Translations under genes and position numbers: made by a program
Shown here: positions 1-64,000 of the stretch, piece by piece
How the letters are laid out: every line of letters begins with the position of its first letter
How positions within the stretch are numbered: the stretch's first letter is position 1
From: Mobula hypostoma
Taxonomy: Eukaryota
DNA: 64,000 nt
Assembly (NCBI RefSeq): GCF_963921235.1
Contig: NC_086124.1
Span: 16,306,001 to 16,370,000 of the forward strand
Direction of reading: 5' to 3'
Notes under the pieces: generated by a model
What the model was told of the DNA's origin: nothing
Database searches by the model: none
Seen by the model: the letters and a program-made list of their open reading frames with translations, nothing else

Positions 1-24
1 ACTCTGCTTCCCACCCCCCTGCAA

Positions 25-1350
25 CTTCAGGGAGAAATCAGGAAGGCTAAACAGGGACATGAGGTTGGTCTGCTGATAAGGTAGAAGAGAATTCCAAGGG
101 CTTCTTTAGATATAGAAGAAGAAGAAAGCCCTTAACTCTGAGTGGATTCATCGGGACGCTGTCATGACGGCACTTTTTTAGCAGGCTTTCTTATTTTTAC
201 GAGGCCGAGTTGCTAGCTTGACGCTCAACCCAGCATGGATGGAAAGCGTGCAAGGGAGCCGGCTGGATTCGAACTCGGGAGCCTTCGCTCCGAAGTCTGG
301 CGCTGATCCCACTAGATATATCAAAGGCTAAAGGACGGCAAGCGCTAGAATTGGTCCTTTTGAAGATCAGCGTGGAGATCTACCCACAGAACCAGAAGGG
401 AAGGGAGAGATCTTAAGGGAGTTGTTTGTATTTGTATTTACCTGACAGAAATACACAGGATCTATAGAACTGACTGAGGCTTAAGAGTAGTGAGGTGCTG
501 GAACTTACCCCAATTACAGAAAAGGTGGTGCTTGCTGTCTTGAGGCAAATTAAGCAGAAAAATTTCCAAGGCCTGCAAAGTGTCCCCTCTACCTTACAGA
601 AGTCTAGTCCAGAAATTGCCCGGGGCTTAACAGAGACGCTTAAAATGCCTGTACCACAGTTGAGGTGCCAGAGGACTGGAGGACAGCAACTGTTCCATTG
701 TTTAGGAAAGGTTCTAAGAATAAACCCGGAAACTACACGCCAGTGAGCCTGACATCAGTTGTGAGTAAATTATTGGGAAGTATTCTTTGGGATAGAACAT
801 AAAAGTATTTGGACAGACATAATCCCAATTAGGAATAGTTAACATAGATAAACCCTACCAAGTACATTGCTAACTAACGTTATATAGACTTTGAATTGGT
901 ATGAGGAAGGTTGATGTTGGAAAGGCGGTGGACGTTGTGTAAATGGACATTAGCAAGGCCTATGACAGCATGGGAAGCTAGTCCTGAATATTAAATTCAG
1001 GATGAAATTGTGGGAGTAGATGGTTGTCTGTCTAACTGGAGGTCTGTTACACTGGTGCACCACAGGGATTGGTGCTTGGTCCATTCTTGTTTATTACCTA
1101 TATCGATGATTTAGATGATAATGTGGATCAGGATGACAATAACATTTGGGACGTAGTGGACAGCGAGAAAGGGTATCGAAGCTTAAAACGTGATCTGGAC
1201 CAACTGGCAAAATGACATAAGGAATTTTAATGCAGCCAAGTGTGAATAGTTTGGATAGCTACATGCATGAGAGGGTATGGTCCGGGTGCGGGTAAATGGG
1301 AAAAAAACAGGTCGATACAAACTAGATGGGTTAACGGCCTGATTCTGTGC
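25..1350 (+). mobile_element. Degenerate CR1 LINE ORF2 fragment, interrupted by a SINE
   Basis: Frameshifted CR1-type motifs: PGNYTPVSLTSVVSKLL (~725-775), GKAVDVV.MD.SKAYD (~920-965), GAPQGL-VLGP (~1053-1083), followed by a CR1-like 3' end near 1250-1350. Boundaries approximate. Confidence 0.75.
115..312 (-). mobile_element. tRNA-derived SINE
   Basis: Minus strand has a tRNA-like head with B box GTTCGAATCC and ends in a (TTC)n tail. Flanked by direct repeat TAGATATA (107-114, 313-320). Confidence 0.75.
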
Positions 1351-1871
1351 TGAATTCTGACTCTCACCTTGTCCACGCCCCCAATCCACGGTCCTGAACT
1401 TTCCATCCAAGTGAAGCGGTGATTCAGTCGCACTTTTTCCAGTCTCGTCCGCTGAAATCGGTGATCACACCGTGGTCTCCTCGGCATTGGAGAAACCAAA
1501 CGCAGATTGGTCCGTCACCCTCATCTTCACTGTTATTGTCAGTGCAGCAGCCATCAATCTGCTTAAGCGGGTGGATCAAAAATGAGGGAGAGGGTACAGT
1601 GAATGGTGCCTCCTGCACTGTGACACTGAGGACCGAGACCACGCTGAGGAAGAGAATCTCATCCGTCCGGGAACGTCGGAGCCGCTGGTCTCCATATTAA
1701 TCTGTCCAGCGGTATTGCGCGTGCGCGGCCTGCACGGTAAGGGAGTTCAAAGGTCAAATGTTTAAGTGCAATTTAATATCACCACATACAAGCCCAAGGT
1801 TATTTTTTCCCTCGGGCATACTTAGCAGTAAACGGCGAGAGTGCGAGGCACCTTCAAACCCTTCCACGACA

Positions 1872-2030
1872 AAATCTGCAGGTGCCAGAAATCCAAGAAA
1901 TACACAGAAAATGCTGGAGGAGTTCGGCAGGCCAGACAACATCGATGGAAAAGTATACAGCCGACGTTTCGGACCAAGACCCCGACCAAGAAACGTCGAC
2001 TGTTTACTCTTCCTCCAGCATTTTGCGTCC
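1872..2030. mobile_element. Short fold-back Penelope-derived terminal repeat
   Basis: Arms AAAATGCTGGAGGA / TCCTCCAGCATTTT and GACGTTTC / GAAACGTC are mutually inverted, and resemble the Penelope termini at 18.6-19.2 kb and 29.2-29.8 kb. Confidence 0.6.
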
Positions 2031-2075
2031 GTTGCTTCAAACGCTTCCGGCCGTTTCGGGAGTCTCGGGCCCCAC

Positions 2076-2147
2076 GGCGGAGCTCCGGGCTGGGACCAAG
2101 GAGGGACGTATAGACCCTATGGCGGAGCTCCGGGCTGGGACCAAGGA
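2076..2147 (+). repeat. 27-bp direct repeat, 45-bp period
   Basis: GGCGGAGCTCCGGGCTGGGACCAAGGA at 2076-2102 and 2121-2147. Confidence 0.85.
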
Positions 2148-2310
2148 AGGAGGGGCTTGCGCACGTTGGATCTGTGGCGGTGAGGTCAGCCCAGGCGCCA
2201 CCCGACCACCTCCTCCCGGAACACCCGCTCTTACCGGCCACTACACCTGCAACTACCTCCCACCGCTTCCCCCACCTACCACTGTACCACAAGACATAAG
2301 AGCAGAGTTA

Positions 2311-2512
<202 letters not shown>

Positions 2513-2539
2513 TAATTGGTCATCAATCAGCGATACAAA

Positions 2540-2555
2540 GGCTCTTTTCAGAGCC
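2540..2555 (+). terminator. Histone 3' stem-loop (H2A pseudogene)
   Basis: GGCTCTTTTCAGAGCC, consensus histone hairpin preceded by CAAA. Confidence 0.95.
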
Positions 2556-2708
2556 ACTTACAATTTCGGCCAGAGTGGACGGAGTGTGGGCTGCTGCTGG
2601 AAGCTGGCTGTGTTTTGCTTGATGCGTGAGTGTGTTTTGGAACCTGTTGAGGGAAAGAGAGTGGGGAAGGAACGGAAATTGCTGGGAGGGGGCCGTGTGG
2701 GTCCGGTA

Positions 2709-3941
2709 ATGGCGGACAAGATAAGAGGCGGGGTTGAGGGAAAGAAAGTGGAGAAGGAGAGGGATAGAGACTTGGGACCAGAGGTAGGCAGCTGGGGAGA
2801 GGTGGATTATTGTGAAGGGAGAAATAAAGGGAATGAGGAGGTAGTGAGGGGTCGGATGAATAAAAACCAAGACAAAGGGAATAAAAGAATAAGAAATGAT
2901 GGTGGAGAAAGCTCTGAAAGTGAGGAAGATGAACAAGCTCAGAGAGGAGGTGTTGTCATAATTAGGTGTAATGAGAAGGCTCAGGGACATATGAAGAAAA
3001 TTAACCCGTTTGTGCTAACAACAACTCTGACAAATAAGATAGGGGAAATAGTATTTGCAAAAGTCCTTAATGATGGCAACTTATTGGTAAGATGTGCGAA
3101 TGAGGAACAACTTGAGAAAGCACTCAAGCTAAAAGAGATAGGAAAATGCAAGGTGGAATACACTGGGAGGGTGGGAGCACAAAACAGTGGTTGTAAAGGA
3201 GTGATCACGGGGATACCAATGAGTATAAATATAGAGGAGATCAAGAGGAATATCAAAGGAGGGAAAGTAATGAATGTTCAAAGACTGAAAACAACAAAGG
3301 AGGGAGTGAAAAAGGAAAGTGAATCAGTATTGATTGAATTTGAAGAAGAAAGAGTGCCAAGGAAGGTGTTCCTGGGTTTCATGAGTTACCCAGTAAGGGT
3401 GTATGTGCCAAAGCCATTGAGGTGCTATAATTGTCAAAGGTTTGGACACGTGGCTAAAAACTGTAAAAGGCAGAGGAGATGTGCTAGATGTGGGGGTGAT
3501 CATGAATATGGAAAGTGCGGAACAGGAGTTCAACCAAAATGCTGCAATTGTGGAGGAGCTCATAATGTGGCATATAGTGGGTGTGAGGTTGTGAGACGGG
3601 AGACTAAAATTCAAGAAATAAGAGTGAAAAGAAAGATCACTTATGCAGAAGCTGTAAGAATGTCAAGAGAACAGAATAATGCTCCTAATGAACAGGGAGC
3701 AATAGGGATATGAGAGATGCAACAAAGAACAAATGACAGGATTTATGTAGACAAAAAGGCTCTAGTAATATTCATTGCAGGAGTGATTAATAGTACGGCT
3801 GAGGTAAAGTCAAAAAGTGACAAAATTCAGCTGGTGGTAAAAGCAGCAGTAAACCATTTAGGGTTAGTAGGACTGACATGGGAGGAAGTGAGGGAGAACC
3901 TCAGTAATCAGTCAAGCCAGGAAGTGTCGTGTGTTGGTTAA
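2709..3941 (+). pseudogene. LINE ORF1 gag-like nucleic-acid-binding protein with one premature stop
   Basis: Three zinc knuckles: CYNCQRFGHVAKNC, CARCGGDHEYGKC, CCNCGGAHNVAYSGC. TGA at 3711-3713 where copy 2 has CGA (GIREMQQ). Start ATG 2709 chosen on Kozak context and is uncertain. Confidence 0.85.
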
Positions 3942-3949
3942 TACTAATT

Positions 3950-6900
3950 ATGGTGATTCTTTTACAATGGAATGCAAGGAGCTTACTGGCCAATAGCCAG
4001 GAATTCAAGCACTTTATTAAAGAAATGGTTGTAAAACCGGATGTAGTGTGTATTCAGGAAACTTGGTTGAAACCAACTTTAGACTTTGTGGTATATGGGT
4101 ATACAATGATAAGGAAAGATAGAAATCTAGGGGGAGGAGGGGGTTGTGCTATGTTAATCAAGCAAGGTATACCATATAGGGTACTGGAGAAAGGAGATGA
4201 TCAGGAATACATAGTGGTGGAAGTGTGGGAGAGAGGGGAGGGAGTGGTTATGATTAACTACTACAATCCATGTAAAAGGTTGGATTTGGACAGCCTATTA
4301 AAGATAGAAGGACAAAACAGACATAAAGTAGTGTGGTGTGCAGATTTCAATGCTCATAGCACAATATGGGGGGATCAGATTACAGATCCAAATGGAAAGG
4401 TAATTGAAGATTTGATGGAAGAAAGGGATTTGGTGTGTATGAATGATGGTAGCGGCACAAGGATAGATATAACAACAGGAACTGGGTCAGTGTTAGATGT
4501 TATGTTAGTGTCTAATACCTTGGCTGGCATTAGTAACTGGGGAGTTTGGACTGCTTCAACAGTAGGCAGTGATCACTACCCAGTTTTGTGTTCAGTGGGT
4601 GAAAGAGTTGAAGTAAGACCAGGTGGCGGAACCCCAAAGTGGGTGTTTGAAAAAGCTGATTGGGGTAAGTTCCAGAAGTTAAGTGAAGAAGAGTTGACAA
4701 AGATTGATATTTCTGGAAATGTAGATGAATTAAACAGTCAGGTGACTTCAGCAATTATCATGGCAGCAGAAGGGTCTATACCTAGGAGTAAAAATAGGAT
4801 GAATAGAAAACTGGTGCCATGGTGGACAGAGGAATGTTGTCAGGCTGTAAAAAACAGAAATAGAGCATTCAGGCTAGTTAAAAGAACCCATAATATGCAG
4901 CATTTGGTTCAATATAAGAAAGCACAGGCAGTGGTGAGAAGAACTATACGTCAAGCTAAAAGGGCAAGTTGGAGGAGTTTTTGCGACAAGGTAGGAAGAA
5001 CAACACCTGTGGGAGAGATACGGGGAATGATTAAGAGGATGGGAGGAGATAGAAGGGAATGGGAATATCCAGTAATGATAACTGAGGAGGAAACTGCAGT
5101 CTCCAGTAGGGATAAGGCTGAGGTCATGGCCAAGTCATTTGTGCTGATACACAGTTCAGAAAATTTGTCTGAAGAAGGGAGAAGAAGGAGGGAAAGAATA
5201 ATGAGCCAACACCCAAGTGTGTTAAGCAGGAGGGAAGGAACAGATGATTTAATTGATGATCCATTTACATTAGCAGAAATGGTGAGAGCAATAAAGAGAT
5301 CGAGACCAACCTCCCCAGGGAAAGATCTGATATGCTCTGTGATGCTAAAAAATCTAGGAGAAGGAGCGCTCTTGAAGTCGCTGCATTTTTATAACAGAGT
5401 GTGGGAGGAGGGAAAATTACCAAGTGCATGGAAAGAAGCAGTAGTAATTCCAATAAGGAAGCCTGGCAAGGATCTGTCAAAACCCACTAGCTACAGACCA
5501 ATTGCATTAACATCAAGTATATGTAAGATAATGGAAAGGATGATAACAGAAAGGTTATCATATGAGCTTGAGAAAAGGGGAATGCTGGGAAGTTATCAGA
5601 GTGGTTTTAGAAAGGGAAGGAATTCCATGGACTCAGTGATTATGTTAGAGACTGAAATAAGGAAGGCCCAGGCAAATAGAGAGTCAGTAGTGGCAGTGTT
5701 CTTTGACATTGAAAAAGCCTATGATATGATGTGGAAGGAAGGATTATTAATTAAACTGCACAAGATGGGGGTTGGTGGGAGAGTTTTTAATTGGATTAAA
5801 GATTTTTTGTTTGGTAGAAAAATTCAAGTTTGGATTGGATCAGAATTATCAAAACAGTACATAGTGGAAAATGGCACACCTCAAGGTAGTATGAATAGCC
5901 CATTACTTTTCATGATTATGATCAATGATGTCTTCACAAAGGTACCAGTGGATATAGGTAGGTCACTGTTTGCGGATGATGGGGCCTTGTGGAAAAGAGG
6001 CAGAAACATGGACTATATAATCAGGAAACTACAAGAAGCAATTGATGAAGTGATGGAGTGGGGTTATGATTGGGGATGTAGATTTTCAGTAGATAAAACT
6101 CAAACTGTATTTTTTACCAGGAAAAGGGTTGAGGTAGGGAAGAAGTTAAGGATGTATGGGGTTGAATTAGAAAGGGTTGCATCATTTAAATTTCTGGGAG
6201 TTATATTTGATTCACGATTAACATGGGCAGACCATATCAGGAAAGTTGAGGAGAAATGTAAAAAAGTAATAAATGTGATGAGATGTTTGACTGGTAGGGA
6301 ATGGGGAGCAAGTTGTTCAGCTTTGAAGAGAATGTATGTGGCTTTAGTAAGATCTGTATTGGATTATGGAAATATAGTATATGGATCAGCAGCTAGGTCT
6401 CTTATAAGGAAACTGGATGTGATTCAGGCTCAGGCCTTGAGAGTGTGCAGTGGGGCTTTTAAAACGTCACCAGTGTCAGCCCTACAGGTAGAAATGGGAA
6501 TAATGCCTTTGGAACTAAGAAGGATGCAACTGATGGCAAACTACTGGGCTAACTTGCAGGGGCACAATGATTCTCACCCTACTAAAGGAGTGTTGCAGGA
6601 GTGCTGGGAAAATGGGAGGTTTCAGAGGAATACCTTTAGTCGGGTAGGGAATGATATTGCTAAAGAATGTGGAGTGTTTGATCTGAGGATAAGTCCTTCA
6701 GTAGTTTATCCGGTTGTAGCTCCATGGAAGCTTGTATGGCCTGACATAGACTGGCATTTGTTAGAGGTAAAAAGGAAAGAAAGATATAAAACAGATTTGG
6801 TAAATGCATTTAACTGTCATGTGATGGAAAAGTATAGTGATTATACTCACATTTATACAGATGGTGCGAAGGAACCCGAAACAGGAGTGACAGGGTTTGG

Positions 6901-7699
6901 GGTGGTAATACCAGCAAAAGAAATTGGAATCAGCAGAAGAACATCTAATAAGTTAGGGGTGTTGACAGTGGAGATGCTGGCAGTGTTAGTTGCGTTGCAA
7001 TGGGTGCAGAAAGCCAGACCATCCAAAGCATTGATATGTTCAGATTCATCCTCAGTTCTAGCAAGTTTAAGGTCTTTTCACACAAACAGTCGGCAAGATG
7101 TACTTTATGAAGTCCTTCAGTTAGTTACAAGAATTGCAAATCAGGGAGGTCAGGTAAAATTTCTATGGGTACCAGCACATTTAGGGGTGAAGGGGAATGA
7201 GAGGGTGGATGAGTTGGCAAAGAGGGCGTTAAAGAAAGAAAATGTGGAAATGCACATTAGTATCGGTAAAGCAGAGGTTAAGTGTGTAATCTGGGAAAAA
7301 GTCAACCGAATATGGCAAGAAAGATGGGACAGGGAGGGGAAAGGGAGGCATTTATATCAAATACAAAAGAGTATTGCAGTTACTAGGGTAGGTAATGGAA
7401 ACAGAAGAGAGGAAATTGTGTGGACTAGGTTAAGGCTGGGGCACTGTGCATTAAACAAAACATTGAAAATGATAGGGAAACACCAGACAGGATTGTGTGA
7501 GGAATGTCAGGAAGAGGAGTCAGTAGAACATGTAGTTCTGAGTTGCAGGAAGTATGGGATACAGAGAGAGATGATGAGAAATAAATTAAGGGAGTTGGGG
7601 ATGCAGGAATTTACATTAAAAGGGTTGCTGGGCATGGGTGAGAGAGCACAAGTCTGGGTATTTTTAGCGTTTTTAAGGGGTACAGGGTTTTTTTTATAG
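3950..7699 (+). CDS. LINE ORF2 polyprotein: APE endonuclease, reverse transcriptase, RNase H, C-terminal zinc knuckle
   Basis: Uninterrupted ~1249 codons. Motifs: QWNARSL, IQETWL, ADFNAH, GSDHYP (APE); YRPIALTS, FFDIEKAYD, PQGS, LFADD, KFLGV (RT); YTDG, SDS, WVPAH.G..GNERVDELAK (RNase H); CEEC...EHVVLSC. Confidence 0.93.
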   Translation: MVILLQWNARSLLANSQEFKHFIKEMVVKPDVVCIQETWLKPTLDFVVYGYTMIRKDRNLGGGGGCAMLIKQGIPYRVLEKGDDQEYIVVEVWERGEGVVMINYYNPCKRLDLDSLLKIEGQNRHKVVWCADFNAHSTIWGDQITDPNGKVIEDLMEERDLVCMNDGSGTRIDITTGTGSVLDVMLVSNTLAGISNWGVWTASTVGSDHYPVLCSVGERVEVRPGGGTPKWVFEKADWGKFQKLSEEELTKIDISGNVDELNSQVTSAIIMAAEGSIPRSKNRMNRKLVPWWTEECCQAVKNRNRAFRLVKRTHNMQHLVQYKKAQAVVRRTIRQAKRASWRSFCDKVGRTTPVGEIRGMIKRMGGDRREWEYPVMITEEETAVSSRDKAEVMAKSFVLIHSSENLSEEGRRRRERIMSQHPSVLSRREGTDDLIDDPFTLAEMVRAIKRSRPTSPGKDLICSVMLKNLGEGALLKSLHFYNRVWEEGKLPSAWKEAVVIPIRKPGKDLSKPTSYRPIALTSSICKIMERMITERLSYELEKRGMLGSYQSGFRKGRNSMDSVIMLETEIRKAQANRESVVAVFFDIEKAYDMMWKEGLLIKLHKMGVGGRVFNWIKDFLFGRKIQVWIGSELSKQYIVENGTPQGSMNSPLLFMIMINDVFTKVPVDIGRSLFADDGALWKRGRNMDYIIRKLQEAIDEVMEWGYDWGCRFSVDKTQTVFFTRKRVEVGKKLRMYGVELERVASFKFLGVIFDSRLTWADHIRKVEEKCKKVINVMRCLTGREWGASCSALKRMYVALVRSVLDYGNIVYGSAARSLIRKLDVIQAQALRVCSGAFKTSPVSALQVEMGIMPLELRRMQLMANYWANLQGHNDSHPTKGVLQECWENGRFQRNTFSRVGNDIAKECGVFDLRISPSVVYPVVAPWKLVWPDIDWHLLEVKRKERYKTDLVNAFNCHVMEKYSDYTHIYTDGAKEPETGVTGFGVVIPAKEIGISRRTSNKLGVLTVEMLAVLVALQWVQKARPSKALICSDSSSVLASLRSFHTNSRQDVLYEVLQLVTRIANQGGQVKFLWVPAHLGVKGNERVDELAKRALKKENVEMHISIGKAEVKCVIWEKVNRIWQERWDREGKGRHLYQIQKSIAVTRVGNGNRREEIVWTRLRLGHCALNKTLKMIGKHQTGLCEECQEEESVEHVVLSCRKYGIQREMMRNKLRELGMQEFTLKGLLGMGERAQVWVFLAFLRGTGFFL

Positions 7700-8894
7700 A
7701 ATATGAGGAATAAACAGGAATAGGATACTAGGATGGTCAAAGATGGGAGGGTGAAGTGTAGGTTTGTGTGTGTGTGTGTGATTGGGTGAAGGGATTTAGA
7801 ATGTATGTCTAGTGCACATTCTGGAGCAGAGGGTGGCGGTAATGCACCATTAAGCTGGATGCCAACCGCCGTAAAACAAGATACAGACAGACTTACAATT
7901 TCCGTGGAAAGGATGAGTTGGGGCGAGATCTAGAGAGTGCATTCAGTGTACCTGGAGCAGACAAGGCCATCCGGCCACGTCTTGATCTTCCTTGAAATAA
8001 ATTGACTTTTATCTGTGCATATTGCGGCCCCCCTGAATGCCTTTATTCTTTCGTATCCGGTATTTTACACAAAAGAGGAAATTCTCCTGGGCTCGCCCCG
8101 GTACTTCCTAGAGCAATGCAGAATGGTACAGACAACTAGCGATTTCACCAATAAACAGGTGACAAAAAGAAATTATCCAGACTCACCTCAGTCCCCAGAA
8201 TACGTAAATCCCGCCAAGATAATTATTATGTCCATTGGTCCAAAACAAATGCAGATGCGTGAACAGGATTTCACGACAGAGAGTCTCCACTCATTTACAA
8301 TAAAGACCGTGTGTGAATTCATCACTTATGAAGAGATTATTTAGTTTTAATCTTCACTTTCCATTTCCAATGGTTCACAGAACGGAATAGTATTAGCCAA
8401 TTATGTACAACGCAGACTGAAGACGGGTTACCACTTATAAAATACAATCGGAGCAGTGACGGTCGTGTTAATTCGTTGAAAAGATCCTGAGTGAACCTAT
8501 TCTGATCTCTAGTTGAAATACGATTCAGACTTTTATAACACTGGGGTGTTGCAAATAGTAAATCGCATCTACAACAATTAAATCACTTCAGTAACAGCAA
8601 GCATCTTCATCTCTATCCGCTCTATATCTAAAGTTTTGTGCGAGAAAATAGCGACAAAGTGACTGAAGTGAGAGGGCAAAATGTCCGTGTTGGAGCAATG
8701 GGCAGGAACAGCAACAATGGAATTGTACAAAGCAATGGAAAGATTCATCAACATAAACATTCCCCTTCGAGAGTTAAACCTTCAAGACAAGCTTGCAGCG
8801 ATCTGATATAGAATTATGAGTACAACTCTTCCACGGAAACTGTGAGTGGCTTTTAAATGAGCTGTTGGGTTTGTCCTATCAGCACTCAGCCGTT

Positions 8895-9124
<230 letters not shown>

Positions 9125-9289
9125 TTCTTCAATCAGTTTCAGACACTGTAAATGCCAATTAAATAGGCAGCGTGGTCCCGCTGGCAGATTTGGTCGGATG
9201 AAAGCTAACAGTTCAATCTAACCCTTTGATTGCACAATGTGAATTGACCAACCACAGTCAACAAGGTTTAGCAAAGGTTCACTGGTTAA

Positions 9290-10635
9290 CATAAGAAGAC
9301 ACAAAGTTGGTTATCCAATATTGATAACATTAGTAGAGTGTTGGGAGCACTTCATTCATAAGGCCTTCATCAGCTCTGGATGTTTATGGATACAAAATAT
9401 TGGCCTGTTTCATGTGAAATTTGATCTCAGTGTACCCCTTTCTGTCACTCCTCCATGATTTTCCCTTTGCCTGTGGTTGATCTAAGCCTTCAAGAAAATA
9501 TCATGATGAAGAATGATTGTATACCAGTAGCACAGGTTGTTCAGTGATATGTGCAAGGCAGACATTACAGATTCTTACACTCTACAAAGATGGTTCAAAA
9601 GATCTAGCTGCAGGTTGTTCAGGTGTTTCTGTTTATATTCCAAAGTTCCAAGTGACTATTAAGAAAAGATTATCAAAGTAGCAGGATTCATGTCTGAGGT
9701 ATTTGCTATCATTTCAGCCTTGGAATGGGTTGAAGAAGTCTGCCTGGATTCTGTACTTCAGTGATTCATTTTTGGTTTCGTTCATTATGAGAAGTGTTGT
9801 ATTACGTTGGTGATCATAGTCTTTCCATGAACATGACTGCTCTTAGCAAATTTTACCACAGAGCAAGCTTGCCATTGCCTTCTTCTGGGCAATTACTTTA
9901 CAAGCTTCAGTTTTGCCATCTAATGAGACAGGTATATTGAATTAGAGGCCAAAAATTCTTCTTGGGGTTGGACAACAGTCGTTGAACTTGCAGGGTCTAG
10001 GCTTGGGTATACAAACAAAGTGGCAGATATTCTAGCCAACCAATCACATAAACTTAGGAATATCAAAGTAGTGGTGTCTTTCTATATATGAGAGATGAAA
10101 GCTATAATTAAAACGTCAATTTGATCACTGTGGCAACAAAGTTTGGATAAGGAAAGAATGACATTTATATCAAATTTATCTAGTGAGAACTCAACTGGAA
10201 GGTATGCATAAATTCTTCCCTCCTTTTATACACATTGGACATATGAAGCTGAATAATTCCTTGTTCACAATTAGTAAAGATGATATGGGTATTTGTACAG
10301 AGAGAACTTGTCAAGAAATGGTGCAACATGTATCTTTCCAAGGCAATTCCTCTGAGGTGCAAAGGAAGCATCTAATTGCTAAATTGAGATCTTTGGGACA
10401 GACACAACTTAATGGAAAGCTCGTCAGGACATCACTGCCATTGTAATGTATACAAATCTGTGTTTGACGTTCTGAAAAGCGATAGACGTTTTGATATTAT
10501 TTGAGGTTAACTTTTTGGAGGGAAAATTTAGTGGGTATACTTCCTGTCTCGTTATTCCGCAATCTAACCAATTCAGTAATTGGTAGTAATGCACCTTATG
10601 TTACTCTACAAAACACCAATCAACCTTACAAGAAC
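9290..10635 (+). mobile_element. Old I-group LINE 3' remnant (RNase H region and 3' end)
   Basis: LYKDGSKD and IISALEWVEEV RNase H-like remnants. 3' motif GGTAGTAATGCACC matches GGCGGTAATGCACC of the young copies. Paralogous copies at ~42710-43630 and ~55880-57510. Confidence 0.65.
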
Positions 10636-12242
10636 AATTAGTAGGTTTTTTTTTCCCCTTAAGATACTCTCGACCCAGTTTGATTGGAACGTTTTTAAAG
10701 AGATGACAATATATATTGATGAGGGTGGTTTGAGTTTGACTCTACAATTTGAGGGGGAGAAATTCAAGCTAGATCAATTCTTATTACAGTGGAGTAAATG
10801 GAATTACAGAGGCACAAGAGAGGAGCTGATCAAAGTCAAAGGAAAGGTGGCAGTAGCAGGAATGACAGCATTACAGCAATGGCTGGAGTTTATTGGAACA
10901 ATTTGGAAGGCACAAAACAGGTATATCGCAAAGTTGGAAAAACGAGCTTTTCGCTTCTCCATAGATGCTGTGTGTTGCAAGCATGTATAGCAGATTGTTT
11001 GCTTGGCAGGAAGCAAAGAGAGGGAATAAATGAGGCCTTTTATGGTTGCCCGATTCTCTTAATAGCTGTTAGGGAAATTATTCACACTTCCCTTGAACAA
11101 GAATTTTTCCAGGTGCCTTCAAAACTGTGGCTGTCAAACACCTACTTACGAACTACAGGCATATAACAAAACTTCCCTTCCTGGGCAAGATTCTTCAGAA
11201 AGAAATATTCAAGCGACAGAACTTTCTGACTGAGAACAACATTTAAGAAAAGTTCAGTCAGGCGCTCACCAAAATTGTCAGCAACCTCAGGTTCAGCACT
11301 GAAAGAGAAAGAGTCAATATTTCACGTCAGAATTTGGAAAGTGAGGAAAAAGCAAGTTTGTTTTAATTTGCTGAAAAGAATGGTGGAGATATCGATGGTG
11401 TGAAATAAATATCAGTAAAAACGAGGTCCAGATGGAACAGGTTAATGGGGTTATCATTTTTATCAATTCCACACGTTTCTAGGAGCAGGGATTCATTGAT
11501 TCCCTCTTTTACAGAATGTTGTAGCACTATATCAGGCCATTAGTCCATCACATCAATACCAATCGGTTGGAATTCATTCATATTTATTCCTTCTACCAGC
11601 ACTTGTCCTGTAGCCTGGGTAATTCACGTGATTGTCAAGACATTTCTAAAGTACTATCAGTTACTCTGCTTTCTCCACTCTCTCTGGTACTGTGTTCCAG
11701 TTACTGTCCCTCAGCCTAACCCCACTGTCCTGTAGGTTGCTGCCCGAGCTGTGTTTCATCTGAATTTCAGGACTTCGGTCTCCGAGTTTGTTCTTTTTTT
11801 CCAGAATATCATTAATTAATTATCGGAGAAATGAGTACAAATCTGAAGAGGTTTTATATCAGTTATTCAGGACGTTCGGTAGTAATGTTGCAGACTAATC
11901 TTCAATATGGAACCCGGACTGAAAATAAAATTGATCCCAATCATCTGTCCGGGGAACATACAAACGCAGCAAAAAAATTGCGCAGTTTCGGAAGCGATTC
12001 AGAAAATCACCTCCACAGATTCGAACTCGGCTTGTTAATAGAGAAAAAAAACACTACTATAAGATAAAGTGGTATGATTTTAATGTTTCCGAAAAAAGAA
12101 CTTCTTCAGAAATCTTTCGCCGTGCCAGCGAAACCCGAGTCCTTTCCTCCGCACTCATGGTATCCGCAGGGCAGCCCCTTCACAGACACTGTGAGTGGCT
12201 CCTAAAACAGCCTTTGGGTGACAAGGTTCATACTCCGTCGCT

Positions 12243-12475
12243 TCACTTGCTGGCTCCGCCGGTTTTATTGGGCAACAACACAGCCTGTTTATTGGGTAAC
12301 ACTGCACGCTGGGCGATAGTCACCACTGGGGATTGCCAGCCAGCTCAAGAATTTCACCAGACAGAAACTCAAGAACAGCAGCCAGATAGACCGGGGCTCC
12401 GGCTGCCACCCGCTCAGCATAGTTACCCTTTCTCAGGAGCCCGTGAACACGGCACAATATGAACTGCAGTCCGGA
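12243..12475 (-). pseudogene. H2A: Histone H2A pseudogene with deletions
   Basis: Remnants [52 protein letters not shown]. Degenerate stem-loop at 12197-12212. Confidence 0.88.
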
Positions 12476-12944
12476 ATGAGGAAATGCTTCCGTCCTTCAG
12501 CCTTCTTGTCTGTCCTGGTGGATGCAGTGAGACATTCAGGATTGGTGCAACGACGCCTAAGCTCATTGGAGAGCAAATAAGCCAACGACAGATCCGATTT
12601 ATCAATCAAAATCAAAAGCGCGGAAGTAACTGCTTACCCGCCGAAAATAAACTGAAACTTGAAAACAGCCCGCCAAAAATCCTTTGTTCAGATCTAATCA
12701 AATCATTGCAGATCTGCTTGTCAACTAATTCTCCGCATTATCCCATTACTGAAGTCCGTCACATCTAATGTTTGAGTGTAGCTAATATTGCAGATATGTC
12801 TGGGGATTTCATTGCTCTTCTCAAACTACGGCTGGAGTTCAGCCCTCAGTCTTGACAAATTATTGGTGAAAGAACATTTTGGCATTGCAGTGGGATTCAG
12901 AGAATATGAGTTAGAAATGTAGCTCTTTTAATGAAACTTTGAGT

Positions 12945-12960
12945 GGCTCTTAAAAGAGCC
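12945..12960 (-). terminator. Histone 3' stem-loop with downstream purine-rich HDE
   Basis: GGCTCTTTTAAGAGCC on the - strand; HDE-like AAAAGAGCT at ~12921-12929. Confidence 0.95.
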
Positions 12961-12992
12961 TTTGGGTTTTCGGTTTGTTTTGGCAGCACTCT

Positions 12993-13364
12993 TCACTTGG
13001 AGCTGGTGTACTTGGTCACTGCCTTTGTCCCTTCCGACACGGCGTGCTTGGCCAGCTCCCCGGGGAGCAGCAGGCGCACGGCGGTCTGGATCTCCCGGGA
13101 GCTGATGGTCGACCGCTTGTTGTAATGGGCTAGACGGGAAGCCTCGCCAGCGATGCGCTCGAAAATATCGTTCACGAACGAGTTCATGATGCTCATGGCC
13201 TTGGAGGAGATGCCGGTGTCAGGGTGAACCTGCTTCATCACTTTGTAGATATAGATGGAGTAACTCTCCTTCCTCAGCCTCCTGCGCTTCTTGCCAGCCT
13301 TGCCTGATGGTTTCGGCAGCGCTTTCTTAGCGCCCTTCTTGGGAGCGGGTTTCTGCTCGGGCAT
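12993..13364 (-). CDS. H2B: Histone H2B, replication-dependent type, 123 aa
   Basis: [14 protein letters not shown]...[27 protein letters not shown]...TKYTSSK. Intronless, with stem-loop and promoter. True start is the ATG at 13364, not the upstream codon used by the ORF track. Confidence 0.97.
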
Positions 13365-13415
13365 TGCTTCCGTCGAGTCCAGACTCAAATAAGCAGAACA
13401 ACCTTCGGAGCGCCC

Positions 13416-13481
13416 TTTAAATAGGAAGTGCTGACGGCGGTATGCTAATCAAGGAATGGAGAATTAGAGCATGTTCATTGG
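13416..13481 (-). promoter_or_regulatory. H2B proximal promoter
   Basis: TATA-like TATTTAAA (13416-13423), octamer variant ATTAGCAT (13442-13449), CCAAT box (13477-13481). A similar layout lies upstream of the other main-lineage H2B copies. Confidence 0.75.
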
Positions 13482-14728
13482 CTGCTTGGAGAGACGCTTC
13501 ACCATCGAAATTTTTACGACAAATCCTATATTTGGATATCGGAAGGAACGAATTGCAAACACTCGCTTCACCCGTCAGCAGCCTCACCCAGCCTGCGGAC
13601 CGGGTACCTTGCTAACCCGTGGATTAACCCCTTTGGTTCAAGAACATGATGGTTGAGGGAAAATGACTATTCCTGAAACTGATGGTGTGAGTCCTGAGGC
13701 TCTTTTACTTTTCTCCTGTGAGCAGAGTGAGAAGAGAGCATGTCCTGGGTGGTGGGGGTCCCTGATGATGGAGCCACTTTTAATGAGCTATGAGCTTGGA
13801 TCCCAAGATTTCCCTGCTTAGCAACATTTAAGGAACTGTATTGTAAGTTGCTTATTTCATGACCAGCAGGAGACCGTTGGAGACAATTCAGATATCAGAG
13901 GGGCAAAGGGACTTGTGCAATTTTCCAAATGGTTACCTTGCAAGATATGTCAGTGGTAAGGAAGGGAAATGAAAAGTTAGTATCCCTTTCAAGATGCCTA
14001 AAATATAAATTCAAGCAAAACAATATTGAGGCATAATAAAGCATTGGTCAGACAGCCTTCAAGTATTGTGAGCAATTTTGAACCCCTTATCTAAGAACAG
14101 ATGTGTTTTATTTGAGATTGTCCAGAGGAGCTTCACAAGATTTTGCATGGGAATGAAAATGTTAATGCTTGAGGAGAGTTTGCTAGCTCTGACCCTGTAC
14201 TCGCTTGAATTTAGAAGAATTAGGGGGATCTCATTGAAACCTATTAAATGTTGGAAGGTGTAGATAGAGTGGAAGTGGAGAGGCTGTTTCCTGTAGTGGG
14301 GGAGTCACAGACCAGCAGGAACAACCTAGAGAATATAAGGAAGACCAAATAGAACAGAAGTGAGGATAAATTCGTTTAGCCCAAGGGAGGTGATAGAACA
14401 GAGGGCAGACACTGTACAGCCACAAGTTGAACCAAAACTTTGAGAGCTGGGCTTCCCTTTGTGCAGCCTTTCTGAGTGTAGAAGTTCAGTCAGGCCCCAG
14501 TTAAGATGAAAAACTGACGAGAGACAGTGTGCACACATAGTGCAGTTATCCAGGCTGAACACTGCTCTTGAAAGCCTAACTCTCCTGTGTACAGCCTTTC
14601 TGAAGCAAAGTCACCAAGAATAACAAGATGGAGATGGAAACAAATGACTCGAGGGCACATCGGCTACTGGTCTCTTATTTAACTAATTCTCAACCCTTAT
14701 TGGTTTCTAATATATAGATTATGGGTTA

Positions 14729-16108
14729 TAGAACCATAGAACCATAGAAACTACAGCACAGAAACAGGCCCTTTGGCCCTTCTTGGCTGTGCTGAACCAT
14801 TTTCTGCCTAGTCCCACTGACCTGCACACGGACCATATCCCTCCATACACCTCCCATCCATGTATCTGTCCAATTTATTCTTAAATGTTAAAAAAGAACC
14901 CGCATTTACCACCTCGTCTGGCAGCTCATTCCATACTCCCACCACTCTCTGCGTGAAGAAGCCCCCCCTAATGTTCCCTTTAAACTTTTCCCCCCTCACC
15001 CTTAACCCATGTCCTCTGTGTTTTTTCTCCTCTTGCCTCAGTGGAAAAAGCCTGCTTGCATTCACTCTATCTATACCCATCATAATTTTATATACCTCTA
15101 TCAAATCTCCCCTCATTCTTCTACGCACCAGGGAATAAAGTCCTAACCTATTCAACCTTTCTCTGTAACTGAGTTTCTCAAGTCCCGGCAACATCCTTGT
15201 AAACCTTCTCTGCACTCTTTCAACCTTACTTATATCCTTCCTGTAATTTGGTGACCAAAACTGAACACAATACTCCAGATTCGGCCTCACCAATGCCTTA
15301 TACAACCTCATCATAACATTCCAGCTCTTATACTCAATACTTTGATTAATAAAGGCCAATGTACCAAAAGCTCTCTTTACGACCCTATCTACCTGTGATG
15401 ACACTTTTAGGGAATTTTGTATCTGTATTCCCAGATCCCTCTGTTCCACTGCACTCCTCAGTACCTTACCATTAACCCTGTATGTTCTACATTGGTTTGT
15501 CCTTCCAACGTGCAATACCTCACACTTGTCAGTATTAAACTCCATCTGCCATTTTTCAGCCCATTTTTCCAGCTGGTCCAAGTCCCTCTGCAGGCTCTGA
15601 AAACCTTCCTCACTGTCTACTACACCTCCAATCTTTGTATCATCAGCAAACTTGCTGATCCAATTAACCACATTATCATCCAGATCATTGATATAGATGA
15701 CAAATAACAATGGACCCAACACTGATCCCTGTGGCACACCACTAGTCACAGGCCTCCACTCAGAGAAGCAATTCTCTACCACCACTCTCTTGCTTCTTCC
15801 ATCGAGCCAATGTCTAATCCAATTTACCACCTCTCCATGTATACCTAGTGGCTGAAATTTCCTAACTAACCTCCCATGCGGGACCTTGTCAAAGGCCTTA
15901 CTGAAGTCCATGTAGACAATATCCACTGCCTTCCCTTCATCCACTTTCCTGGTAACCTCCTCAAAAAACTCCAATAGATTGGTCAAACATGACCTACCAT
16001 GCACAAAGCCATGTTGACTCTCCCTAATAAGCCCCTGTCTATCCAAATGCTTGTAGATTCTGTCTCTTAGTACTCCCTCCAATAACTTATCTACTACTGA
16101 CGTTAAAC
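14729..16108 (-). mobile_element. Young 5'-truncated CR1 LINE
   Basis: Uninterrupted RT ORF plus CR1 3' UTR and a short tandem tail (TAGAACCA repeats on +). Absent at the paralogous site near 30870. Confidence 0.92.
14808..16082 (-). CDS. CR1 ORF2 C-terminal part (reverse transcriptase), 5'-truncated
   Basis: QHGF, YMDFSKAFDKVPH, GVPQGSVLGP, KFADD, LYKALVRPNLEYC, RRRMRGDLIEVYK. 424 codons without a stop but no native start. Confidence 0.85.
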   Translation of the reverse strand: MEGVLRDRIYKHLDRQGLIRESQHGFVHGRSCLTNLLEFFEEVTRKVDEGKAVDIVYMDFSKAFDKVPHGRLVRKFQPLGIHGEVVNWIRHWLDGRSKRVVVENCFSEWRPVTSGVPQGSVLGPLLFVIYINDLDDNVVNWISKFADDTKIGGVVDSEEGFQSLQRDLDQLEKWAEKWQMEFNTDKCEVLHVGRTNQCRTYRVNGKVLRSAVEQRDLGIQIQNSLKVSSQVDRVVKRAFGTLAFINQSIEYKSWNVMMRLYKALVRPNLEYCVQFWSPNYRKDISKVERVQRRFTRMLPGLEKLSYRERLNRLGLYSLVRRRMRGDLIEVYKIMMGIDRVNASRLFPLRQEEKKHRGHGLRVRGEKFKGNIRGGFFTQRVVGVWNELPDEVVNAGSFLTFKNKLDRYMDGRCMEGYGPCAGQWD

Positions 16109-16619
16109 TGATACTTAAACAGGAATTTGATGCAATTCAAAAGTTCAGTATCCATCGAACCAATCTGTATACAGCTAGTTGATTACAGGATAAAAATAGC
16201 ATTGCTTTATTCAATCTTCCAAACAGTGACAGGGGCAGAGTGGGGATGAGAAGAGGGAAGGGTGTGGGAAAAAAATTACCTGATGGAGAAATCGGTATTC
16301 GTGCCTAGATCCCTAAGTTCAACCAGCGAGAGTAATTCAAAGCACAAGTATATTGAGCAAGGACAAAAGGGGAAATAAAATCAAAATGAAGAATATAATC
16401 ATTATATCTTAAGAGAAAGTGCAGCACAAGGAAAGTACACAGTGTTTGTCAAGACCCTTAACAATGTTGATATAGAGGGGGATGTTGGAGTCGAAGTCCA
16501 TGGCCCCTTGGTAGTGGCTACACAGGTTGTTCATCTGGTAAAGAAGGCGTATTACGTGCTTGACTTTATTAGTTGAGGTGACTGCCGGAGTCAGGAAGTT
16601 ATGTTGCAGTTTTAGTTTA

Positions 16620-16975
16620 GAATCTACTGAGGCTGCCTCTAGAGTACTGTCTGAGCATCCTCTGAAATAGTCTATAAATCTCGTTAGGACTTCTCTGGAG
16701 TACTGTCCAGGCTTCCCCTGGAGTAGAGCCCAAAACTCCAGTTAGGTCTCTTATTGAGTCTAAAAGTCTAGTTAGGCCTCCCCTGCAGTAGTGTCTAGGC
16801 CTCCTCTGTATAAAAAAAGCTAGTTAGGCCGTCTCTGCAGTGGGTCTAGGACTCTTCTGGAGTAGTATAAAACTCTAGTTACGCCTTCTCTGGAGTAGAG
16901 TCTAAAAGTGTAGTTAGGCCTTCTCGGGGTAGAGTTTAAAAGTCTAGTTAGGACTCCTGTGGAGTCCTGATCAAA
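16620..16975 (+). repeat. Degenerate ~34-bp minisatellite
   Basis: Repeated TAGTTAGGCCT(C/T)CTCTGGAGTAGAGTCTAAAA-like units. Paralogous arrays at ~32790-33150, 45545-45735 and 62305-62400. Confidence 0.8.
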
Positions 16976-18643
16976 AACCTAAATCAGTCTTCTCAAAGTT
17001 TAAAGGTCAATGTACATTTTATTATCAAAGTATTTACAAATTATACAATGTTGGGATTCGTTTGCTTACAGGCAGCCACAAAATTACATTTACCCAATTT
17101 CCCTCGTGTTCAATAAAGTATATCTATCTATCTATCTAAAATCCAATTAAAAAAAGATCAACACCCAATCTACAAAAAGATTAAAAAAAGCAAATCAATT
17201 CATACAAACAATAAAGCAAGCATCAGTATTCAGAATGAAATTGAGTACATAAACCTGAAGCCAAAGAGGATTAGAGTATAAAAGTCCAGTTTGGCCTCCT
17301 CTGCTTTGTAGCCTAAGAGACAAGTTAGGACTCCTCTGGAATAGTACATTCAAGTCTGGTTGGTGCATTATAGGAAAGAATTGAAGACTTTGAAGAGGAT
17401 TCAGAATAGACTTAAGACATAACAACAGAAATAGGCCAATCAGTACCCTGATTTTGCTGTCATTCCATCATAGCTGAGTTATTAATCTTGTCAAACAAAT
17501 TCTTCCGCCTTCTCCCTGTAACCTTTGACTCCCTGATTAATCGAGAACCTGTCATATTCTGTTTTAAATATGCTCAATGACTCTCTGTGACAAAGGATTC
17601 CACTGAATAACTACCCAGTGGTTGAAGAAAATGCTCCTTACCTCTGTTCTCAATAGACATCTCTCTATCTTGCACATGAGAAAATAGGCAAAAGCCAGCA
17701 TCGTTTCATGAAATGAAAATCCTCCCTGACTAACCTACTACAATTTTTTTGAGGAAATTACAAGCAGGGTAGACAAAGGAGATGTAGTGGATGTGGTGTA
17801 ATTGAACTTTCAGAAGGCCTTTGATAAAGTGCCTCAAAGGAGAATGCTTAGCAAGATAAGAGCCCATGGAATTACAGGGAAGTTACCAGCATGGGTGAAA
17901 CATTGGTAGATCATCAGAATGCAGAGTGTGGGAATAAGGGGATCCTATTCTGGCTGGTTGCCGGTTTGCAGTGGAGTTCCACAGGGGTCGGTGTTGAGAC
18001 TGTTGCTTTTTACGATATAGGTCGATGATTTGGACCATGGGATTATTGGATTTGTGGCTAAATTTGCCAATGATACAAAGATAGGTGGAGGAGTGGGTAG
18101 TGTTGAGAAAACAGAGAGCTTGCAGAGAGACTTAGATAGTTTACAAGAATGGGCAAAGAAATGCAATGTGGAAAGTGTATGGTTATGCACTTTGGTGGAA
18201 GAAATAAACAGGGAGACTATTATTTAGATGGAGAGAGAATTCAAAACGCAGAGATGCAAAGGGACTTGAGAGTCCTTGTGCAGGATACCCTAAAGGTTAA
18301 CTTCAGGTTAAGTCACTGGTGAAGAAGGCGAATGCAATGTTGGCATTCATTTCTAAAAGTATAGAATGTAAGAGCAGGGTTGTGATGTTGAGGTTCTAAG
18401 GCACTTGTTAGACTACACTTGCAGTTTTGGGCTCCTTATTTTAGAAAGATTATACTGATTTTGAAGAGGGTTCAAAGAAGATTCACAAGAATGTTTCCAG
18501 GAATGAAAGGGTTACTGTACAAGGAACGTCTCGCAGCTCCAGGGCTGTATTTCCTGGTTTTAGGTGAATGGGGGTGGGGGGTGGGAATCTCACAGAAACA
18601 TTCTGAATGTTAAAAGGCCTGAACGGATTAGATATGGCAAAGT

Positions 18644-19233
18644 GAACACAGCAGGCCAGGCAGCATCTATAGGAAGAGGTACAGTCGACGTTTAGGAGAA
18701 GACAGGACGGGGAGGGATGGAGGTAAGAGCTGGAAAGTTGATTGGCAAAAGGGATACAAGGCTGGAGAAGGGAGAGGATCATGGGACGGGAGGCCTCGGG
18801 AGAAAGAAAGGGGGAGAGGATCCAGAGGATGGGCAAGGAGTTATAATGAGAGGGACAGAGGGAGAAATAAATAAATAAATAAATAAATAACGGATGGGGT
18901 ACGGAGGAGAGGTGGGTCATTAACGGAAGTTAGAGAAGTCAATGTTCATGCCATCAGGTTGGAGGCTACCCGGAAGGTCCCTTTTGCCAATCAACTTTCC
19001 AGCTCTTAGCTCTATCCCTCTCCCTCCTGTCTCTCCTATCATTTTGAATCTCCCCATCCCCCTCCCACTTTCAAATCCCTTACTATCTCTTCTTTCAGTT
19101 AGTCCTGACGAAGGGTCTCGGCGCGAAACATTGACTGTACCTCTTCCTACAGATGCTGCCTGACCTGCTGCATTCACCAGCATTTTTTTGTGTGTGTTGC
19201 TTGAATTTCCAGCATCTGCAGATTTCCTCATGT
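18644..19233. mobile_element. Penelope-like element fragment with inverted terminal arms
   Basis: GIY-YIG C-terminal peptide GSLQPDGMNIDFSNFR* on the - strand (18920-18970), inverted arms, and direct repeat TTAGATATGGCAAAGT at 18628-18643 and 19234-19249. Confidence 0.85.
19101..19136 (+). ncRNA. Degenerate minimal hammerhead ribozyme motif (Penelope)
   Basis: AGTC-CTGACGA-A-GGGT(CTCG)GCGC-GAAA-CATT-GACT. Core boxes present; the helix III palindrome is decayed. Confidence 0.5.
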
Positions 19234-19589
19234 TTAGATATGGCAAAGTCATTTCCCATGGCAGGGGATTCTAGGACAAGAGGGCACGACTTCAGGATTG
19301 AAGGATGTCCATTTAGAACAGAGATGCGGTGCAATTATTTTAGTCAGAGGCTGGTAAATCTGTGGAACTTGTTGCCATGAGCAACTGTGGAGGCCAAGTC
19401 ACTGGGTGCTTTTAAGGCAGAGATAGGGAGGTTTTTGATTAGCCAGGGCATCAAAAGGTATGGCGACAAGGCGGGGGAGTTGGGATGATTGGAAGAATTG
19501 GATCAGCCATGACTCAATGGCGGAGCAGACTAGATGGGCCGAATGGTGTTGTTCTGCTCGCATATCTTATTGTCTTATTCTGTGGCTAT

Positions 19590-21140
19590 GCCGTTTGCTC
19601 CTAGAATCACCCACTACAGGAAACATCCTCACCAGATCTACTCTATACAGACCTTTTAACATTTGATAGGTTTCAATAAGATCACACCTCAGTCTTCTGA
19701 ACTCCAATAAGTTGAGGAGCAGAGCCATCAAATGCACAAAATACGTTCACTGTTTCACTCCTGGAATCATTCTTGGGAAACTCCTCTGGATCCTCTCAAA
19801 CACCAGCACAATTCTTCTCAGATAATAGGCTAAAAACTGCTCACAATACTGCAAGTGCAGTCTAACCAATGCCTTATAAAACAGCCTCAGCTTTACAATG
19901 ACCCGTTTATGTTGTCGTCCTGTCAAAATGAATACTAACACTGAATTTCTCTTCCTTACCTCTGACTCAACAGGCAAGATGTCCTTTATGGAATCCTGCA
20001 CAAGTACTCCCAAGTCCCCTTGCACCTCTGATTTTTGAATCTTCTCCTTTTTTTAGAAAATAGTCTACGCTTTTATTCCTTCTACCAAAGTACATGACCA
20101 TACACTTCTATTCACTATATTGCATCCGCAACTTCTTTGTCTATTCTCCAAATCTGTCCAAGTCCTTTTGCAGACTCCCAGCTTCTTCAAAACTTCCTGC
20201 CTCTCCACCTATATTTGTATCATCCATTAACAGGACCGAAAGAAGCTGCCGATGTTTGTAAATCTAGTCAGCTCCATCTGAGTAGTAAACTACAAAGTAC
20301 CCAGGACATCTTCAGGGAGCAGTGTCTCAGAAAGACAGCGTCCATTATTAAAGACTTCAGCACCCAGGGCATGCCCTCTTCACACTGTTACCATCAGTTA
20401 GGAGGTACAGAATCATAAAGGCTCACACTCAGCGATTCAGGAACAGCTCCTGAAACAGTTCCTCTGCCATCCAATTCCTAAGAGCACATTGAATCCTTGG
20501 ACACTACCTCACTTTTTTAATATGTAGTATTTCTGTTTTTCTGCATTTTTAAAAAATCTATTCAATATACACATACTGTAATTGATTTATTTGTTTATTT
20601 GTTCTTATTACTTTCATTTTTTTCTCTCTCCTCTGGATTATATATTGCTTTGAACTGTTGCTGCTCAGTTTGAAATTTCACATCACATGCCAGTGATAAC
20701 AAACCTGATCCGGATTCTGAACCTGGCCACAAAGCCATCCCTTCCATCATCCAAATCATTTACATATGCAGTATCATGAAAAGGAGCGGTCCAAACACTA
20801 AACCTTGCAGTAGACCACTAGTCACTGGCAACTAAACAGATAAGGCCTCTATTATGCCCACTCTTTGCCTCCTGCTGGTCAGCCAATCTTCTATCCATAA
20901 GAGTACCTTTCCTGTAATACCATGGGATCTTACCTTCTTAAGCAACCGCACGTTCAGCCAGTTGTGCAAGTCTTTTTGAAAATCCAAATAAACAGCATCT
21001 ACTGACTTTCCTTTATCTATTTTGCCTGTTATTTCCTCAAAGATTTGCAACAGATTTGTGAAGCAGGATATCTCCTTCTGAAAACCCTGCTGACTTTGGC
21101 CTATTTTATCCTGTGCCTTCAAGTACCCCGGAAATTCAAC
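19590..21140 (-). mobile_element. Degenerate CR1 LINE with nested Rex1-like fragment
   Basis: SQQGFQK..SCFTNLL, GKSVDAVYLDFQK, DLGVLVQDS, YKALVRLHLQYCEQF. Part of the duplicated unit. Confidence 0.8.
20232..20720 (+). mobile_element. Rex1/Babar-like LINE 3' end
   Basis: CLRKTASIIKD..HPGHAL..LLPS..RYR.IKAHTQRFRNS-like remnant and a GATTCTGA-type tail. Paralogous copy at ~47035-47403. Confidence 0.6.
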
Positions 21141-21786
21141 AATAGAAATTACTCCTGACCTCGAGGATTTTATTGAATGGTGGGGCAGGCTCGATGGGCC
21201 GGATGTCCTACTCCTTATGTTCTTATGTAATGAGGGAGATTGTGGGAGTAAGTACATTTTGGCAGGGAAAATATGCCATAATGCATGTTCTCTAAATGTT
21301 CACAGACAACAAAATATTATCTCATGAGGAGGCTGAAAGATTAAAAGCTTTCACGGTTGCTGCCCGAGCTACGTTTTACCTGAATTTCAGGACTCCGGTC
21401 TCCGCGTTTGTTCTTTTTCCAGATTATCATTGATTAATTTTCCAGGAAATGAGTACAAATCTCAAGAGTTTTTATATCAGTTATTCAGGACGTTCGGTAA
21501 TAATGTTACAGACTAACCTTCAATATAAAAACGGAGTGAAAATAAAATTGATCCCAACCATCTCTCCGGGGAACATACACACGCCAGCAGAAAAGTTCAT
21601 CAGCTCCGGAAGAGATTCTGAAAACCATCGCGGCTTGTTTAGAAAAAAATAAGTAGTCTAAGATAAATTAGTATGAATTTCGTGTTTCTGTAAAAAGAAC
21701 TTCCTCAGAAATCTTTCGTAGTGACAGCGAAACCCGAGTCCTTTACTCCACACTCCGCAGGGCAGCCCCTCACAGACATGGAGAGT

Positions 21787-21802
21787 GGCTCTGAAAAGAG
21801 CC
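21787..21802 (-). terminator. Histone 3' stem-loop (H2A pseudogene)
   Basis: GGCTCTTTTCAGAGCC on the - strand. Confidence 0.92.
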
Positions 21803-21833
21803 TTTGGGTAACAGGGTTTCATATTCTGTCGCT

Positions 21834-22150
21834 TCACCTACTGGCTCCGCCGGTTTACTTGGACAACAACACGGCCTGGATATTGGGTAACACTCCATCC
21901 TGGGCGATCGTCACCCATCCGGACCTTGCGGGTCTTCACGTTGTTCGGGGCCGGGTTGCCTGCCAGCTCAAGAATTTCAGCCGTCAGATACTCGAACACA
22001 GCAGCCAGAGAGACCGAGGCTCCGGCACCCACCAGCTCATCATAGTTGCACTTTCTGAAGAGCCGGTGAACCCGGTCCAATGAGAACTGGGCCGGGGACG
22101 AGCTTTCCCGCCAGCTTTACTTCGTCTATTTTTTTTGTCCGTTTATTTCG
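21834..22150 (-). pseudogene. H2A: Histone H2A pseudogene
   Basis: [40 protein letters not shown], then deletion/frameshift to [19 protein letters not shown]. Start codon region decayed. Confidence 0.9.
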
Positions 22151-22306
22151 ACAAGCTCAGCAACACCCAGAGAATGAGGAAAAGCTGTCTGTCTGTCTGT
22201 CTGTATCTTGTTTTACGGAGGTTGGCATCCGGCTTAATGGTACATTACCGCCACCCTCTGCTCCAGAATGTGCACTAGACATACATTCTAAATCCCTTCA
22301 CCCAAT

Positions 22307-22307
22307 C

Positions 22308-22373
<66 letters not shown>
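22307..22373. repeat. (CA)n microsatellite in LINE 3' UTR
   Basis: About 33 units with one CAAA interruption, versus about 8 units at the same place in copy 1 (7765-7780). Confidence 0.9.
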
Positions 22374-22375
<2 letters not shown>

Positions 22376-22422
22376 CACCCTCCCATCTTTGACCATCCTA
22401 GTATCCTATTCCTGTTTATTCG

Positions 22423-25400
22423 TCATATTATATAAAAAACCCCTGTACCCCTTAAAAACGCTAAAAATACCCGGACTTGTGCTCTCTCACCCATGCCCAG
22501 CAACCCTTTTAATGTAAATTCCTGCATCCCCAACTCCCTTAGTTTATTTCTCATCATCTCTCTCTGTATCCCATACTTCCTGCAACTCAGAACTACATGT
22601 TCTACTGACTCCTCTTCCTGACACTCATCACACAATCCTGTCTGGTGTTTCCCTATCATTTTCAATGTTTTGTTTAATGCACAATGCCCCAGCCTTAACC
22701 TAGTCCACACAATTTCCTCTCTTCTGTTTCCATTACCTACCCTAGTAACTGCAATACTCTTTTGTATTTGATATAAATGCCTCCCTTTCCCCTCCCTGTC
22801 CCATCTTTCTTGCCACATTCGGTTGACTTTTTCCCAGATTACACACTTAACCTCTGCTTTACTGATACTAATGTGCATTTCCACATTTTCTTTCTTTAAC
22901 GCCCTCTTTGCCAACTCATCCACCCTCTCATTCCCCTTCACCCCTACATGTGCTGGAACCCATAGAAATTTTACCTGACCTCCCTGATTTGCAATTCTTG
23001 TAACTAACTGAAGGACTTCATAAAGTACATCTTGCCGACTGTTTGTGTGAAAAGACCTTAAACTTGCTAGAACTGAGGATGAATCTGAACATATCAATGC
23101 TTTGGATGGTCTGGCTTTCTGCACCCATCGCAACGCAACCAACACTGCCAGAATCTCCACTGTAAACACCCCTAACTTATTAGATGTTCTTCTGCTGATT
23201 CCAATTTCTTTTGCTGGTATTACCACCCCAAACCCTGTCACTCCTGTTTTGGGTTCCTTCGCACCATCTGTATAAATGTGAGTATAATCACTATACTTTT
23301 CCATCACATGACAGTTAAATGCATTTACCAAATCTGTTTTATATCTTTCTTTCCTTTTTACCTCTAACAAATGCCAGTCTATGTCAGGCCATACAAGCTT
23401 CCATGGAGGTACAACCGGATAAACTACTGAAGGACTTATCCTCAGATCAAACACTCCACATTCTTTCGCGATATCATTCCCAACCCGACTAAAGGTATCC
23501 CTCTGAAACCTCCCATTTTCCCAGCACTCCTGCAACACTCCTTTAGTAGGGTGAGAATCTTTGTGCCCCTGCAAGTTAGCCTAGTAGTTTGCCATCAGTT
23601 GCATCCTTCTTAGTTCCAAAGGCATTATTCCCATTTCTACCTGTAGGGCTGACACTGGTGATGTTTTAAAAGCCCCACTGCACACTCTCAAGGCCTGAGC
23701 CTGAATCACATCCAGTTTCCTTATAAGAGACCTAGCTGCTGATCCATATACTATATTTCCATAATCCAATACAGATCTTACTAAAGCCACATACATTCTC
23801 TTCAAAGCTGAACAACTTGCTCCCCATTCCCTACCAGTCAAACATCTCATCACATTTATTACTTTTTTACATTTCTCCTCAACTTTCCTGATATGGTCTG
23901 CCCATGTTAATCGTGAATCAAATATAACTCCCAGAAATTTAAATGATGCAACCCTTTCTAATTCAACCCCATACATCCTTAACTTCTTCCCTACCTTATC
24001 CTGGTAAAAAATACAGTTTGAGTTTTATCTACTGAAAATCTACATCCCCAATCATAACCCCACTCCATCACTTCATCAATTGCTTCTTGTAGTTTCCTGA
24101 TCATATAGTCCATGTTCCTGCCTCTTTTCCACAAGGCCCCATCATCCGCAAACAGTGACCTACCTATATCCACTGGTACCTTTGTGAAGACATCATTGAT
24201 CATAATCATGAAAAGTAATGGGCTAATCACACTACCTTGAGGTGTGCCATTTTCCACTATGTACTGTTTTGATCATTCTGATCCAATCCAAACTTGAATT
24301 TTTCTACCAAACAAAAAATCTTTAATCCAATTAAAAACTCTCCCACCAACCCCCATCTTGTGCAGTTTAATTAATAATCCTTCCTTCCACATCATATCAT
24401 AGGCTTTTTCAATGTCAAAGAACACTGCCACTACTGACTCTCTATTTGCCTGGGCCTTCCTTATTTCAGTCTCTAACATAATCACTGAGTCCATGGAATT
24501 CCTTCCCTTTCTAAAACCACTCTGATAACTTGCCAGCATTCCCCTTTTCTCAAGCTCATATGATAACCTTTCTGTTATCATCCTTTCCATTATCTTACAT
24601 ATACTTGATGTTAATGCAATTGGTCAGTAGCTAGTGGGTTTTGACAGATCCTTGCCAGGCTTCCTTATTGGAATTACTACTGCTTCTTTCCATGCACTTG
24701 GTAATCTTCCCTCCTCCCACACTCTGTTATAAAAATGCAGCGACTTCAAGAGCGCTCCTTCTCCTAGATTTTTTTAGCATCACAGAGCATATCAGATCTT
24801 TCCCTGGGGAGGTTGGTCTCGATCTCTTTATTGCTCTCACCATTTCTGCTAATGTAAATGGATCATCAATTATATCATCTGTTCCTTCCCTCCTGCTTAA
24901 CACACCTGGGTGTTGGCTCATTATTCTTTCCCTCCTTCTTCTCCCTTCCTCAGACAAATTTTCTGAACTGTGTATCAGTACAAATGACTTGGCCATGACC
25001 TCAGCCTTATCCCTACTGGAGACTGCAGTTTCCTCCTCAGATATCATTACTGGATATTCCCATTCCTTTCTATCTCCTCCCACCCTCTTAATCATTCCGC
25101 ATATCTCTCCCACAGGTGTTGTTCTTCCTACCTTGTCGCAAAAACTCCTCCAACTTGCCCTTTTAGCTTGACGTATAGTTCTTCTCACCACTGCCTGTGC
25201 TTTCTTATATTGAACCAAATGCTGCATATTATGGGTTCTTTTAACTAGCCTGAATGCTCTATTTCTGTTTTTTACAGCCTGACAACATTCCTCTGTCCAC
25301 CATGGTACCAGTTTTCTATTCATCCTATTTTTACTCCTAGGTATAGACCCTTCTGCTGCCATGATAATTGCTGAAGTCACCTGACTGTTTAATTCATCTA

Positions 25401-26172
25401 CATTTCCAGAAATATCAATCTTTGTCAACCCTTCTTCACTTAACTTCTGGAACTTACCCCAATCAGCTTTTTCAAACACCCACTTTGGGGTTCCGCCACC
25501 TGGTCTTACTTCAACTCTTTCACCCACTGAACACAAAACTGGGTAGTGATCACTGCCTACTGTTGAAGCAGTCCAAACTCCCCAGTTACTAATGCCAGCC
25601 AAGGTATTAGACACTAACGTAATATCTAACACTGACTCAGTTCCTGTTGTTATATCTATTCTTGTGCCGCTACCATCATTCATACACACCAAATCCCTTT
25701 CTTCCATCAAATCTTCAATTACCTTTCCATTTGGATCTGTAATCTGATCCCCCCATATTGTGCTATGAGCATTGAAATCTGCACACCACACTACTTTATG
25801 TCTGTTTTGTCCTTCTATCTTTAATAGGCTGTCCAAATCCAACCTTTTACATGGATTGTAGTAGTTAATTATAACCACTCCCTCCCCTCTCTCCCACACT
25901 TCCACCACTATGTATTCCTGATCATCTCCTTTCTCCAGTACCCTATATGGTATACCTTGCTTGATTAACATAGCACAACCCCCTCCTCCCCCTAGATTTC
26001 TATCTTTCCTTGTCATTGTATACCCATATACCACAAAGTCTAAAGTTGGTTTCAACCAAGTTTCCTGAATACACACTACATCCGGTTTTACAACCATTTC
26101 TTTAATAAAGTGCTTGAATTCCTGGCTATTGGCCAGTAAGCTCCTTGCATTCCATTGTAAAAGAATCACCAT
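22423..26172 (-). pseudogene. LINE copy 2 ORF2 (APE-RT-RNase H), disrupted
   Basis: Same protein as 3950-7699, but broken by a frameshift in the A-run near 24770, stops at 24273 and 23581, and an indel near 23995. Confidence 0.9.
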
Positions 26173-26180
26173 AATTAGTA

Positions 26181-27413
26181 TTAACCAACACATGACACTT
26201 CCTGGCTTGACTGATTACTGAGGTTCTCCCTCACTTCCTCCCATGTCAGTCCTACTAACCCTAAATGGTTTACTGCTGCTTTTACCACCAGCTGAATTTT
26301 GTCACTTTTTGACTTTACCTCAGCAGTACTATTAATCACTCCTGCAATGAATGTTACTAGAGCCATTTTGTCTACATGAATCCTGTCATTTGTTCTTTGT
26401 TGCATCTCTCGTATCCCTATTGCTCCCTGTTCATTAGGAGCATTATTCTGTTCTCTTGACATTCTTACAGCTTCTGCATAAGTGATCTTTCTTTTCACTC
26501 TTATTTCTTGAATTTTAGTCTCCCGTCTCACAACCTCACACCCACTATATGCCACATTATGAGCTCCTCCACAATTGCAGCATTTTGGTTGAACTCCTGT
26601 TCCGCACTTTCCATATTCATGATCACCCCCACATCTAGCACATCTCCTCTGCCTTTTACAGTTTTTAGCCACGTGTCCAAACCTTTGACAATTATATCAC
26701 CTCAATGGCTTTGGCACATACACCCTTACTGGGTAACTCATGAAACCCAGGAACACCTTCCTTGGCACTCTTTCTTCTTCAAATTCAATCAATACTGATT
26801 CACTTTCCTTTTTCACTCCCTCCTTTGTCGTTTTCAGTCTTTGAACATTCATTACTTTCCCTCCTTTGATATTCCTCTTGATCTCCTCTATATTTATACT
26901 CATTGGTATCCCCGTGATCACTCCTTTACAACCACTGTTTTGTGCTCCCACCCTCCCAGTGTATTCCACCTTGCATTTTCCTATCTCTTTTAGCTTGAGT
27001 GCTTTCTCAAGTTGTTCCTCATTCGCACATCTTACCAATAAGTTGCCATCATTAAGGACTTTTGCAAATACTATTTCCCCTATCTTATTTGTCAGAGTTG
27101 TTGTTAGCACAAACGGGTTAATTTTCTTCATATGTCCCTGAGCCTTCTCATTAAACCTAATTATGACAACACCTCCTCTCTGAGCTTGTTCATCTTCCTC
27201 ACTTTCAGAGCTTTCTCCACCATCATTTCTTATTCTTTTATTCCCTTTGTCTTGGTTTTTATTCATCCGACCCCTCACTACCTCCTCATTCCCTTTATTT
27301 CTCCCTTCACAATAATCCACCTCTCCCCAGCTGCCTACCTCTGGTCCCAAGTCTCTATCCCTCTCCTTCTCCACTTTCTTTCCCTCAACCCCGCCTCTTA
27401 TCTTGTCCGCCAT
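26181..27413 (-). pseudogene. LINE copy 2 ORF1, disrupted
   Basis: TGC>TGA at the first Cys of knuckle 1 (26697-26699); otherwise matches copy 1. Confidence 0.88.
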
Positions 27414-28019
27414 TACCGGACCCACACGGCCCCCTCCCAGCAATTTCCGTTCCTTCCCCACTCTCTTTCCCTCAACAGGTTCCAAAACACACTCACGCAT
27501 CAAGCAAAACACAGCCAGCTTCCAGTAGCAGCCCACACTCCAACCACCTCTCCGCACTATGATTCGGTCAGCTGCCCTCAACCCCCTTGAACACAAACGG
27601 TTCAAACCCCGCCATGAGGAAAAGCCTCTGGTTCTCGGCCTGTTTTGTATGTCCTGTGGGGATGCAGTGGGGCATTCAGGATTGGTTCAACAACGCTTAA
27701 ACTCATTGGAGAAAGCAAATCAACCACCGAGAGAGCGACTTATTTACCAAACAAAATCAAAAGCGCGGAAGTAACTGCTTACCCGCCGAAAATAAACGGA
27801 AATTATAAAAAAATTCCGACAAAAATCCTTTGTTGAAACCCAATCTAAAATCAAATGATTGCGGATCTATTTGTGGACGAATTCTCTGCATTACTCCATT
27901 ACTGAAATCCGCCACATCTAATGATTGGGTGTAGCTAATATTGCAGATGTGTCTGGGGATTTCATTGCTCTTCACAGAATGTAACTTAGAAATGCAGCCC
28001 TCTTCATGAAAAACTGAGT

Positions 28020-28035
28020 GGCTCTTAAAAGAGCC
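28020..28035 (-). terminator. Histone 3' stem-loop
   Basis: GGCTCTTTTAAGAGCC on the - strand, with HDE-like GAAGAGGGCT downstream. Confidence 0.93.
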
Positions 28036-28052
28036 TTTGGGTTTTCGGTTTG

Positions 28053-28183
28053 NNNNNNNNNNNNNNNNNNNNNNNNNNNNNNNNNNNNNNNNNNNNNNNN
28101 NNNNNNNNNNNNNNNNNNNNNNNNNNNNNNNNNNNNNNNNNNNNNNNNNNNNNNNNNNNNNNNNNNNNNNNNNNNNNNNNNNN
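28053..28183. other. 131-nt N run
   Basis: Same length as the homologous stretch in the intact copy (12978-13108). Confidence 0.95.
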
Positions 28184-28439
28184 TGGATCGCTTGTTGTAA
28201 TGGGCTAAGCGGGAAGCCTCGCCAGCGATGCGCTCGAAAATATCGTTCACGAACGAGTTCATGATGCTCATGGCCTTGGAGGAGATGCCGGTGTCGGGAT
28301 GAACCTGCTTCATCACTTTGTAGATATAGATGGAGTAACTCTCCTTCCTCAGCCTCCTTCGCTTCTTGCCAGACTTGCCTGATGGTTTTGGCAGCGCTTT
28401 CTTAGCGCCCTTCTTGGGAGCGGGTTTCTGATCGGGCAT
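28068..28439 (-). CDS. H2B: Histone H2B (3' part hidden by N; end inferred)
   Basis: [14 protein letters not shown]...AHYNKRS intact up to the N run. Stop position inferred from the 372-nt length of the paralogs. Confidence 0.88.
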
Positions 28440-29225
28440 TTTTTCTGTCCAGTTCAGAATCAAATAAGCAGAATAATAATCGATGCGCCCTTTAAATAGG
28501 AAGCGCTGACGGCGGTATGCTAATCAAGGAATAGAGAATCAGAGCATGTTCATTGGCTGCTTGGAGAGACGCTTCGCCATCGAAATTATTACGGCAAATC
28601 CTATATTTGGTAATAAGAGGCAACAAATTAAAACGCTCGCTCTACCAAGCAGAAGCCTCTCCAAGTCTGCGGGCCGGGAACCTTGCCAATCCGTGACGGT
28701 TTTCGGTGCAATTTATTGCGGCAGAAGGGATAAGAGGTAGAGGGTTGTGGCTGACGTTAAACAATAGAAAACGTAAAATACAGATGCAGATGAAATAAAC
28801 TCACATTCAGATGAAAAGTTGAAAGAAAATTTATTATCAAAGTACATATATGTCACCATCAAGAAGCATGATTCATTTTCTTGTGTGGATACTCAATAAA
28901 TGGATAACAGAATAATAGGTTTCATTGAATAAATGAGAGATGCTATCAATTTGGGCATTCAACCAGTGTGCAAAAGAAAAAAAATGTTGAAAAAAAAGTG
29001 AATATTAATAATTAATAAGCAATATATATTGAGAATATGAGTTGAAGCGTCCTGAAAGTGAGATCAAGTTGTGGAAACGTTTTAATGATGAAGTGAATTT
29101 ATCCCCTTTGGTTCAAGTGTCTGATGTTTGGGGGATAATAACCACTACTGAAAATAACAGTGTGAGTCCTCATCAAAGTTGCTGGTGAACACAGCAGGCC
29201 AGGCAGCATCTCTAGGAAGAGGTAC

Positions 29226-29261
29226 AGTCGACATTTCAGGCTGAGATCCTTCGTCAGGACT
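29226..29261 (-). ncRNA. Minimal hammerhead ribozyme motif (inverted copy)
   Basis: Minus strand reads AGTC-CTGACGA-A-GGATCTCAGCCT-GAAA-TGTC-GACT. Confidence 0.5.
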
Positions 29262-29715
29262 AACTGAAGAAAGAGTTAAATCCCATTCCCATTCTGACAT
29301 GCCTATCCACGGCCTCCTCTACTGTAAAGATGAAGCCACACTCAGGTTGGAGGAACAACAGCTTATATTCCGTCTGGGTAGCCTCCAACCTGATGGCATG
29401 AACATCGACTTCTCTAACTTCCGCTAATGCCCCACCTCCCCCTCGTACCCCATCCGTTATTTATTTTTATCCACACATTATCTCACTCTCCTTTTTCTCC
29501 CTCTGTCCCTCTGACTATACCCCTTGCCCATCCTCTGGTTCCCCAGCCCTTGTCTTTCTCCCCGGACCTCCTGTCCCATGATCCTCTCATATCCCTTTTG
29601 CCAATCACCTGTCCAGCTCTTGGCTCCATCCCTCCTCCTCCTGTCTTCTCCTATCATTTTGGATCTCCCCCTCCCCCTCCCACTTTCAAATCTCTTGCTA
29701 ACTCTTCCTTCAGTT

Positions 29716-29751
29716 AGTCCTGACGAAGGGTCTCGGCCTGAAATGTCGACT
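29716..29751 (+). ncRNA. Minimal hammerhead ribozyme motif (Penelope)
   Basis: AGTC-CTGACGA-A-GGGT(CTCG)GCCT-GAAA-TGTC^GACT. Helix I AGTC/GACT, helix II hairpin, GUC cleavage triplet. Confidence 0.6.
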
Positions 29752-31670
29752 GTACCTCTTCCTAGAGATGCTGCCTGGCCTGCTGCATTCACCAGCAACT
29801 TTGATGTGTGTTGCTTGAATTTCCAGCATCTGCAGAATTCCTGTTGTTGTGTGAGTTCTCAGCCTCTTTTACCTTTGTTCTGATAGCAGAGTGAGAAGAG
29901 GGAATGTCCTGGGTGTTGGGAGTCCAGGATGATGGAACCACTTTCAAGGAGCTATGACCTTAGATCCCAAAATTCCCTGCTTAGCAACATTGTTAAGGAC
30001 CTGTATGGTATTGCTTATTACATGACCGAGGGCAGCAGGTAACCGATGGAGAAAATTTGGATATCAGTGGGGCAAAGGGACTTGCACAAGTTTCCAAAGG
30101 GTTAATTTTTATGTCAGTGGTAAGGAAGAGAAATGAAATTTCAGGATGCTTAAAAGATAAATACAAGGAAATAATATTGAGGCATAAGAAAGCATTTGTC
30201 AGACAGCTTGGAGGACCATGAGCAGTATTAAAACTGTTATCTAAGACGGGATATGTTGCATTGGAGAGTGTCCAGAGGAGCTTTTTGAGATTTACCATGG
30301 GAATGAAAATCTTAATGTTTGAGGAGAGTTTAATGGCTCTGTACACACTTGAATTTAGAAGAATGAGGGGGATCTCATTGAAACATATTGAAAGTTGGAA
30401 GCTCTGGATAGAGTGGATGTGGAGAGGATGTTTCCTCTAGTGGGGGATTTACAGAACAGCGGGGAACAACCTCAGAATATAAGGAAGATCCTATAGAATT
30501 GAAATGAGGATGAATTTCTTTAGCCAGGGAATGGTGATAGAACTGTGGGCAGACACTGTATAGTCACAAGCTGAAGCAAAACATTGAGAGCTACATTTCC
30601 CTTTGTACAGCCTTTCTGAGTGTAGTAGTTCAGTTATGCCGCAGTCACGATGATAAACTGACAGAGACAGTGTGCAGACATAGTGCAATTAGGCAGGCGA
30701 ACAACGACCCTTGAAAACTTAGCTCTTTTTTGTACAGCCTTCCTGAATCAAAGTACTGAAGAATAGCAGGATAAAGATGGAAACAAATCTTTCTAGGGCA
30801 ACATCTGCTACTGGACTGTTATTTCACTGATTCTGAAGCCTTATTGGCCTCTAATACATACATTATGGGTTATGATTGATAATTAAACAGGAAATTGATG
30901 CAATTCAAAAGTGCAGTATTTATCAGACCAATATCTGTATACAGCAAGTTGATTTCAGGATAAAAATAGCATTGCTTTATTCAAATTTCAGAACAGTGTG
31001 GTGACAGGGGCCAAGATGTTCCCCTTGTGCTCAATAAAGTAGATTGCATTTGAGGAATTATGTAATGTTTCAGGGTCTAGTTAATCACATAACAAACTCT
31101 CAGTCAAACATATTGTCATAAACACAAGGGATTCTGCAAGTTGGAAATCCAGACACACACACAAAATGTTGGAGGAACTCAGCAGGTCAGGCAGCATCTG
31201 TGGAACTGAATGAACAATCAACATTTCAGTCCAAAACCCTTATTCAGGACTGAAAATAAAGGGGAATGATGCCAGAATAAAAAAAAAGTGGGGAGGAGAA
31301 ATAGCTAGAAGGTGATAGGTTGAGTCAGCTGGGTGGGAAATGTAAAGTGATGGAGAAGAAGGAATCTGATAAGAGAAGAGAGTGGACCATGGGAGAAAGG
31401 GAAGAGGAGGGCATCAGGCAGAGGTGACAGGCAAATGAGAAGAAGAGATAAGAGGCCAGAGTAGGGAATAGAAAAGGGATGGGAGAGTGAAAAAAATTAC
31501 CTGAAGGAGAAATCAATATTAATGCATAGATCCCTAAGTTCATTCAGTGAGAGTAATTCTAAGCACAAGTATATTGAGGTAGTACAAAAAGGAAAACAAA
31601 ATCAAAAAGCAGACTATACCATTCTATCTTAAGAGAAAGTGTAGTGCAAGAAAACCACACAGTATTTGGC

Positions 31671-32618
31671 AGTATTCGGAAACAGCTCTACTACCATCTG
31701 TAATTTCTTTATTTTTCCCTTTCAGGGGTTTTTTGAAGACCCTGACCTGAAGTTACATGGTGACTATGGTTCTTTGCAGGACTGGGACATGCTCTTGATG
31801 TTTCAGGACTGGTTGTTGTTCGGCACACCAAGGGCTCGGCTTAAGTATGTGGCTCGGCTCTGGAGGCCTAGGAATTCGGGACTCTGGGGATGGCCAGATC
31901 GAGGGTCATTGTCAAGACCGGAGATCCACGTGTTGTTGGTGAGTCAGAATATCTGAGCTTTGTGCCCAGAGACTCGTGATCTTTGGGCACAGAGCTCAAA
32001 AAAAGCGATGCGGTGGACTTTTAACATTGTAAACTTGTGAGTTGTTTGCTATGTCTCCCCTCTTGCTGTGAAAATGGACACACCTCTTTCGCCCTTACTG
32101 GGGAGAGAGAGGACCTGTGGTATGTCGAATGCCGGGTGAACAATGCAGCCTTTGGGGTAACTGCAAGTCTGTGTCTTTGTTGGAAGAGGTACAGTCAACG
32201 TTTCAGGCCGAGACCCTTTGTCTTGGCCTGAAATGTCGACTGTACTTCTTCCCAGAGATGCTGCCTGGCCTGCTGCATTCACCAGCAACTTTGATGTGTG
32301 TTGCTTGAATTTCCAGTATCTGCAGAATTCCTCGTGTTTGCTGTGTCTTTGTTGTTGCTTTGCTGCACGCTTGACTGCTCGGTGGCGGGTGCCGATGCTT
32401 CATTTTTGCTGGTGGGGGGGAGTGGGTTTGTTGCTTCCTGCCACTTACACGTGGGAGGGAGGAGCTGGTGGGGGGGACGACCTTGGGGTTTTTAACATTT
32501 GACAGTCCTTCATTCTTTGGGGTAATCCTCTGTTTTCATGGGTGGTAGTGAAGAAAAAGCATTTCAAGGTGTATATTCTAAACATTTCTCTGACATAAAT
32601 TTACCTATGAAACCTCTG
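31671..32618 (+). mobile_element. Unclassified non-coding insertion containing a short Penelope fold-back
   Basis: Absent from the paralogous position (~16450). Nested Penelope terminus at 32183-32340 with TSD CTGTGTCTTTGTTG (32169-32182, 32341-32354). Confidence 0.55.
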
Positions 32619-32789
32619 AGCAACATTGATACACAGAGGGATGTTGGAGTCTGAGTCCATGGCTCCCTGGTAATGGCTACACAGGATGTTCGTCTGGTGA
32701 AGAATGCGTATTATGTGCTTGACTTTATTAGTTGAGGTGACTGCGGGAGTCAGGAAGTTATGTTGTAGTTTTAGTTTGGAATGTACCGA

Positions 32790-33150
32790 GGCCACCTCTA
32801 GAGCACTGTCTGAGCATCCTCTGGAATAGTCTATAAATCTAGTTAGGCCTTCTCTGGAGTACTGACTAGGCTTCCCCTGGAGTAGAGTCCAAAACTCCAG
32901 TTAGACCTCCTATGGAGTCTGAAAGTCTAGTTTGGACTCCACTGCAGTAGTTTAGGCCTCCTCAAGATAAAAAAAAAACTGGTTAGGCCATGTCTGGAGT
33001 GTAGTCTAGGTCTTCTCTGGAGTAGTCTAAAACTCTAGTTAGACCTCCTCTGGAGTTGAGTCTAAAAGTCTAGTTAGGCCTTCTCTGCAGTAGAGTTTAA
33101 AAGGCAAGTTAGGTCTCCTCTGGAGTGCTGATCAAAAATCTGGTTCAGCC
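32790..33150 (+). repeat. Degenerate ~34-bp minisatellite
   Basis: Paralog of 16620-16975. Confidence 0.78.
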
Positions 33151-33529
33151 TTCTCAAAGTTGAAAGTTCAAAGTACATTTTATTATCAAAGTATGTATAA
33201 ATTATACAATCTTGGGATTCATCTGCTTACAGGCAGCCACAAAACCATATTTTAAAAAAAAAGACAAACACCTAATCTATAGAAAGATTAAAAAAATCAA
33301 ATCATACATGGAAACAATAAAGCAAGCATCAACATTCAGAATGAAATTGAGTCCATAAACCTTGAAGCCAAAGAGGATTAGAGTAAAAAATTCCATTTCG
33401 GCCTCCTCTGGTTTGTAGCCCAAGAGACAAGTTAGGACTCCTCTGGAATACTATATTCAAGTCTGGTTGGTGCATTATAGGAAAAAAAAATGAAGACTTT
33501 GGAGAGGATTCAGAATAGAATTAGGCCAT

Positions 33530-34970
33530 AAGAACAGAAATAGCTCATTCAATCCATCGATTTTGCTCTATCATTCTATCATATCCGAGTTATTATCCCT
33601 GTCAAACACATTCTTTGGCCTTTTCCCTGTAACTTTTGACTCCCTGACTAATCAAGAACTTATCATATTCCGTTTTAAGTATGGTTAATGACTTGGCCTC
33701 CACAGCTGTCTGTGACAATGAATTCCACTGAATAACTACCCTCTTGATAAAGAATTTCCTCCTCATCTCTGTTTTCAATGGAAATTTCGATATAATATGT
33801 GGCTGTGCCATTTGGTCCTCGACTCACCTACCACAGGAAACACTCTCACCACGTCTGCTCTGTTCAGGCATTTTAATATTTGATAGGTTTCAATAAGATC
33901 ACCCTTCATTCTTCTGAACTCCAGTGAGTTGAGGTCCGCCGCCATCAAGTGGACAAAATACATTCATGCTTTCACTCCTGGAATCATTCATCTTAACCCT
34001 CTCAAATGCCAACACAACTCTTCTTAGATAATAGGCTAAAGATTGCTCACAATACTGCAAGTGATGTCTAACTAATACCTTATAAAAATGCCACAACTTT
34101 ACATCCTTGCTTTTATGTTCTCGTTCTGTTAAAATGAACACTAACATTGAACTTCCCTTCCTTACCACTGACTCAACCGGCAAGTTAACCTTTATGGAAT
34201 CCTGCACAAGTACTCCCAAGACCCTTTGCACCTCTGAGTTTTGAATCTTCTCCCTCTTTAGAAAATAGTTTATGCTTTTATTCCTTCTACCAAAGTACAT
34301 GACCATTCACTTCCATGCACCATATTGCATCTGCAACTTCTCTGTCCATTCTCCAAATCTGTCTTAAGAACTTTTGCAGACTCCCAGCTTCTTCAAAACT
34401 TCCTGCCTCTCCATCTATATTTGTACCATCCATTAATCTGGTCACAAAGCCATCAATTCCATCATCCAAACAATTTACATATACCATGAAAAGGAGTGGC
34501 CTCAATACTAAACTTTGCCGTAAACCACTAGTCACTGACAGCTGACCAAAAAAGTCCTCCATTATTCCCATTCTTTGCCTCCTGCTCTTCTGCTAATCTT
34601 TCATCCATACTAGTACCTTTCCTATAATACCATGCGTTCTTACCTTGTTTAACAACCACATCTTCAGCAAGTTGTGCAAGCCTTTCTGAAGATACAAATA
34701 AATAACATTTACTGACTCTTCTTTGTCTATTTTGCCTGTCATTTTCTCAAAGGTTTGCAACAGTTTTGTCAGGCAAGACATCTCGTTTAGAAAACCCTGC
34801 TGACTTTGGCCTATTTTATCATTTTACCCCAAAAATTCATCAATAACAATGGCCTCCAACATCTTCCAACCACCGAAGTCAGGCTAACTGGTCTATAATT
34901 TCCTTTCTTCTGTCTCCCTCCCTTCTTAAAGAGTGGAATGTCATTTTCTATTTTCCAGTCCTCTGGAACT
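33530..34970 (-). mobile_element. Degenerate CR1 LINE
   Basis: SCLTKLLQ.FE, VTSG..Q.LVL.PLLF, LGVLVQDS, FRRMKGDLIETYQILK remnants. Confidence 0.82.
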
Positions 34971-36690
34971 GTTAGGAGAATTATTCACACTTCCCTCGAA
35001 CAGGAATTTTTCCAGGTGCCATCAAAATGGTGGCTGTCAAACCCCTTCTTACTAACGATAGGCCAATATCAACATTTCCCTTCCTGGGCAAAATTCTTGA
35101 GAAAGGAATATTCAAACGCAACTTTCTGAATCAGAACAATATTTGAGAAATGTTTCAATGTCCCTTATCAAAATTGTCAGCAACCTTAGGTTCAGCTCTG
35201 AAAGCGGAAAGGTATGAACATTTCAGGTCAGAATTTGGAAAGTGAGGGAAAAGCAAGTTTGTTTGAATTTGCAGAAAAGTATGGTGGAGAAATTGATGGG
35301 ATGAAATAAATATTAGTACTAACCAGGTCCAGGTGGAACAGGATAATGGGGTTATCATTATTTATCAATTCCACACGTTTTTAGTAGCAGTTATTGATTC
35401 CCACTTTTACAGAATGGTACAGCACTACAACAGGCCATTTGGCCCATTACACCGATACTAATCAGTTGGAATTAATTCATTTTTATCCCTTCTACCAGCA
35501 CTTGTCTTGTAACCTGGGTAATTCAAGTGACTGACAAGATATTTCTAAAATACCATCAGCCACTCAGATTTCACGACTCGCTCTGGTAGAGTGTCCCAGT
35601 TATTCACCCTCAAACTAACTCCTATGTCCTGCTGGTCCATCTTCTCCAGATATGAGAAAAAAACTCTCTGCAACCTACCCTATCTATGCCTAAATCATCT
35701 CCCCTCTTAAACTGGGATTAGTGCTGGGTCAGTATGTGTTTGTCATCTATATCGACGACCTGGATGATAATACTGTAACACCGATCAAAAAACTTGCAGA
35801 TGGCACCAAGATGGGGATGCAGTGGACAACGAGGAACGCTATTGAATCTTGCTGTGCGACCTGGGAATTATTCCGTGAATGTGGAGTCACTGTTAGCCAG
35901 CCCACAGAGAGATCTCAAGGCCCATTGGCCTTCATAAATCAAAACATTGAATACAGAAGTTGAGATGTTATTTTGAAGTTGTATAACACATTGATGAGGC
36001 CCAATTTAAAGCACTGTGTGAAATTCTGGTCACCTACATACAGCTTAACATCTGCCCCAGGACAGTTTTGAAGCTCTAACAAAGAGAGGTGGGAATGTAA
36101 GTACTATAGTGAAGATGGAATAATGAAAGGTGATTTTGGGAGTAAATACATTTTGCAAGGAAAATAGGCAATTAAGCATGTTTTCTAAATGTTCATAGAC
36201 AACAAAATATTATCTGAAGAGGCTAAAGATCAAAAACTTTCACGGTTGCTGCCCGAGCGGTGTTTTACTGTAATTTCAGGACGCCGGTCTCCACATTTGT
36301 TCTTTTTCCAGAATATCATTGATTATTTTTTGGAGCAATGAGTACAAATCGTAACAGATTTTATATCAGTTATTCTGGACGTTCGGTATTAATGTTTCAG
36401 AACTAACCTTCAATATGGAACCGGAGTGAAAATAAAATAGATCCCAACCATCTCTCCGGGGAACATACACACGTTTTCTTATGCAGCGGAAAACTTCCTC
36501 AGCTCCGGAAGCGATTCATAATACCACCTTAGCACATCCGAACTCGGCTTTAGTCTAAGATAAACTGGTATGATTTTCTTTTGTCTGTAAAAGGAACTTC
36601 CTCAGAAATCTTTCGTAGTGACAGCGAAACCCAAGTCCTTTCCCCGCGCTCATGTTATAGCCAGGCAGCCCCTTCACAGACCCTGTGAGT

Positions 36691-36706
36691 GGCTCTGAAA
36701 AGAGCC
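36691..36706 (-). terminator. Histone 3' stem-loop (H2A pseudogene)
   Basis: GGCTCTTTTCAGAGCC on the - strand. Confidence 0.92.
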
Positions 36707-36736
36707 TTTGCGTAACAGAGTTAACATTCTGTCGCT

Positions 36737-37082
36737 TCACTTGCTGGCACCGCCGGATTTCTTGGGCAACAGCACAGCCTGGTAAAATCCCACTCTGGGC
36801 TGTGGTCTCCTCTCCCAGCAGCTTTGTGGAGCTCCTCGTCGTTGCGGACAGCCTGTTACAGATGTCTGGGGATGACGCGGGTCTTTATATTCTCCGCGTT
36901 GCCAGCGACCTCAAAAACTTGCGCCATCAGATCCTCGAGCGCAGCAGGCAGATGGGCCGGGACTCCGACACTCACTCGCTCAGCATAGTTGCCCTTTCTC
37001 AAGAGCCTCTTAACTCGGCCTACTGGGAACTGCAGACCGACCCGGGACGAGTTTAACAGCCGGCTTTTTTTCGTCCATTCAT
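36737..37082 (-). pseudogene. H2A: Histone H2A pseudogene
   Basis: [45 protein letters not shown] with stops and deletions. Confidence 0.9.
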
Positions 37083-37619
37083 CTCAACACGCTCAGCGAA
37101 ACACAGAGAATGAGGAAACACTTCCGGGTCTCAACCTTCTTCTATCTCCTCTGGGATGCAGTGAGACGTTTATGATTGAACAGAGCGAACAAACCAGTGA
37201 GAGTCGACTTATTTGCCAATCAAAATCAAAAGCGCGGAAGTAACTGCTTACCCGCCGAAAACAAACTGTAACTTGATATCAGCCCGCCAAAAATCCTTCG
37301 TTTAGTCAAATCATTGCAGATTTGCTTGTCGACCAGTTCTCCGCATAAACCCATTACTGGTCAGCCACATCTAATGTTTGAGTGTAGCTACAATTGCAGA
37401 CGTGTCTGGGGATTTCATTATATCTCTACTCAGAACAAATTTCGAATTACAGTTGCTGCCCCCGGTCATTGAGTGAACTGCATCATTTTATGAACGAGTT
37501 GCTGATCTCAAACTACTGCTGGAGTTTAGACAAATTATTGGTGAAAGAAACGCCTGGCATTGCAATTGAATTCAGAGATTATGACAAAAAATTACAGCTC
37601 TATTAATGAAACATTGAGT

Positions 37620-37635
37620 GGCTCTTAAAAGAGCC
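37620..37635 (-). terminator. Histone 3' stem-loop
   Basis: GGCTCTTTTAAGAGCC on the - strand. Confidence 0.94.
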
Positions 37636-37667
37636 TTTGGGGTTTCAGTTTGTTTTGGCGGCACTCT

Positions 37668-38039
37668 TCACTTGGAGCTGGTGTACTTGGTCACTGCCTT
37701 TGTCCCTTCCGACACGGCGTGCTTGGCCAGCTCCCCGGGCAGCAGCAGGCGCACTGCGGTCTGGATCTCCCGAGAGCTGATGGTCGAACGCTTGTTGTAA
37801 TGGGCTAGGCGGGAGGCCTCGCCAGCGATGCGCTCGAAAATATCGTTCACGAACGAGTTCATGATGCTCATAGCCTTGGAGGAGATGCCGGTGTCGGGAT
37901 GAACCTGCTTCATCACTTTGTAGATATAGATGGAGTAACTCTCCTTCCTCAGCCTCCTGCGCTTCTTGCCAGACTTGCCTGATGGTTTCGGCAGCGCTTT
38001 CTTAGCACCCTTCTTGGGAGCGGGCTTCTGCTCGGGCAT
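37668..38039 (-). CDS. H2B: Histone H2B, 123 aa
   Basis: Intact [14 protein letters not shown]...TKYTSSK with stem-loop and promoter. Confidence 0.97.
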
Positions 38040-38739
38040 TTCTGCTGTCGACTTCAAATCCAAATAAGCTGAGTTGTTTCGGAGGGTGACTTAAATAGGA
38101 AGCGCTGGCGGTGGTATGCAAAAAAGGAATGGGCAATCTAAGCATGTTCATTGGCTGCTTGGAGAGACGAATCACCCATCGAATTTATTTCGACAAATCC
38201 TATATTTGGATATCAGCGGGAATAAATTAACATCGCCCTTTCCACCAATCAGAAGCCTCTCCCAGTCTGTAGACCGGGAACCTTGCCAACCCCGTGACAG
38301 TTCTCAATGCCGTTTATTGCGGCGGAAGGGATGACAGGGCACAGAGAGGGTTGCGGCTGACACTAAACAAAGGAAAATGTTAAATACAAATAAACTCACA
38401 TTCAAATGAAAAGTTCAAAGTAAATGTATTATCAAAGTACATATATGTCACCATCAACAAGCATGATTCATTTTTTGCGGGCATACTCAATACATGGACA
38501 ACATAATATTGACCATGAGAGAATAAATGAGAGACCGTATCAATTTGGGCATTCAACCAGTGTGCAAAAGACACAAATTATGCAAATAAAAAAGAAAGAA
38601 ATAATATTAATAATAAATAAGCAATATATATTGAGAATATGATTTGAAGGGTCCCTGAAAGTGAGATCAAGTTGTGGAAACGTCTCAATGCTGAAGTGAA
38701 TTTATCCCCTTCGGTTCAAGAGCCTGATCGCTGAGGGAA

Positions 38740-40500
38740 TTCTCATCCTGTCAAAATGAATACTAACATTGAATTTCCCTTTCTTACAACTGACTCAACC
38801 AGGAAGTTACCCTTTACGGAGTTCTGCACAAGTACTCCCAAGACCCTTTGTACCTTTGATTTGTTTTAATCTTCTCCCTCTTTAGAAAATAGTCAATGTT
38901 TTTTTTTTCCTTCTACCAAATACATTACCATACACTTTCATGCAGTATATTGCATCTGCAAATTCTTTGTCCATTCTCCAAATCTCTCTGTCCTTTTGCA
39001 GACTCCCAGCTTTATGAAACTTCCTGCCTCTTCGCCTACAGTTTTATCATCCATTAACCTGGCCACAAAGACATCAATTCCATCATTCAAATCATTTACA
39101 TGTAACATGAAAATGAGCGGTCTCAAGAATAAACCTTGCAGCCAACCAGAAAAGGCCTCCATGATTCCCCCTCTTTGCCTCCTACTCATCGAACAATCTT
39201 CTATCCATACTGGTACCTTTCCTATAATACCATGGGTTCTTACCTTCATAAGCAACTGCATATTCAGCATCTTGTACAAGCCTTTCAGAAAATCCAAATA
39301 AACAACACCTACTGAATCTCCTTTGTCTATTTTGCTTGTTATTTCCTCAAAGACTTGCAACAGGTTTGTCAGGCAAGATTTCTCCTTTTGAAAACCCTGC
39401 TGACTTTGGCCCAGTTTATCATGTGCCTTCAAGTACCCCGAAAATTCATGAATACCAATGGACTTCAACATCTACCCAACCACTGAGTCAGACTAACTGG
39501 TCTTAAATTTCCTCCCTTCTGCCTCCCTCCCTTCTTAAAAGTGGAATGATATTTTCAATGTTCTGGTTCTCTGGAACCATACCTGAATTAGATTATTAGA
39601 TTAGATTAGATTATGAGGACACTCAGTCCTCATTTATTGTCATTTTGAAATGCATGCATTAAAAGATGATATAATGTTCCTCCAGTATGATATCATAGAA
39701 ACACAAGACAGACCAAGATTAAAACTGACAAAAAACACATAATTATAACATATAGTTACAACAGTGCAAAGCAATACCATAACTTGATAAGAGCAGACCA
39801 TGGGTATGGTAAAAAAAAAGTCTCAAATTCCTGATAGCCCCAACATCTCATGCAGATGGTAGAAGGAAGAAACTCTCCCTGCCATGAGCTTCCAGCGCCG
39901 CAAACTTGCCGATACAGATTCCTGGAAACACCCGGCCACAGTCCAACGCTGAGTCTGTCTGAAAACTTCAAGCCTCCGACACCAAGCACCAAGCACCATC
40001 TCTGCCGAGTGCTTCAACCCCGGCCCTGGCCACCAAGCAACAGGCAAAGCTGAGGACTCGGGGCCTTCCCCTCCGGAGATTTCAGATCACACAGTAGCAG
40101 CGACAGCGAAGCAAGCATTTCAGAAGTTTCACCAGATGTTCTTCCGTACTCTCACATCTGCCTCCATCAAATCAAAATTGTGCATGGTCTTCTACTTGAC
40201 ATATTACAGATATTCATCACTGGAGAGGCCGCACCACCATCTTCTCCTCCTCCTGTAGTGATTCTTGAAAGATCATTATTAACGCCTCCACAATCTCTTC
40301 AGCTAACTCTTTCAGAACCCATTTGGTCCAGTTGATTTATTTACCTTAAGACATTCCAGTTGCCCAAGCACCTTCTCCTTCCAGTATGTCCCCTTACACC
40401 CTCCAGCTTCCATCATACAGCTAATTTCTTTTACAGTGAAGATTGATGCAAAACAGTTTTTTTTAGTTCATCTGTAATTCCCTTGTCCCCCATTACTACC
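38740..40500 (-). mobile_element. Degenerate CR1 LINE with nested non-autonomous element
   Basis: ORF 38938-39471 has SQQGFQKEKSCLTNLL, GDSVGVVYLDF and HGIIGKV..WIED. Confidence 0.8.
39587..40255 (-). mobile_element. Non-autonomous retroposon-like element with (AATCT)n tail
   Basis: Minus strand starts GGAGGAGAAGATGG and ends AATAAA..GAGGACTGAGTGTCCTC-ATAATCTAATCT. Termini shared with 53300-53950; absent at the paralogous site ~47948. Confidence 0.6.
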
Positions 40501-42156
40501 TGATATTGATAAGCTCAGCATGGGTGCATAAAGCAGAACCAATGCAATCATTGATGTGGCACAAGATGAAATGGGCAGCATTACCCATGAAAGCTTGGAA
40601 CATGGACTGTTCCACATTCCTGTCACCAATAGCTCTCTAGCCATCCTTGTTCTCTGCACCACCCCCAATCACCCCCAACCTATCTATTATGGCAATTTCC
40701 CTCTCTCATTTCAGCCCTAAAGAGGGTCTCAGTCTGAAATGCTGACAGTTTATTGATGTCCATAAATGTTGCCTCACCTGGCAAGTTCCTCCAGCATTCT
40801 TATTCAAGTCTTGTTCTGGATTTCCAGCATTTGCAGGTTCTCTCATGTTCAGCAAATTCAGAATTCCGAGTTGCAAAAAGTCTGGGAACCGTCATGCAGG
40901 ATTCTGTAAAATTTAACTTGCAGCTCGGATTGGTGGTAAGCAAGGCAAACGCAATGTTCGCATTCATTTTCAGAGGCATAGAGTATAAAAGCAAGGATAT
41001 ACTGAGATTCCGCATGGTGGAAATTGAGATTAACTCACAAAATGCTGGAAGATCTCAGCTGGATAGACAACATTTCTGGAAAGGAATAAACAGTCAATAT
41101 TTCAGGCTGAGACTTTCTGCACAAAAAGTTACATCAGGAATGTCATGCTGAGGCTCTATGAGGCACTGGTCAGACAGCATTTGGGGTATTGTGAGCAGTA
41201 ATGAGTCCCTTATGTAAGAAAGGATGGAATGCTGAACACAGAACAGCTCATCATAGGAACAGGCCCTATTGCCCACAATATTTTGTCGAACTAATCAAAT
41301 TAGTAACCCAATGACCAAAGAAATGTCTGCCTATATATTACCCGTATCCTTCCTTACATTCACGTACCTATCAAAACTCTCTGAAAATCCCCAATATATC
41401 TGTGTCAACCATCACCATAGTATCCACCACATTCTGTATATAAAAAAAAACCTCACATCTCCTTTGAAATTACCCCCTTACATGTTTGTCTCTGGTATTA
41501 GGGAATTCAACCCTGAGAAGATATGATTTGTCGACTGTACATATGTTCCTCACAATCTTTTACATTTCTGATCTCCCCTCAGTCACTGCCACTCCAAAGA
41601 AAACAACCTAATTTTGCCCAACTTCTCATTGTAGCACAAGCCTTCTAATCCAGTCAACATTCAGAATCAGTTTTAATATCATTGGTATATGTCAGGAAAT
41701 TTGCCATAATCCTCTTTTCTCACCCTCTCCAAAGCCTCAACATATTTCTTATAATGGAGCAAACAGAACTGTATGCAGTACTCCAGATGAGGCAGAACCA
41801 GGGTTCTATAAAGTTCCAGTATAATAGTTAATAGATCATATTCACAGCTATTAAATCACTTAAACAGCAGCAAACATCGTTACCTCTATCTGCTCTATGG
41901 ATAAACTTTTGTGTGAGAAAATTGTGATAAACTGATTGATGTGAGAGGACAAAATGTCCGTGTTGGGGCAATGGGCAGGAACAGCAACAATGGCATTGTA
42001 CGAAGCAGTGGAAAGATTCATCAACAGAAACATTTACCTCCAAGAGTAAAACAAGCTTGTAGCGATCCAATATCAAATTATGAGTACAACTCTTCCCCGG
42101 AAACTAAGTGGCTCTTAAAAGTGCCATTGGGTTTGTCTTATCAGCATTCAGCCGCT

Positions 42157-42528
42157 TCATTTGGAACTGGTTTACTTGGTCACTGCTTTTGTCCCTTCCA
42201 ACATGATGCACTTGGCCAGTTCCCAGGATAGCAGCAGGCGAATGGTGGTCTGGATCTCCAGGGAGCTGAAGGTCGGCTACTTATTCTAATGGGTTAGACG
42301 GGAAGCCTCACCCACGACGAGCTCATAAATGTTGTTCACAAATGAGCTCATGATGCTCATGGGGTTGGAGGAGATGCTGGTATCAGGGTGAACCTGCTTC
42401 ATCACCTTGTACACATAGATGGAGTAAGTCTCCTTCCTCATCCTTTTGCACTTCTTGCCTCCCTTGCTTTGCGCTTCGAACACAGTTTTCTTTGTGCCCT
42501 TCTTGGCAGCTTTGGAGGGTTCACATAT
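42157..42528 (-). pseudogene. H2B: Histone H2B pseudogene (second lineage)
   Basis: Start lost (ATA); [20 protein letters not shown]...EASRLTH followed by TAG at 42286-42288. Stem-loop variant at 42110-42125. Confidence 0.92.
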
Positions 42529-42709
42529 TTCTTAGATCAGTTTCAGACAGAGGTAGCATGATCCCAACCCTGTGCTAATGAGAAATCAGCAGAATTACGA
42601 TCCCATTATTAGATTTGTACGAATGAAAGCTAACATTTCAATCTAACCCTTTGATTGGACAATGTGAATGGATCTACCACAGCCCAGGATGACTTCATTG
42701 GTCAACATG

Positions 42710-43630
42710 AGGAGACATAAAGTTGGTTATCTAATATTGGCAACATTAGTAGAGTGTTGGGAGCACTTCATTCATAAGGTCTTCAGCTCTGGGTGGATGG
42801 GAAATGTATGGGTACAAAATATTGGCTTGTTTCATGTGAAATATGATCCCTGTGTATCCCTTTCGGTCACTCCATGAATTTTCCCTTTGCATGTGTTGAT
42901 TTAAGCCTTCAAGAAAATATCATGATGAAGAATGATTCTATATCAGTAGCACAGACAGTTCAGTGATAAATGCAAAGCAGACATAATAGATTCTTATACT
43001 CTACACAGATGGTTTGAAAGATCCAGTGTCAGGTCGTTCAGCTGTTTCAGTTTTGTTCCAAAGTTTGAGGTGACTATTAAGAAAAGATTATCAGATAACG
43101 TATCAGAATACACATCAAATGTATTTGCTATCATTTCAGCCTTGGAATGGGCTAAAGAAGTAGGCCCTAATTCTGAATATCCGTGCTTTGATTGTTTTTC
43201 GGTTTTGTTTATTATGTGAAGTGTTGTATGTCATTGGCGATCATAGTCTTTCCATGATCATGACTGGTCGTAGCAAACTTTTCTACCGAAGTAGCTTCTG
43301 TTGCCTTCTTCTGGCCAATGCCTTTACAACTTGCGGGTTTGCCATCTATTAAAACAGGTACATTGAACTACAGCCCAACAATTCTTCTTTTGATTGGACA
43401 ACAGTCATTGAGGTTACAGGATCTAGGCTTGTGTATGCAAGTGGCAGATGTTCCAGCCAACCAATCATTTAAAGTTAAGGATATCAAAGTAGTATTGCCT
43501 TTGGAAATATGAGAGATGAAGGCTATAATTGAAAGGTCAATTTGATCAAAGTGGCAACAAAGTTTGCATAAGAAAAGGATGGCATTTATATCAAATTTAG
43601 CTGGGGAAAACTCATCTGGGAGATGTGTAT
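42710..43630 (+). mobile_element. Old I-group LINE remnant (RNase H region)
   Basis: LYTDG.KD and IISALEWAKEV; paralog of 9290-10635, truncated by a deletion that joins it to the H2A remnant. Confidence 0.62.
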
Positions 43631-43649
43631 AAAAGGAGGACACGCTTTG

Positions 43650-43807
43650 CCAGCCTGTCAGGTACTCGAGCACAGCAGCCAGATGGACAGAGGCTCCAGC
43701 ACCCACCCACTCAGCAGAACTGCCCATTCTCGTGAGCCTGTTAACATGGCCCAATGGGAACCGGGCCGGAGACGAGCTTTCTTGCCGGTTACACTTTGTC
43801 CACTCAT
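43650..43807 (-). pseudogene. H2A: Histone H2A pseudogene, N-terminal part only
   Basis: [32 protein letters not shown]; the 3' half and stem-loop are deleted. Confidence 0.82.
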
Positions 43808-44346
43808 TTCAACACCCAGCGAGTGAGGTCCTCGGCCTTTTTGTATATGCTACTGGATGCAGGAGCGGTGGAACAAAGCTTTCGCTCAATGGAGAGCAAA
43901 TTAACCAATGAGAGAGCCGACCTATTTATCATTCAAAATCAAAAGCGCGGAAATAACTGCTTACCCTCCGAAAATAAACTGAAACTTGAACAGCCCGCCA
44001 AAAATCCTTCGATCAAACCTATTTTAAAATAAAATGATTGCTGATTTGCTTGTCGGCAAATTCTCCGCATTAATCCATAACTGAAGCCCATCACATCTGA
44101 TGTTTGAGTGTAGCTAAAATTGCAAGTGTCTGGGGATTTCATTCAGAACAAAATTCAATTCTCAGTTGCTATCCCCGGTCAGTCATTGTGCGAACTGTAT
44201 CGTTATGAATGAGTTGCTCTTCTCAAACTACGGCTGGAGTTTAGCTTGCGATTTTGACAAATTACTGGCGAAAGCACCGTTTGGCATTGAAATTGAATTC
44301 ACAGAATATAACGAAAAAATACAGCTCTGTTAATGAAATAGTGAGT

Positions 44347-44362
44347 GGCTCTTAAAAGAACC
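44347..44362 (-). terminator. Histone 3' stem-loop
   Basis: GGTTCTTTTAAGAGCC (one U-G pair). Confidence 0.9.
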
Positions 44363-44394
44363 TTTGGGTCTTTGGTTTGTTTTGGTGACACTCC

Positions 44395-44766
44395 TCACTT
44401 GGAGCTGGTGTACTTGGTCACTGCCTTTGTCCCTTCCGACACGGCGTGCTTGGCCAGCTCCCCGGGCAGCAGTAGGCGCACTGCGGTCTGGATCTCCCGA
44501 GAACTGATGGTCGACCGCTTGTTGTAATGGGCTAAGCGGGAAGCCTCGCCAGCGATGCGCTCGAAAATATCGTTCACGAACGAGTTCATGATGCCCATGG
44601 CCTTGGAGGAGATGCCGGTGTCGGGATGAACCTGCTTCATCACTTTGTAGATATAGATGGAGTAACTCTCCTTCCTCAGCCTCCTGCGCTTCTTGCCAGA
44701 CTTGCCTGATGGTTTTGGCAGCGCTTTCTTAGCGCCCTTCTTGGGAGCGGGCTTCTGATCGGGCAT
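44395..44766 (-). CDS. H2B: Histone H2B, 123 aa
   Basis: Intact [14 protein letters not shown]...SSKAMGIMN...TKYTSSK. Confidence 0.97.
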
Positions 44767-45544
44767 TTCTTCAGTCGAGTTCAGACTCAAATTAGCAGAG
44801 TAAACTTCGGAGTGCCCATGAAATAGGAAAGGCTGACGTCAGTATGCTAATCAAGGAATGGAGAATCTGAGGATGTTCATTGGCTACTTTGAGAGATGAC
44901 TCACCATCGAAATTATAACGACAAATCCTAGTTTGGATATCAGAGTCTCCACCAATCAGAAGCCTCTCCCAGTCTGCGGGCCGGGAACCTTGCCAACCCG
45001 TGCGGTTTATTGCCACAGAGAGATTAAGAGGGCAGAGGGTTGTTGCTGACATTAAACAAAGGAAAACGTAAAATTCAAACGCAGATAAAATAAACTCAGA
45101 TTCAGTTGAAAAGCTCAAAGTAAATTTATTATCAAATTACACATATGTCACCAAACATGATTCATTTTCTTGCGGGCATACTTAGTACATGGAAAACAAA
45201 ATACTATCCATAATAGAATAAATTGGAGACTATATCAATTTGGCATTCAACCAGTGTGCAAAAGACACAAATAGTGCAATTAAAAAAGAAAGAAAGAATA
45301 TTAATAATAAATAAAGAATATATACTGAGAATGCCAGTTGAAGGGTTCCTAAAAGTGAAATCAAGTTGTGCAAACTTTTCAATGATGAAGAACATTTATC
45401 CACTTTGGTTCAAGATCCTGAATGTTGAGGGATAATAACCATTCCTGAAACTGATGGTGTGACTCCTGAGGCTCTTTTACCTTTGTCCTGATAGCAGACT
45501 GGAATAGAGCATGTCCTGGGTGCTGTTGCACTAATAAAAAATTA

Positions 45545-45735
45545 GTTAGGCTGTCACTGGAGTGGAGTCTAGGCCCCTTCTGGAGTCGTATAAAACTCTA
45601 GTTAGGCCTCCTCTGGATTAGAGTCTAAAGTCTAGTTAGGCCTCCTCTGGATTAGAGTCTAAACTCTAGTTAGGCCTCCTCTGGATTAGAGTCTAAAGTC
45701 TAGTTAGGACTCCTGTGGAGTTGAGCTAAAATTCT
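45545..45735 (+). repeat. 34-bp minisatellite with three near-perfect units
   Basis: TCTAGTTAGGCCTCCTCTGGATTAGAGTCTAAA(G/C) starting at 45597, 45631 and 45665. Confidence 0.9.
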
Positions 45736-46139
45736 AGATTTTTTTTTAAATTCTCTGGCTCCAATTCAGCCTTCTCAAAGTTTAAAGTTCAAAGTGCATT
45801 TTATTATCAAAATATGTAAAAAAATATTGATTCTTGGGATTCATCTGGTTACATGCAGCCTCAAAATCCAATTTATAAAAAGATCAACACCCAATCGACA
45901 AAGATAAAAAAAATAACAAATCAATTCATGCAAATAATAAAGCAAGTGTCAGTATTCAGAATGAAATTGAGTCCATAAACCTGAAGCCAAAATGGATTAG
46001 AGAATAAAAGTCCAGTTCAGCCTTCTCTTGATTAGAGTCAAAGAGACAGTTAGTCCTCCTCTGGAATACTACATTCAAGTCTGGTTGGGGCATTACAGGA
46101 AAGAAGTGAAGACTTTGGAGATGATTTAGAATGGATTTA

Positions 46140-48200
46140 GGCCATAAGAACAGAAATAGGTCATTCAGTGCATTGATTTTGCTCTGTCATTCCATCATAT
46201 TTGAGTTATTATCCCGGTCAATCACATTCTTCTGCCTTCTCCCTGTAACCTTTGAATCCCTGACTAATCATGCACCTATCATATTCCATTTTAAATATGC
46301 TCAGTGACTTGACCTCCACAACTGTCTGTGATAATGAATTCCACTGAATAAGTATTAACTGGCATAAGAAAGTCCTCCTCACCTCTGTTCTCAATAGCAA
46401 TCTCTCTATTCTGTGGTCATGCCATTTGGTCCTAGACTCACCCACTACATGAAACATCCTCACCACATCTACTGTACTTGTGCCTTTTAATATTTGATAG
46501 GCTTCAATTAGATCACCCCTCGGTCTTCTGAACTTCAATGAGTTGAGATCCAGAGCCGTCAAATGCACAAAATACATTCATGCTTTCACTCCTGGAATCA
46601 TTCTTGTGAACCACTTCAGGACCCTCTTGAATGCCAGCACAACTTTTTTTCAGATACTAGGCTAAAAACTGCTCACAATACTGCAAGTGCAGGCCTTATA
46701 AAAAAAAAAGCCTCCGCTTTACATCCTTGCTTTTATGTTTTTGTCCTGTCAAAATGAATACTAACATTTAATTTCCCTTCCTTACCTCTGACTCAACCGA
46801 CAAGATGTGCTTCATGGAATCCTGCACAAGTACTCCCAAGTCCCTTTGAATCTTCTCCCTCTTTAGAAAATAGTCTATGCTTTCTTTCTTCTATCAAAGT
46901 ACATGACCAAACACTTCAATACATTATCTAAAATGTCTTTGTCCATTCTCCAAGTCTGTCAAGGTCCTTTTGCAGACTTGCACCTTCTTCAAAACTTCCT
47001 GCCTCTCTATCTATATTTGTATCATCCATTAATAGGACCAAAAGGAGCTGCAGAGGGTTATAAATCTAGTTAGCTCCATCTTGGGTACTGGCCTACAAAG
47101 TACGCAGGACATTTTCAGAGTCTCAAAAGATAGCATCCATTATTAAGGACCTCCAGCACCCAGGGCATGCCCTGTTCTCAGTGTTACAATCAGGTAGGAG
47201 GTACATAAGCCTGAAAGCACATGCTCAGCGATTCAGGAAACACTCCTGAAGTGGCTCTTCTGCCATTCAATTCCTAAATGGACATTGAATCTTTGGACAC
47301 TAACTCACTTTTTAAAATTTAAAGTACTCCTCTTTTTTTGCACTTAAAAAAGATCTATTCAATGCATGTACACTGTAATTGATTAGTCTGATTTTGAATC
47401 TGAACCTGGCCACAATGCGGTCAATTCCATCATACGAATCATTTACATATAACATGAAAATGAGTGGTCTCAACACGAAACCTTGCAATAAACCACTAGT
47501 CACTGGCAGCTAACCAGAGAAGAGCTCTGTTATTCACATTTTTTGCTTCCTGTTCTTTGGCCAGTCTTCTATCCATACTGGTACCTTTACGATAATACCG
47601 CGGGTTCTTACATTCTTAACCAACCGCATGTTCAGGAACTTGCATAAACCTTTCCGAAAATCCAAATAAACAACATCTACTGACTCTCCTTTGTCTATTT
47701 TGCCTGTTATTTCCTCAAAGAATTGTAACAGCTTTGTCAGGCAAGATTTCTTCTTTTGAAAACCCTGTTAACTTTGGCCTATTTTATCATGTGCCTTCAA
47801 ATACCCCCAAAATTCATCAGTAACTATGGTCTCCAACAACTACCCAACCACTGAAGTCAGACTATAATTTCCTTCCTTCTTCCTCCCTCCCATCTTAAAA
47901 GTGGAATGACGTTTTCAAATTACCAGTTCTTTGGAACTGTTCCTGAATCTAGTGATCCTTGAAAGATCATTATTATTGCCTCCACAATCTCTTCAGCTAA
48001 CACTTTCAGATCCCATTTGGTCTAGCTGACTTATCTACCTTCAGACATTCCAAACACCTTCTCGCTCCAGTAGCAAGTGCATTCACTTATGTCCCCTGAT
48101 ACTCTCCAACGTCCATCATACTGCTAATTTCTTCTACAGTGGAGACTGATGCAAATTAATTATTTAGTTGATCTGTAATTCCCTTGTCCCCTGTTACTAC
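46140..48200 (-). mobile_element. Degenerate CR1 LINE with nested Rex1-like fragment
   Basis: FRRPRGDLIEAYQILKG and TSGLLQG.VLRPLIF; paralog of 33530-34970. Confidence 0.78.
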
Positions 48201-48486
48201 CTGATTTTGATCAGCTCAGCATGGGTGCACGAAGCTATTGGCCAGAAGAAAATGCAGTCTAATCAAGGACAAGGGAAGCAGACAATCCACTTGTCTTCGT
48301 TTGACCCTTTTTGTGGACTCTGAACTGATTCTTGCTGTTGGATAATCTAATCAGAGCAACTGAATGTGGACACAGGAAGCTTCCAGTAATGATCTGCTAA
48401 ACCCGAGAGCATTCTCAAACAAGTAGCCACTTGTTATGTAAAGGGCGTGGACTCTGATCTGATTTTTTTTTAACTCTGGAACAATG

Positions 48487-48768
48487 TTTTTTTTTACAAA
48501 ATATACTTTATTCAAAAATAAAATTATGTACAATAAAACATGCAATGACTGTCAATCCTTTACAGACGTTTCCATTATGGTCTATACATTTCCACACTTT
48601 TAGCCACACACATGGCACTCTGTTGTTTCACCTTTCCACACCATTGTTGAGGGGTATACTCCCTGCCACCTGACCCCTCCCACACCCGTGGGAGAAGAAC
48701 CCTAAACCGTGGTCCTTCCCCACTGGGCACTTGCGGTGGGTGCACCAAGTTTCAGCGCGTCCCTCAGA
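48487..48768 (-). mobile_element. Tx1-like LINE 3' end
   Basis: Minus strand LRDALKLGAPTASAQWGRTTV*, then a 3' UTR with AATAAA and an A tail. Confidence 0.65.
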
Positions 48769-48852
48769 GCAACAAACCTGAGACCATTCTCAGAGGAGTA
48801 GCTACTTGTCATGTAAAATGCCAGAACTACAATCTGCAGTCTCATTAAACTC

Positions 48853-49373
48853 TGTCAGGGTTGCCTCAGTTTACTGGTTTGGACCAGTCAGAGTGTAAAG
48901 GCAGAAATACACAGGGCTGGGGTGGGCATAGCCATGAGGCAATGTTGGTTGTAGCCCTGTACAATGATCAGTAAGAAGGTGACCCAGGTAGGTCAGGTGA
49001 CCTTGAGCCAGTGGGATGGAGATGTAATGGTTCAATTGATGAGGAACAGTATATGACCCTGCAGTTCTAAATACGCAGGTGTGATAACTCTCCAGCAGCC
49101 AGAGACCAACCATTGCGGATAAGGAGGACCCCACGGACACATGGAGATTGGGACCATGAGGAATCCCTGTCCAGTGTAGTCTCCTTGTCCGTGTAATACC
49201 TTCTCTCTTCATTGACTGTTCATGGAGTGTCAGATGTTCTAGTATGGAGCACACAGGTATGATTGGAGTGTGCACCAGCATGCTTTTTAGTTGAAATAAT
49301 AAAGTTACTTGTTGGCAAATATAGATTTTCTGCGCCTTACTGATCTTTATTACAGGGGGCAATTCTTGTAACA
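48853..49373 (+). repeat. Putative retroviral 5' LTR
   Basis: Begins TGT and ends TAACA with imperfect inverted ends; AATAAA at 49298-49303; a PBS follows 4 nt later. The 5' boundary is inferred because no second LTR is present. Confidence 0.6.
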
Positions 49374-49377
49374 GAAT

Positions 49378-49395
49378 TGGCTTCCCTGGGTGGGC
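49378..49395 (+). promoter_or_regulatory. Primer binding site complementary to tRNA-Asn
   Basis: TGGCTTCCCTGGGTGGGC(TCG) versus TGGCGTCCCTGGGTGGGC expected from the vertebrate tRNA-Asn(GTT) 3' end; one mismatch. Confidence 0.8.
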
Positions 49396-49479
49396 TCGTG
49401 GATAAATCTCTTTGTTCAGCAGGAGACTCGAGTTGGGCCACGTGTGTGAGGTACAGAGATCTGGGGCTGGGTATTTAGT

Positions 49480-52400
49480 GGTTACTGACCCAGGATGAAG
49501 AATTCAGGAAATTCTGCAAGTCCAGAGGACTTGGATTGTTTTGATTCGAGGGGATACCTCCTGAAATACGTACTGGGGGAGGTGGCTGCAATATGAGGAG
49601 TTTGCTGGTCACCCTGGCTGTGAAGGGAAAACTGCTGGTGATGCCCTATGGAAAATCACCCAAGGGAATCTGTTGAGCAGGAAGTTTAAACAATTACAAA
49701 AAACAGTAGCAGTTGGTTGTTTTATTGAAGATTTGATAGAGTTATGACAAAATGCTAAAGCAGAATGGCATAGGTTAGAATCAGAAAATAAATGTTGGTA
49801 GAAAGCAGAAGCCCAGCAAAATATATTACCACAGGAAATCTAAAAATATCGCCATAAATCTGAGGCCGAGCGAGATAGGTTCGAAGGAGAACATAGAAGG
49901 CTCGAAAGGAGTTAGAAACCTTTAGAGAAAAGGTTACTGATTTATAGGATCAGAGAGGCATAGACTTGATGCATATGAACCAGTTTCAGTTAAAATGTGA
50001 GAAATTACTTAAATGGAAATGTAAACTAGAGAAGCAGCTGAACTAGAAAAGGATGAAGTAGAAGGATTAAGGAAACAGTGAAGTGACTTAAAGACAGCTA
50101 TGAATGTGATTCAGAAATCAGCACAAGTATTGCACAATCATGCAAAGTATTTAAAGCATATTCAAACACTGCAGGACCAACTTGCATAGCGAGGTATAGT
50201 ATGTGCTTTTGGATCTGAAAAAGGGAAAGGTGAATATGGAGATATTGATTGGCATTTGTAGATGAAGCTTCTAGAAACAGTTACGATAATTACGGGGCAT
50301 CATTTACCGAGCAAATCCCGCCTACACCATACCAACTGGAGCCAGTCTCACTGTCTGCACGATTGGCACCCCTAGTTACTATCAGAGAGGGGATCAGGGG
50401 AGCAAACCAAAAGCAGAATATAATATACACCACACCGTTTGGGGTACAGCACCTTAGAGATTTTGCTGAGGATATCCAGAGGTGTGCTCGGAGACTAATC
50501 TCGAGAGCTTTTCTAAGCAACTAATCATCAGAGAATAATACACTGCCGAGATGACTCTGAGGATAGGAAATTGAGTATATTGTGTTTACACACAAATTTA
50601 CACTCAGCTTTACCAGGTATACAACGACATGGTGGGGAACAAGTGAAGAACTGAAAAACGCAATAACGACTGTTATGGGTGTTAACAGAAGGGACCCAGT
50701 AAACGCGCCAGCCAAATGTTACCAGAGAAAAGGTCAACATCTCACTGCATTTGCATACCATTTATGAACTATATTCCAAGGGGATTATGGGACAGCATTA
50801 GAGCGGGACCATTTAGGACCAGAGGGCTCAAATAGTTGATTGAGGACACTGGTGTCTCACTGTATCGATGAATCTAAAAAGGCTATGGAAATGTTTGATC
50901 CTTTCTGAACCCACACATACTGAGGCATGTTTACAAAGGAAAATGTGTAGAGCGTAGGAAAAGGAGATACAAAGCCCAACTAAACTCCCTAATGGGAAGG
51001 TGACGCCCATTAAAAGTCAGTCAACTGCATGAAGAAATGAGGGTAGGGGACCCACAATAAGGGCCTCCCTGCCACACTATCAAGGGGCAAGGAAGAGCAG
51101 AGGAAATGGAACAGGCAGAACTGAAAGTGGAGTAATTCAATGCTATAGCTGTGGTCAACAGGGGCACAATAAGAGAGAAGGTCCAAGCCTGAGACAAGAA
51201 AGAGCAGAACAATGTGGTTTGCCCTTGGAGGGGCCAGAAAGACAGAGCCCATAAAATAACATGGCTGAGACCCCACCATCCAGGGAACTGTACCCTAAGC
51301 TTCAATGACAGTATCAGGCCTCACCAACACGGGTGTGTGACAAAACGTGGGATGAAACCGGAAGATCTCCAGTGAGTGGTAGAGTCAGAGGATGCCCTGT
51401 TACCTTTTTATGGGATACAGGAGGATCCCGAACCACAGTGAACACCACTAATATAAATAATGCAAATTGAAAGATACAAGGTAAAATTATCCTAAGTGGA
51501 TTCACAGGCCATTCACAATTTGGACATGTGAGTGTAGTATTGGAAGTCAGAATTGGAGACAGATCATTGAAACAGTCAATAGTGTTGGCGGAATTACCCA
51601 AGGAGCAGGACCATATACAAGGGTGTGATTATATGGCCAAAGCAGGGCTTTGTTTTGACTGAGTTAATTGTATGATTTGGCAGATGCCAACATGGGCATG
51701 AATATCATACACAACATGCAGATCCCAGCAGGAGTATATCAGGATAGGAAGATGTACAATGGGTGAAATGTGGAGAAAACTGGAGGAGATGAGCAATGAT
51801 CAATAACAGCCCCGAGTGTAGCAACTAACTGTGGACAAACAGAATAAAAGAGCGCTATGGTTCACAGTTTTGGACATAAGTAATGGATTTTTGTTTATCC
51901 CACTAGAAAGACAGTGTCAATTCACATTTGCATTTACCTTTCAGGGACAGCAGTATACATGGATTGCCCTACCACAGGGGTTCCATGATTCCCCGTCCGT
52001 ATTTCACCAATGTTTAGATGAAGGGTTAAAATGGTTTTCAACACCCAAATGCTTGGTGCAATATGTAGATGATCTCCTCCTGTAGACGGAAACCAAGCAG
52101 AACCATTTTAATTGGGACAGAATGTAAACTCTAAAAAAGCACAGGTAATGAAGCAAGAAGTTAGTTATTTGGAAATGATCCTGACACTGGGAAGAAGAGA
52201 AATTGAGAAGCAAAGAGTAGAATCGGTTATGAAACGGCATATTCTCCGAGACCTGAAAGGGCTACGTTCTTTTCTGGGGCTGGCAGGACACTGTAGGGAT
52301 CACATTGATGGATTTTTCATGAAAGCAGCTTCTTTAGTGGAGTTACTGAAAAAAAAATGTGGAGTGGGAATGGAAATAAGAACACACCCAGGCCATCACA

Positions 52401-52870
52401 GTTCTGAAACAAGCACTGGCTGCTGTACCTGCATTAAAAACCCCAAATCCGAATGAGTCATTCTCATTCGAGGTGGCAAAAAATGATATCACCCTCTCAG
52501 CAGTGCTGTTACAGGAGACACATGGGAATTCAAGACCAGTCATGTATGCATCACACATGCTCTCTCCGGTAGAACAGGGGTATACTGTATGTGAAAACCA
52601 CTTGTTAGCAGTTTTCAGTGTGGTACAACATTTTGCCTACATAGTGGGACTTAATTCACTTACAATACTGACAGAACATACCCCCACACAATTACTGTTA
52701 GCTGAAAGGATTAAAGATGGTTCAGTAAGCAAAAACAGAATTGCTAGATAGACACTGCTGCTGCAAGAAAGAAATATTAGTGTAAAGTGAGTAAACACTA
52801 CCACTATATGTACCAAGGAACTGAACATGAGTGTCAAATTATGATAGGAAATGATCCCAAGGACATATTT
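49480..52870 (+). pseudogene. Degenerate endogenous retrovirus gag-pro-pol (spuma/lokiretrovirus-like)
   Basis: Coiled-coil remnants (~49860-50190); protease FLWDTGGS (DTG at 51414-51422); RT WFTVLDISNGF..FAFTFQGQQYTW.ALPQGFHDSP..YVDD (52062-52073); LRSFLGLAG; RNase H-like tether RPVMYAS..LS..E...CE.HLLA..RIAR. Many stops and frameshifts; no integrase, env or 3' LTR. Confidence 0.85.
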
Positions 52871-53299
52871 GTATCAAAACAAAAATTAGGGAGTAGAAGT
52901 AGATCAGATAGAGTAATGACTGAGAACAAAGACAACTGGCTTGTCTGCTTCCCCTGTCCTTGATTAGACTACAGTTTCTTCTGGCCAACAAAGCAGAACC
53001 AATGCAGTCATTGATATGACACAAGATAAGACAGACAGTATTACCAGTGAAGGCAAGGAACATGGACTGTTCCACGTACCTATCACCAATCACTTTCCAG
53101 CCAGTCTTTGTTCCTACACACCCACCACCCCAACCTATCTACTACGGCAATTTCCCTCTTTCATTTCAGTCCTAAAGAAGTGTCTCTGCCCGAAACGCCA
53201 GCAGTTTATTCACGTCCATAGATGTTGGCTGACCTGCTGAGTTTCCAGCAGTTTTCATTCAAGTGTTGCTCTGGATTTCCAGCACCTGCAGGAAATATG

Positions 53300-53950
53300 C
53301 AGGAGGAGAAGATGGCGGCGCAACGCAGCGTGCGCGGCCGTTCTGAATGATATCGTATATGTTAAATAGGGGGCCGTGCACAATCCTAATTTGATGGAGA
53401 CAGCCATGAAAAGCACAGAGGAACACCTGGAGAAACTTCTGAAATGCCCACTTCACTGCCACTGCTACTGTGCAATCGAGAGGGGAAGGCCCCAAATCCT
53501 CGGCTTTGTCTATTGCCTGTTGCCGGGCCGGGGTCAAAGCACTCGGCAGAGATGGTGCTCGATGCTCAGTGTTGGAGAGCTGGTCAGAGGCTCTGAGTTT
53601 TCGGACGCACTCGGAGTCAGACTATGGTCGGATGCTTCCAGGATGTTGCATCAGCAAGTTTGCGGCGCTGGAGGTTCACCGTCTGCGTGAGATGATGGGA
53701 CTTTCAAGAGGCTTTGAGATTTTTTACCGTGCCCATGGTCTGTTCTTATCAAATTACGGTAATGTTTTGCACTGTTGTAACTATATGTTATAATTATGTG
53801 GTTTTTGTTAGTTTTTCAGTTGGTTTGTCATGTGTTTCTCTGATATCATTCTGGAAAAACATTGTATTACTTCTTAATACATGCATTACTAAATAACAAT
53901 AAAAGAGGACTGTGTGTCCTCATAATCTAATAATTTAATAATCTAATCTC
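53300..53950 (+). mobile_element. Non-autonomous retroposon-like element with (AATCT)n tail
   Basis: Starts GGAGGAGAAGATGGCGGC, ends AATAAAAGAGGACTGTGTGTCCTCATAATCT...; absent at the paralogous site ~40835. Confidence 0.6.
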
Positions 53951-55260
53951 TCGTCTTTACCAAATTCTGAATTCAGAGCTGCAAAAAGTCTGGGAACCCT
54001 CGTGAAGGATTCAGTAAAATTTGCTTGCAGCTTCAATTGGTAGTAAGGAAGACAAATGCCATGTTAGCATTCATTCCAGAGGACTTGGATATAAAAGCAA
54101 TGATATATTAAGATACTGCATGGTGGAAACTGAGATTAACTCATACAAAATGTTGGAAGATCTCAGCTGTATAGGAAGCATCTCTGGAAAGAAATAAACA
54201 TTCAATGTTTCAGGCTGAAACTTCCTGCAGAAAAATATTACGTCAGGAATGTCAGCTGAGGCTCTGTGAGGCACTGGTCAGACAGCATTTGGGGAACTGT
54301 GAGCAGTTATGAGTCCCTTATGTAAGAAAGTATGGAATGTTGAACATTGAACAGCACATCACAGGAGCAGGCCCTTTGTCCCAAAATATTTTGTCGAACA
54401 AATCACATTAGTAATCAAATGACAAAGGAAATGTCTGCCTACATATTACCCATATCCTTCCATACATTCACGTACCTATCCAAACTCTCTGAAAAGACCC
54501 TAATATATCTGCCTTGACCATTACCATAGCATCCACCACACTCCGTATAAAAAAAACCTCATATCTCCATTGAAATGACCCCCTTACATGATTGTCACTG
54601 GTATTAGGCAATTCAACCCTGAGTAGATGTGATTTGTCTACTCTATCTATGTCTCTCACAATCTTATAAACCTAGCAGATCTCCTCACAGCCACTGTGTC
54701 TCCGAAGAAAACAACCAAATTCTGTCCAACTTCTCATTGAAGCACATGCCCTCTAATTCAGACAACATTCAGAATCAGGTTGAATATCTCTGGCATATAT
54801 TGGGAAAATTGTCCTAAACCTCTTTTCTCACCTACTCCAAAGCCCCAACATTCTTCTAATAATGGGGCAACCAGAACTGTATGCAATACTCCAGATGAGG
54901 CAGAAGCAGATTTCTGTAAAGTTGAAACATAATAGTTAATACATTGTATTTACAGCAATTAAAGCTCTTCAGCAACAGCAAACATCTTCATCACTATTTG
55001 CTCTATGTGTAAAGTTCTGTGTGAAAAGAAAACATCACACAAGCTGACCTAAGTGAGAAGGCAAAATGTCTGTGTTGGATCAGTCAGCAGGAACGGCGAC
55101 AACGGGATTGTACTGAACATAAACATTCACCTCCAAGAGTAAAACCTTCAAGACAAGCTTGCAGTGATCTAATATTGAATTATGAGTACAACTCTTCCAC
55201 GGAAACTGTATGTGGCTCTTAAAAGGCCTGGTGGGTTTGTCTTATCAGCCCTCAGCCACT

Positions 55261-55632
55261 TCACTAGGAACTAGTATACATGGTCACTGCTTTTGTGCTT
55301 TCCGACATTGTGTACTTGGACTGCTCCCTGGGTAGCAGCAGGCACATGGCACTCTGGATCTCCTAGAAACTGATGGTCGACCGCTTGTTCTAATGGTTTA
55401 GTTGGGAAACCTCATCCGCGATGCGCTCGAAAATGTCGTTCACCAATGAGCTCATGATGCTCGTGGCACTGGAGGAGATGCTGGTATCGGGGTGAACCTG
55501 CTTCTTCACCTTGTACACATAGATGGAGTAAGTCTCCTTCCTCATCCTTTTGCACTTCGTGCCTCCCTTACTTTGCGCTTTGGACACAGTTTTCTTGGCG
55601 CCCTTCTTGGCCACTTTGGATAGCTCAGGCAT
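55261..55632 (-). pseudogene. H2B: Histone H2B pseudogene (second lineage)
   Basis: [14 protein letters not shown]...EVSQLNH followed by TAG at 55390-55392. Stem-loop with a 1-nt deletion at 55214-55228. Confidence 0.92.
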
Positions 55633-55879
55633 TTCTTAAATCAGTTTCAGACACTGAATGAAATGGAACTGGTTGCATCACCAATTTAATTGGCAGCTAC
55701 ATCCTTGCCCTGTAGTAACATGGAATTGGCAAAATAAGGTTCTCATTGGTAGATATGGACAAATGAAAGCTAACGTTTCAATATAACCCTTTGATTGGGC
55801 AACGTGAACATGCCAACCACAGCCAAGGATGACCAAAGTCAAAAAGCCTTAGCAATGGTTCGTTGGTAACACAAGGAGA

Positions 55880-57510
55880 CATAAAGTTGGTTATCCAATA
55901 TTAGAAACACTAGAAGAGTGTTGGGAGCACTTCATTCATAAGGTCTTCAGTTCTGGGTGGATGGGAAATGAATGGGTACAAAATATTGGCTTGTTTCATG
56001 TGAAATATGATCCCAGTGTACCCCTTTCTGTCACTCCATGGTTTGACTGTGGTTGATTTAAGCCTTCAAGAAAATATCACGATGAAGAGTAGTTGTATGT
56101 CAATAGCACAGGTGGTTCAGTGATATATGCAAAGCAGACATGATAGATTCTTACACTCTATGCAGATGGGTCGAAAGATACAGTGACAGGTCATTCAGAT
56201 GTTTCCATTTTGTTACAAAGTTTCAGGTGACTATCAAAGAAGAGATTATCAGATAAAGTATCAGAATTCACATCAAAGATATTTGCTATTTTTTCAGCCT
56301 TGGAATGGGTTAAAGTATGCCCCGATTCTGTACACCTGTGCTTTGATTCTTTTTCGGTTTAGTTAATTATGTGAAGTGTTGTATGACATTGGTGATCATA
56401 GTCGTTCCATGATCATGACTGCTCTTAGCAAATTTTTCTACAGAAGTAGCTTGCAGTTGCCTTCTTCTGCTCAATGTCTATACACGTTTCAGGTTTGCCA
56501 TCTATTAAAGCAGATATATTGAACTATAGCCCAAAACTTCTGATTAGGATTGAACAGCAGTCATTGAGGTTACAGGATCTAGGCTTGTGTACACAAATAA
56601 AGTGGTAGATGTTCTAGCCAACCAATCATTTAAACTTCAGGATATCAAAGTGGTGTGTTGGCGTGTGGCCAAGTGGTTAAGGTGTTCACCTAGTGATTGT
56701 ATGTCGCTAGTTCGAGCCTTGGCTGAGGCTGTGTGTGTCCTTGAGCAAGACCTTAACCACACATTGCTGTGTGATGACACCTGTGCTAAGCTGTATGGGT
56801 CCTAGTACCCTTCCCTTGGACAACATCGGTGGCATGGAGAGGGGAGACTTGCAGCATGGGCAACTGCCGGACTTCCATATAACCTTGCCCAGGAAACCTT
56901 CCAAAGGTGCAAATCCAACGTCTCATGAGAGTGACGGAGGCCTACATCAAAGTGGTGTTGCCTTTGGAAATATGAGAGATAAAAAGGTCAATTTGATCAT
57001 TGTGGCAACAAAGTTTGGATAAGGAAAGGATAGTGAGAACTGGGAGATGTGTATAAAAGCAGAAAATAATTTATAGTTGTATATTGGACATACAAGGTGG
57101 AATAATTCCTTGTTTTCAATTAATATGTATGATATGGGCAATTGTATGGACAGCATATTATGGGTATTTGTATAGAGAGAACTTGTCAAGAAATGGTGCA
57201 ACATGTATTTTTTCAATGTAGTTCCTATGAGATGGAAAGGAAGCATCTAATTGCTAGATGGACATCTTTGGGACAGAAACAATTTAACATTTAAAGCTTG
57301 TTAGGATATCACTGTCATTGTAATAAATAAAAGTCTATATCTGACGTTCTGAAAAGCAATAGAAGTTTTCATATTATTTGAGGTTAACTTTTTGGAAGGA
57401 GGATTCAGTGGGTATACTCTCTGTCTCTTTAATCCACAATCCAACTCAGTAGATGGTGGTATTGTACCTTGTGTTACTCTGCCAACCACCAATCAACCTT
57501 ACAAAAGAAA
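55880..57510 (+). mobile_element. Old I-group LINE remnant
   Basis: LYADGSKD and FSALEWVK; paralog of 9290-10635. Confidence 0.62.
56657..56945 (+). mobile_element. tRNA-derived SINE
   Basis: A box TGGCCAAGTGG, B box GTTCGAGCC, 13-bp TSD ATCAAAGTGGTGT (56644-56656, 56946-56958). Absent at paralogous sites ~10065 and ~43485. Confidence 0.85.
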
Positions 57511-57789
57511 TTAGAAGGGCTTTTTTCCTTAAGATACTCTCAAAGTAGTTTGATTGGAATGTTTTTAAGAGGTGACAAACATATATTGATGAGGGTAGTT
57601 TGTGAGTTTGACTCTACAATTTCAGGGGGAAAAATTCAAGCTAGATCTATATGTATTACAGTGGAGTAAATGGAATAACAGAGGCACAAGAGAGGACCTG
57701 ATCAAAGTCAAATGAAAGGTGGCACGAGTGGGGATGACAGCAGTATAGCAATCACTGGAGTTTTGAGCAGCAATTTTTTATGGGTCACC

Positions 57790-57932
57790 ATAAAAAATGC
57801 TGGTGAACGCAGCAGGCCAGGTAGCATCTATAGTAAGAGGTACAGTCGACATTTGCCTGGCCTGCTGCATTCACCAGCAATTTTTGTATGTGTTGCTTGA
57901 ATTCCCAGCACCTGCAGATTTCCTCGTGTTTG
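57790..57932. mobile_element. Short Penelope terminal fold-back
   Basis: GCTGGTGAACGCAGCAGGCCAGG and CCTGGCCTGCTGCATTCACCAGC are inverted; ends CCTCGTGTTT like the other copies. Confidence 0.7.
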
Positions 57933-59266
57933 ATTTTTTATGTGTGTTGCTTTTCCCTCAGTGTTTACTTTTCACCATAGATGTTGTCTGGCCTGCTGAG
58001 TTCCTCCAGCATTTTGTGTGTGTTGCAAGCATATAAAGAAGATTGGTTGATTTCAATCAACAGAGTAGGAATAAAAGAGGCCTTTCATGGTTGCCTGAGC
58101 CTCTAAATAGCTGCTAGGAAAATTATTAACATTTCCCTTGAACAGGAATTTTTCCAGGTGCCTTCAAAACTGTGGCTGTAAAACCCCTACTTACTAACTA
58201 CAGGCATAGATCAAAACTTCCCTTCCTGGGCAAGGTTTTTGAGAAAGATATATTCAAACAACAGAAATTTCTGACTTAGCCCATTACATTGATACCAACA
58301 GTTGGAATCAATCCATATTTATCCCTTCCACCAGTACTTGTCCTGTAACCTGGGTAATGCAAGTGATTGACAAGACATTCCTAAAATACCATTAGGCACT
58401 CTGCTTTCACCACTCTCTCTGGTAGAGTGTTCCAGTTACTCACCCTCAACTTACCCCCCATGTCCTGCAGGTCTATTTACTCCTGATATGGGGGAAGCTC
58501 TCTGCAACCTACCCAACCTCAACCCCTGATAATTTTCTACACCTAAATCATTTCCCCTGTTAAGCAGGGATCAGAGCTGGGTTAGTGTATGTTTGTCGTC
58601 TACATCAATGATCTGAATGATAATGCTTTAACACCAAACAACAAGTTTGCCGATGGCAGCAAGTTTGGGATGTAGTGGACAACAAGGAAGCTATTGAAGC
58701 TTGCAGTATGATCTGGGAATTATTGCGTGAATGTGGAGTCACAGGTAGCGAGCCCACAGAGAGAACTCTAGGCACATTGGCCTTCATAAATCAAAACATT
58801 CAGTACAGAATTTGGGATGGGTTAATGAAAGAAAATTATGGGAGTAAGTACATTTTTTGCCAGGAAAATATGCAATTAAGCACGTTCTCTAAATGTTCAC
58901 AGACAACAAAATATTATCCGCTGAAGAAGCAGGAAGATTAAAAGCTATCTCAGTTGCTGGCCCGAGCTGTGTTTTACCTGAATTCCAGGACTCCGGTCTG
59001 TGTTTGCTCTTTTTCCAGAATATCATTGATTAATTTTTGGAGAAATGATTACAAATCTTAAGAAGTTTTATATCTGTTATTCAGGGTGTTTGGTAGTAAT
59101 GATACAGACTAACTTTCAATATGGAAACAGGGTGAAAATAAAATTGATCCCAAACATCTCTCCGGGGAACATACACACACAGCAGAAATCTTCCTCAGCT
59201 CTGGAAGTGCTTCAGAAAACCACCTCGCACATCACAACTCCACTTGCTTGGAAAAATATAAGCACA

Positions 59267-60312
59267 CTTTTTTAGATATTTACAAATTAGAGACCTCTTG
59301 CATTCTCAACTTCATACACCTCCTAAATGTCCAGATAAGAATTTAATTGATACAATTTTTACTTTGAAACCTTTTCATAATGGATCTATCTCTAACATAG
59401 TCTGTTGTTGGCAATGAGATATATTCCATTAGACAAAATTAAAATCCTCTGGGAACAAGACCTACAGATTTCAATTGATGAGGATACTTGGAATGGAATT
59501 TTTAAACTTGTTCACACCTCTTTGTTATGTGTGCATCACACACTTTTACAATTTAAGGTGGTTCATATAGCCTATATGACTGAAGATAAGCTCTCTCATT
59601 TTTACTCAGATTTTTCTCCATACTGTAATAGATGTAATGTCAAAGAGACCTCTCTAATTCATATGTTTTGGTCCTGTCTGCGGTTTGACAAATTTTGGAA
59701 AGAAGTATTTCAAACTTTCTTGGAGCTTTTTAAGGTAAACTTTAAACCCAACCCTCTGACTGCCTAGTTTGGCATTGTTGGAGGAAATGATTTTACTCTT
59801 AAGCAGAATGATTTGCATTTTTCGGCTTTTATTTCTCTTGTAGCCAGAAGAGCTTTGTTGCTTAAGTGGAAAGATGCCGCCACATCTACTCATACCCATT
59901 GGTTGATTGATGTTATGTCATGTTTAAATCCAGAGAAGATTAGGTGTTCTGTTTCTATACCTAGACAAGATTTTGTCACATTATGGAGACCTTTTTGGAA
60001 CTACTTTCACAAGTTTTGATTTGTTTAGCAATGATGATGGCTATTATATGTTTGAATTTACGATTATATGTCAGAGATTTTTTTTCTTTTAACCAAGCAG
60101 CTGTTTTTTTTTCTCTCTTTTTTTTGTTTTGTTACGGGTTTTGATTTTGTTTTAGATTAGAATAAAATATACCTTTTCAATATTATGGTTAATTTACTAT
60201 ACATAGTTATGGGGCATTTCAATCTTGTTTCTGTTTCCATAATATCATAATGTATTTTGTATTTGTCTATGCAAGTAATTAATAAAAATATTGAAGAAAA
60301 AAAGAAGAAAGA
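59267..60312 (+). mobile_element. L1-clade LINE 3' fragment
   Basis: ORF2 C-terminus WEQDL...LLQFKVVH...CNRC...LIHMFWSC, ARRALLLKWK, then AATAAA and an A-rich tail. Absent from paralogous units. Confidence 0.85.
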
Positions 60313-60447
60313 AGATAAATTAGTATGGTTTTCGTGTTTCTGTAAAAAGAGCTCGCTCAGAAATCTTTCGCAGAGACAAAAAAACCCGAGTCCTTTCCTC
60401 CGCACTCATGGTATCCGCAGGACAGCCCCTTCACAGACACTGTGAGT

Positions 60448-60463
60448 GGCTCTGAAAAGAGCC
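60448..60463 (-). terminator. Histone 3' stem-loop (H2A pseudogene)
   Basis: GGCTCTTTTCAGAGCC on the - strand. Confidence 0.92.
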
Positions 60464-60494
60464 TTTGGGTGGCTGGGATTCATATTCTGTCTCT

Positions 60495-60794
60495 TCACTT
60501 ACTGGCTCCGCCGTTTTTTGGGGTGCGGCTGAGATATTGGCTAATACTCCACCCTGGACGATCGTCACCCCTCCATAGGATGCGGACCTTCTTGTCCCTG
60601 GCCGTATCGGCAGCCAGTTCAAGAATTTCAGCCGTCAGCTCCTCGAGCACAGAACCCAGAAAGACCGAGGCTCCGGACCCACTTGCTCAGCATAGTTGCC
60701 CTTTCTCAAGAGCCTATTAACACGGCCCAAAAGGAACTGGGCCAGGAGCGAGCTTTCCTGCCGCTTTTACTCTTTTTTTACTCTCTTTATTCAT
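60495..60794 (-). pseudogene. H2A: Histone H2A pseudogene
   Basis: [37 protein letters not shown] and [14 protein letters not shown] remnants with frameshifts and deletions. Confidence 0.88.
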
Positions 60795-61358
60795 TTTCAA
60801 CAAGCTCAGCAAAACCCAAAGAATGAGGAAATGCTCCAGCCCTCGGCCTTCTTGAATGTCCTGTGGCCATGCAATGAGACATTCAGGATTGCTACAACAA
60901 CGATTAAGGTCATTGAAGAACAAATAAACCAACGCGAGAGCCGACCTATTTACCAATCAAAAGCGCGGAAGTAAACTCTGACCCGCCGAAAATAAACCGA
61001 AACTTGAAAACAGCCCGCCAAAAATCCTTTGTTCCAACCGAATCTAAAATCAAATCATTACGGATCTGCTTGTGCAATAATTTTCCGCATTAACCCATTA
61101 CTGAAGCTAATTATGCAGAACGGTCTGGGTATTTCACTTAACGATATCTCTACTCAAGAGAGAAAAAAATGTTTTCTCATTTGCTTTCCCTGATCATTGT
61201 GTGAAAGGCATCATGTTACAACCGAGTTGCTCTTTTCAAAATACGGCTGGAGTTTAGCCTGGAATTTTGACAAATTATTGCGAATGTACCGTCTGGCATT
61301 GAAATTTAATTCAAAGAATATGACGAAAAAATGCAGCTCTGTTCATGAAACAGTGAGT

Positions 61359-61374
61359 GGCTCTTAAAAGGGCC
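61359..61374 (-). terminator. Histone 3' stem-loop with one mismatch
   Basis: GGCCCTTTTAAGAGCC (C-A mismatch at stem position 4). Confidence 0.85.
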
Positions 61375-61391
61375 TTTGGGTTTTCGGTTTG

Positions 61392-61522
61392 NNNNNNNNN
61401 NNNNNNNNNNNNNNNNNNNNNNNNNNNNNNNNNNNNNNNNNNNNNNNNNNNNNNNNNNNNNNNNNNNNNNNNNNNNNNNNNNNNNNNNNNNNNNNNNNNN
61501 NNNNNNNNNNNNNNNNNNNNNN
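61392..61522. other. 131-nt N run
   Basis: Same length and same flanks as 28053-28183. Confidence 0.95.
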
Positions 61523-61778
61523 TGGATCGCTTGTTGTAATGGGCTAAGCGGGAAGCCTCGCCAGCGATGCGCTCGAAAATGTCGTTCACGAAAGAATTCA
61601 TGATGCTCATGGCCTTGGAGGAGATGCCGGTGTCGGGGTGAACCTGCTTCATCACTTTGTAGATATAGATGGAGTAACTCTCCTTCCTCAGTCTCCTGCG
61701 CTTCTTGCCAGCCTTACCTGATGGTTTCGGCAGCGCTTTCTTAGCGCCCTTCTTGGGAGCAGGCTTCTGATCGGGCAT
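61407..61778 (-). CDS. H2B: Histone H2B (3' part hidden by N; end inferred)
   Basis: [14 protein letters not shown]...AHYNKRS intact up to the N run. Confidence 0.87.
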
Positions 61779-63890
61779 TCCTCCTCTCCAATTCAGACTC
61801 AAATAAGCAGTATTTACGTCGGAGCGCCTGTTAAATAGGAAACGCAGACGACTGTATGCTAATCAAGGAATAGATTTTCAAAGAATGTTCATTCGCTACA
61901 TTGGGAGACGAATCACCATCGAAATTATTACTACAACTCCTATATTTGGCTATCAGAGGTTACAAAAGCAGTCGCACGCTCCACCAATCAGAAGCCTTTC
62001 CCTGTCTGCGGACCGGGAAGCTTGCCACCAGTGACAGTTCTACGTGGCGCTTATTACGACAGCAGGGATAGGAGGGTAGAGAGAAAAGTTGTGGCTGACA
62101 TTAAACATAGGAAAACGTAAAATGGAATTGCAGGAGAAATAAACTCACATTCGGATAAAAAGTTCAGTTAATTTATTATCAATATAAATATATGTCACCA
62201 TCAAGAAGCACAATTCATTTTCTGGCGGGCAAAATAACCATTCCTGTCTTGATCACTGACTGAGAAGACAGCATGTCCTCCTGGGTAGTGTTATACTAAT
62301 AAAAAATTAGTTTGGCCGTCTCTGGAGTGGAGTCTAGACCTCTTCTGGAGTCGTATAAAACTCTAGTTGGGCCTCCTCTGGCGTGCTGTTCAAAAATCTA
62401 GTTCAGCCTTTTCAAAGCTTAAAGTTCGAAGCACATTTTACTATCAAGGTATGCATAAATTATTCAATCTTGGGGTTTGTCTGCTTACAGGCAACCACAG
62501 TATCCAATATTAAAAAAGATCAACACCCAATCTACAGAGAGATAAACAAAACAAATCAATTTGTGAAAACAATAAAGCAAATATCACCATTCAGAATGAA
62601 ATTGAGTCCATAAACCTTGAAGCCAAAGAGGATTAGAGTATAAAAGTCCAGTTCAGCCTCCTCTGGAAAACTACATCTAGTCTGGTTGTTGCATTATAGG
62701 AAATAATTGAAGACTTTGGAGAGGATTCAGAATAGATTTAGACAATAAGAACAGAAATAGGTCATTCGGTCCATCGATTTTGCTCTGTCATTCCATCATA
62801 TCGGAGTTAATATCCCTGTCAATCACGTTTTTCAGCATTCTCTCTGTGACCTTTTGTCTCCCTGACTAATCAAAAACCTATATCGCAAAGCCGGAAAAAC
62901 AAGCTTTTCCCTCAGTGTTTACTCTTCCCTGTCTGGCCTGCTGAGTTCCTCCAGCATTTTGTGTGTGTTGCAAGCATGTGAAGAAGATTGGTTGATAGGC
63001 AATGAGCAGAGTAGGAATAAAGGAGGCCTTTTATGGTTGCCCGATCCTCTTAATAGCTGCTAGGAAAATTATTAACACTTTCCTTAAACAGGAATTTTTC
63101 CAGGTGTCTTCAAATCTGTGGCTGTAAAACCCCTACTTACTAACTACAGGCATAGATCAAAACTTCCCTTCCTGGGCAAGTTTCTTGAGAAAGACATATT
63201 TAAACAGCACAACTTTTTGAATGAGCCCATTACATCAATACCAATCAGTTGGAATACATCCATATTTATCCCTTCTACCAGCACTTGTCCTGTAACCTGG
63301 GTAATTGAAGTGATTGACAAGACATTTCTAAAATACCATTAGGCACTCTGCTTTCACCACTTTCTCTGGTAGAGTGTTCCAGTTACTCACCCTCAATTTA
63401 CACCCCCCCCCCACCATGTCCTGCAGGTCTATCTACTTCTGATATGGGGGAAAGTTCTCTGCAACCTACCCGATCTCAACCCCTGATTATTTACTACACC
63501 TAAATTATCTCCCCTCTTCAGCATGGATCATGGCTGGGTCAGTGAATGTTTGCCATCTACATCAAATATTGTCTGGATGATAATATTTTAACACCGAACA
63601 ACAAATTTGCTGATAGCAGCAAGATTGGGGATGTAGTGGACAATGAGGAAGCTATTGAAGCTTGCAGTGTGATTTGGGAATTATTGCGTGAATGTGGAGT
63701 CGCAGGTAGCGAGCCCACAGAGAGAGTTCTAAGCACATTGGCCTTCATAAATAAAAACATTGGGTACAGAAGTTGGGATGGGGTAATGAAAGGAGATTAT
63801 GAGAGTAAATACATTTTTGCCAGGAAAATATACAATTAATCATGCTCTCCAAATGCTCACAGACGGCAAAATATTGCAGACACTGTGAGT

Positions 63891-63906
63891 GGCTCTAAAA
63901 AGAGCC
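63891..63906 (-). terminator. Histone 3' stem-loop
   Basis: GGCTCTTTTTAGAGCC on the - strand. Confidence 0.88.
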
Positions 63907-63937
63907 TTTGGGTAGCTGGGTTTCATATTCTGCCTCT

Positions 63938-64000
63938 TCACTTACTGGCTCCGCCGTTTTTCTTGGTGCGGCCTCGTTACCGGGTGATCGTCACCTCTCC
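63938..64000 (-). pseudogene. H2A: 3' end of another H2A pseudogene (runs off the window)
   Basis: Matches the 3' end of 60495-60794 (VTIT...KKTAEPVS), with stem-loop. Confidence 0.75.

What the first reader, a model, noticed from the sequence alone, without database searches (positions are those of the whole stretch)
48236..52990. 4.75-kb element with Ginger-like inverted termini and 4-bp TSD enclosing half a retrovirus
Seen: 48236-48301 and 52925-52990 are 66-bp inverted repeats (59/66 identical). The right end reads ...GGCCAACA and the left TATTGGCC..., consistent with TGT...ACA termini with one substitution. Both sides are flanked by AAGC. The paralogous unit at ~40523-40541 reads GGGTGCATAAAGCAGAACC with one AAGC and no element, so this is an insertion. 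Most of the interior is LTR-PBS-gag-pro-pol, cut off shortly before the right TIR. Established: TG...CA termini, TIRs of tens of bp and 4-bp TSDs characterise Ginger DNA transposons, whose transposase is related to Gypsy/retroviral integrase. Inference: either a ~0.5-kb non-autonomous TIR element later hit by an ERV and a Tx1 end, followed by a deletion (simpler), or a DNA transposon that moved with retroviral cargo (more novel).
Basis: partly seen in the sequence, partly recalled or inferred. Interest (0 to 1): 0.8.

Follow-up and report, generated by a model that had tools for sequence, protein, structure and literature searches.

The report
Half a retrovirus between inverted repeats
A 4.75-kb insertion in a devil-ray histone gene cluster holds the decayed front half of an endogenous retrovirus between two 66-base inverted ends and a 4-base target duplication; the structure is real and odd, but I could not tell whether it is a DNA transposon with a retrovirus fragment inside or a misbuilt retroviral DNA.

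Summary
Window 48236-48301 and 52925-52990 are inverted repeats, 59/66 identical, and occur nowhere else in the window. AAGC flanks both ends. A paralogous unit (about 80% identical, 40256-40837) runs straight through one AAGC, so this is an insertion. The ends read TAT.../...ACA.

Inside, on the + strand, are gag, protease, reverse transcriptase and the connection domain of a gamma/spuma-like endogenous retrovirus. It has at least 27 disruptions. It stops just before RNase H, 55-120 nt from the right arm. There is no integrase, env, second LTR or transposase.

The window comes from Mobula hypostoma, a devil ray, not a frog. 'Tx1 end' and 'LTR-PBS' could not be verified.

The Ginger label fits in form only. 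AAGC matches neither the Ginger1 nor the Ginger2 target preference, and no partner is visible.

Three readings remain:
- A TIR element with a nested retrovirus, later deleted in place (0.35).
- A retroviral DNA whose 3' end is a copy-back of its own 5' end, inserted by retroviral integrase (0.3).
- A TIR transposon that moved with retroviral cargo (0.2).

The deciding test is a census of the arm in the Mobula genomes. I could not run it because their DNA was not retrievable.

The parts
48232..48235 (.). Left copy of the 4-bp target site duplication (AAGC)
   Evidence: The paralogous site 40522-40540 has one AAGC.
48236..48301 (+). Left 66-bp terminal inverted repeat arm; starts TATTGG
   Evidence: 59/66 identical to the reverse complement of 52925-52990.
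48302..48478 (+). Non-coding stretch next to the left arm. It holds a 21-nt motif twice (48313-48333 and 48447-48467) and copy 1 of an 81-nt unit (48399-48478).
   Evidence: No Pfam or Rfam match. No other copy in the window.
48479..48773 (-). Block of about 295 nt with AATAAA and an A-run on the minus strand; looks like the 3' end of a polyadenylated retrocopy.
   Evidence: Read. No similarity to the window's non-LTR elements or to ORF2 proteins.
48774..48854 (+). Copy 2 of the 81-nt unit (74% identical to 48399-48478)
   Evidence: E 2e-10. It is more diverged than the arms (21/81 against 7/66 differences, Fisher p 0.02), so it is unlikely to be a target duplication made after the insertion.
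48855..49494 (+). Presumed retroviral LTR remainder and leader (AATAAA at 49298-49303). The LTR start and the primer binding site are not determinable here.
   Evidence: No second LTR. The antisense 163-aa ORF has no homologue.
49495..51300 (+). gag (bounds approximate), broken: at least 17 disruptions on the cheapest reading path (9 stops, 8 frame changes)
   Evidence: The C-terminal part, 50672-51179, is homologous to the gag gene (zf-CCHC) of the closest relative's contig L001. Counts.
51300..51800 (+). Protease (bounds approximate), broken: at least 4 stops
   Evidence: An aspartic-protease D-T-G motif is visible. Homology to the L001 gene 2 product covers 51516-51800, and to the P0071 protease end from 51492. 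Counts.
51800..52870 (+). pol: reverse transcriptase, thumb and connection (RT_RNaseH) domain. Broken (at least 2 stops and 4 frame changes) and cut off before the RNase H domain.
   Evidence: RVT_1 at 1.9e-15 and RT_RNaseH at 1.4e-15. Best relatives are P0001 (55% identity) and P0071 (PR-RT-connection-RNaseH-IN), aligned to about residue 580-607 of 1218. Closest solved RTs are foamy virus and murine leukaemia virus types. Counts.
52871..52924 (+). 54 nt not assignable: either the last pol linker codons or a remnant of the outer element
   Evidence: No significant protein or DNA match.
52925..52990 (-). Right 66-bp terminal inverted repeat arm; ends CCAACA
52991..52994 (.). Right copy of the 4-bp target site duplication (AAGC)
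40522..40540 (+). Paralogous empty site in the neighbouring duplicated unit

Best explanation
One DDE-type insertion with a 4-bp staggered cut placed a DNA with inverted identical ends into a degenerate repeat between histone genes of Mobula hypostoma. The insertion came after the local unit had duplicated.

Most likely, by a narrow margin, the ends belong to a short non-autonomous terminal-inverted-repeat element of the integrase-related kind. By this I mean TG..CA-type ends and a 4-bp duplication, that is, Ginger-like in the broad sense. A gamma/spuma-like endogenous retrovirus later integrated into it. A polyadenylated retrocopy landed in the left part. A deletion then removed everything from the start of RNase H to a point at or near the inner edge of the right arm. 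The whole structure is now dead.

Shown: the arms, the duplication, the empty paralogous site, the retroviral content and where it is truncated, and the decay. Inferred: the order of events, and that the arms do not belong to the retrovirus.
For: - Arms, TSD and empty site.
- The arm ends exactly at the duplicated AAGC on both sides, so both arms were termini when the DNA was inserted.
- TIR length, TGTNR-type end and 4-bp TSD are the formal Ginger features (PMC2836005; PMC10045372).
- Nested insertions are demonstrably common in this window. A block of about 650 bp sits at different places and in opposite orientations in the two paralogous units. The flank is itself a mosaic of repeat fragments.
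- The repeat stops abruptly at about 66 nt. That is expected if a deletion set the present inner edge of the right arm.
- No direct copy of the right arm lies near the leader, so the arms are not ordinary LTR-end repeats.
Against: - No second copy of the arm was found anywhere I could search, so a family is not shown.
- The target AAGC fits neither the Ginger1 nor the Ginger2 preference.
- No transposase lies in the element or the window.
- DNA transposons make up only 2.9% of this genome and retroviral LTR elements 0.15-0.63% (bioRxiv 10.64898/2026.10.27.761883). A retrovirus landing in a rare integrase-type TIR element, and then being cut back almost to its arm, is a chain of unlikely events.
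- The ends and the 4-bp duplication are exactly what the enclosed retrovirus's own class of integrase makes (3-6 bp for retroviruses). Under this reading that is a coincidence.
- No separate LTR start can be pointed to between the left arm and the leader.
Confidence: 0.35

Rival explanations
1. The ends are retroviral. The left arm is the 5' terminus (U3 start) of this retrovirus's DNA. The right arm arose when the growing plus strand left its template at the start of RNase H, annealed back on its own 5' region about 66 nt in, and copied to the end. This is the copy-back architecture known from defective viral genomes. The resulting DNA had a U3-type end on both sides. Retroviral integrase inserted it, giving the TG..CA-type ends and the 4-bp duplication. 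It would be a one-off dead end, not a transposon family.
For: - One event explains several features. The right arm runs exactly to the terminus. The repeat has a sharp inner edge. The viral sequence is sense-oriented from the left arm and ends at or within 55-120 nt of the right arm.
- The pol frame stays open across the junction.
- The ends and duplication length match a class-I-type integrase.
- An 81-nt unit next to the left arm recurs next to the leader. This is easiest to explain if 48236-49376 is one LTR carrying a nested retrocopy.
- The arm is single-copy wherever I could look.
- At least 27 disruptions in about 3.4 kb is in the range expected from the arms' 10.6% divergence, if the arms were identical at insertion.
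Against: - I know of no described provirus of this architecture; that statement rests on my own knowledge.
- The LTR would be long, about 1.1 kb (about 0.8 kb without the retrocopy).
- That the left arm is the LTR start is not shown. The 3' LTR is missing and no other copy was in reach.
- The relatives fetched (L001, L003, L004) are too distant to compare LTR ends.
- Completing the second strand of such a molecule takes extra steps.
Confidence: 0.3
2. This is a terminal-inverted-repeat DNA transposon of the integrase-related kind that already carried the retroviral fragment when it arrived, as cargo. The retrovirus entered a copy elsewhere and was cut down there, for example by faulty gap repair after excision. 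The composite was then moved here by a transposase supplied in trans.
For: - The arm, TSD and empty-site evidence is the same as for the best explanation.
- Integrase-related TIR elements are known to carry foreign fragments: GingerRoot does so, and it has relatives in fish (PMC6839031).
- The 81-nt units are more diverged than the arms. That is easy to explain if the interior predates the last insertion.
Against: - No second copy, no autonomous partner and no transposase were seen.
- The target sequence is unlike those of Ginger1 and Ginger2.
- GingerRoot/IS3EU makes 6-bp duplications with TA..TA ends and 100-150-bp TIRs.
- Nothing in this one copy separates arrival as a composite from nesting in place.
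Confidence: 0.2
3. The structure is a secondary rearrangement of an ordinary provirus. An inversion or deletion, or a repair event, happened to put an inverted copy of the first 66 nt at the right end.
For: The region is rearrangement-prone: it has duplicated units, mosaic repeats, and a 5.3-kb inverted pair of young non-LTR elements.
Against: - The right arm ends exactly at the element/flank boundary and the 4-bp duplication is intact. A random breakpoint would hit that base only by luck.
- The leader region holds no direct copy of the right arm, so the LTR has no natural 66-nt terminal inverted repeat.
Confidence: 0.1

Closest known systems
Ginger2/TDD and Ginger1 DNA transposons (non-autonomous copies)
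   Same: TIRs of tens of bp (40-270 for Ginger1, 50-180 for Ginger2), a TGTNR-type terminus and a 4-bp target duplication (PMC2836005).
   Different: The target AAGC is not CCGG/CCGT (Ginger1) and does not lie in RTATAY (Ginger2). There is no integrase-like transposase here or in the window. No family was demonstrated. In the papers read, vertebrates appear only through the domesticated Gin-1 and Gin-2 genes.
Class I (gamma/epsilon-like, ERV1-type) endogenous proviruses
   Same: gag-pro-pol order. The RT is closest to foamy virus and murine-leukaemia-type RTs. The relative P0071 has the full retroviral PR-RT-connection-RNaseH-IN layout. The ends are TG..CA-type and the duplication is 4 bp.
   Different: There is no second LTR, and no RNase H, integrase or env. 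The 3' end is an inverted copy of the 5' end, not a direct one.
IS3EU/GingerRoot and Pack-type TIR elements that carry foreign fragments
   Same: These are integrase-related TIR elements with TA or TG ends that carry captured sequence. Relatives are reported in fish. The left end here reads TA.
   Different: GingerRoot and IS3EU make 6-bp duplications and have 100-150-bp TIRs and TA..TA ends. A 6-bp reading here needs one mismatch and ends offset by 2 nt.
Copy-back defective viral genomes (an analogy of architecture only)
   Same: A 5' part of the genome followed by the reverse complement of its own 5' terminus, running to the very end.
   Different: These are described for RNA-virus replication, not for retroviral DNA (my own knowledge). 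Whether the left arm is the viral terminus is untested.

Membership tests
Ginger1 | TIRs of about 40-270 bp | tested here: met
   66-bp arms, 59/66 identical. Definition.
Ginger1 | Termini TGTNR | tested here: inconclusive
   The right arm reads TGTTG. The left arm reads TATTG, one mismatch.
Ginger1 | 4-bp TSD of sequence CCGG or CCGT/ACGG (99% of 112 elements) | tested here: not met
   The length is 4 bp, but the sequence is AAGC.
Ginger1 | Gypsy-integrase-like transposase (YPYY, H2C2, DDE, GPY/F) in the element or in an autonomous partner with the same TIRs | tested here: not met
   No rve or integrase domain lies between the arms on either strand or elsewhere in the window. A partner elsewhere in the genome is not testable with these tools.
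Ginger2/TDD | TIRs of 50-180 bp and a 4-bp (or 5-bp) TSD | tested here: met
   Definitions.
Ginger2/TDD | Preference for AT-rich RTATAY targets | tested here: not met
   The target context is GCATAAAGCAGA, with no RTATAY. This is a preference, not an absolute rule.
Any DNA transposon family | Several copies with paired TIRs, each with its own TSD | not testable with these tools
   There is one copy in the 64-kb window. Viral and metagenome collections gave 0 hits. DNA of the Mobula assemblies was not retrievable.
IS3EU/GingerRoot | 6-bp TSD, TA..TA termini, TIRs of 100-150 bp | tested here: not met
   The best reading is a 4-bp TSD. The ends are TA and CA. The TIR is 66 bp.
Endogenous retrovirus, class I-like | gag, pro and pol with a retroviral RT plus connection domain | tested here: met
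Endogenous retrovirus, class I-like | Two direct LTRs, with RNase H, integrase and env | tested here: not met
   There are no direct repeats of LTR size. pol ends before RNase H. There is no further pol or IN in the window.
Endogenous retrovirus, class I-like | TG..CA ends and a 4-bp TSD | tested here: met
   TSD range for retroviruses.
DIRS-like retrotransposons | Inverted terminal repeats with a tyrosine recombinase and no TSD | tested here: not met
   A TSD is present. There is no recombinase domain. The RT is of retroviral type. The DIRS definition rests on my own knowledge.

The most novel reading that the evidence does not exclude
The arms are tied to the retrovirus itself, in one of two ways. 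(a) A retroviral DNA with a copy-back 3' end, so that it has U3-type ends on both sides, was inserted by retroviral integrase. (b) An integrase-related TIR transposon in a cartilaginous fish moves with half a retrovirus as cargo. Either would be a natural intermediate form between LTR retroelements and Ginger-type DNA transposons.
Probability: 0.45. Interest if true: 0.7.

Novelty: new member of a known kind. Interest (0 to 1): 0.42.

Why it matters
Ginger-type DNA transposons and LTR retroelements share an integrase, a terminus pattern and a duplication length. How one kind gives rise to the other is an open question (PMC2836005). A retroviral fragment bounded by inverted copies of a TG..CA-type end and a 4-bp duplication is the sort of object that question needs, provided the ends prove to be retroviral or the composite proves to have moved.

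If it is only a retrovirus nested in an unrelated short TIR element and then deleted, it is routine genome debris. One search of the ray genomes with the 66-bp arm separates these outcomes.

Tried and rejected
- **Other copies of the arm.** None in the window at low stringency. A 13-14-mer at 43306-43319 and a 29-mer shared with four histone-promoter-side repeats do not extend and are chance matches. Viral contigs gave 0. Metagenome contigs gave 0 in two scans.
- **Reaching LTR copies through the 163-aa antisense ORF of the leader.** No homologue.
- **Reaching the source genome through window proteins.** The non-LTR ORF2 is not on record. Two H2B proteins are on record only in GCA_963921235.1, but no DNA was returned because the file is too large. 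A third H2B is not on record. The shared H2B P0238 hits M. hypostoma and M. birostris, again without DNA.
- **Relatives of the retrovirus.** L001, L003 and L004 are too distant at DNA level to compare LTR ends. P0071 came without DNA.
- **Extension of the inverted repeat beyond 66 nt.** Not significant.
- **An LTR with a natural 66-nt terminal inverted repeat.** Rejected, because no direct copy of the right arm lies near the leader.
- **The 81-nt units as a target duplication of the retrocopy.** Unlikely, because they are more diverged than the arms.
- **Other families.** DIRS, IS3EU/GingerRoot and Polinton were rejected on TSD and termini.
- **RNA and primer site.** Rfam gave nothing above chance. 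No tRNA genes were found in the window or in the loci, so the primer binding site stays unverified.
- **The missing half.** No retroviral RNase H, IN or env anywhere else in the window.


Full report
**1. The observation**

The two arms are real. Window 48236-48301 and 52925-52990 are reverse complements with 59 of 66 positions identical. The repeat finder reports 64 nt at 91%. A 34-nt probe from the arm, allowing three mismatches, finds only these two places, and shuffles give none.

The differences between the arms are 4 transitions and 3 transversions. The repeat does not continue inward. Alignments anchored at the inner edges score no better than random window segments.

The left end reads TATTGG. 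The reverse complement of the right end reads TGTTGG. AAGC lies directly outside both ends.

**2. It is an insertion**

The flanks 47950-48235 and 52990-53292 are colinear with 40256-40534 and 40530-40837 at about 80% identity. The two alignments overlap on a single AAGC. Two more distant relatives of the same stretch, at 7002 and 23114, also carry one AAGC.

The shared arrangement of blocks shows that 39056-41387 and 47403-54495 are duplicated units, not merely copies of one transposon. The blocks include a minus-strand RT fragment followed by plus-strand material. The insertion therefore came after that duplication.

A 6-bp reading of the duplication needs one mismatch and ends that are offset by 2 nt. 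The 4-bp reading is the symmetrical one.

**3. Where the window comes from**

The window holds three H2B genes. Two of their exact proteins are on record only in NCBI assembly GCA_963921235.1, on a 37.48-Mb contig and with matching neighbours. That assembly is Mobula hypostoma (PMC13188829). A protein named 'histone H2B 1/2-like [Mobula hypostoma]' is 99% identical to the third.

The setting is therefore a histone gene cluster of a devil ray, full of repeats. In that genome DNA transposons make up 2.9% and retroviral LTR elements 0.15-0.63%.

**4. The interior**

On the + strand I found these genes, in order:
- A gag C-terminal part, homologous to the zinc-knuckle gag of the closest relative's contig.
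- A protease with a D-T-G motif.
- A reverse transcriptase (RVT_1, 1.9e-15) and the RT_RNaseH 'connection' domain (1.4e-15).

The best relative among 1.8 billion representatives is only 55% identical. It is P0001, from a metagenome contig.

A fuller relative, P0071, has protease, RT, connection, RNase H, integrase zinc finger, integrase core and a C-terminal integrase domain. The window aligns to it only up to about residue 580-607 of 1218, just before RNase H. The closest solved structures are foamy-virus and murine-leukaemia-type RTs, well ahead of lentiviral ones.

All three genes are broken. On the cheapest reading path the minimum counts are:

| Gene | Disruptions | Stops | Frame changes |
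|---|---|---|---|
| gag | at least 17 | 9 | 8 |
| protease | at least 4 | 4 | 0 |
| RT plus connection | at least 6 | 2 | 4 |

Several things are absent:
- There is no RNase H, integrase, env or second LTR.
- No further retroviral coding sequence lies anywhere in the window.
- No transposase-like domain lies on either strand between the arms.

**5. The left 1.2 kb**

After the arm comes non-coding sequence with a 21-nt motif present twice. An 81-nt unit (48399-48478) recurs at 48774-48854 at 74% identity. Between the two units lies a block of about 295 nt with AATAAA and an A-run on the minus strand, so it looks like a polyadenylated retrocopy. I could not tie it to Tx1 or to any element in reach.

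The units are more diverged than the arms (p 0.02). They are therefore probably not a duplication made by that retrocopy after the main insertion.

An AATAAA at 49298-49303 and the following leader fit a retroviral R/U5 region. Neither the LTR start nor the primer binding site can be fixed without a second LTR, another copy or a tRNA reference.

**6. What it is**

Both arms end exactly at the duplicated AAGC, so they were the two termini of the DNA that was inserted. The enzyme made a 4-bp staggered cut. TG..CA-type ends with 3-6-bp duplications mark retroviral and LTR integrases and their DNA-transposon relatives. Three readings fit.

(a) A short integrase-related TIR element was later hit by the retrovirus and a retrocopy, and was then cut back by a deletion. 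This is the conventional reading. Nesting is plainly common here. However, it needs a rare element type, a rare retroviral hit into it, and a deletion ending next to the arm. It also treats as coincidence the match between the ends and the enclosed retrovirus's own integrase class.

(b) The left arm is the 5' end of the retroviral DNA and the right arm is a copy-back of it. One aberrant synthesis event, followed by normal integrase action, would explain several features:
- the exact terminus;
- the sharp inner edge of the repeat;
- the sense orientation of the viral sequence;
- the truncation at the junction;
- the duplication length.

I know of no precedent. The key premise, that the arm is the LTR start, is untested.

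(c) The same kind of TIR element arrived here already carrying the fragment as cargo.

My rough count of expected occurrences, from the genome fractions, puts (a), (b) and (c) within an order of magnitude of each other. That estimate is inference, not a result. I rank them 0.35, 0.30 and 0.20, with 0.10 for a secondary rearrangement of a normal provirus and the rest unassigned.

**7. Comparison with known families**

- **Ginger1 and Ginger2.** The form fits both. The target sequence does not: Ginger1 uses CCGG or CCGT and Ginger2 prefers RTATAY. No transposase or family is shown, so I do not file the element as a Ginger.
- **IS3EU/GingerRoot.** These have relatives in fish and carry foreign fragments. 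They make 6-bp duplications with TA..TA ends and longer TIRs.
- **DIRS.** Excluded by the duplication and the lack of a recombinase.
- **The interior.** It is a member of the class-I-like endogenous retroviruses by domain content, but it is not a complete provirus.

**8. What could not be done**

I could not run it, for these reasons:
- The collections I can scan by DNA gave no hit.
- The Mobula assemblies are on record, but their DNA was not returned.
- The retroviral relatives I could fetch are too distant.

**9. Slips**

- In my reasoning I twice recalled from memory short primer-binding-site or LTR-end strings of known retroviruses. I stopped, used them in no tool call, and drew no conclusion from them.
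- Those bounds coincide with ends of open frames listed by the ORF listing. I list no such places in this report.

**10. Verdict**

The 'Ginger' label is unproven and three mechanisms remain open. Interest is moderate until the genome-wide census is done.

Noticed in passing
window 12993-13388, 37668-38063, 44395-44790 (all minus strand): Three histone H2B genes (Pfam Histone, about 1e-23). The window is a histone gene cluster of Mobula hypostoma. Two 163-aa ORFs of equal length (27972-28463 and 61311-61802) span the two N runs and sit where further H2B genes are annotated. I left the masked stretches alone.
   Followed up: partly
window 2575-7892 (+) and 22195-27547 (-): Two copies of a young non-LTR retrotransposon, 97.8% identical, in inverted orientation about 14 kb apart. 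The first has an intact ORF1 (375 aa, zinc knuckle) and an intact ORF2 (1256 aa, endonuclease-RT-RNase H). The closest proteins on record are from teleosts (62-69% identity) and from an unnamed assembly, GCA_977066305.1 (76% protein identity, 78% DNA identity over 5 kb). That is high for a ray-teleost comparison and hints at horizontal transfer.
   Followed up: partly
window 39589-40255 and 53293-53947: A block of about 650 bp with a TAGATTA-like simple-repeat tail sits at different positions and in opposite orientations in the two paralogous units. This points to independent insertions of one short retroposon family after the unit duplicated.
   Followed up: partly
window 16757-16965, 32998-33155, 45593-45730: The same 34-35-bp tandem repeat (2-4 copies, 75-92% matches) recurs three times, roughly once per cluster unit. 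Its nature is unknown.
   Followed up: no
window 48871-49362 (minus strand): An open 163-aa frame runs antisense through the presumed LTR and leader of an otherwise heavily broken element. It has no Pfam family and no homologue among 5.8 billion proteins. About two such ORFs are expected by chance in the window.
   Followed up: yes
window 13440-13468, 28515-28543, 44842-44870, 61851-61869: A four-copy conserved stretch lies next to the H2B genes and is probably promoter-side sequence. It shares an 11-nt core with the arm. The match does not extend and is taken as chance.
   Followed up: yes
L001 (JGI metagenome 3300026616 contig, 3070 bp): The closest relative of the retrovirus's pol lies on a metagenome contig. 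That contig also carries a fragment 73% identical to a non-LTR element of this window (15517-15797), so it is probably fish host DNA within a metagenome.
   Followed up: no

What the first reader, a model, noticed from the sequence alone, without database searches (positions are those of the whole stretch)
48853..52870. Spuma/lokiretrovirus-like ERV with tRNA-Asn PBS and a coiled-coil region ahead of gag
Seen: RT motifs LDISNGF, AFTFQGQQYTW.ALPQGFHDSP and YVDD are retrovirus-type (LPQG/YVDD) rather than Ty3/gypsy-type (MPFGL/YLDD). An RNase H-like tether follows. The PBS matches tRNA-Asn. Upstream fragments such as SEAERDRFEGEHRRLE..ELETFREKVTDL and LEKDEVEGLRKQ*SDLKTAMNVIQKSA look coiled-coil. 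From recall: foamy-virus RT has very similar LDLANGF/LPQGF/YVDD motifs, and lokiretroviruses were described with an SMC-like coiled-coil region. Inference: a deep-branching retroviral lineage in a probable cartilaginous fish, a host group that matters for dating retrovirus origins.
Basis: partly seen in the sequence, partly recalled or inferred. Interest (0 to 1): 0.7.

Follow-up and report, generated by a model that had tools for sequence, protein, structure and literature searches.

The report
Snakehead-like retrovirus fossil, two left ends
This is a dead, partly deleted retrovirus fossil in a probable ray or shark genome that groups with neither foamy viruses nor lokiretroviruses but is likely a relative of the snakehead-fish retrovirus; its coiled coil is the front part of Gag, its family's envelope is likely built like the fusion protein of measles-type viruses, and this copy likely integrated as a mis-copied DNA with two left ends.

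Summary
The motifs, the tRNA-Asn primer site (17/18 match to host tRNA-Asn genes) and the coiled coil are real; the label is not. Trees of natural RT/tether fragments put the family inside canonical retroviruses, with coelacanth and frog ERVs. They reject grouping with lokiretroviruses (AU p=1e-4), mammalian foamy viruses (4e-4) and class I (2e-8), but not with snakehead retrovirus (0.19-0.24). Lokiretroviruses carry CPFG, not LPQG. The coiled coil is the N-terminal part of Gag, as in SnRV and elephant-shark CmiERV-I, not an smc gene. The copy is longer than stated (48236-52990). It lacks the second RNase H, integrase and env, which other copies keep, and ends in an inverted 66-bp U3 piece inside a 4-bp target duplication. 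The same junction occurs at two unrelated loci, likely from a recurrent template switch. The family's Env looks F-type (language-model score 0.94; fold evidence weak), whereas CmiERV-I has a gamma-type Env. SnRV-like ERVs in chondrichthyans are published (2015). This scan has already noted the F-type Env (other genomes) and two-left-end copies (Gypsy elements). Shark/frog foamy-like ERVs could not be put in the tree. Verdict: new variant of a known group; modest interest.

The parts
48232..48235 (+). Left target-site duplication (AAGC)
   Evidence: Same 4-mer at 52991-52994; single copy at the empty paralogous site 40531-40534
48236..49373 (+). 5' LTR, about 860 bp without its insert; TG start decayed to TA, ends TGTAACA; TATA-like site near 49066, AATAAA at 49298
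   Evidence: Aligns to solo and paired LTRs of 843-872 bp, one of 1060 bp, at K2P 0.12-0.16; 1329 first-look candidates in the genome, 40 scored
48486..48763 (-). Later poly(A)-tailed insertion (SINE or LINE 3' end) inside the LTR
   Evidence: Absent from sister copies and from the two neighbouring paralogues; sequence ends in AATAAA plus an A run
49378..49395 (+). Primer binding site for tRNA-Asn(GTT), after a 4-nt spacer
   Evidence: 17/18 match to host tRNA-Asn genes; 12 distinct copies tallied carry 1-7 mismatches, rows with more than 7 not printed
49495..50200 (+). Gag N-terminal part: small helical head, then a coiled coil of about 150 residues (about 49700-50190); broken by stops and frameshifts
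   Evidence: Overlapping stop-free stretches of sister copies run from here into the capsid region; AlphaFold2 helices; heptad test; no SMC family in Pfam
50201..51305 (+). Rest of gag: DIDW motif, capsid-like region, Gly-rich stretch, one zinc knuckle (decayed here)
   Evidence: zf-CCHC E=0.005 in the window, 6e-7 in a sister copy; tiling; capsid identity inferred from position, not tested by fold
51306..51308 (+). In-frame TGA between gag and pro (likely read-through site)
   Evidence: TGA in 10 of the 11 copies where the junction was found, of 18 examined; SnRV has an in-frame TAG at the same place
51309..51700 (+). Protease (LWDTG motif), broken
   Evidence: aspartyl-protease Pfam hits E=1e-4 to 2e-3, below curated cut-offs, in a sister copy
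51701..52380 (+). Reverse transcriptase, about 300 bp deleted at 51803, with stops and frameshifts
52380..52924 (+). Tether (degenerate RNase H) and linker; the element breaks off before the second RNase H
   Evidence: Pfam PF17919/PF17917; sister copies continue into RNase H, integrase and env
52925..52990 (-). Inverted copy of the first 66 bp of U3, forming the right end of the insertion; joined at an inverted microhomology of about 10 nt
   Evidence: same junction at two unrelated loci
52991..52994 (+). Right target-site duplication (AAGC)

Best explanation
The locus is a decayed, internally deleted provirus of a multi-copy endogenous retrovirus family that likely belongs to the snakehead-retrovirus-like (clade Huo, class III) group, and its coiled coil is the N-terminal part of Gag. 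Shown: LTR, tRNA-Asn PBS, gag running from coiled coil to zinc knuckle, in-frame TGA, PR-RT-tether, and in sister copies a second RNase H, integrase, env, polypurine tract and 4-bp target duplications. Inferred for the progenitor virus: priming by tRNA-Asn; Gag-Pol made by stop-codon read-through; the coiled coil serving as the matrix-equivalent oligomerisation part of Gag; entry through an F-type (paramyxovirus/foamy-like) Env with an exchangeable N-terminal module (about 70% likely). Inferred for this copy (about 70%): the nascent plus strand, 66 nt into U3, paired with a complementary 10-nt stretch in the pol linker of a plus-sense template and was extended backwards through pol, gag and the LTR. 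That gave a DNA with two U3 attachment ends, which integrase inserted with a 4-bp duplication. The locus was later duplicated with the surrounding histone-gene units and has no function now.
For: Two IQ-TREE runs (62 and 42 rows, unjoined natural fragments) place the five host rows (100/99) with coelacanth, frog and unnamed ERVs (99/97 and 99/96), inside canonical retroviruses (100/97 with gypsy as outgroup). AU tests reject loki, foamy and class I and do not reject SnRV (p=0.24; p=0.19). Identity of the window RT piece: SnRV 47/82, WDSV-like 35/82, foamy 32/78, loki 27/80. By eye over a 47-residue RT block of a sister copy: SnRV 38, CmiERV-I 38, WDSV 27, ZFERV-2 24, Loki-Bsp 21 (rows seen; manual counts). 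SnRV Gag has the strongest heptad score tested (0 of 200 shuffles), then a DW motif, one knuckle and an in-frame stop; CmiERV-I shows the same order and a CAA-TGA-C junction (by eye). Env: short pre-cleavage segment, RRKR site, hydrophobic peptide, long heptads, Cys-rich beta region, membrane anchor; ESM Atlas 0.94 with 197 shared features to Fusion_gly and Baculo_F clusters; the top 11 Foldseek PDB rows are all post-fusion F or foamy Env chains. Inverted end: exact TSD and empty site; 3 loci with the junction, control 0; at one of them both U3 copies share a private insertion, so it arose separately.
Against: SnRV itself does not fall in the host clade in either free tree (it sits with class I at 88/95 and 87/78), so 'SnRV-like' rests on identity, anatomy and non-rejection. 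No labelled HERV-L/MuERV-L, CmiERV-I, CmiFLERV or XtrFLERV sequence was in the trees; the class III rows are labelled by motif only. Host rows fill only 17-68% of the columns. Gag shows no significant BLAST match to SnRV Gag outside the knuckle and no Gag homologue was found. Env: no Pfam fusion family, no PDB sequence hit, model pLDDT 48, Foldseek E only 0.016-0.3, VIA best Z 6.2 to unrelated helices with F proteins at Z 3.1-4.1. The folded Env was a stingray homologue, 48% identical in the core, not this family's own. The TSDs of the two other junction loci match 3 of 4 bases.
Confidence: 0.78

Rival explanations
1. It is a basal foamy-like ERV of the shark/frog FLERV group: Asn primer, Gag coiled coil and F-type Env would be inherited foamy traits.
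For: NviFLERV-1 and -2 and galago foamy virus use a tRNA-Asn PBS, and shark FLERVs group with a frog FLERV (passages of PMC5512871); the host clade contains frog and coelacanth rows; foamy Env is F-like (PMC11468914, abstract and passages); CmiFLERV and XtrFLERV sequences could not be seen.
Against: Host plus 9 mammalian foamy rows rejected (p=3.8e-4); MLV RT scores higher than foamy Pol (146 against 109 bits); Gag has a zinc knuckle and an in-frame stop before pro, which foamy viruses lack (recalled); fish FLERV rows differ in the RT block (24/47 by eye).
Confidence: 0.1
2. It is a lokiretrovirus, the first in cartilaginous fish, with an smc gene before gag.
For: Dual RNase H; closest named Pol records are annotated NYNRIN-like, and loki integrase is reported close to CGIN1 (CGIN1 = NYNRIN is recalled); F-type-looking Env; none of the chondrichthyan genomes in the loki screen was positive (Fig. 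S1 rows 1, 3, 1, 1 genomes, all 0).
Against: Loki RT rows read PFG; AU p=1.1e-4, though with only two loki rows; 33-37% identity; no SMC family in Pfam, Atlas or fold search; the coiled coil is continuous with gag; Loki-Bsp has a different PBS; a loki RT pattern found nothing in this genome with one mismatch allowed.
Confidence: 0.03
3. Same family assignment, but the inverted end arose after integration by two replication-fork template switches (linker to 5' U3, then back to the 3' end at the shared AACA).
For: The microhomology at the linker would serve either process; both LTR ends share AACA; one junction locus shows a second switch into sense env.
Against: It needs two switches to recur in the same way at two loci; one switch during reverse transcription explains the exact stop at U3 base 1 and the TSD; U3-to-U3 distance (6/64) is of the same order as the distance between the duplicated flanks (0.13).
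Confidence: 0.2

Closest known systems
CmiERV lineage I of the elephant shark (Han 2015, PMC4422223; first of two text parts and first supplement part read)
   Same: Chondrichthyan host; clustered there with SnRV. By eye from the published DNA: long Gag coiled coil, DW motif, one zinc knuckle, CAA-TGA-C at the gag end, RT block 38/47 identical, second RNase H and integrase.
   Different: Different PBS (recalled as tRNA-Ser type); its env reads as gamma-type (LQNRMALD and CX6CC, by eye), while this family's env looks F-type; unrelated LTR.
Snakehead retrovirus (SnRV) and clade Huo / class III (Xu et al. 2018, PMC6001957, passages; PMC12193657, passages)
   Same: Highest RT identity among labelled references; Gag coiled coil, single knuckle, in-frame stop before pro; weak Env match around the cleavage site (30% over 93 aa, pairwise E=0.001).
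   Different: Not sister in the free trees; different PBS; TGA instead of TAG; SnRV Env frame is 1134 codons with a 3' ORF behind it; no such accessory frame was looked for systematically here.
Lokiretroviruses (Wang and Han 2021, PMC7947760; three of four text parts and supplement passages read) and Bik-1 (bioRxiv 2024.03.25.586437, passages)
   Same: Dual RNase H; F-like Env with RXKR site; N-terminal Gag coiled coil in Bik-1.
   Different: PFG against LPQG in RT; grouping rejected; no smc gene; different PBS in the one loki element seen.
Foamy viruses and FLERVs (PMC5512871, PMC11468914; passages)
   Same: LPQGF/YVDD motifs; Asn PBS in some; F-like Env; Gag coiled coil.
   Different: Grouping with mammalian foamy viruses rejected; zinc knuckle and gag-pro read-through stop present; in the foamy Env the extra domain is inserted between the subunits, here it precedes the F-like core.
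Template-switch by-products of reverse transcription with inverted LTR ends (earlier scan notes on Gypsy and Copia elements; the Sabot and Schulman 2007 paper they name was not read)
   Same: One TSD-flanked insertion with U3 at both ends.
   Different: Here in a retrovirus, with a defined 10-nt inverted microhomology used at three loci.

Membership tests
Lokiretrovirus | RT groups with lokiretroviruses, sister to canonical retroviruses | tested here: not met
   AU p=1.1e-4; inside canonical clade 100/97; only two loki rows, labelled by motif
Lokiretrovirus | Dual RNase H (tether plus RH) | tested here: met
   Tether in window; RNase_H E=5e-18 in a sister copy; shared with all retroviruses
Lokiretrovirus | Env similar to Mononegavirales F (PF00523) | tested here: inconclusive
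   No PF00523 hit; Atlas 0.94 to a Fusion_gly cluster; Foldseek top rows F proteins at E 0.016-0.3
Lokiretrovirus | Separate smc gene (some members only) | tested here: not met
   Coiled coil continuous with gag; no SMC match
Lokiretrovirus | Integrase closest to CGIN1 | not tested
   No integrase tree built; 'NYNRIN-like' names are automatic labels
Spumaretrovirinae / FLERVs | RT groups with foamy viruses | tested here: not met
   AU p=3.8e-4 against 9 mammalian foamy rows; fish, shark and frog FLERVs not in the tree
Spumaretrovirinae / FLERVs | Gag without zinc knuckle; Pol expressed apart from Gag (recalled) | tested here: not met
   zf-CCHC E=6e-7; in-frame TGA in 10 of 11 copies
Spumaretrovirinae / FLERVs | Grouping with CmiFLERV / XtrFLERV | not testable with these tools
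   Their sequences were not in the supplements held
SnRV-like / clade Huo (class III) | RT groups with SnRV and class III ERVs | tested here: inconclusive
   Not rejected, p=0.24 and 0.19, but not recovered in the free trees; sister to ERV-L-motif rows at 87/65 and 96/89
SnRV-like / clade Huo (class III) | Gag with N-terminal coiled coil, single knuckle and in-frame stop before pro, as in SnRV (trait seen here, not a published definition) | tested here: met
Class I (gamma/epsilon) | RT groups with gamma- and epsilonretroviruses | tested here: not met
   AU p=1.8e-8
Class I (gamma/epsilon) | Gamma-type Env (TLV_coat) | tested here: not met
   No TLV_coat hit in 9 env fragments; no ISD/CX6CC seen
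Ty3/gypsy (Metaviridae) | RT groups with gypsy; single RNase H | tested here: not met
   Trees; second RNase H in sister copies

The most novel reading that the evidence does not exclude
The family, with its coelacanth and frog relatives and the ERV-L-like group, is the deepest split of canonical retroviruses and keeps the ancestral F-type envelope shared with lokiretroviruses and foamy viruses, with a swappable N-terminal receptor module; gamma-type Env was then acquired later and more than once, even inside this clade (CmiERV-I).
Probability: 0.2. Interest if true: 0.7.

Novelty: new variant of a known kind. Interest (0 to 1): 0.36.

Why it matters
What remains: (1) an SnRV-like lineage whose Env looks F-type while its published elephant-shark relative has a gamma-type Env, which bears on the four open scenarios for Env origin in Wang and Han 2021; (2) an N-terminal Env module that differs completely between this family and a stingray homologue while the core stays 48% identical; (3) three fossil integrations with one strand-transfer error, which show that a short internal complement to U3 can misdirect plus-strand DNA in a vertebrate germ line. 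None of this dates retrovirus origins.

Tried and rejected
Loki RT pattern: 0 matches in viral contigs and in this genome (decayed copies would be missed); 3 in metagenome contigs, two used as references. Fold search of the Gag coiled-coil model in BFVD: nothing at E<=0.001; Atlas hits all <=0.85. Gag homologue search: one chance knuckle hit. BLAST of Gag pieces against SnRV Gag: only the knuckle. Env: Pfam, PDB sequence search, BFVD fold search (top rows unrelated, foamy Env at rank 30) and VIA gave no significant match. Cluster look-up named 2 of 10 clusters. Rows left out: from tree 1, four intended rows missing after extraction; from tree 2, 20 rows (class II, long branches, near-duplicates; listed). 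The basal position of the host clade in tree 2 (rest of retroviruses 94/94, drawn open) is not claimed. Dating: LTR-pair K2P 0.135, 0.098, 0.092, 0.063 on 807, 88, 293 and 265 sites gives about 14-31 My at 2.2e-9 or 140-310 My at the 2.2e-10 assumed by Han 2015, so age is open tenfold. Literature searches; none listed a paper reporting an F-type Env in SnRV-like ERVs or a two-U3 retroviral provirus, but the library lacks most subscription papers, and Hotzel 2021 (passages) does not mention SnRV. The supplement of PMC7947760 was cut when stored; bioRxiv supplements are closed.
Full report
1. Observation. The RT motifs, tether, PBS and coiled-coil fragments are in the sequence as described. The PBS (49378-49395) matches 17 of 18 nt of the complement of host tRNA-Asn(GTT) genes found by pattern search and ARAGORN. 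Heptad periodicity in three sister-copy stretches is reached by at most 1 of 200 shuffles, and AlphaFold2 predicts two long helices.

2. Anatomy. The element spans 48236-52990, not 48853-52870. The 5' LTR is about 860 bp plus a later 278-bp poly(A)-tailed insertion. It belongs to a large family: 40 of 181 pol candidates were scored and match at 77-85%, and the LTR search had 1329 candidates. Of 15 LTR loci examined, 11 gave both ends and 9 of these show a 4-bp duplication with at least 3 of 4 bases alike. Sister copies carry a polypurine tract, a second RNase H (E=5e-18), an integrase zinc finger and core (E=1e-18, 7e-13) and env. The window copy lacks about 300 bp of RT and everything after the tether linker.

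3. The coiled coil is Gag. Stop-free stretches from different copies overlap in frame: head and coiled coil (window 49499-50230), coiled-coil end through the DIDW motif (50071-50332), on into the capsid-like region (50193-50513 and 50131-50832, the latter with an out-of-frame middle), then to the zinc knuckle and the end of gag (50686-51305) (the middle of that output was cut from view). No single copy was seen open from end to end, and none was built. Gag ends in an in-frame TGA in 10 of 11 copies where the junction was found; SnRV has an in-frame TAG there. The SnRV genome, retrieved by motif and recognised from the published RT row and length, has an N-terminal Gag coiled coil with the highest heptad score tested. 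CmiERV lineage I shows the same order when its published DNA is read by eye. Bik-1 Gag also has an N-terminal coiled coil (passages), so the trait does not mark one lineage. No SMC match appeared.

4. Placement. References came from tools: 9 foamy, 2 loki (labelled by the PFG motif seen in the supplement of PMC7947760), SnRV, gamma, epsilon, class II and gypsy rows, and the Pol hits. In both trees the five host rows form a clade (100/99) inside a group with coelacanth, frog and unnamed ERVs (99/97, 99/96), next to rows with an ERV-L-like motif (87/65, 96/89). With gypsy as outgroup loki is sister to all the rest (100/97). AU tests reject host+loki (p=1.1e-4), host+foamy (3.8e-4) and host+class I (1.8e-8). 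They do not reject the host clade with SnRV (0.24; 0.19), but the free trees put SnRV elsewhere with weak support. PDB sequence scores rank MLV (146 bits) over foamy (109) and Ty3 (98). SnRV-related ERVs are published for the elephant shark, and clade Huo is reported in all major vertebrate lineages. Limits: short host rows, two loki rows, and no labelled ERV-L, CmiERV-I or shark/frog FLERV in the trees. An Asn PBS is known from newt FLERVs and galago foamy virus, so it is not diagnostic.

5. Envelope of the family (absent from the window). Fragments from nine loci give an N-terminal domain, a Thr/Pro hinge, a short segment, an RRKR site, a hydrophobic peptide, long heptads, a Cys-rich beta region and a membrane anchor. 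The ESM Atlas scores the core 0.94 against Baculo_F and Fusion_gly clusters (shuffles reach 0.9 in 4-10 of 100 cases, not measured for parts). Named relatives are from Hypanus sabinus (49%) and Heterodontus francisci (74-75% over a quarter), the best direct hint of a chondrichthyan host. A model of the stingray record was poor (pLDDT 48). Its top 11 Foldseek PDB rows are post-fusion F or foamy Env chains, but at E 0.016-0.3, and VIA did not single them out. I put F-type at about 70%. CmiERV-I has a gamma-type env by eye, so Env type seems to change within this group. Two earlier scan notes from other genomes reached the same reading; they are leads, not support.

6. The inverted end. The right end (52925-52990) is the reverse complement of the first 66 bp of U3 and ends in CA. 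AAGC flanks both ends and occurs once at the empty paralogous site. U3 bases of about 57-66 match the reverse complement of the pol linker over about 10 nt. A junction-specific pattern finds three loci on three contigs, control 0. One has the window's layout with other flanks and a private insertion in both U3 copies; the other switches on into sense env and a normal 3' LTR. The simplest account (inferred) is that nascent plus-strand DNA paired with the linker on a plus-sense template and was extended backwards, giving two U3 attachment ends for integrase. A double switch after integration is the rival. Earlier scan notes describe two-left-end copies of Gypsy and Copia elements, one in this genome.

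7. Age. LTR-pair distances of 0.06-0.14 give 14-31 My or 140-310 My depending on the rate assumed, so the copies say nothing firm about retrovirus origins.

8. Verdict. Observation confirmed; interpretation partly supported. A dead provirus of an SnRV-like, class III-type family: new variant of a known kind, interest 0.36. The most novel open reading, an ancestral F-type Env in the deepest canonical clade, has about 20% probability.

Noticed in passing
window 40000-64000: Tandem units of about 13 kb with decayed histone H2B-like genes (55390-55635 minus, Pfam Histone E=3e-9; related copies near 42275, 44513, 61525). The provirus sits in one unit; the unit at 40256-40837 holds the empty site.
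   Followed up: partly
L034 and L035 (about 23 and 33 kb beyond the window copy): Two paralogues of the same insertion, made by segmental duplication; flanks differ by K2P 0.13. One keeps only LTR and PBS; the other keeps gag-pro and the inverted end.
   Followed up: yes
L176:4597-7632: A copy that starts with U3 1-66, runs about 110 bp antisense through the pol linker, then switches to sense env, PPT and 3' LTR; TSD 3 of 4.
   Followed up: yes
L015, L017, L018, L024, L029, L067 env regions: Six of the 21 ten-kb loci read downstream of the tether show a similar large internal env deletion joining the N-terminal part to the membrane-proximal part; may mark an intracellularly amplified subfamily.
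   Followed up: no
P0078 against P0077: The stingray Env record and this family share the F-like core (48%; 43% C-terminal part) but have unrelated N-terminal 200 residues before a Thr/Pro-rich hinge.
   Followed up: partly
L013, L023, L026, L028, L067 PBS: Several copies share a changed PBS 3' half (4-7 mismatches to tRNA-Asn); may be a subfamily primed by a variant tRNA.
   Followed up: no
window 28053-28183 and 61392-61522: Two runs of 131 N, outside the finding.
   Followed up: no
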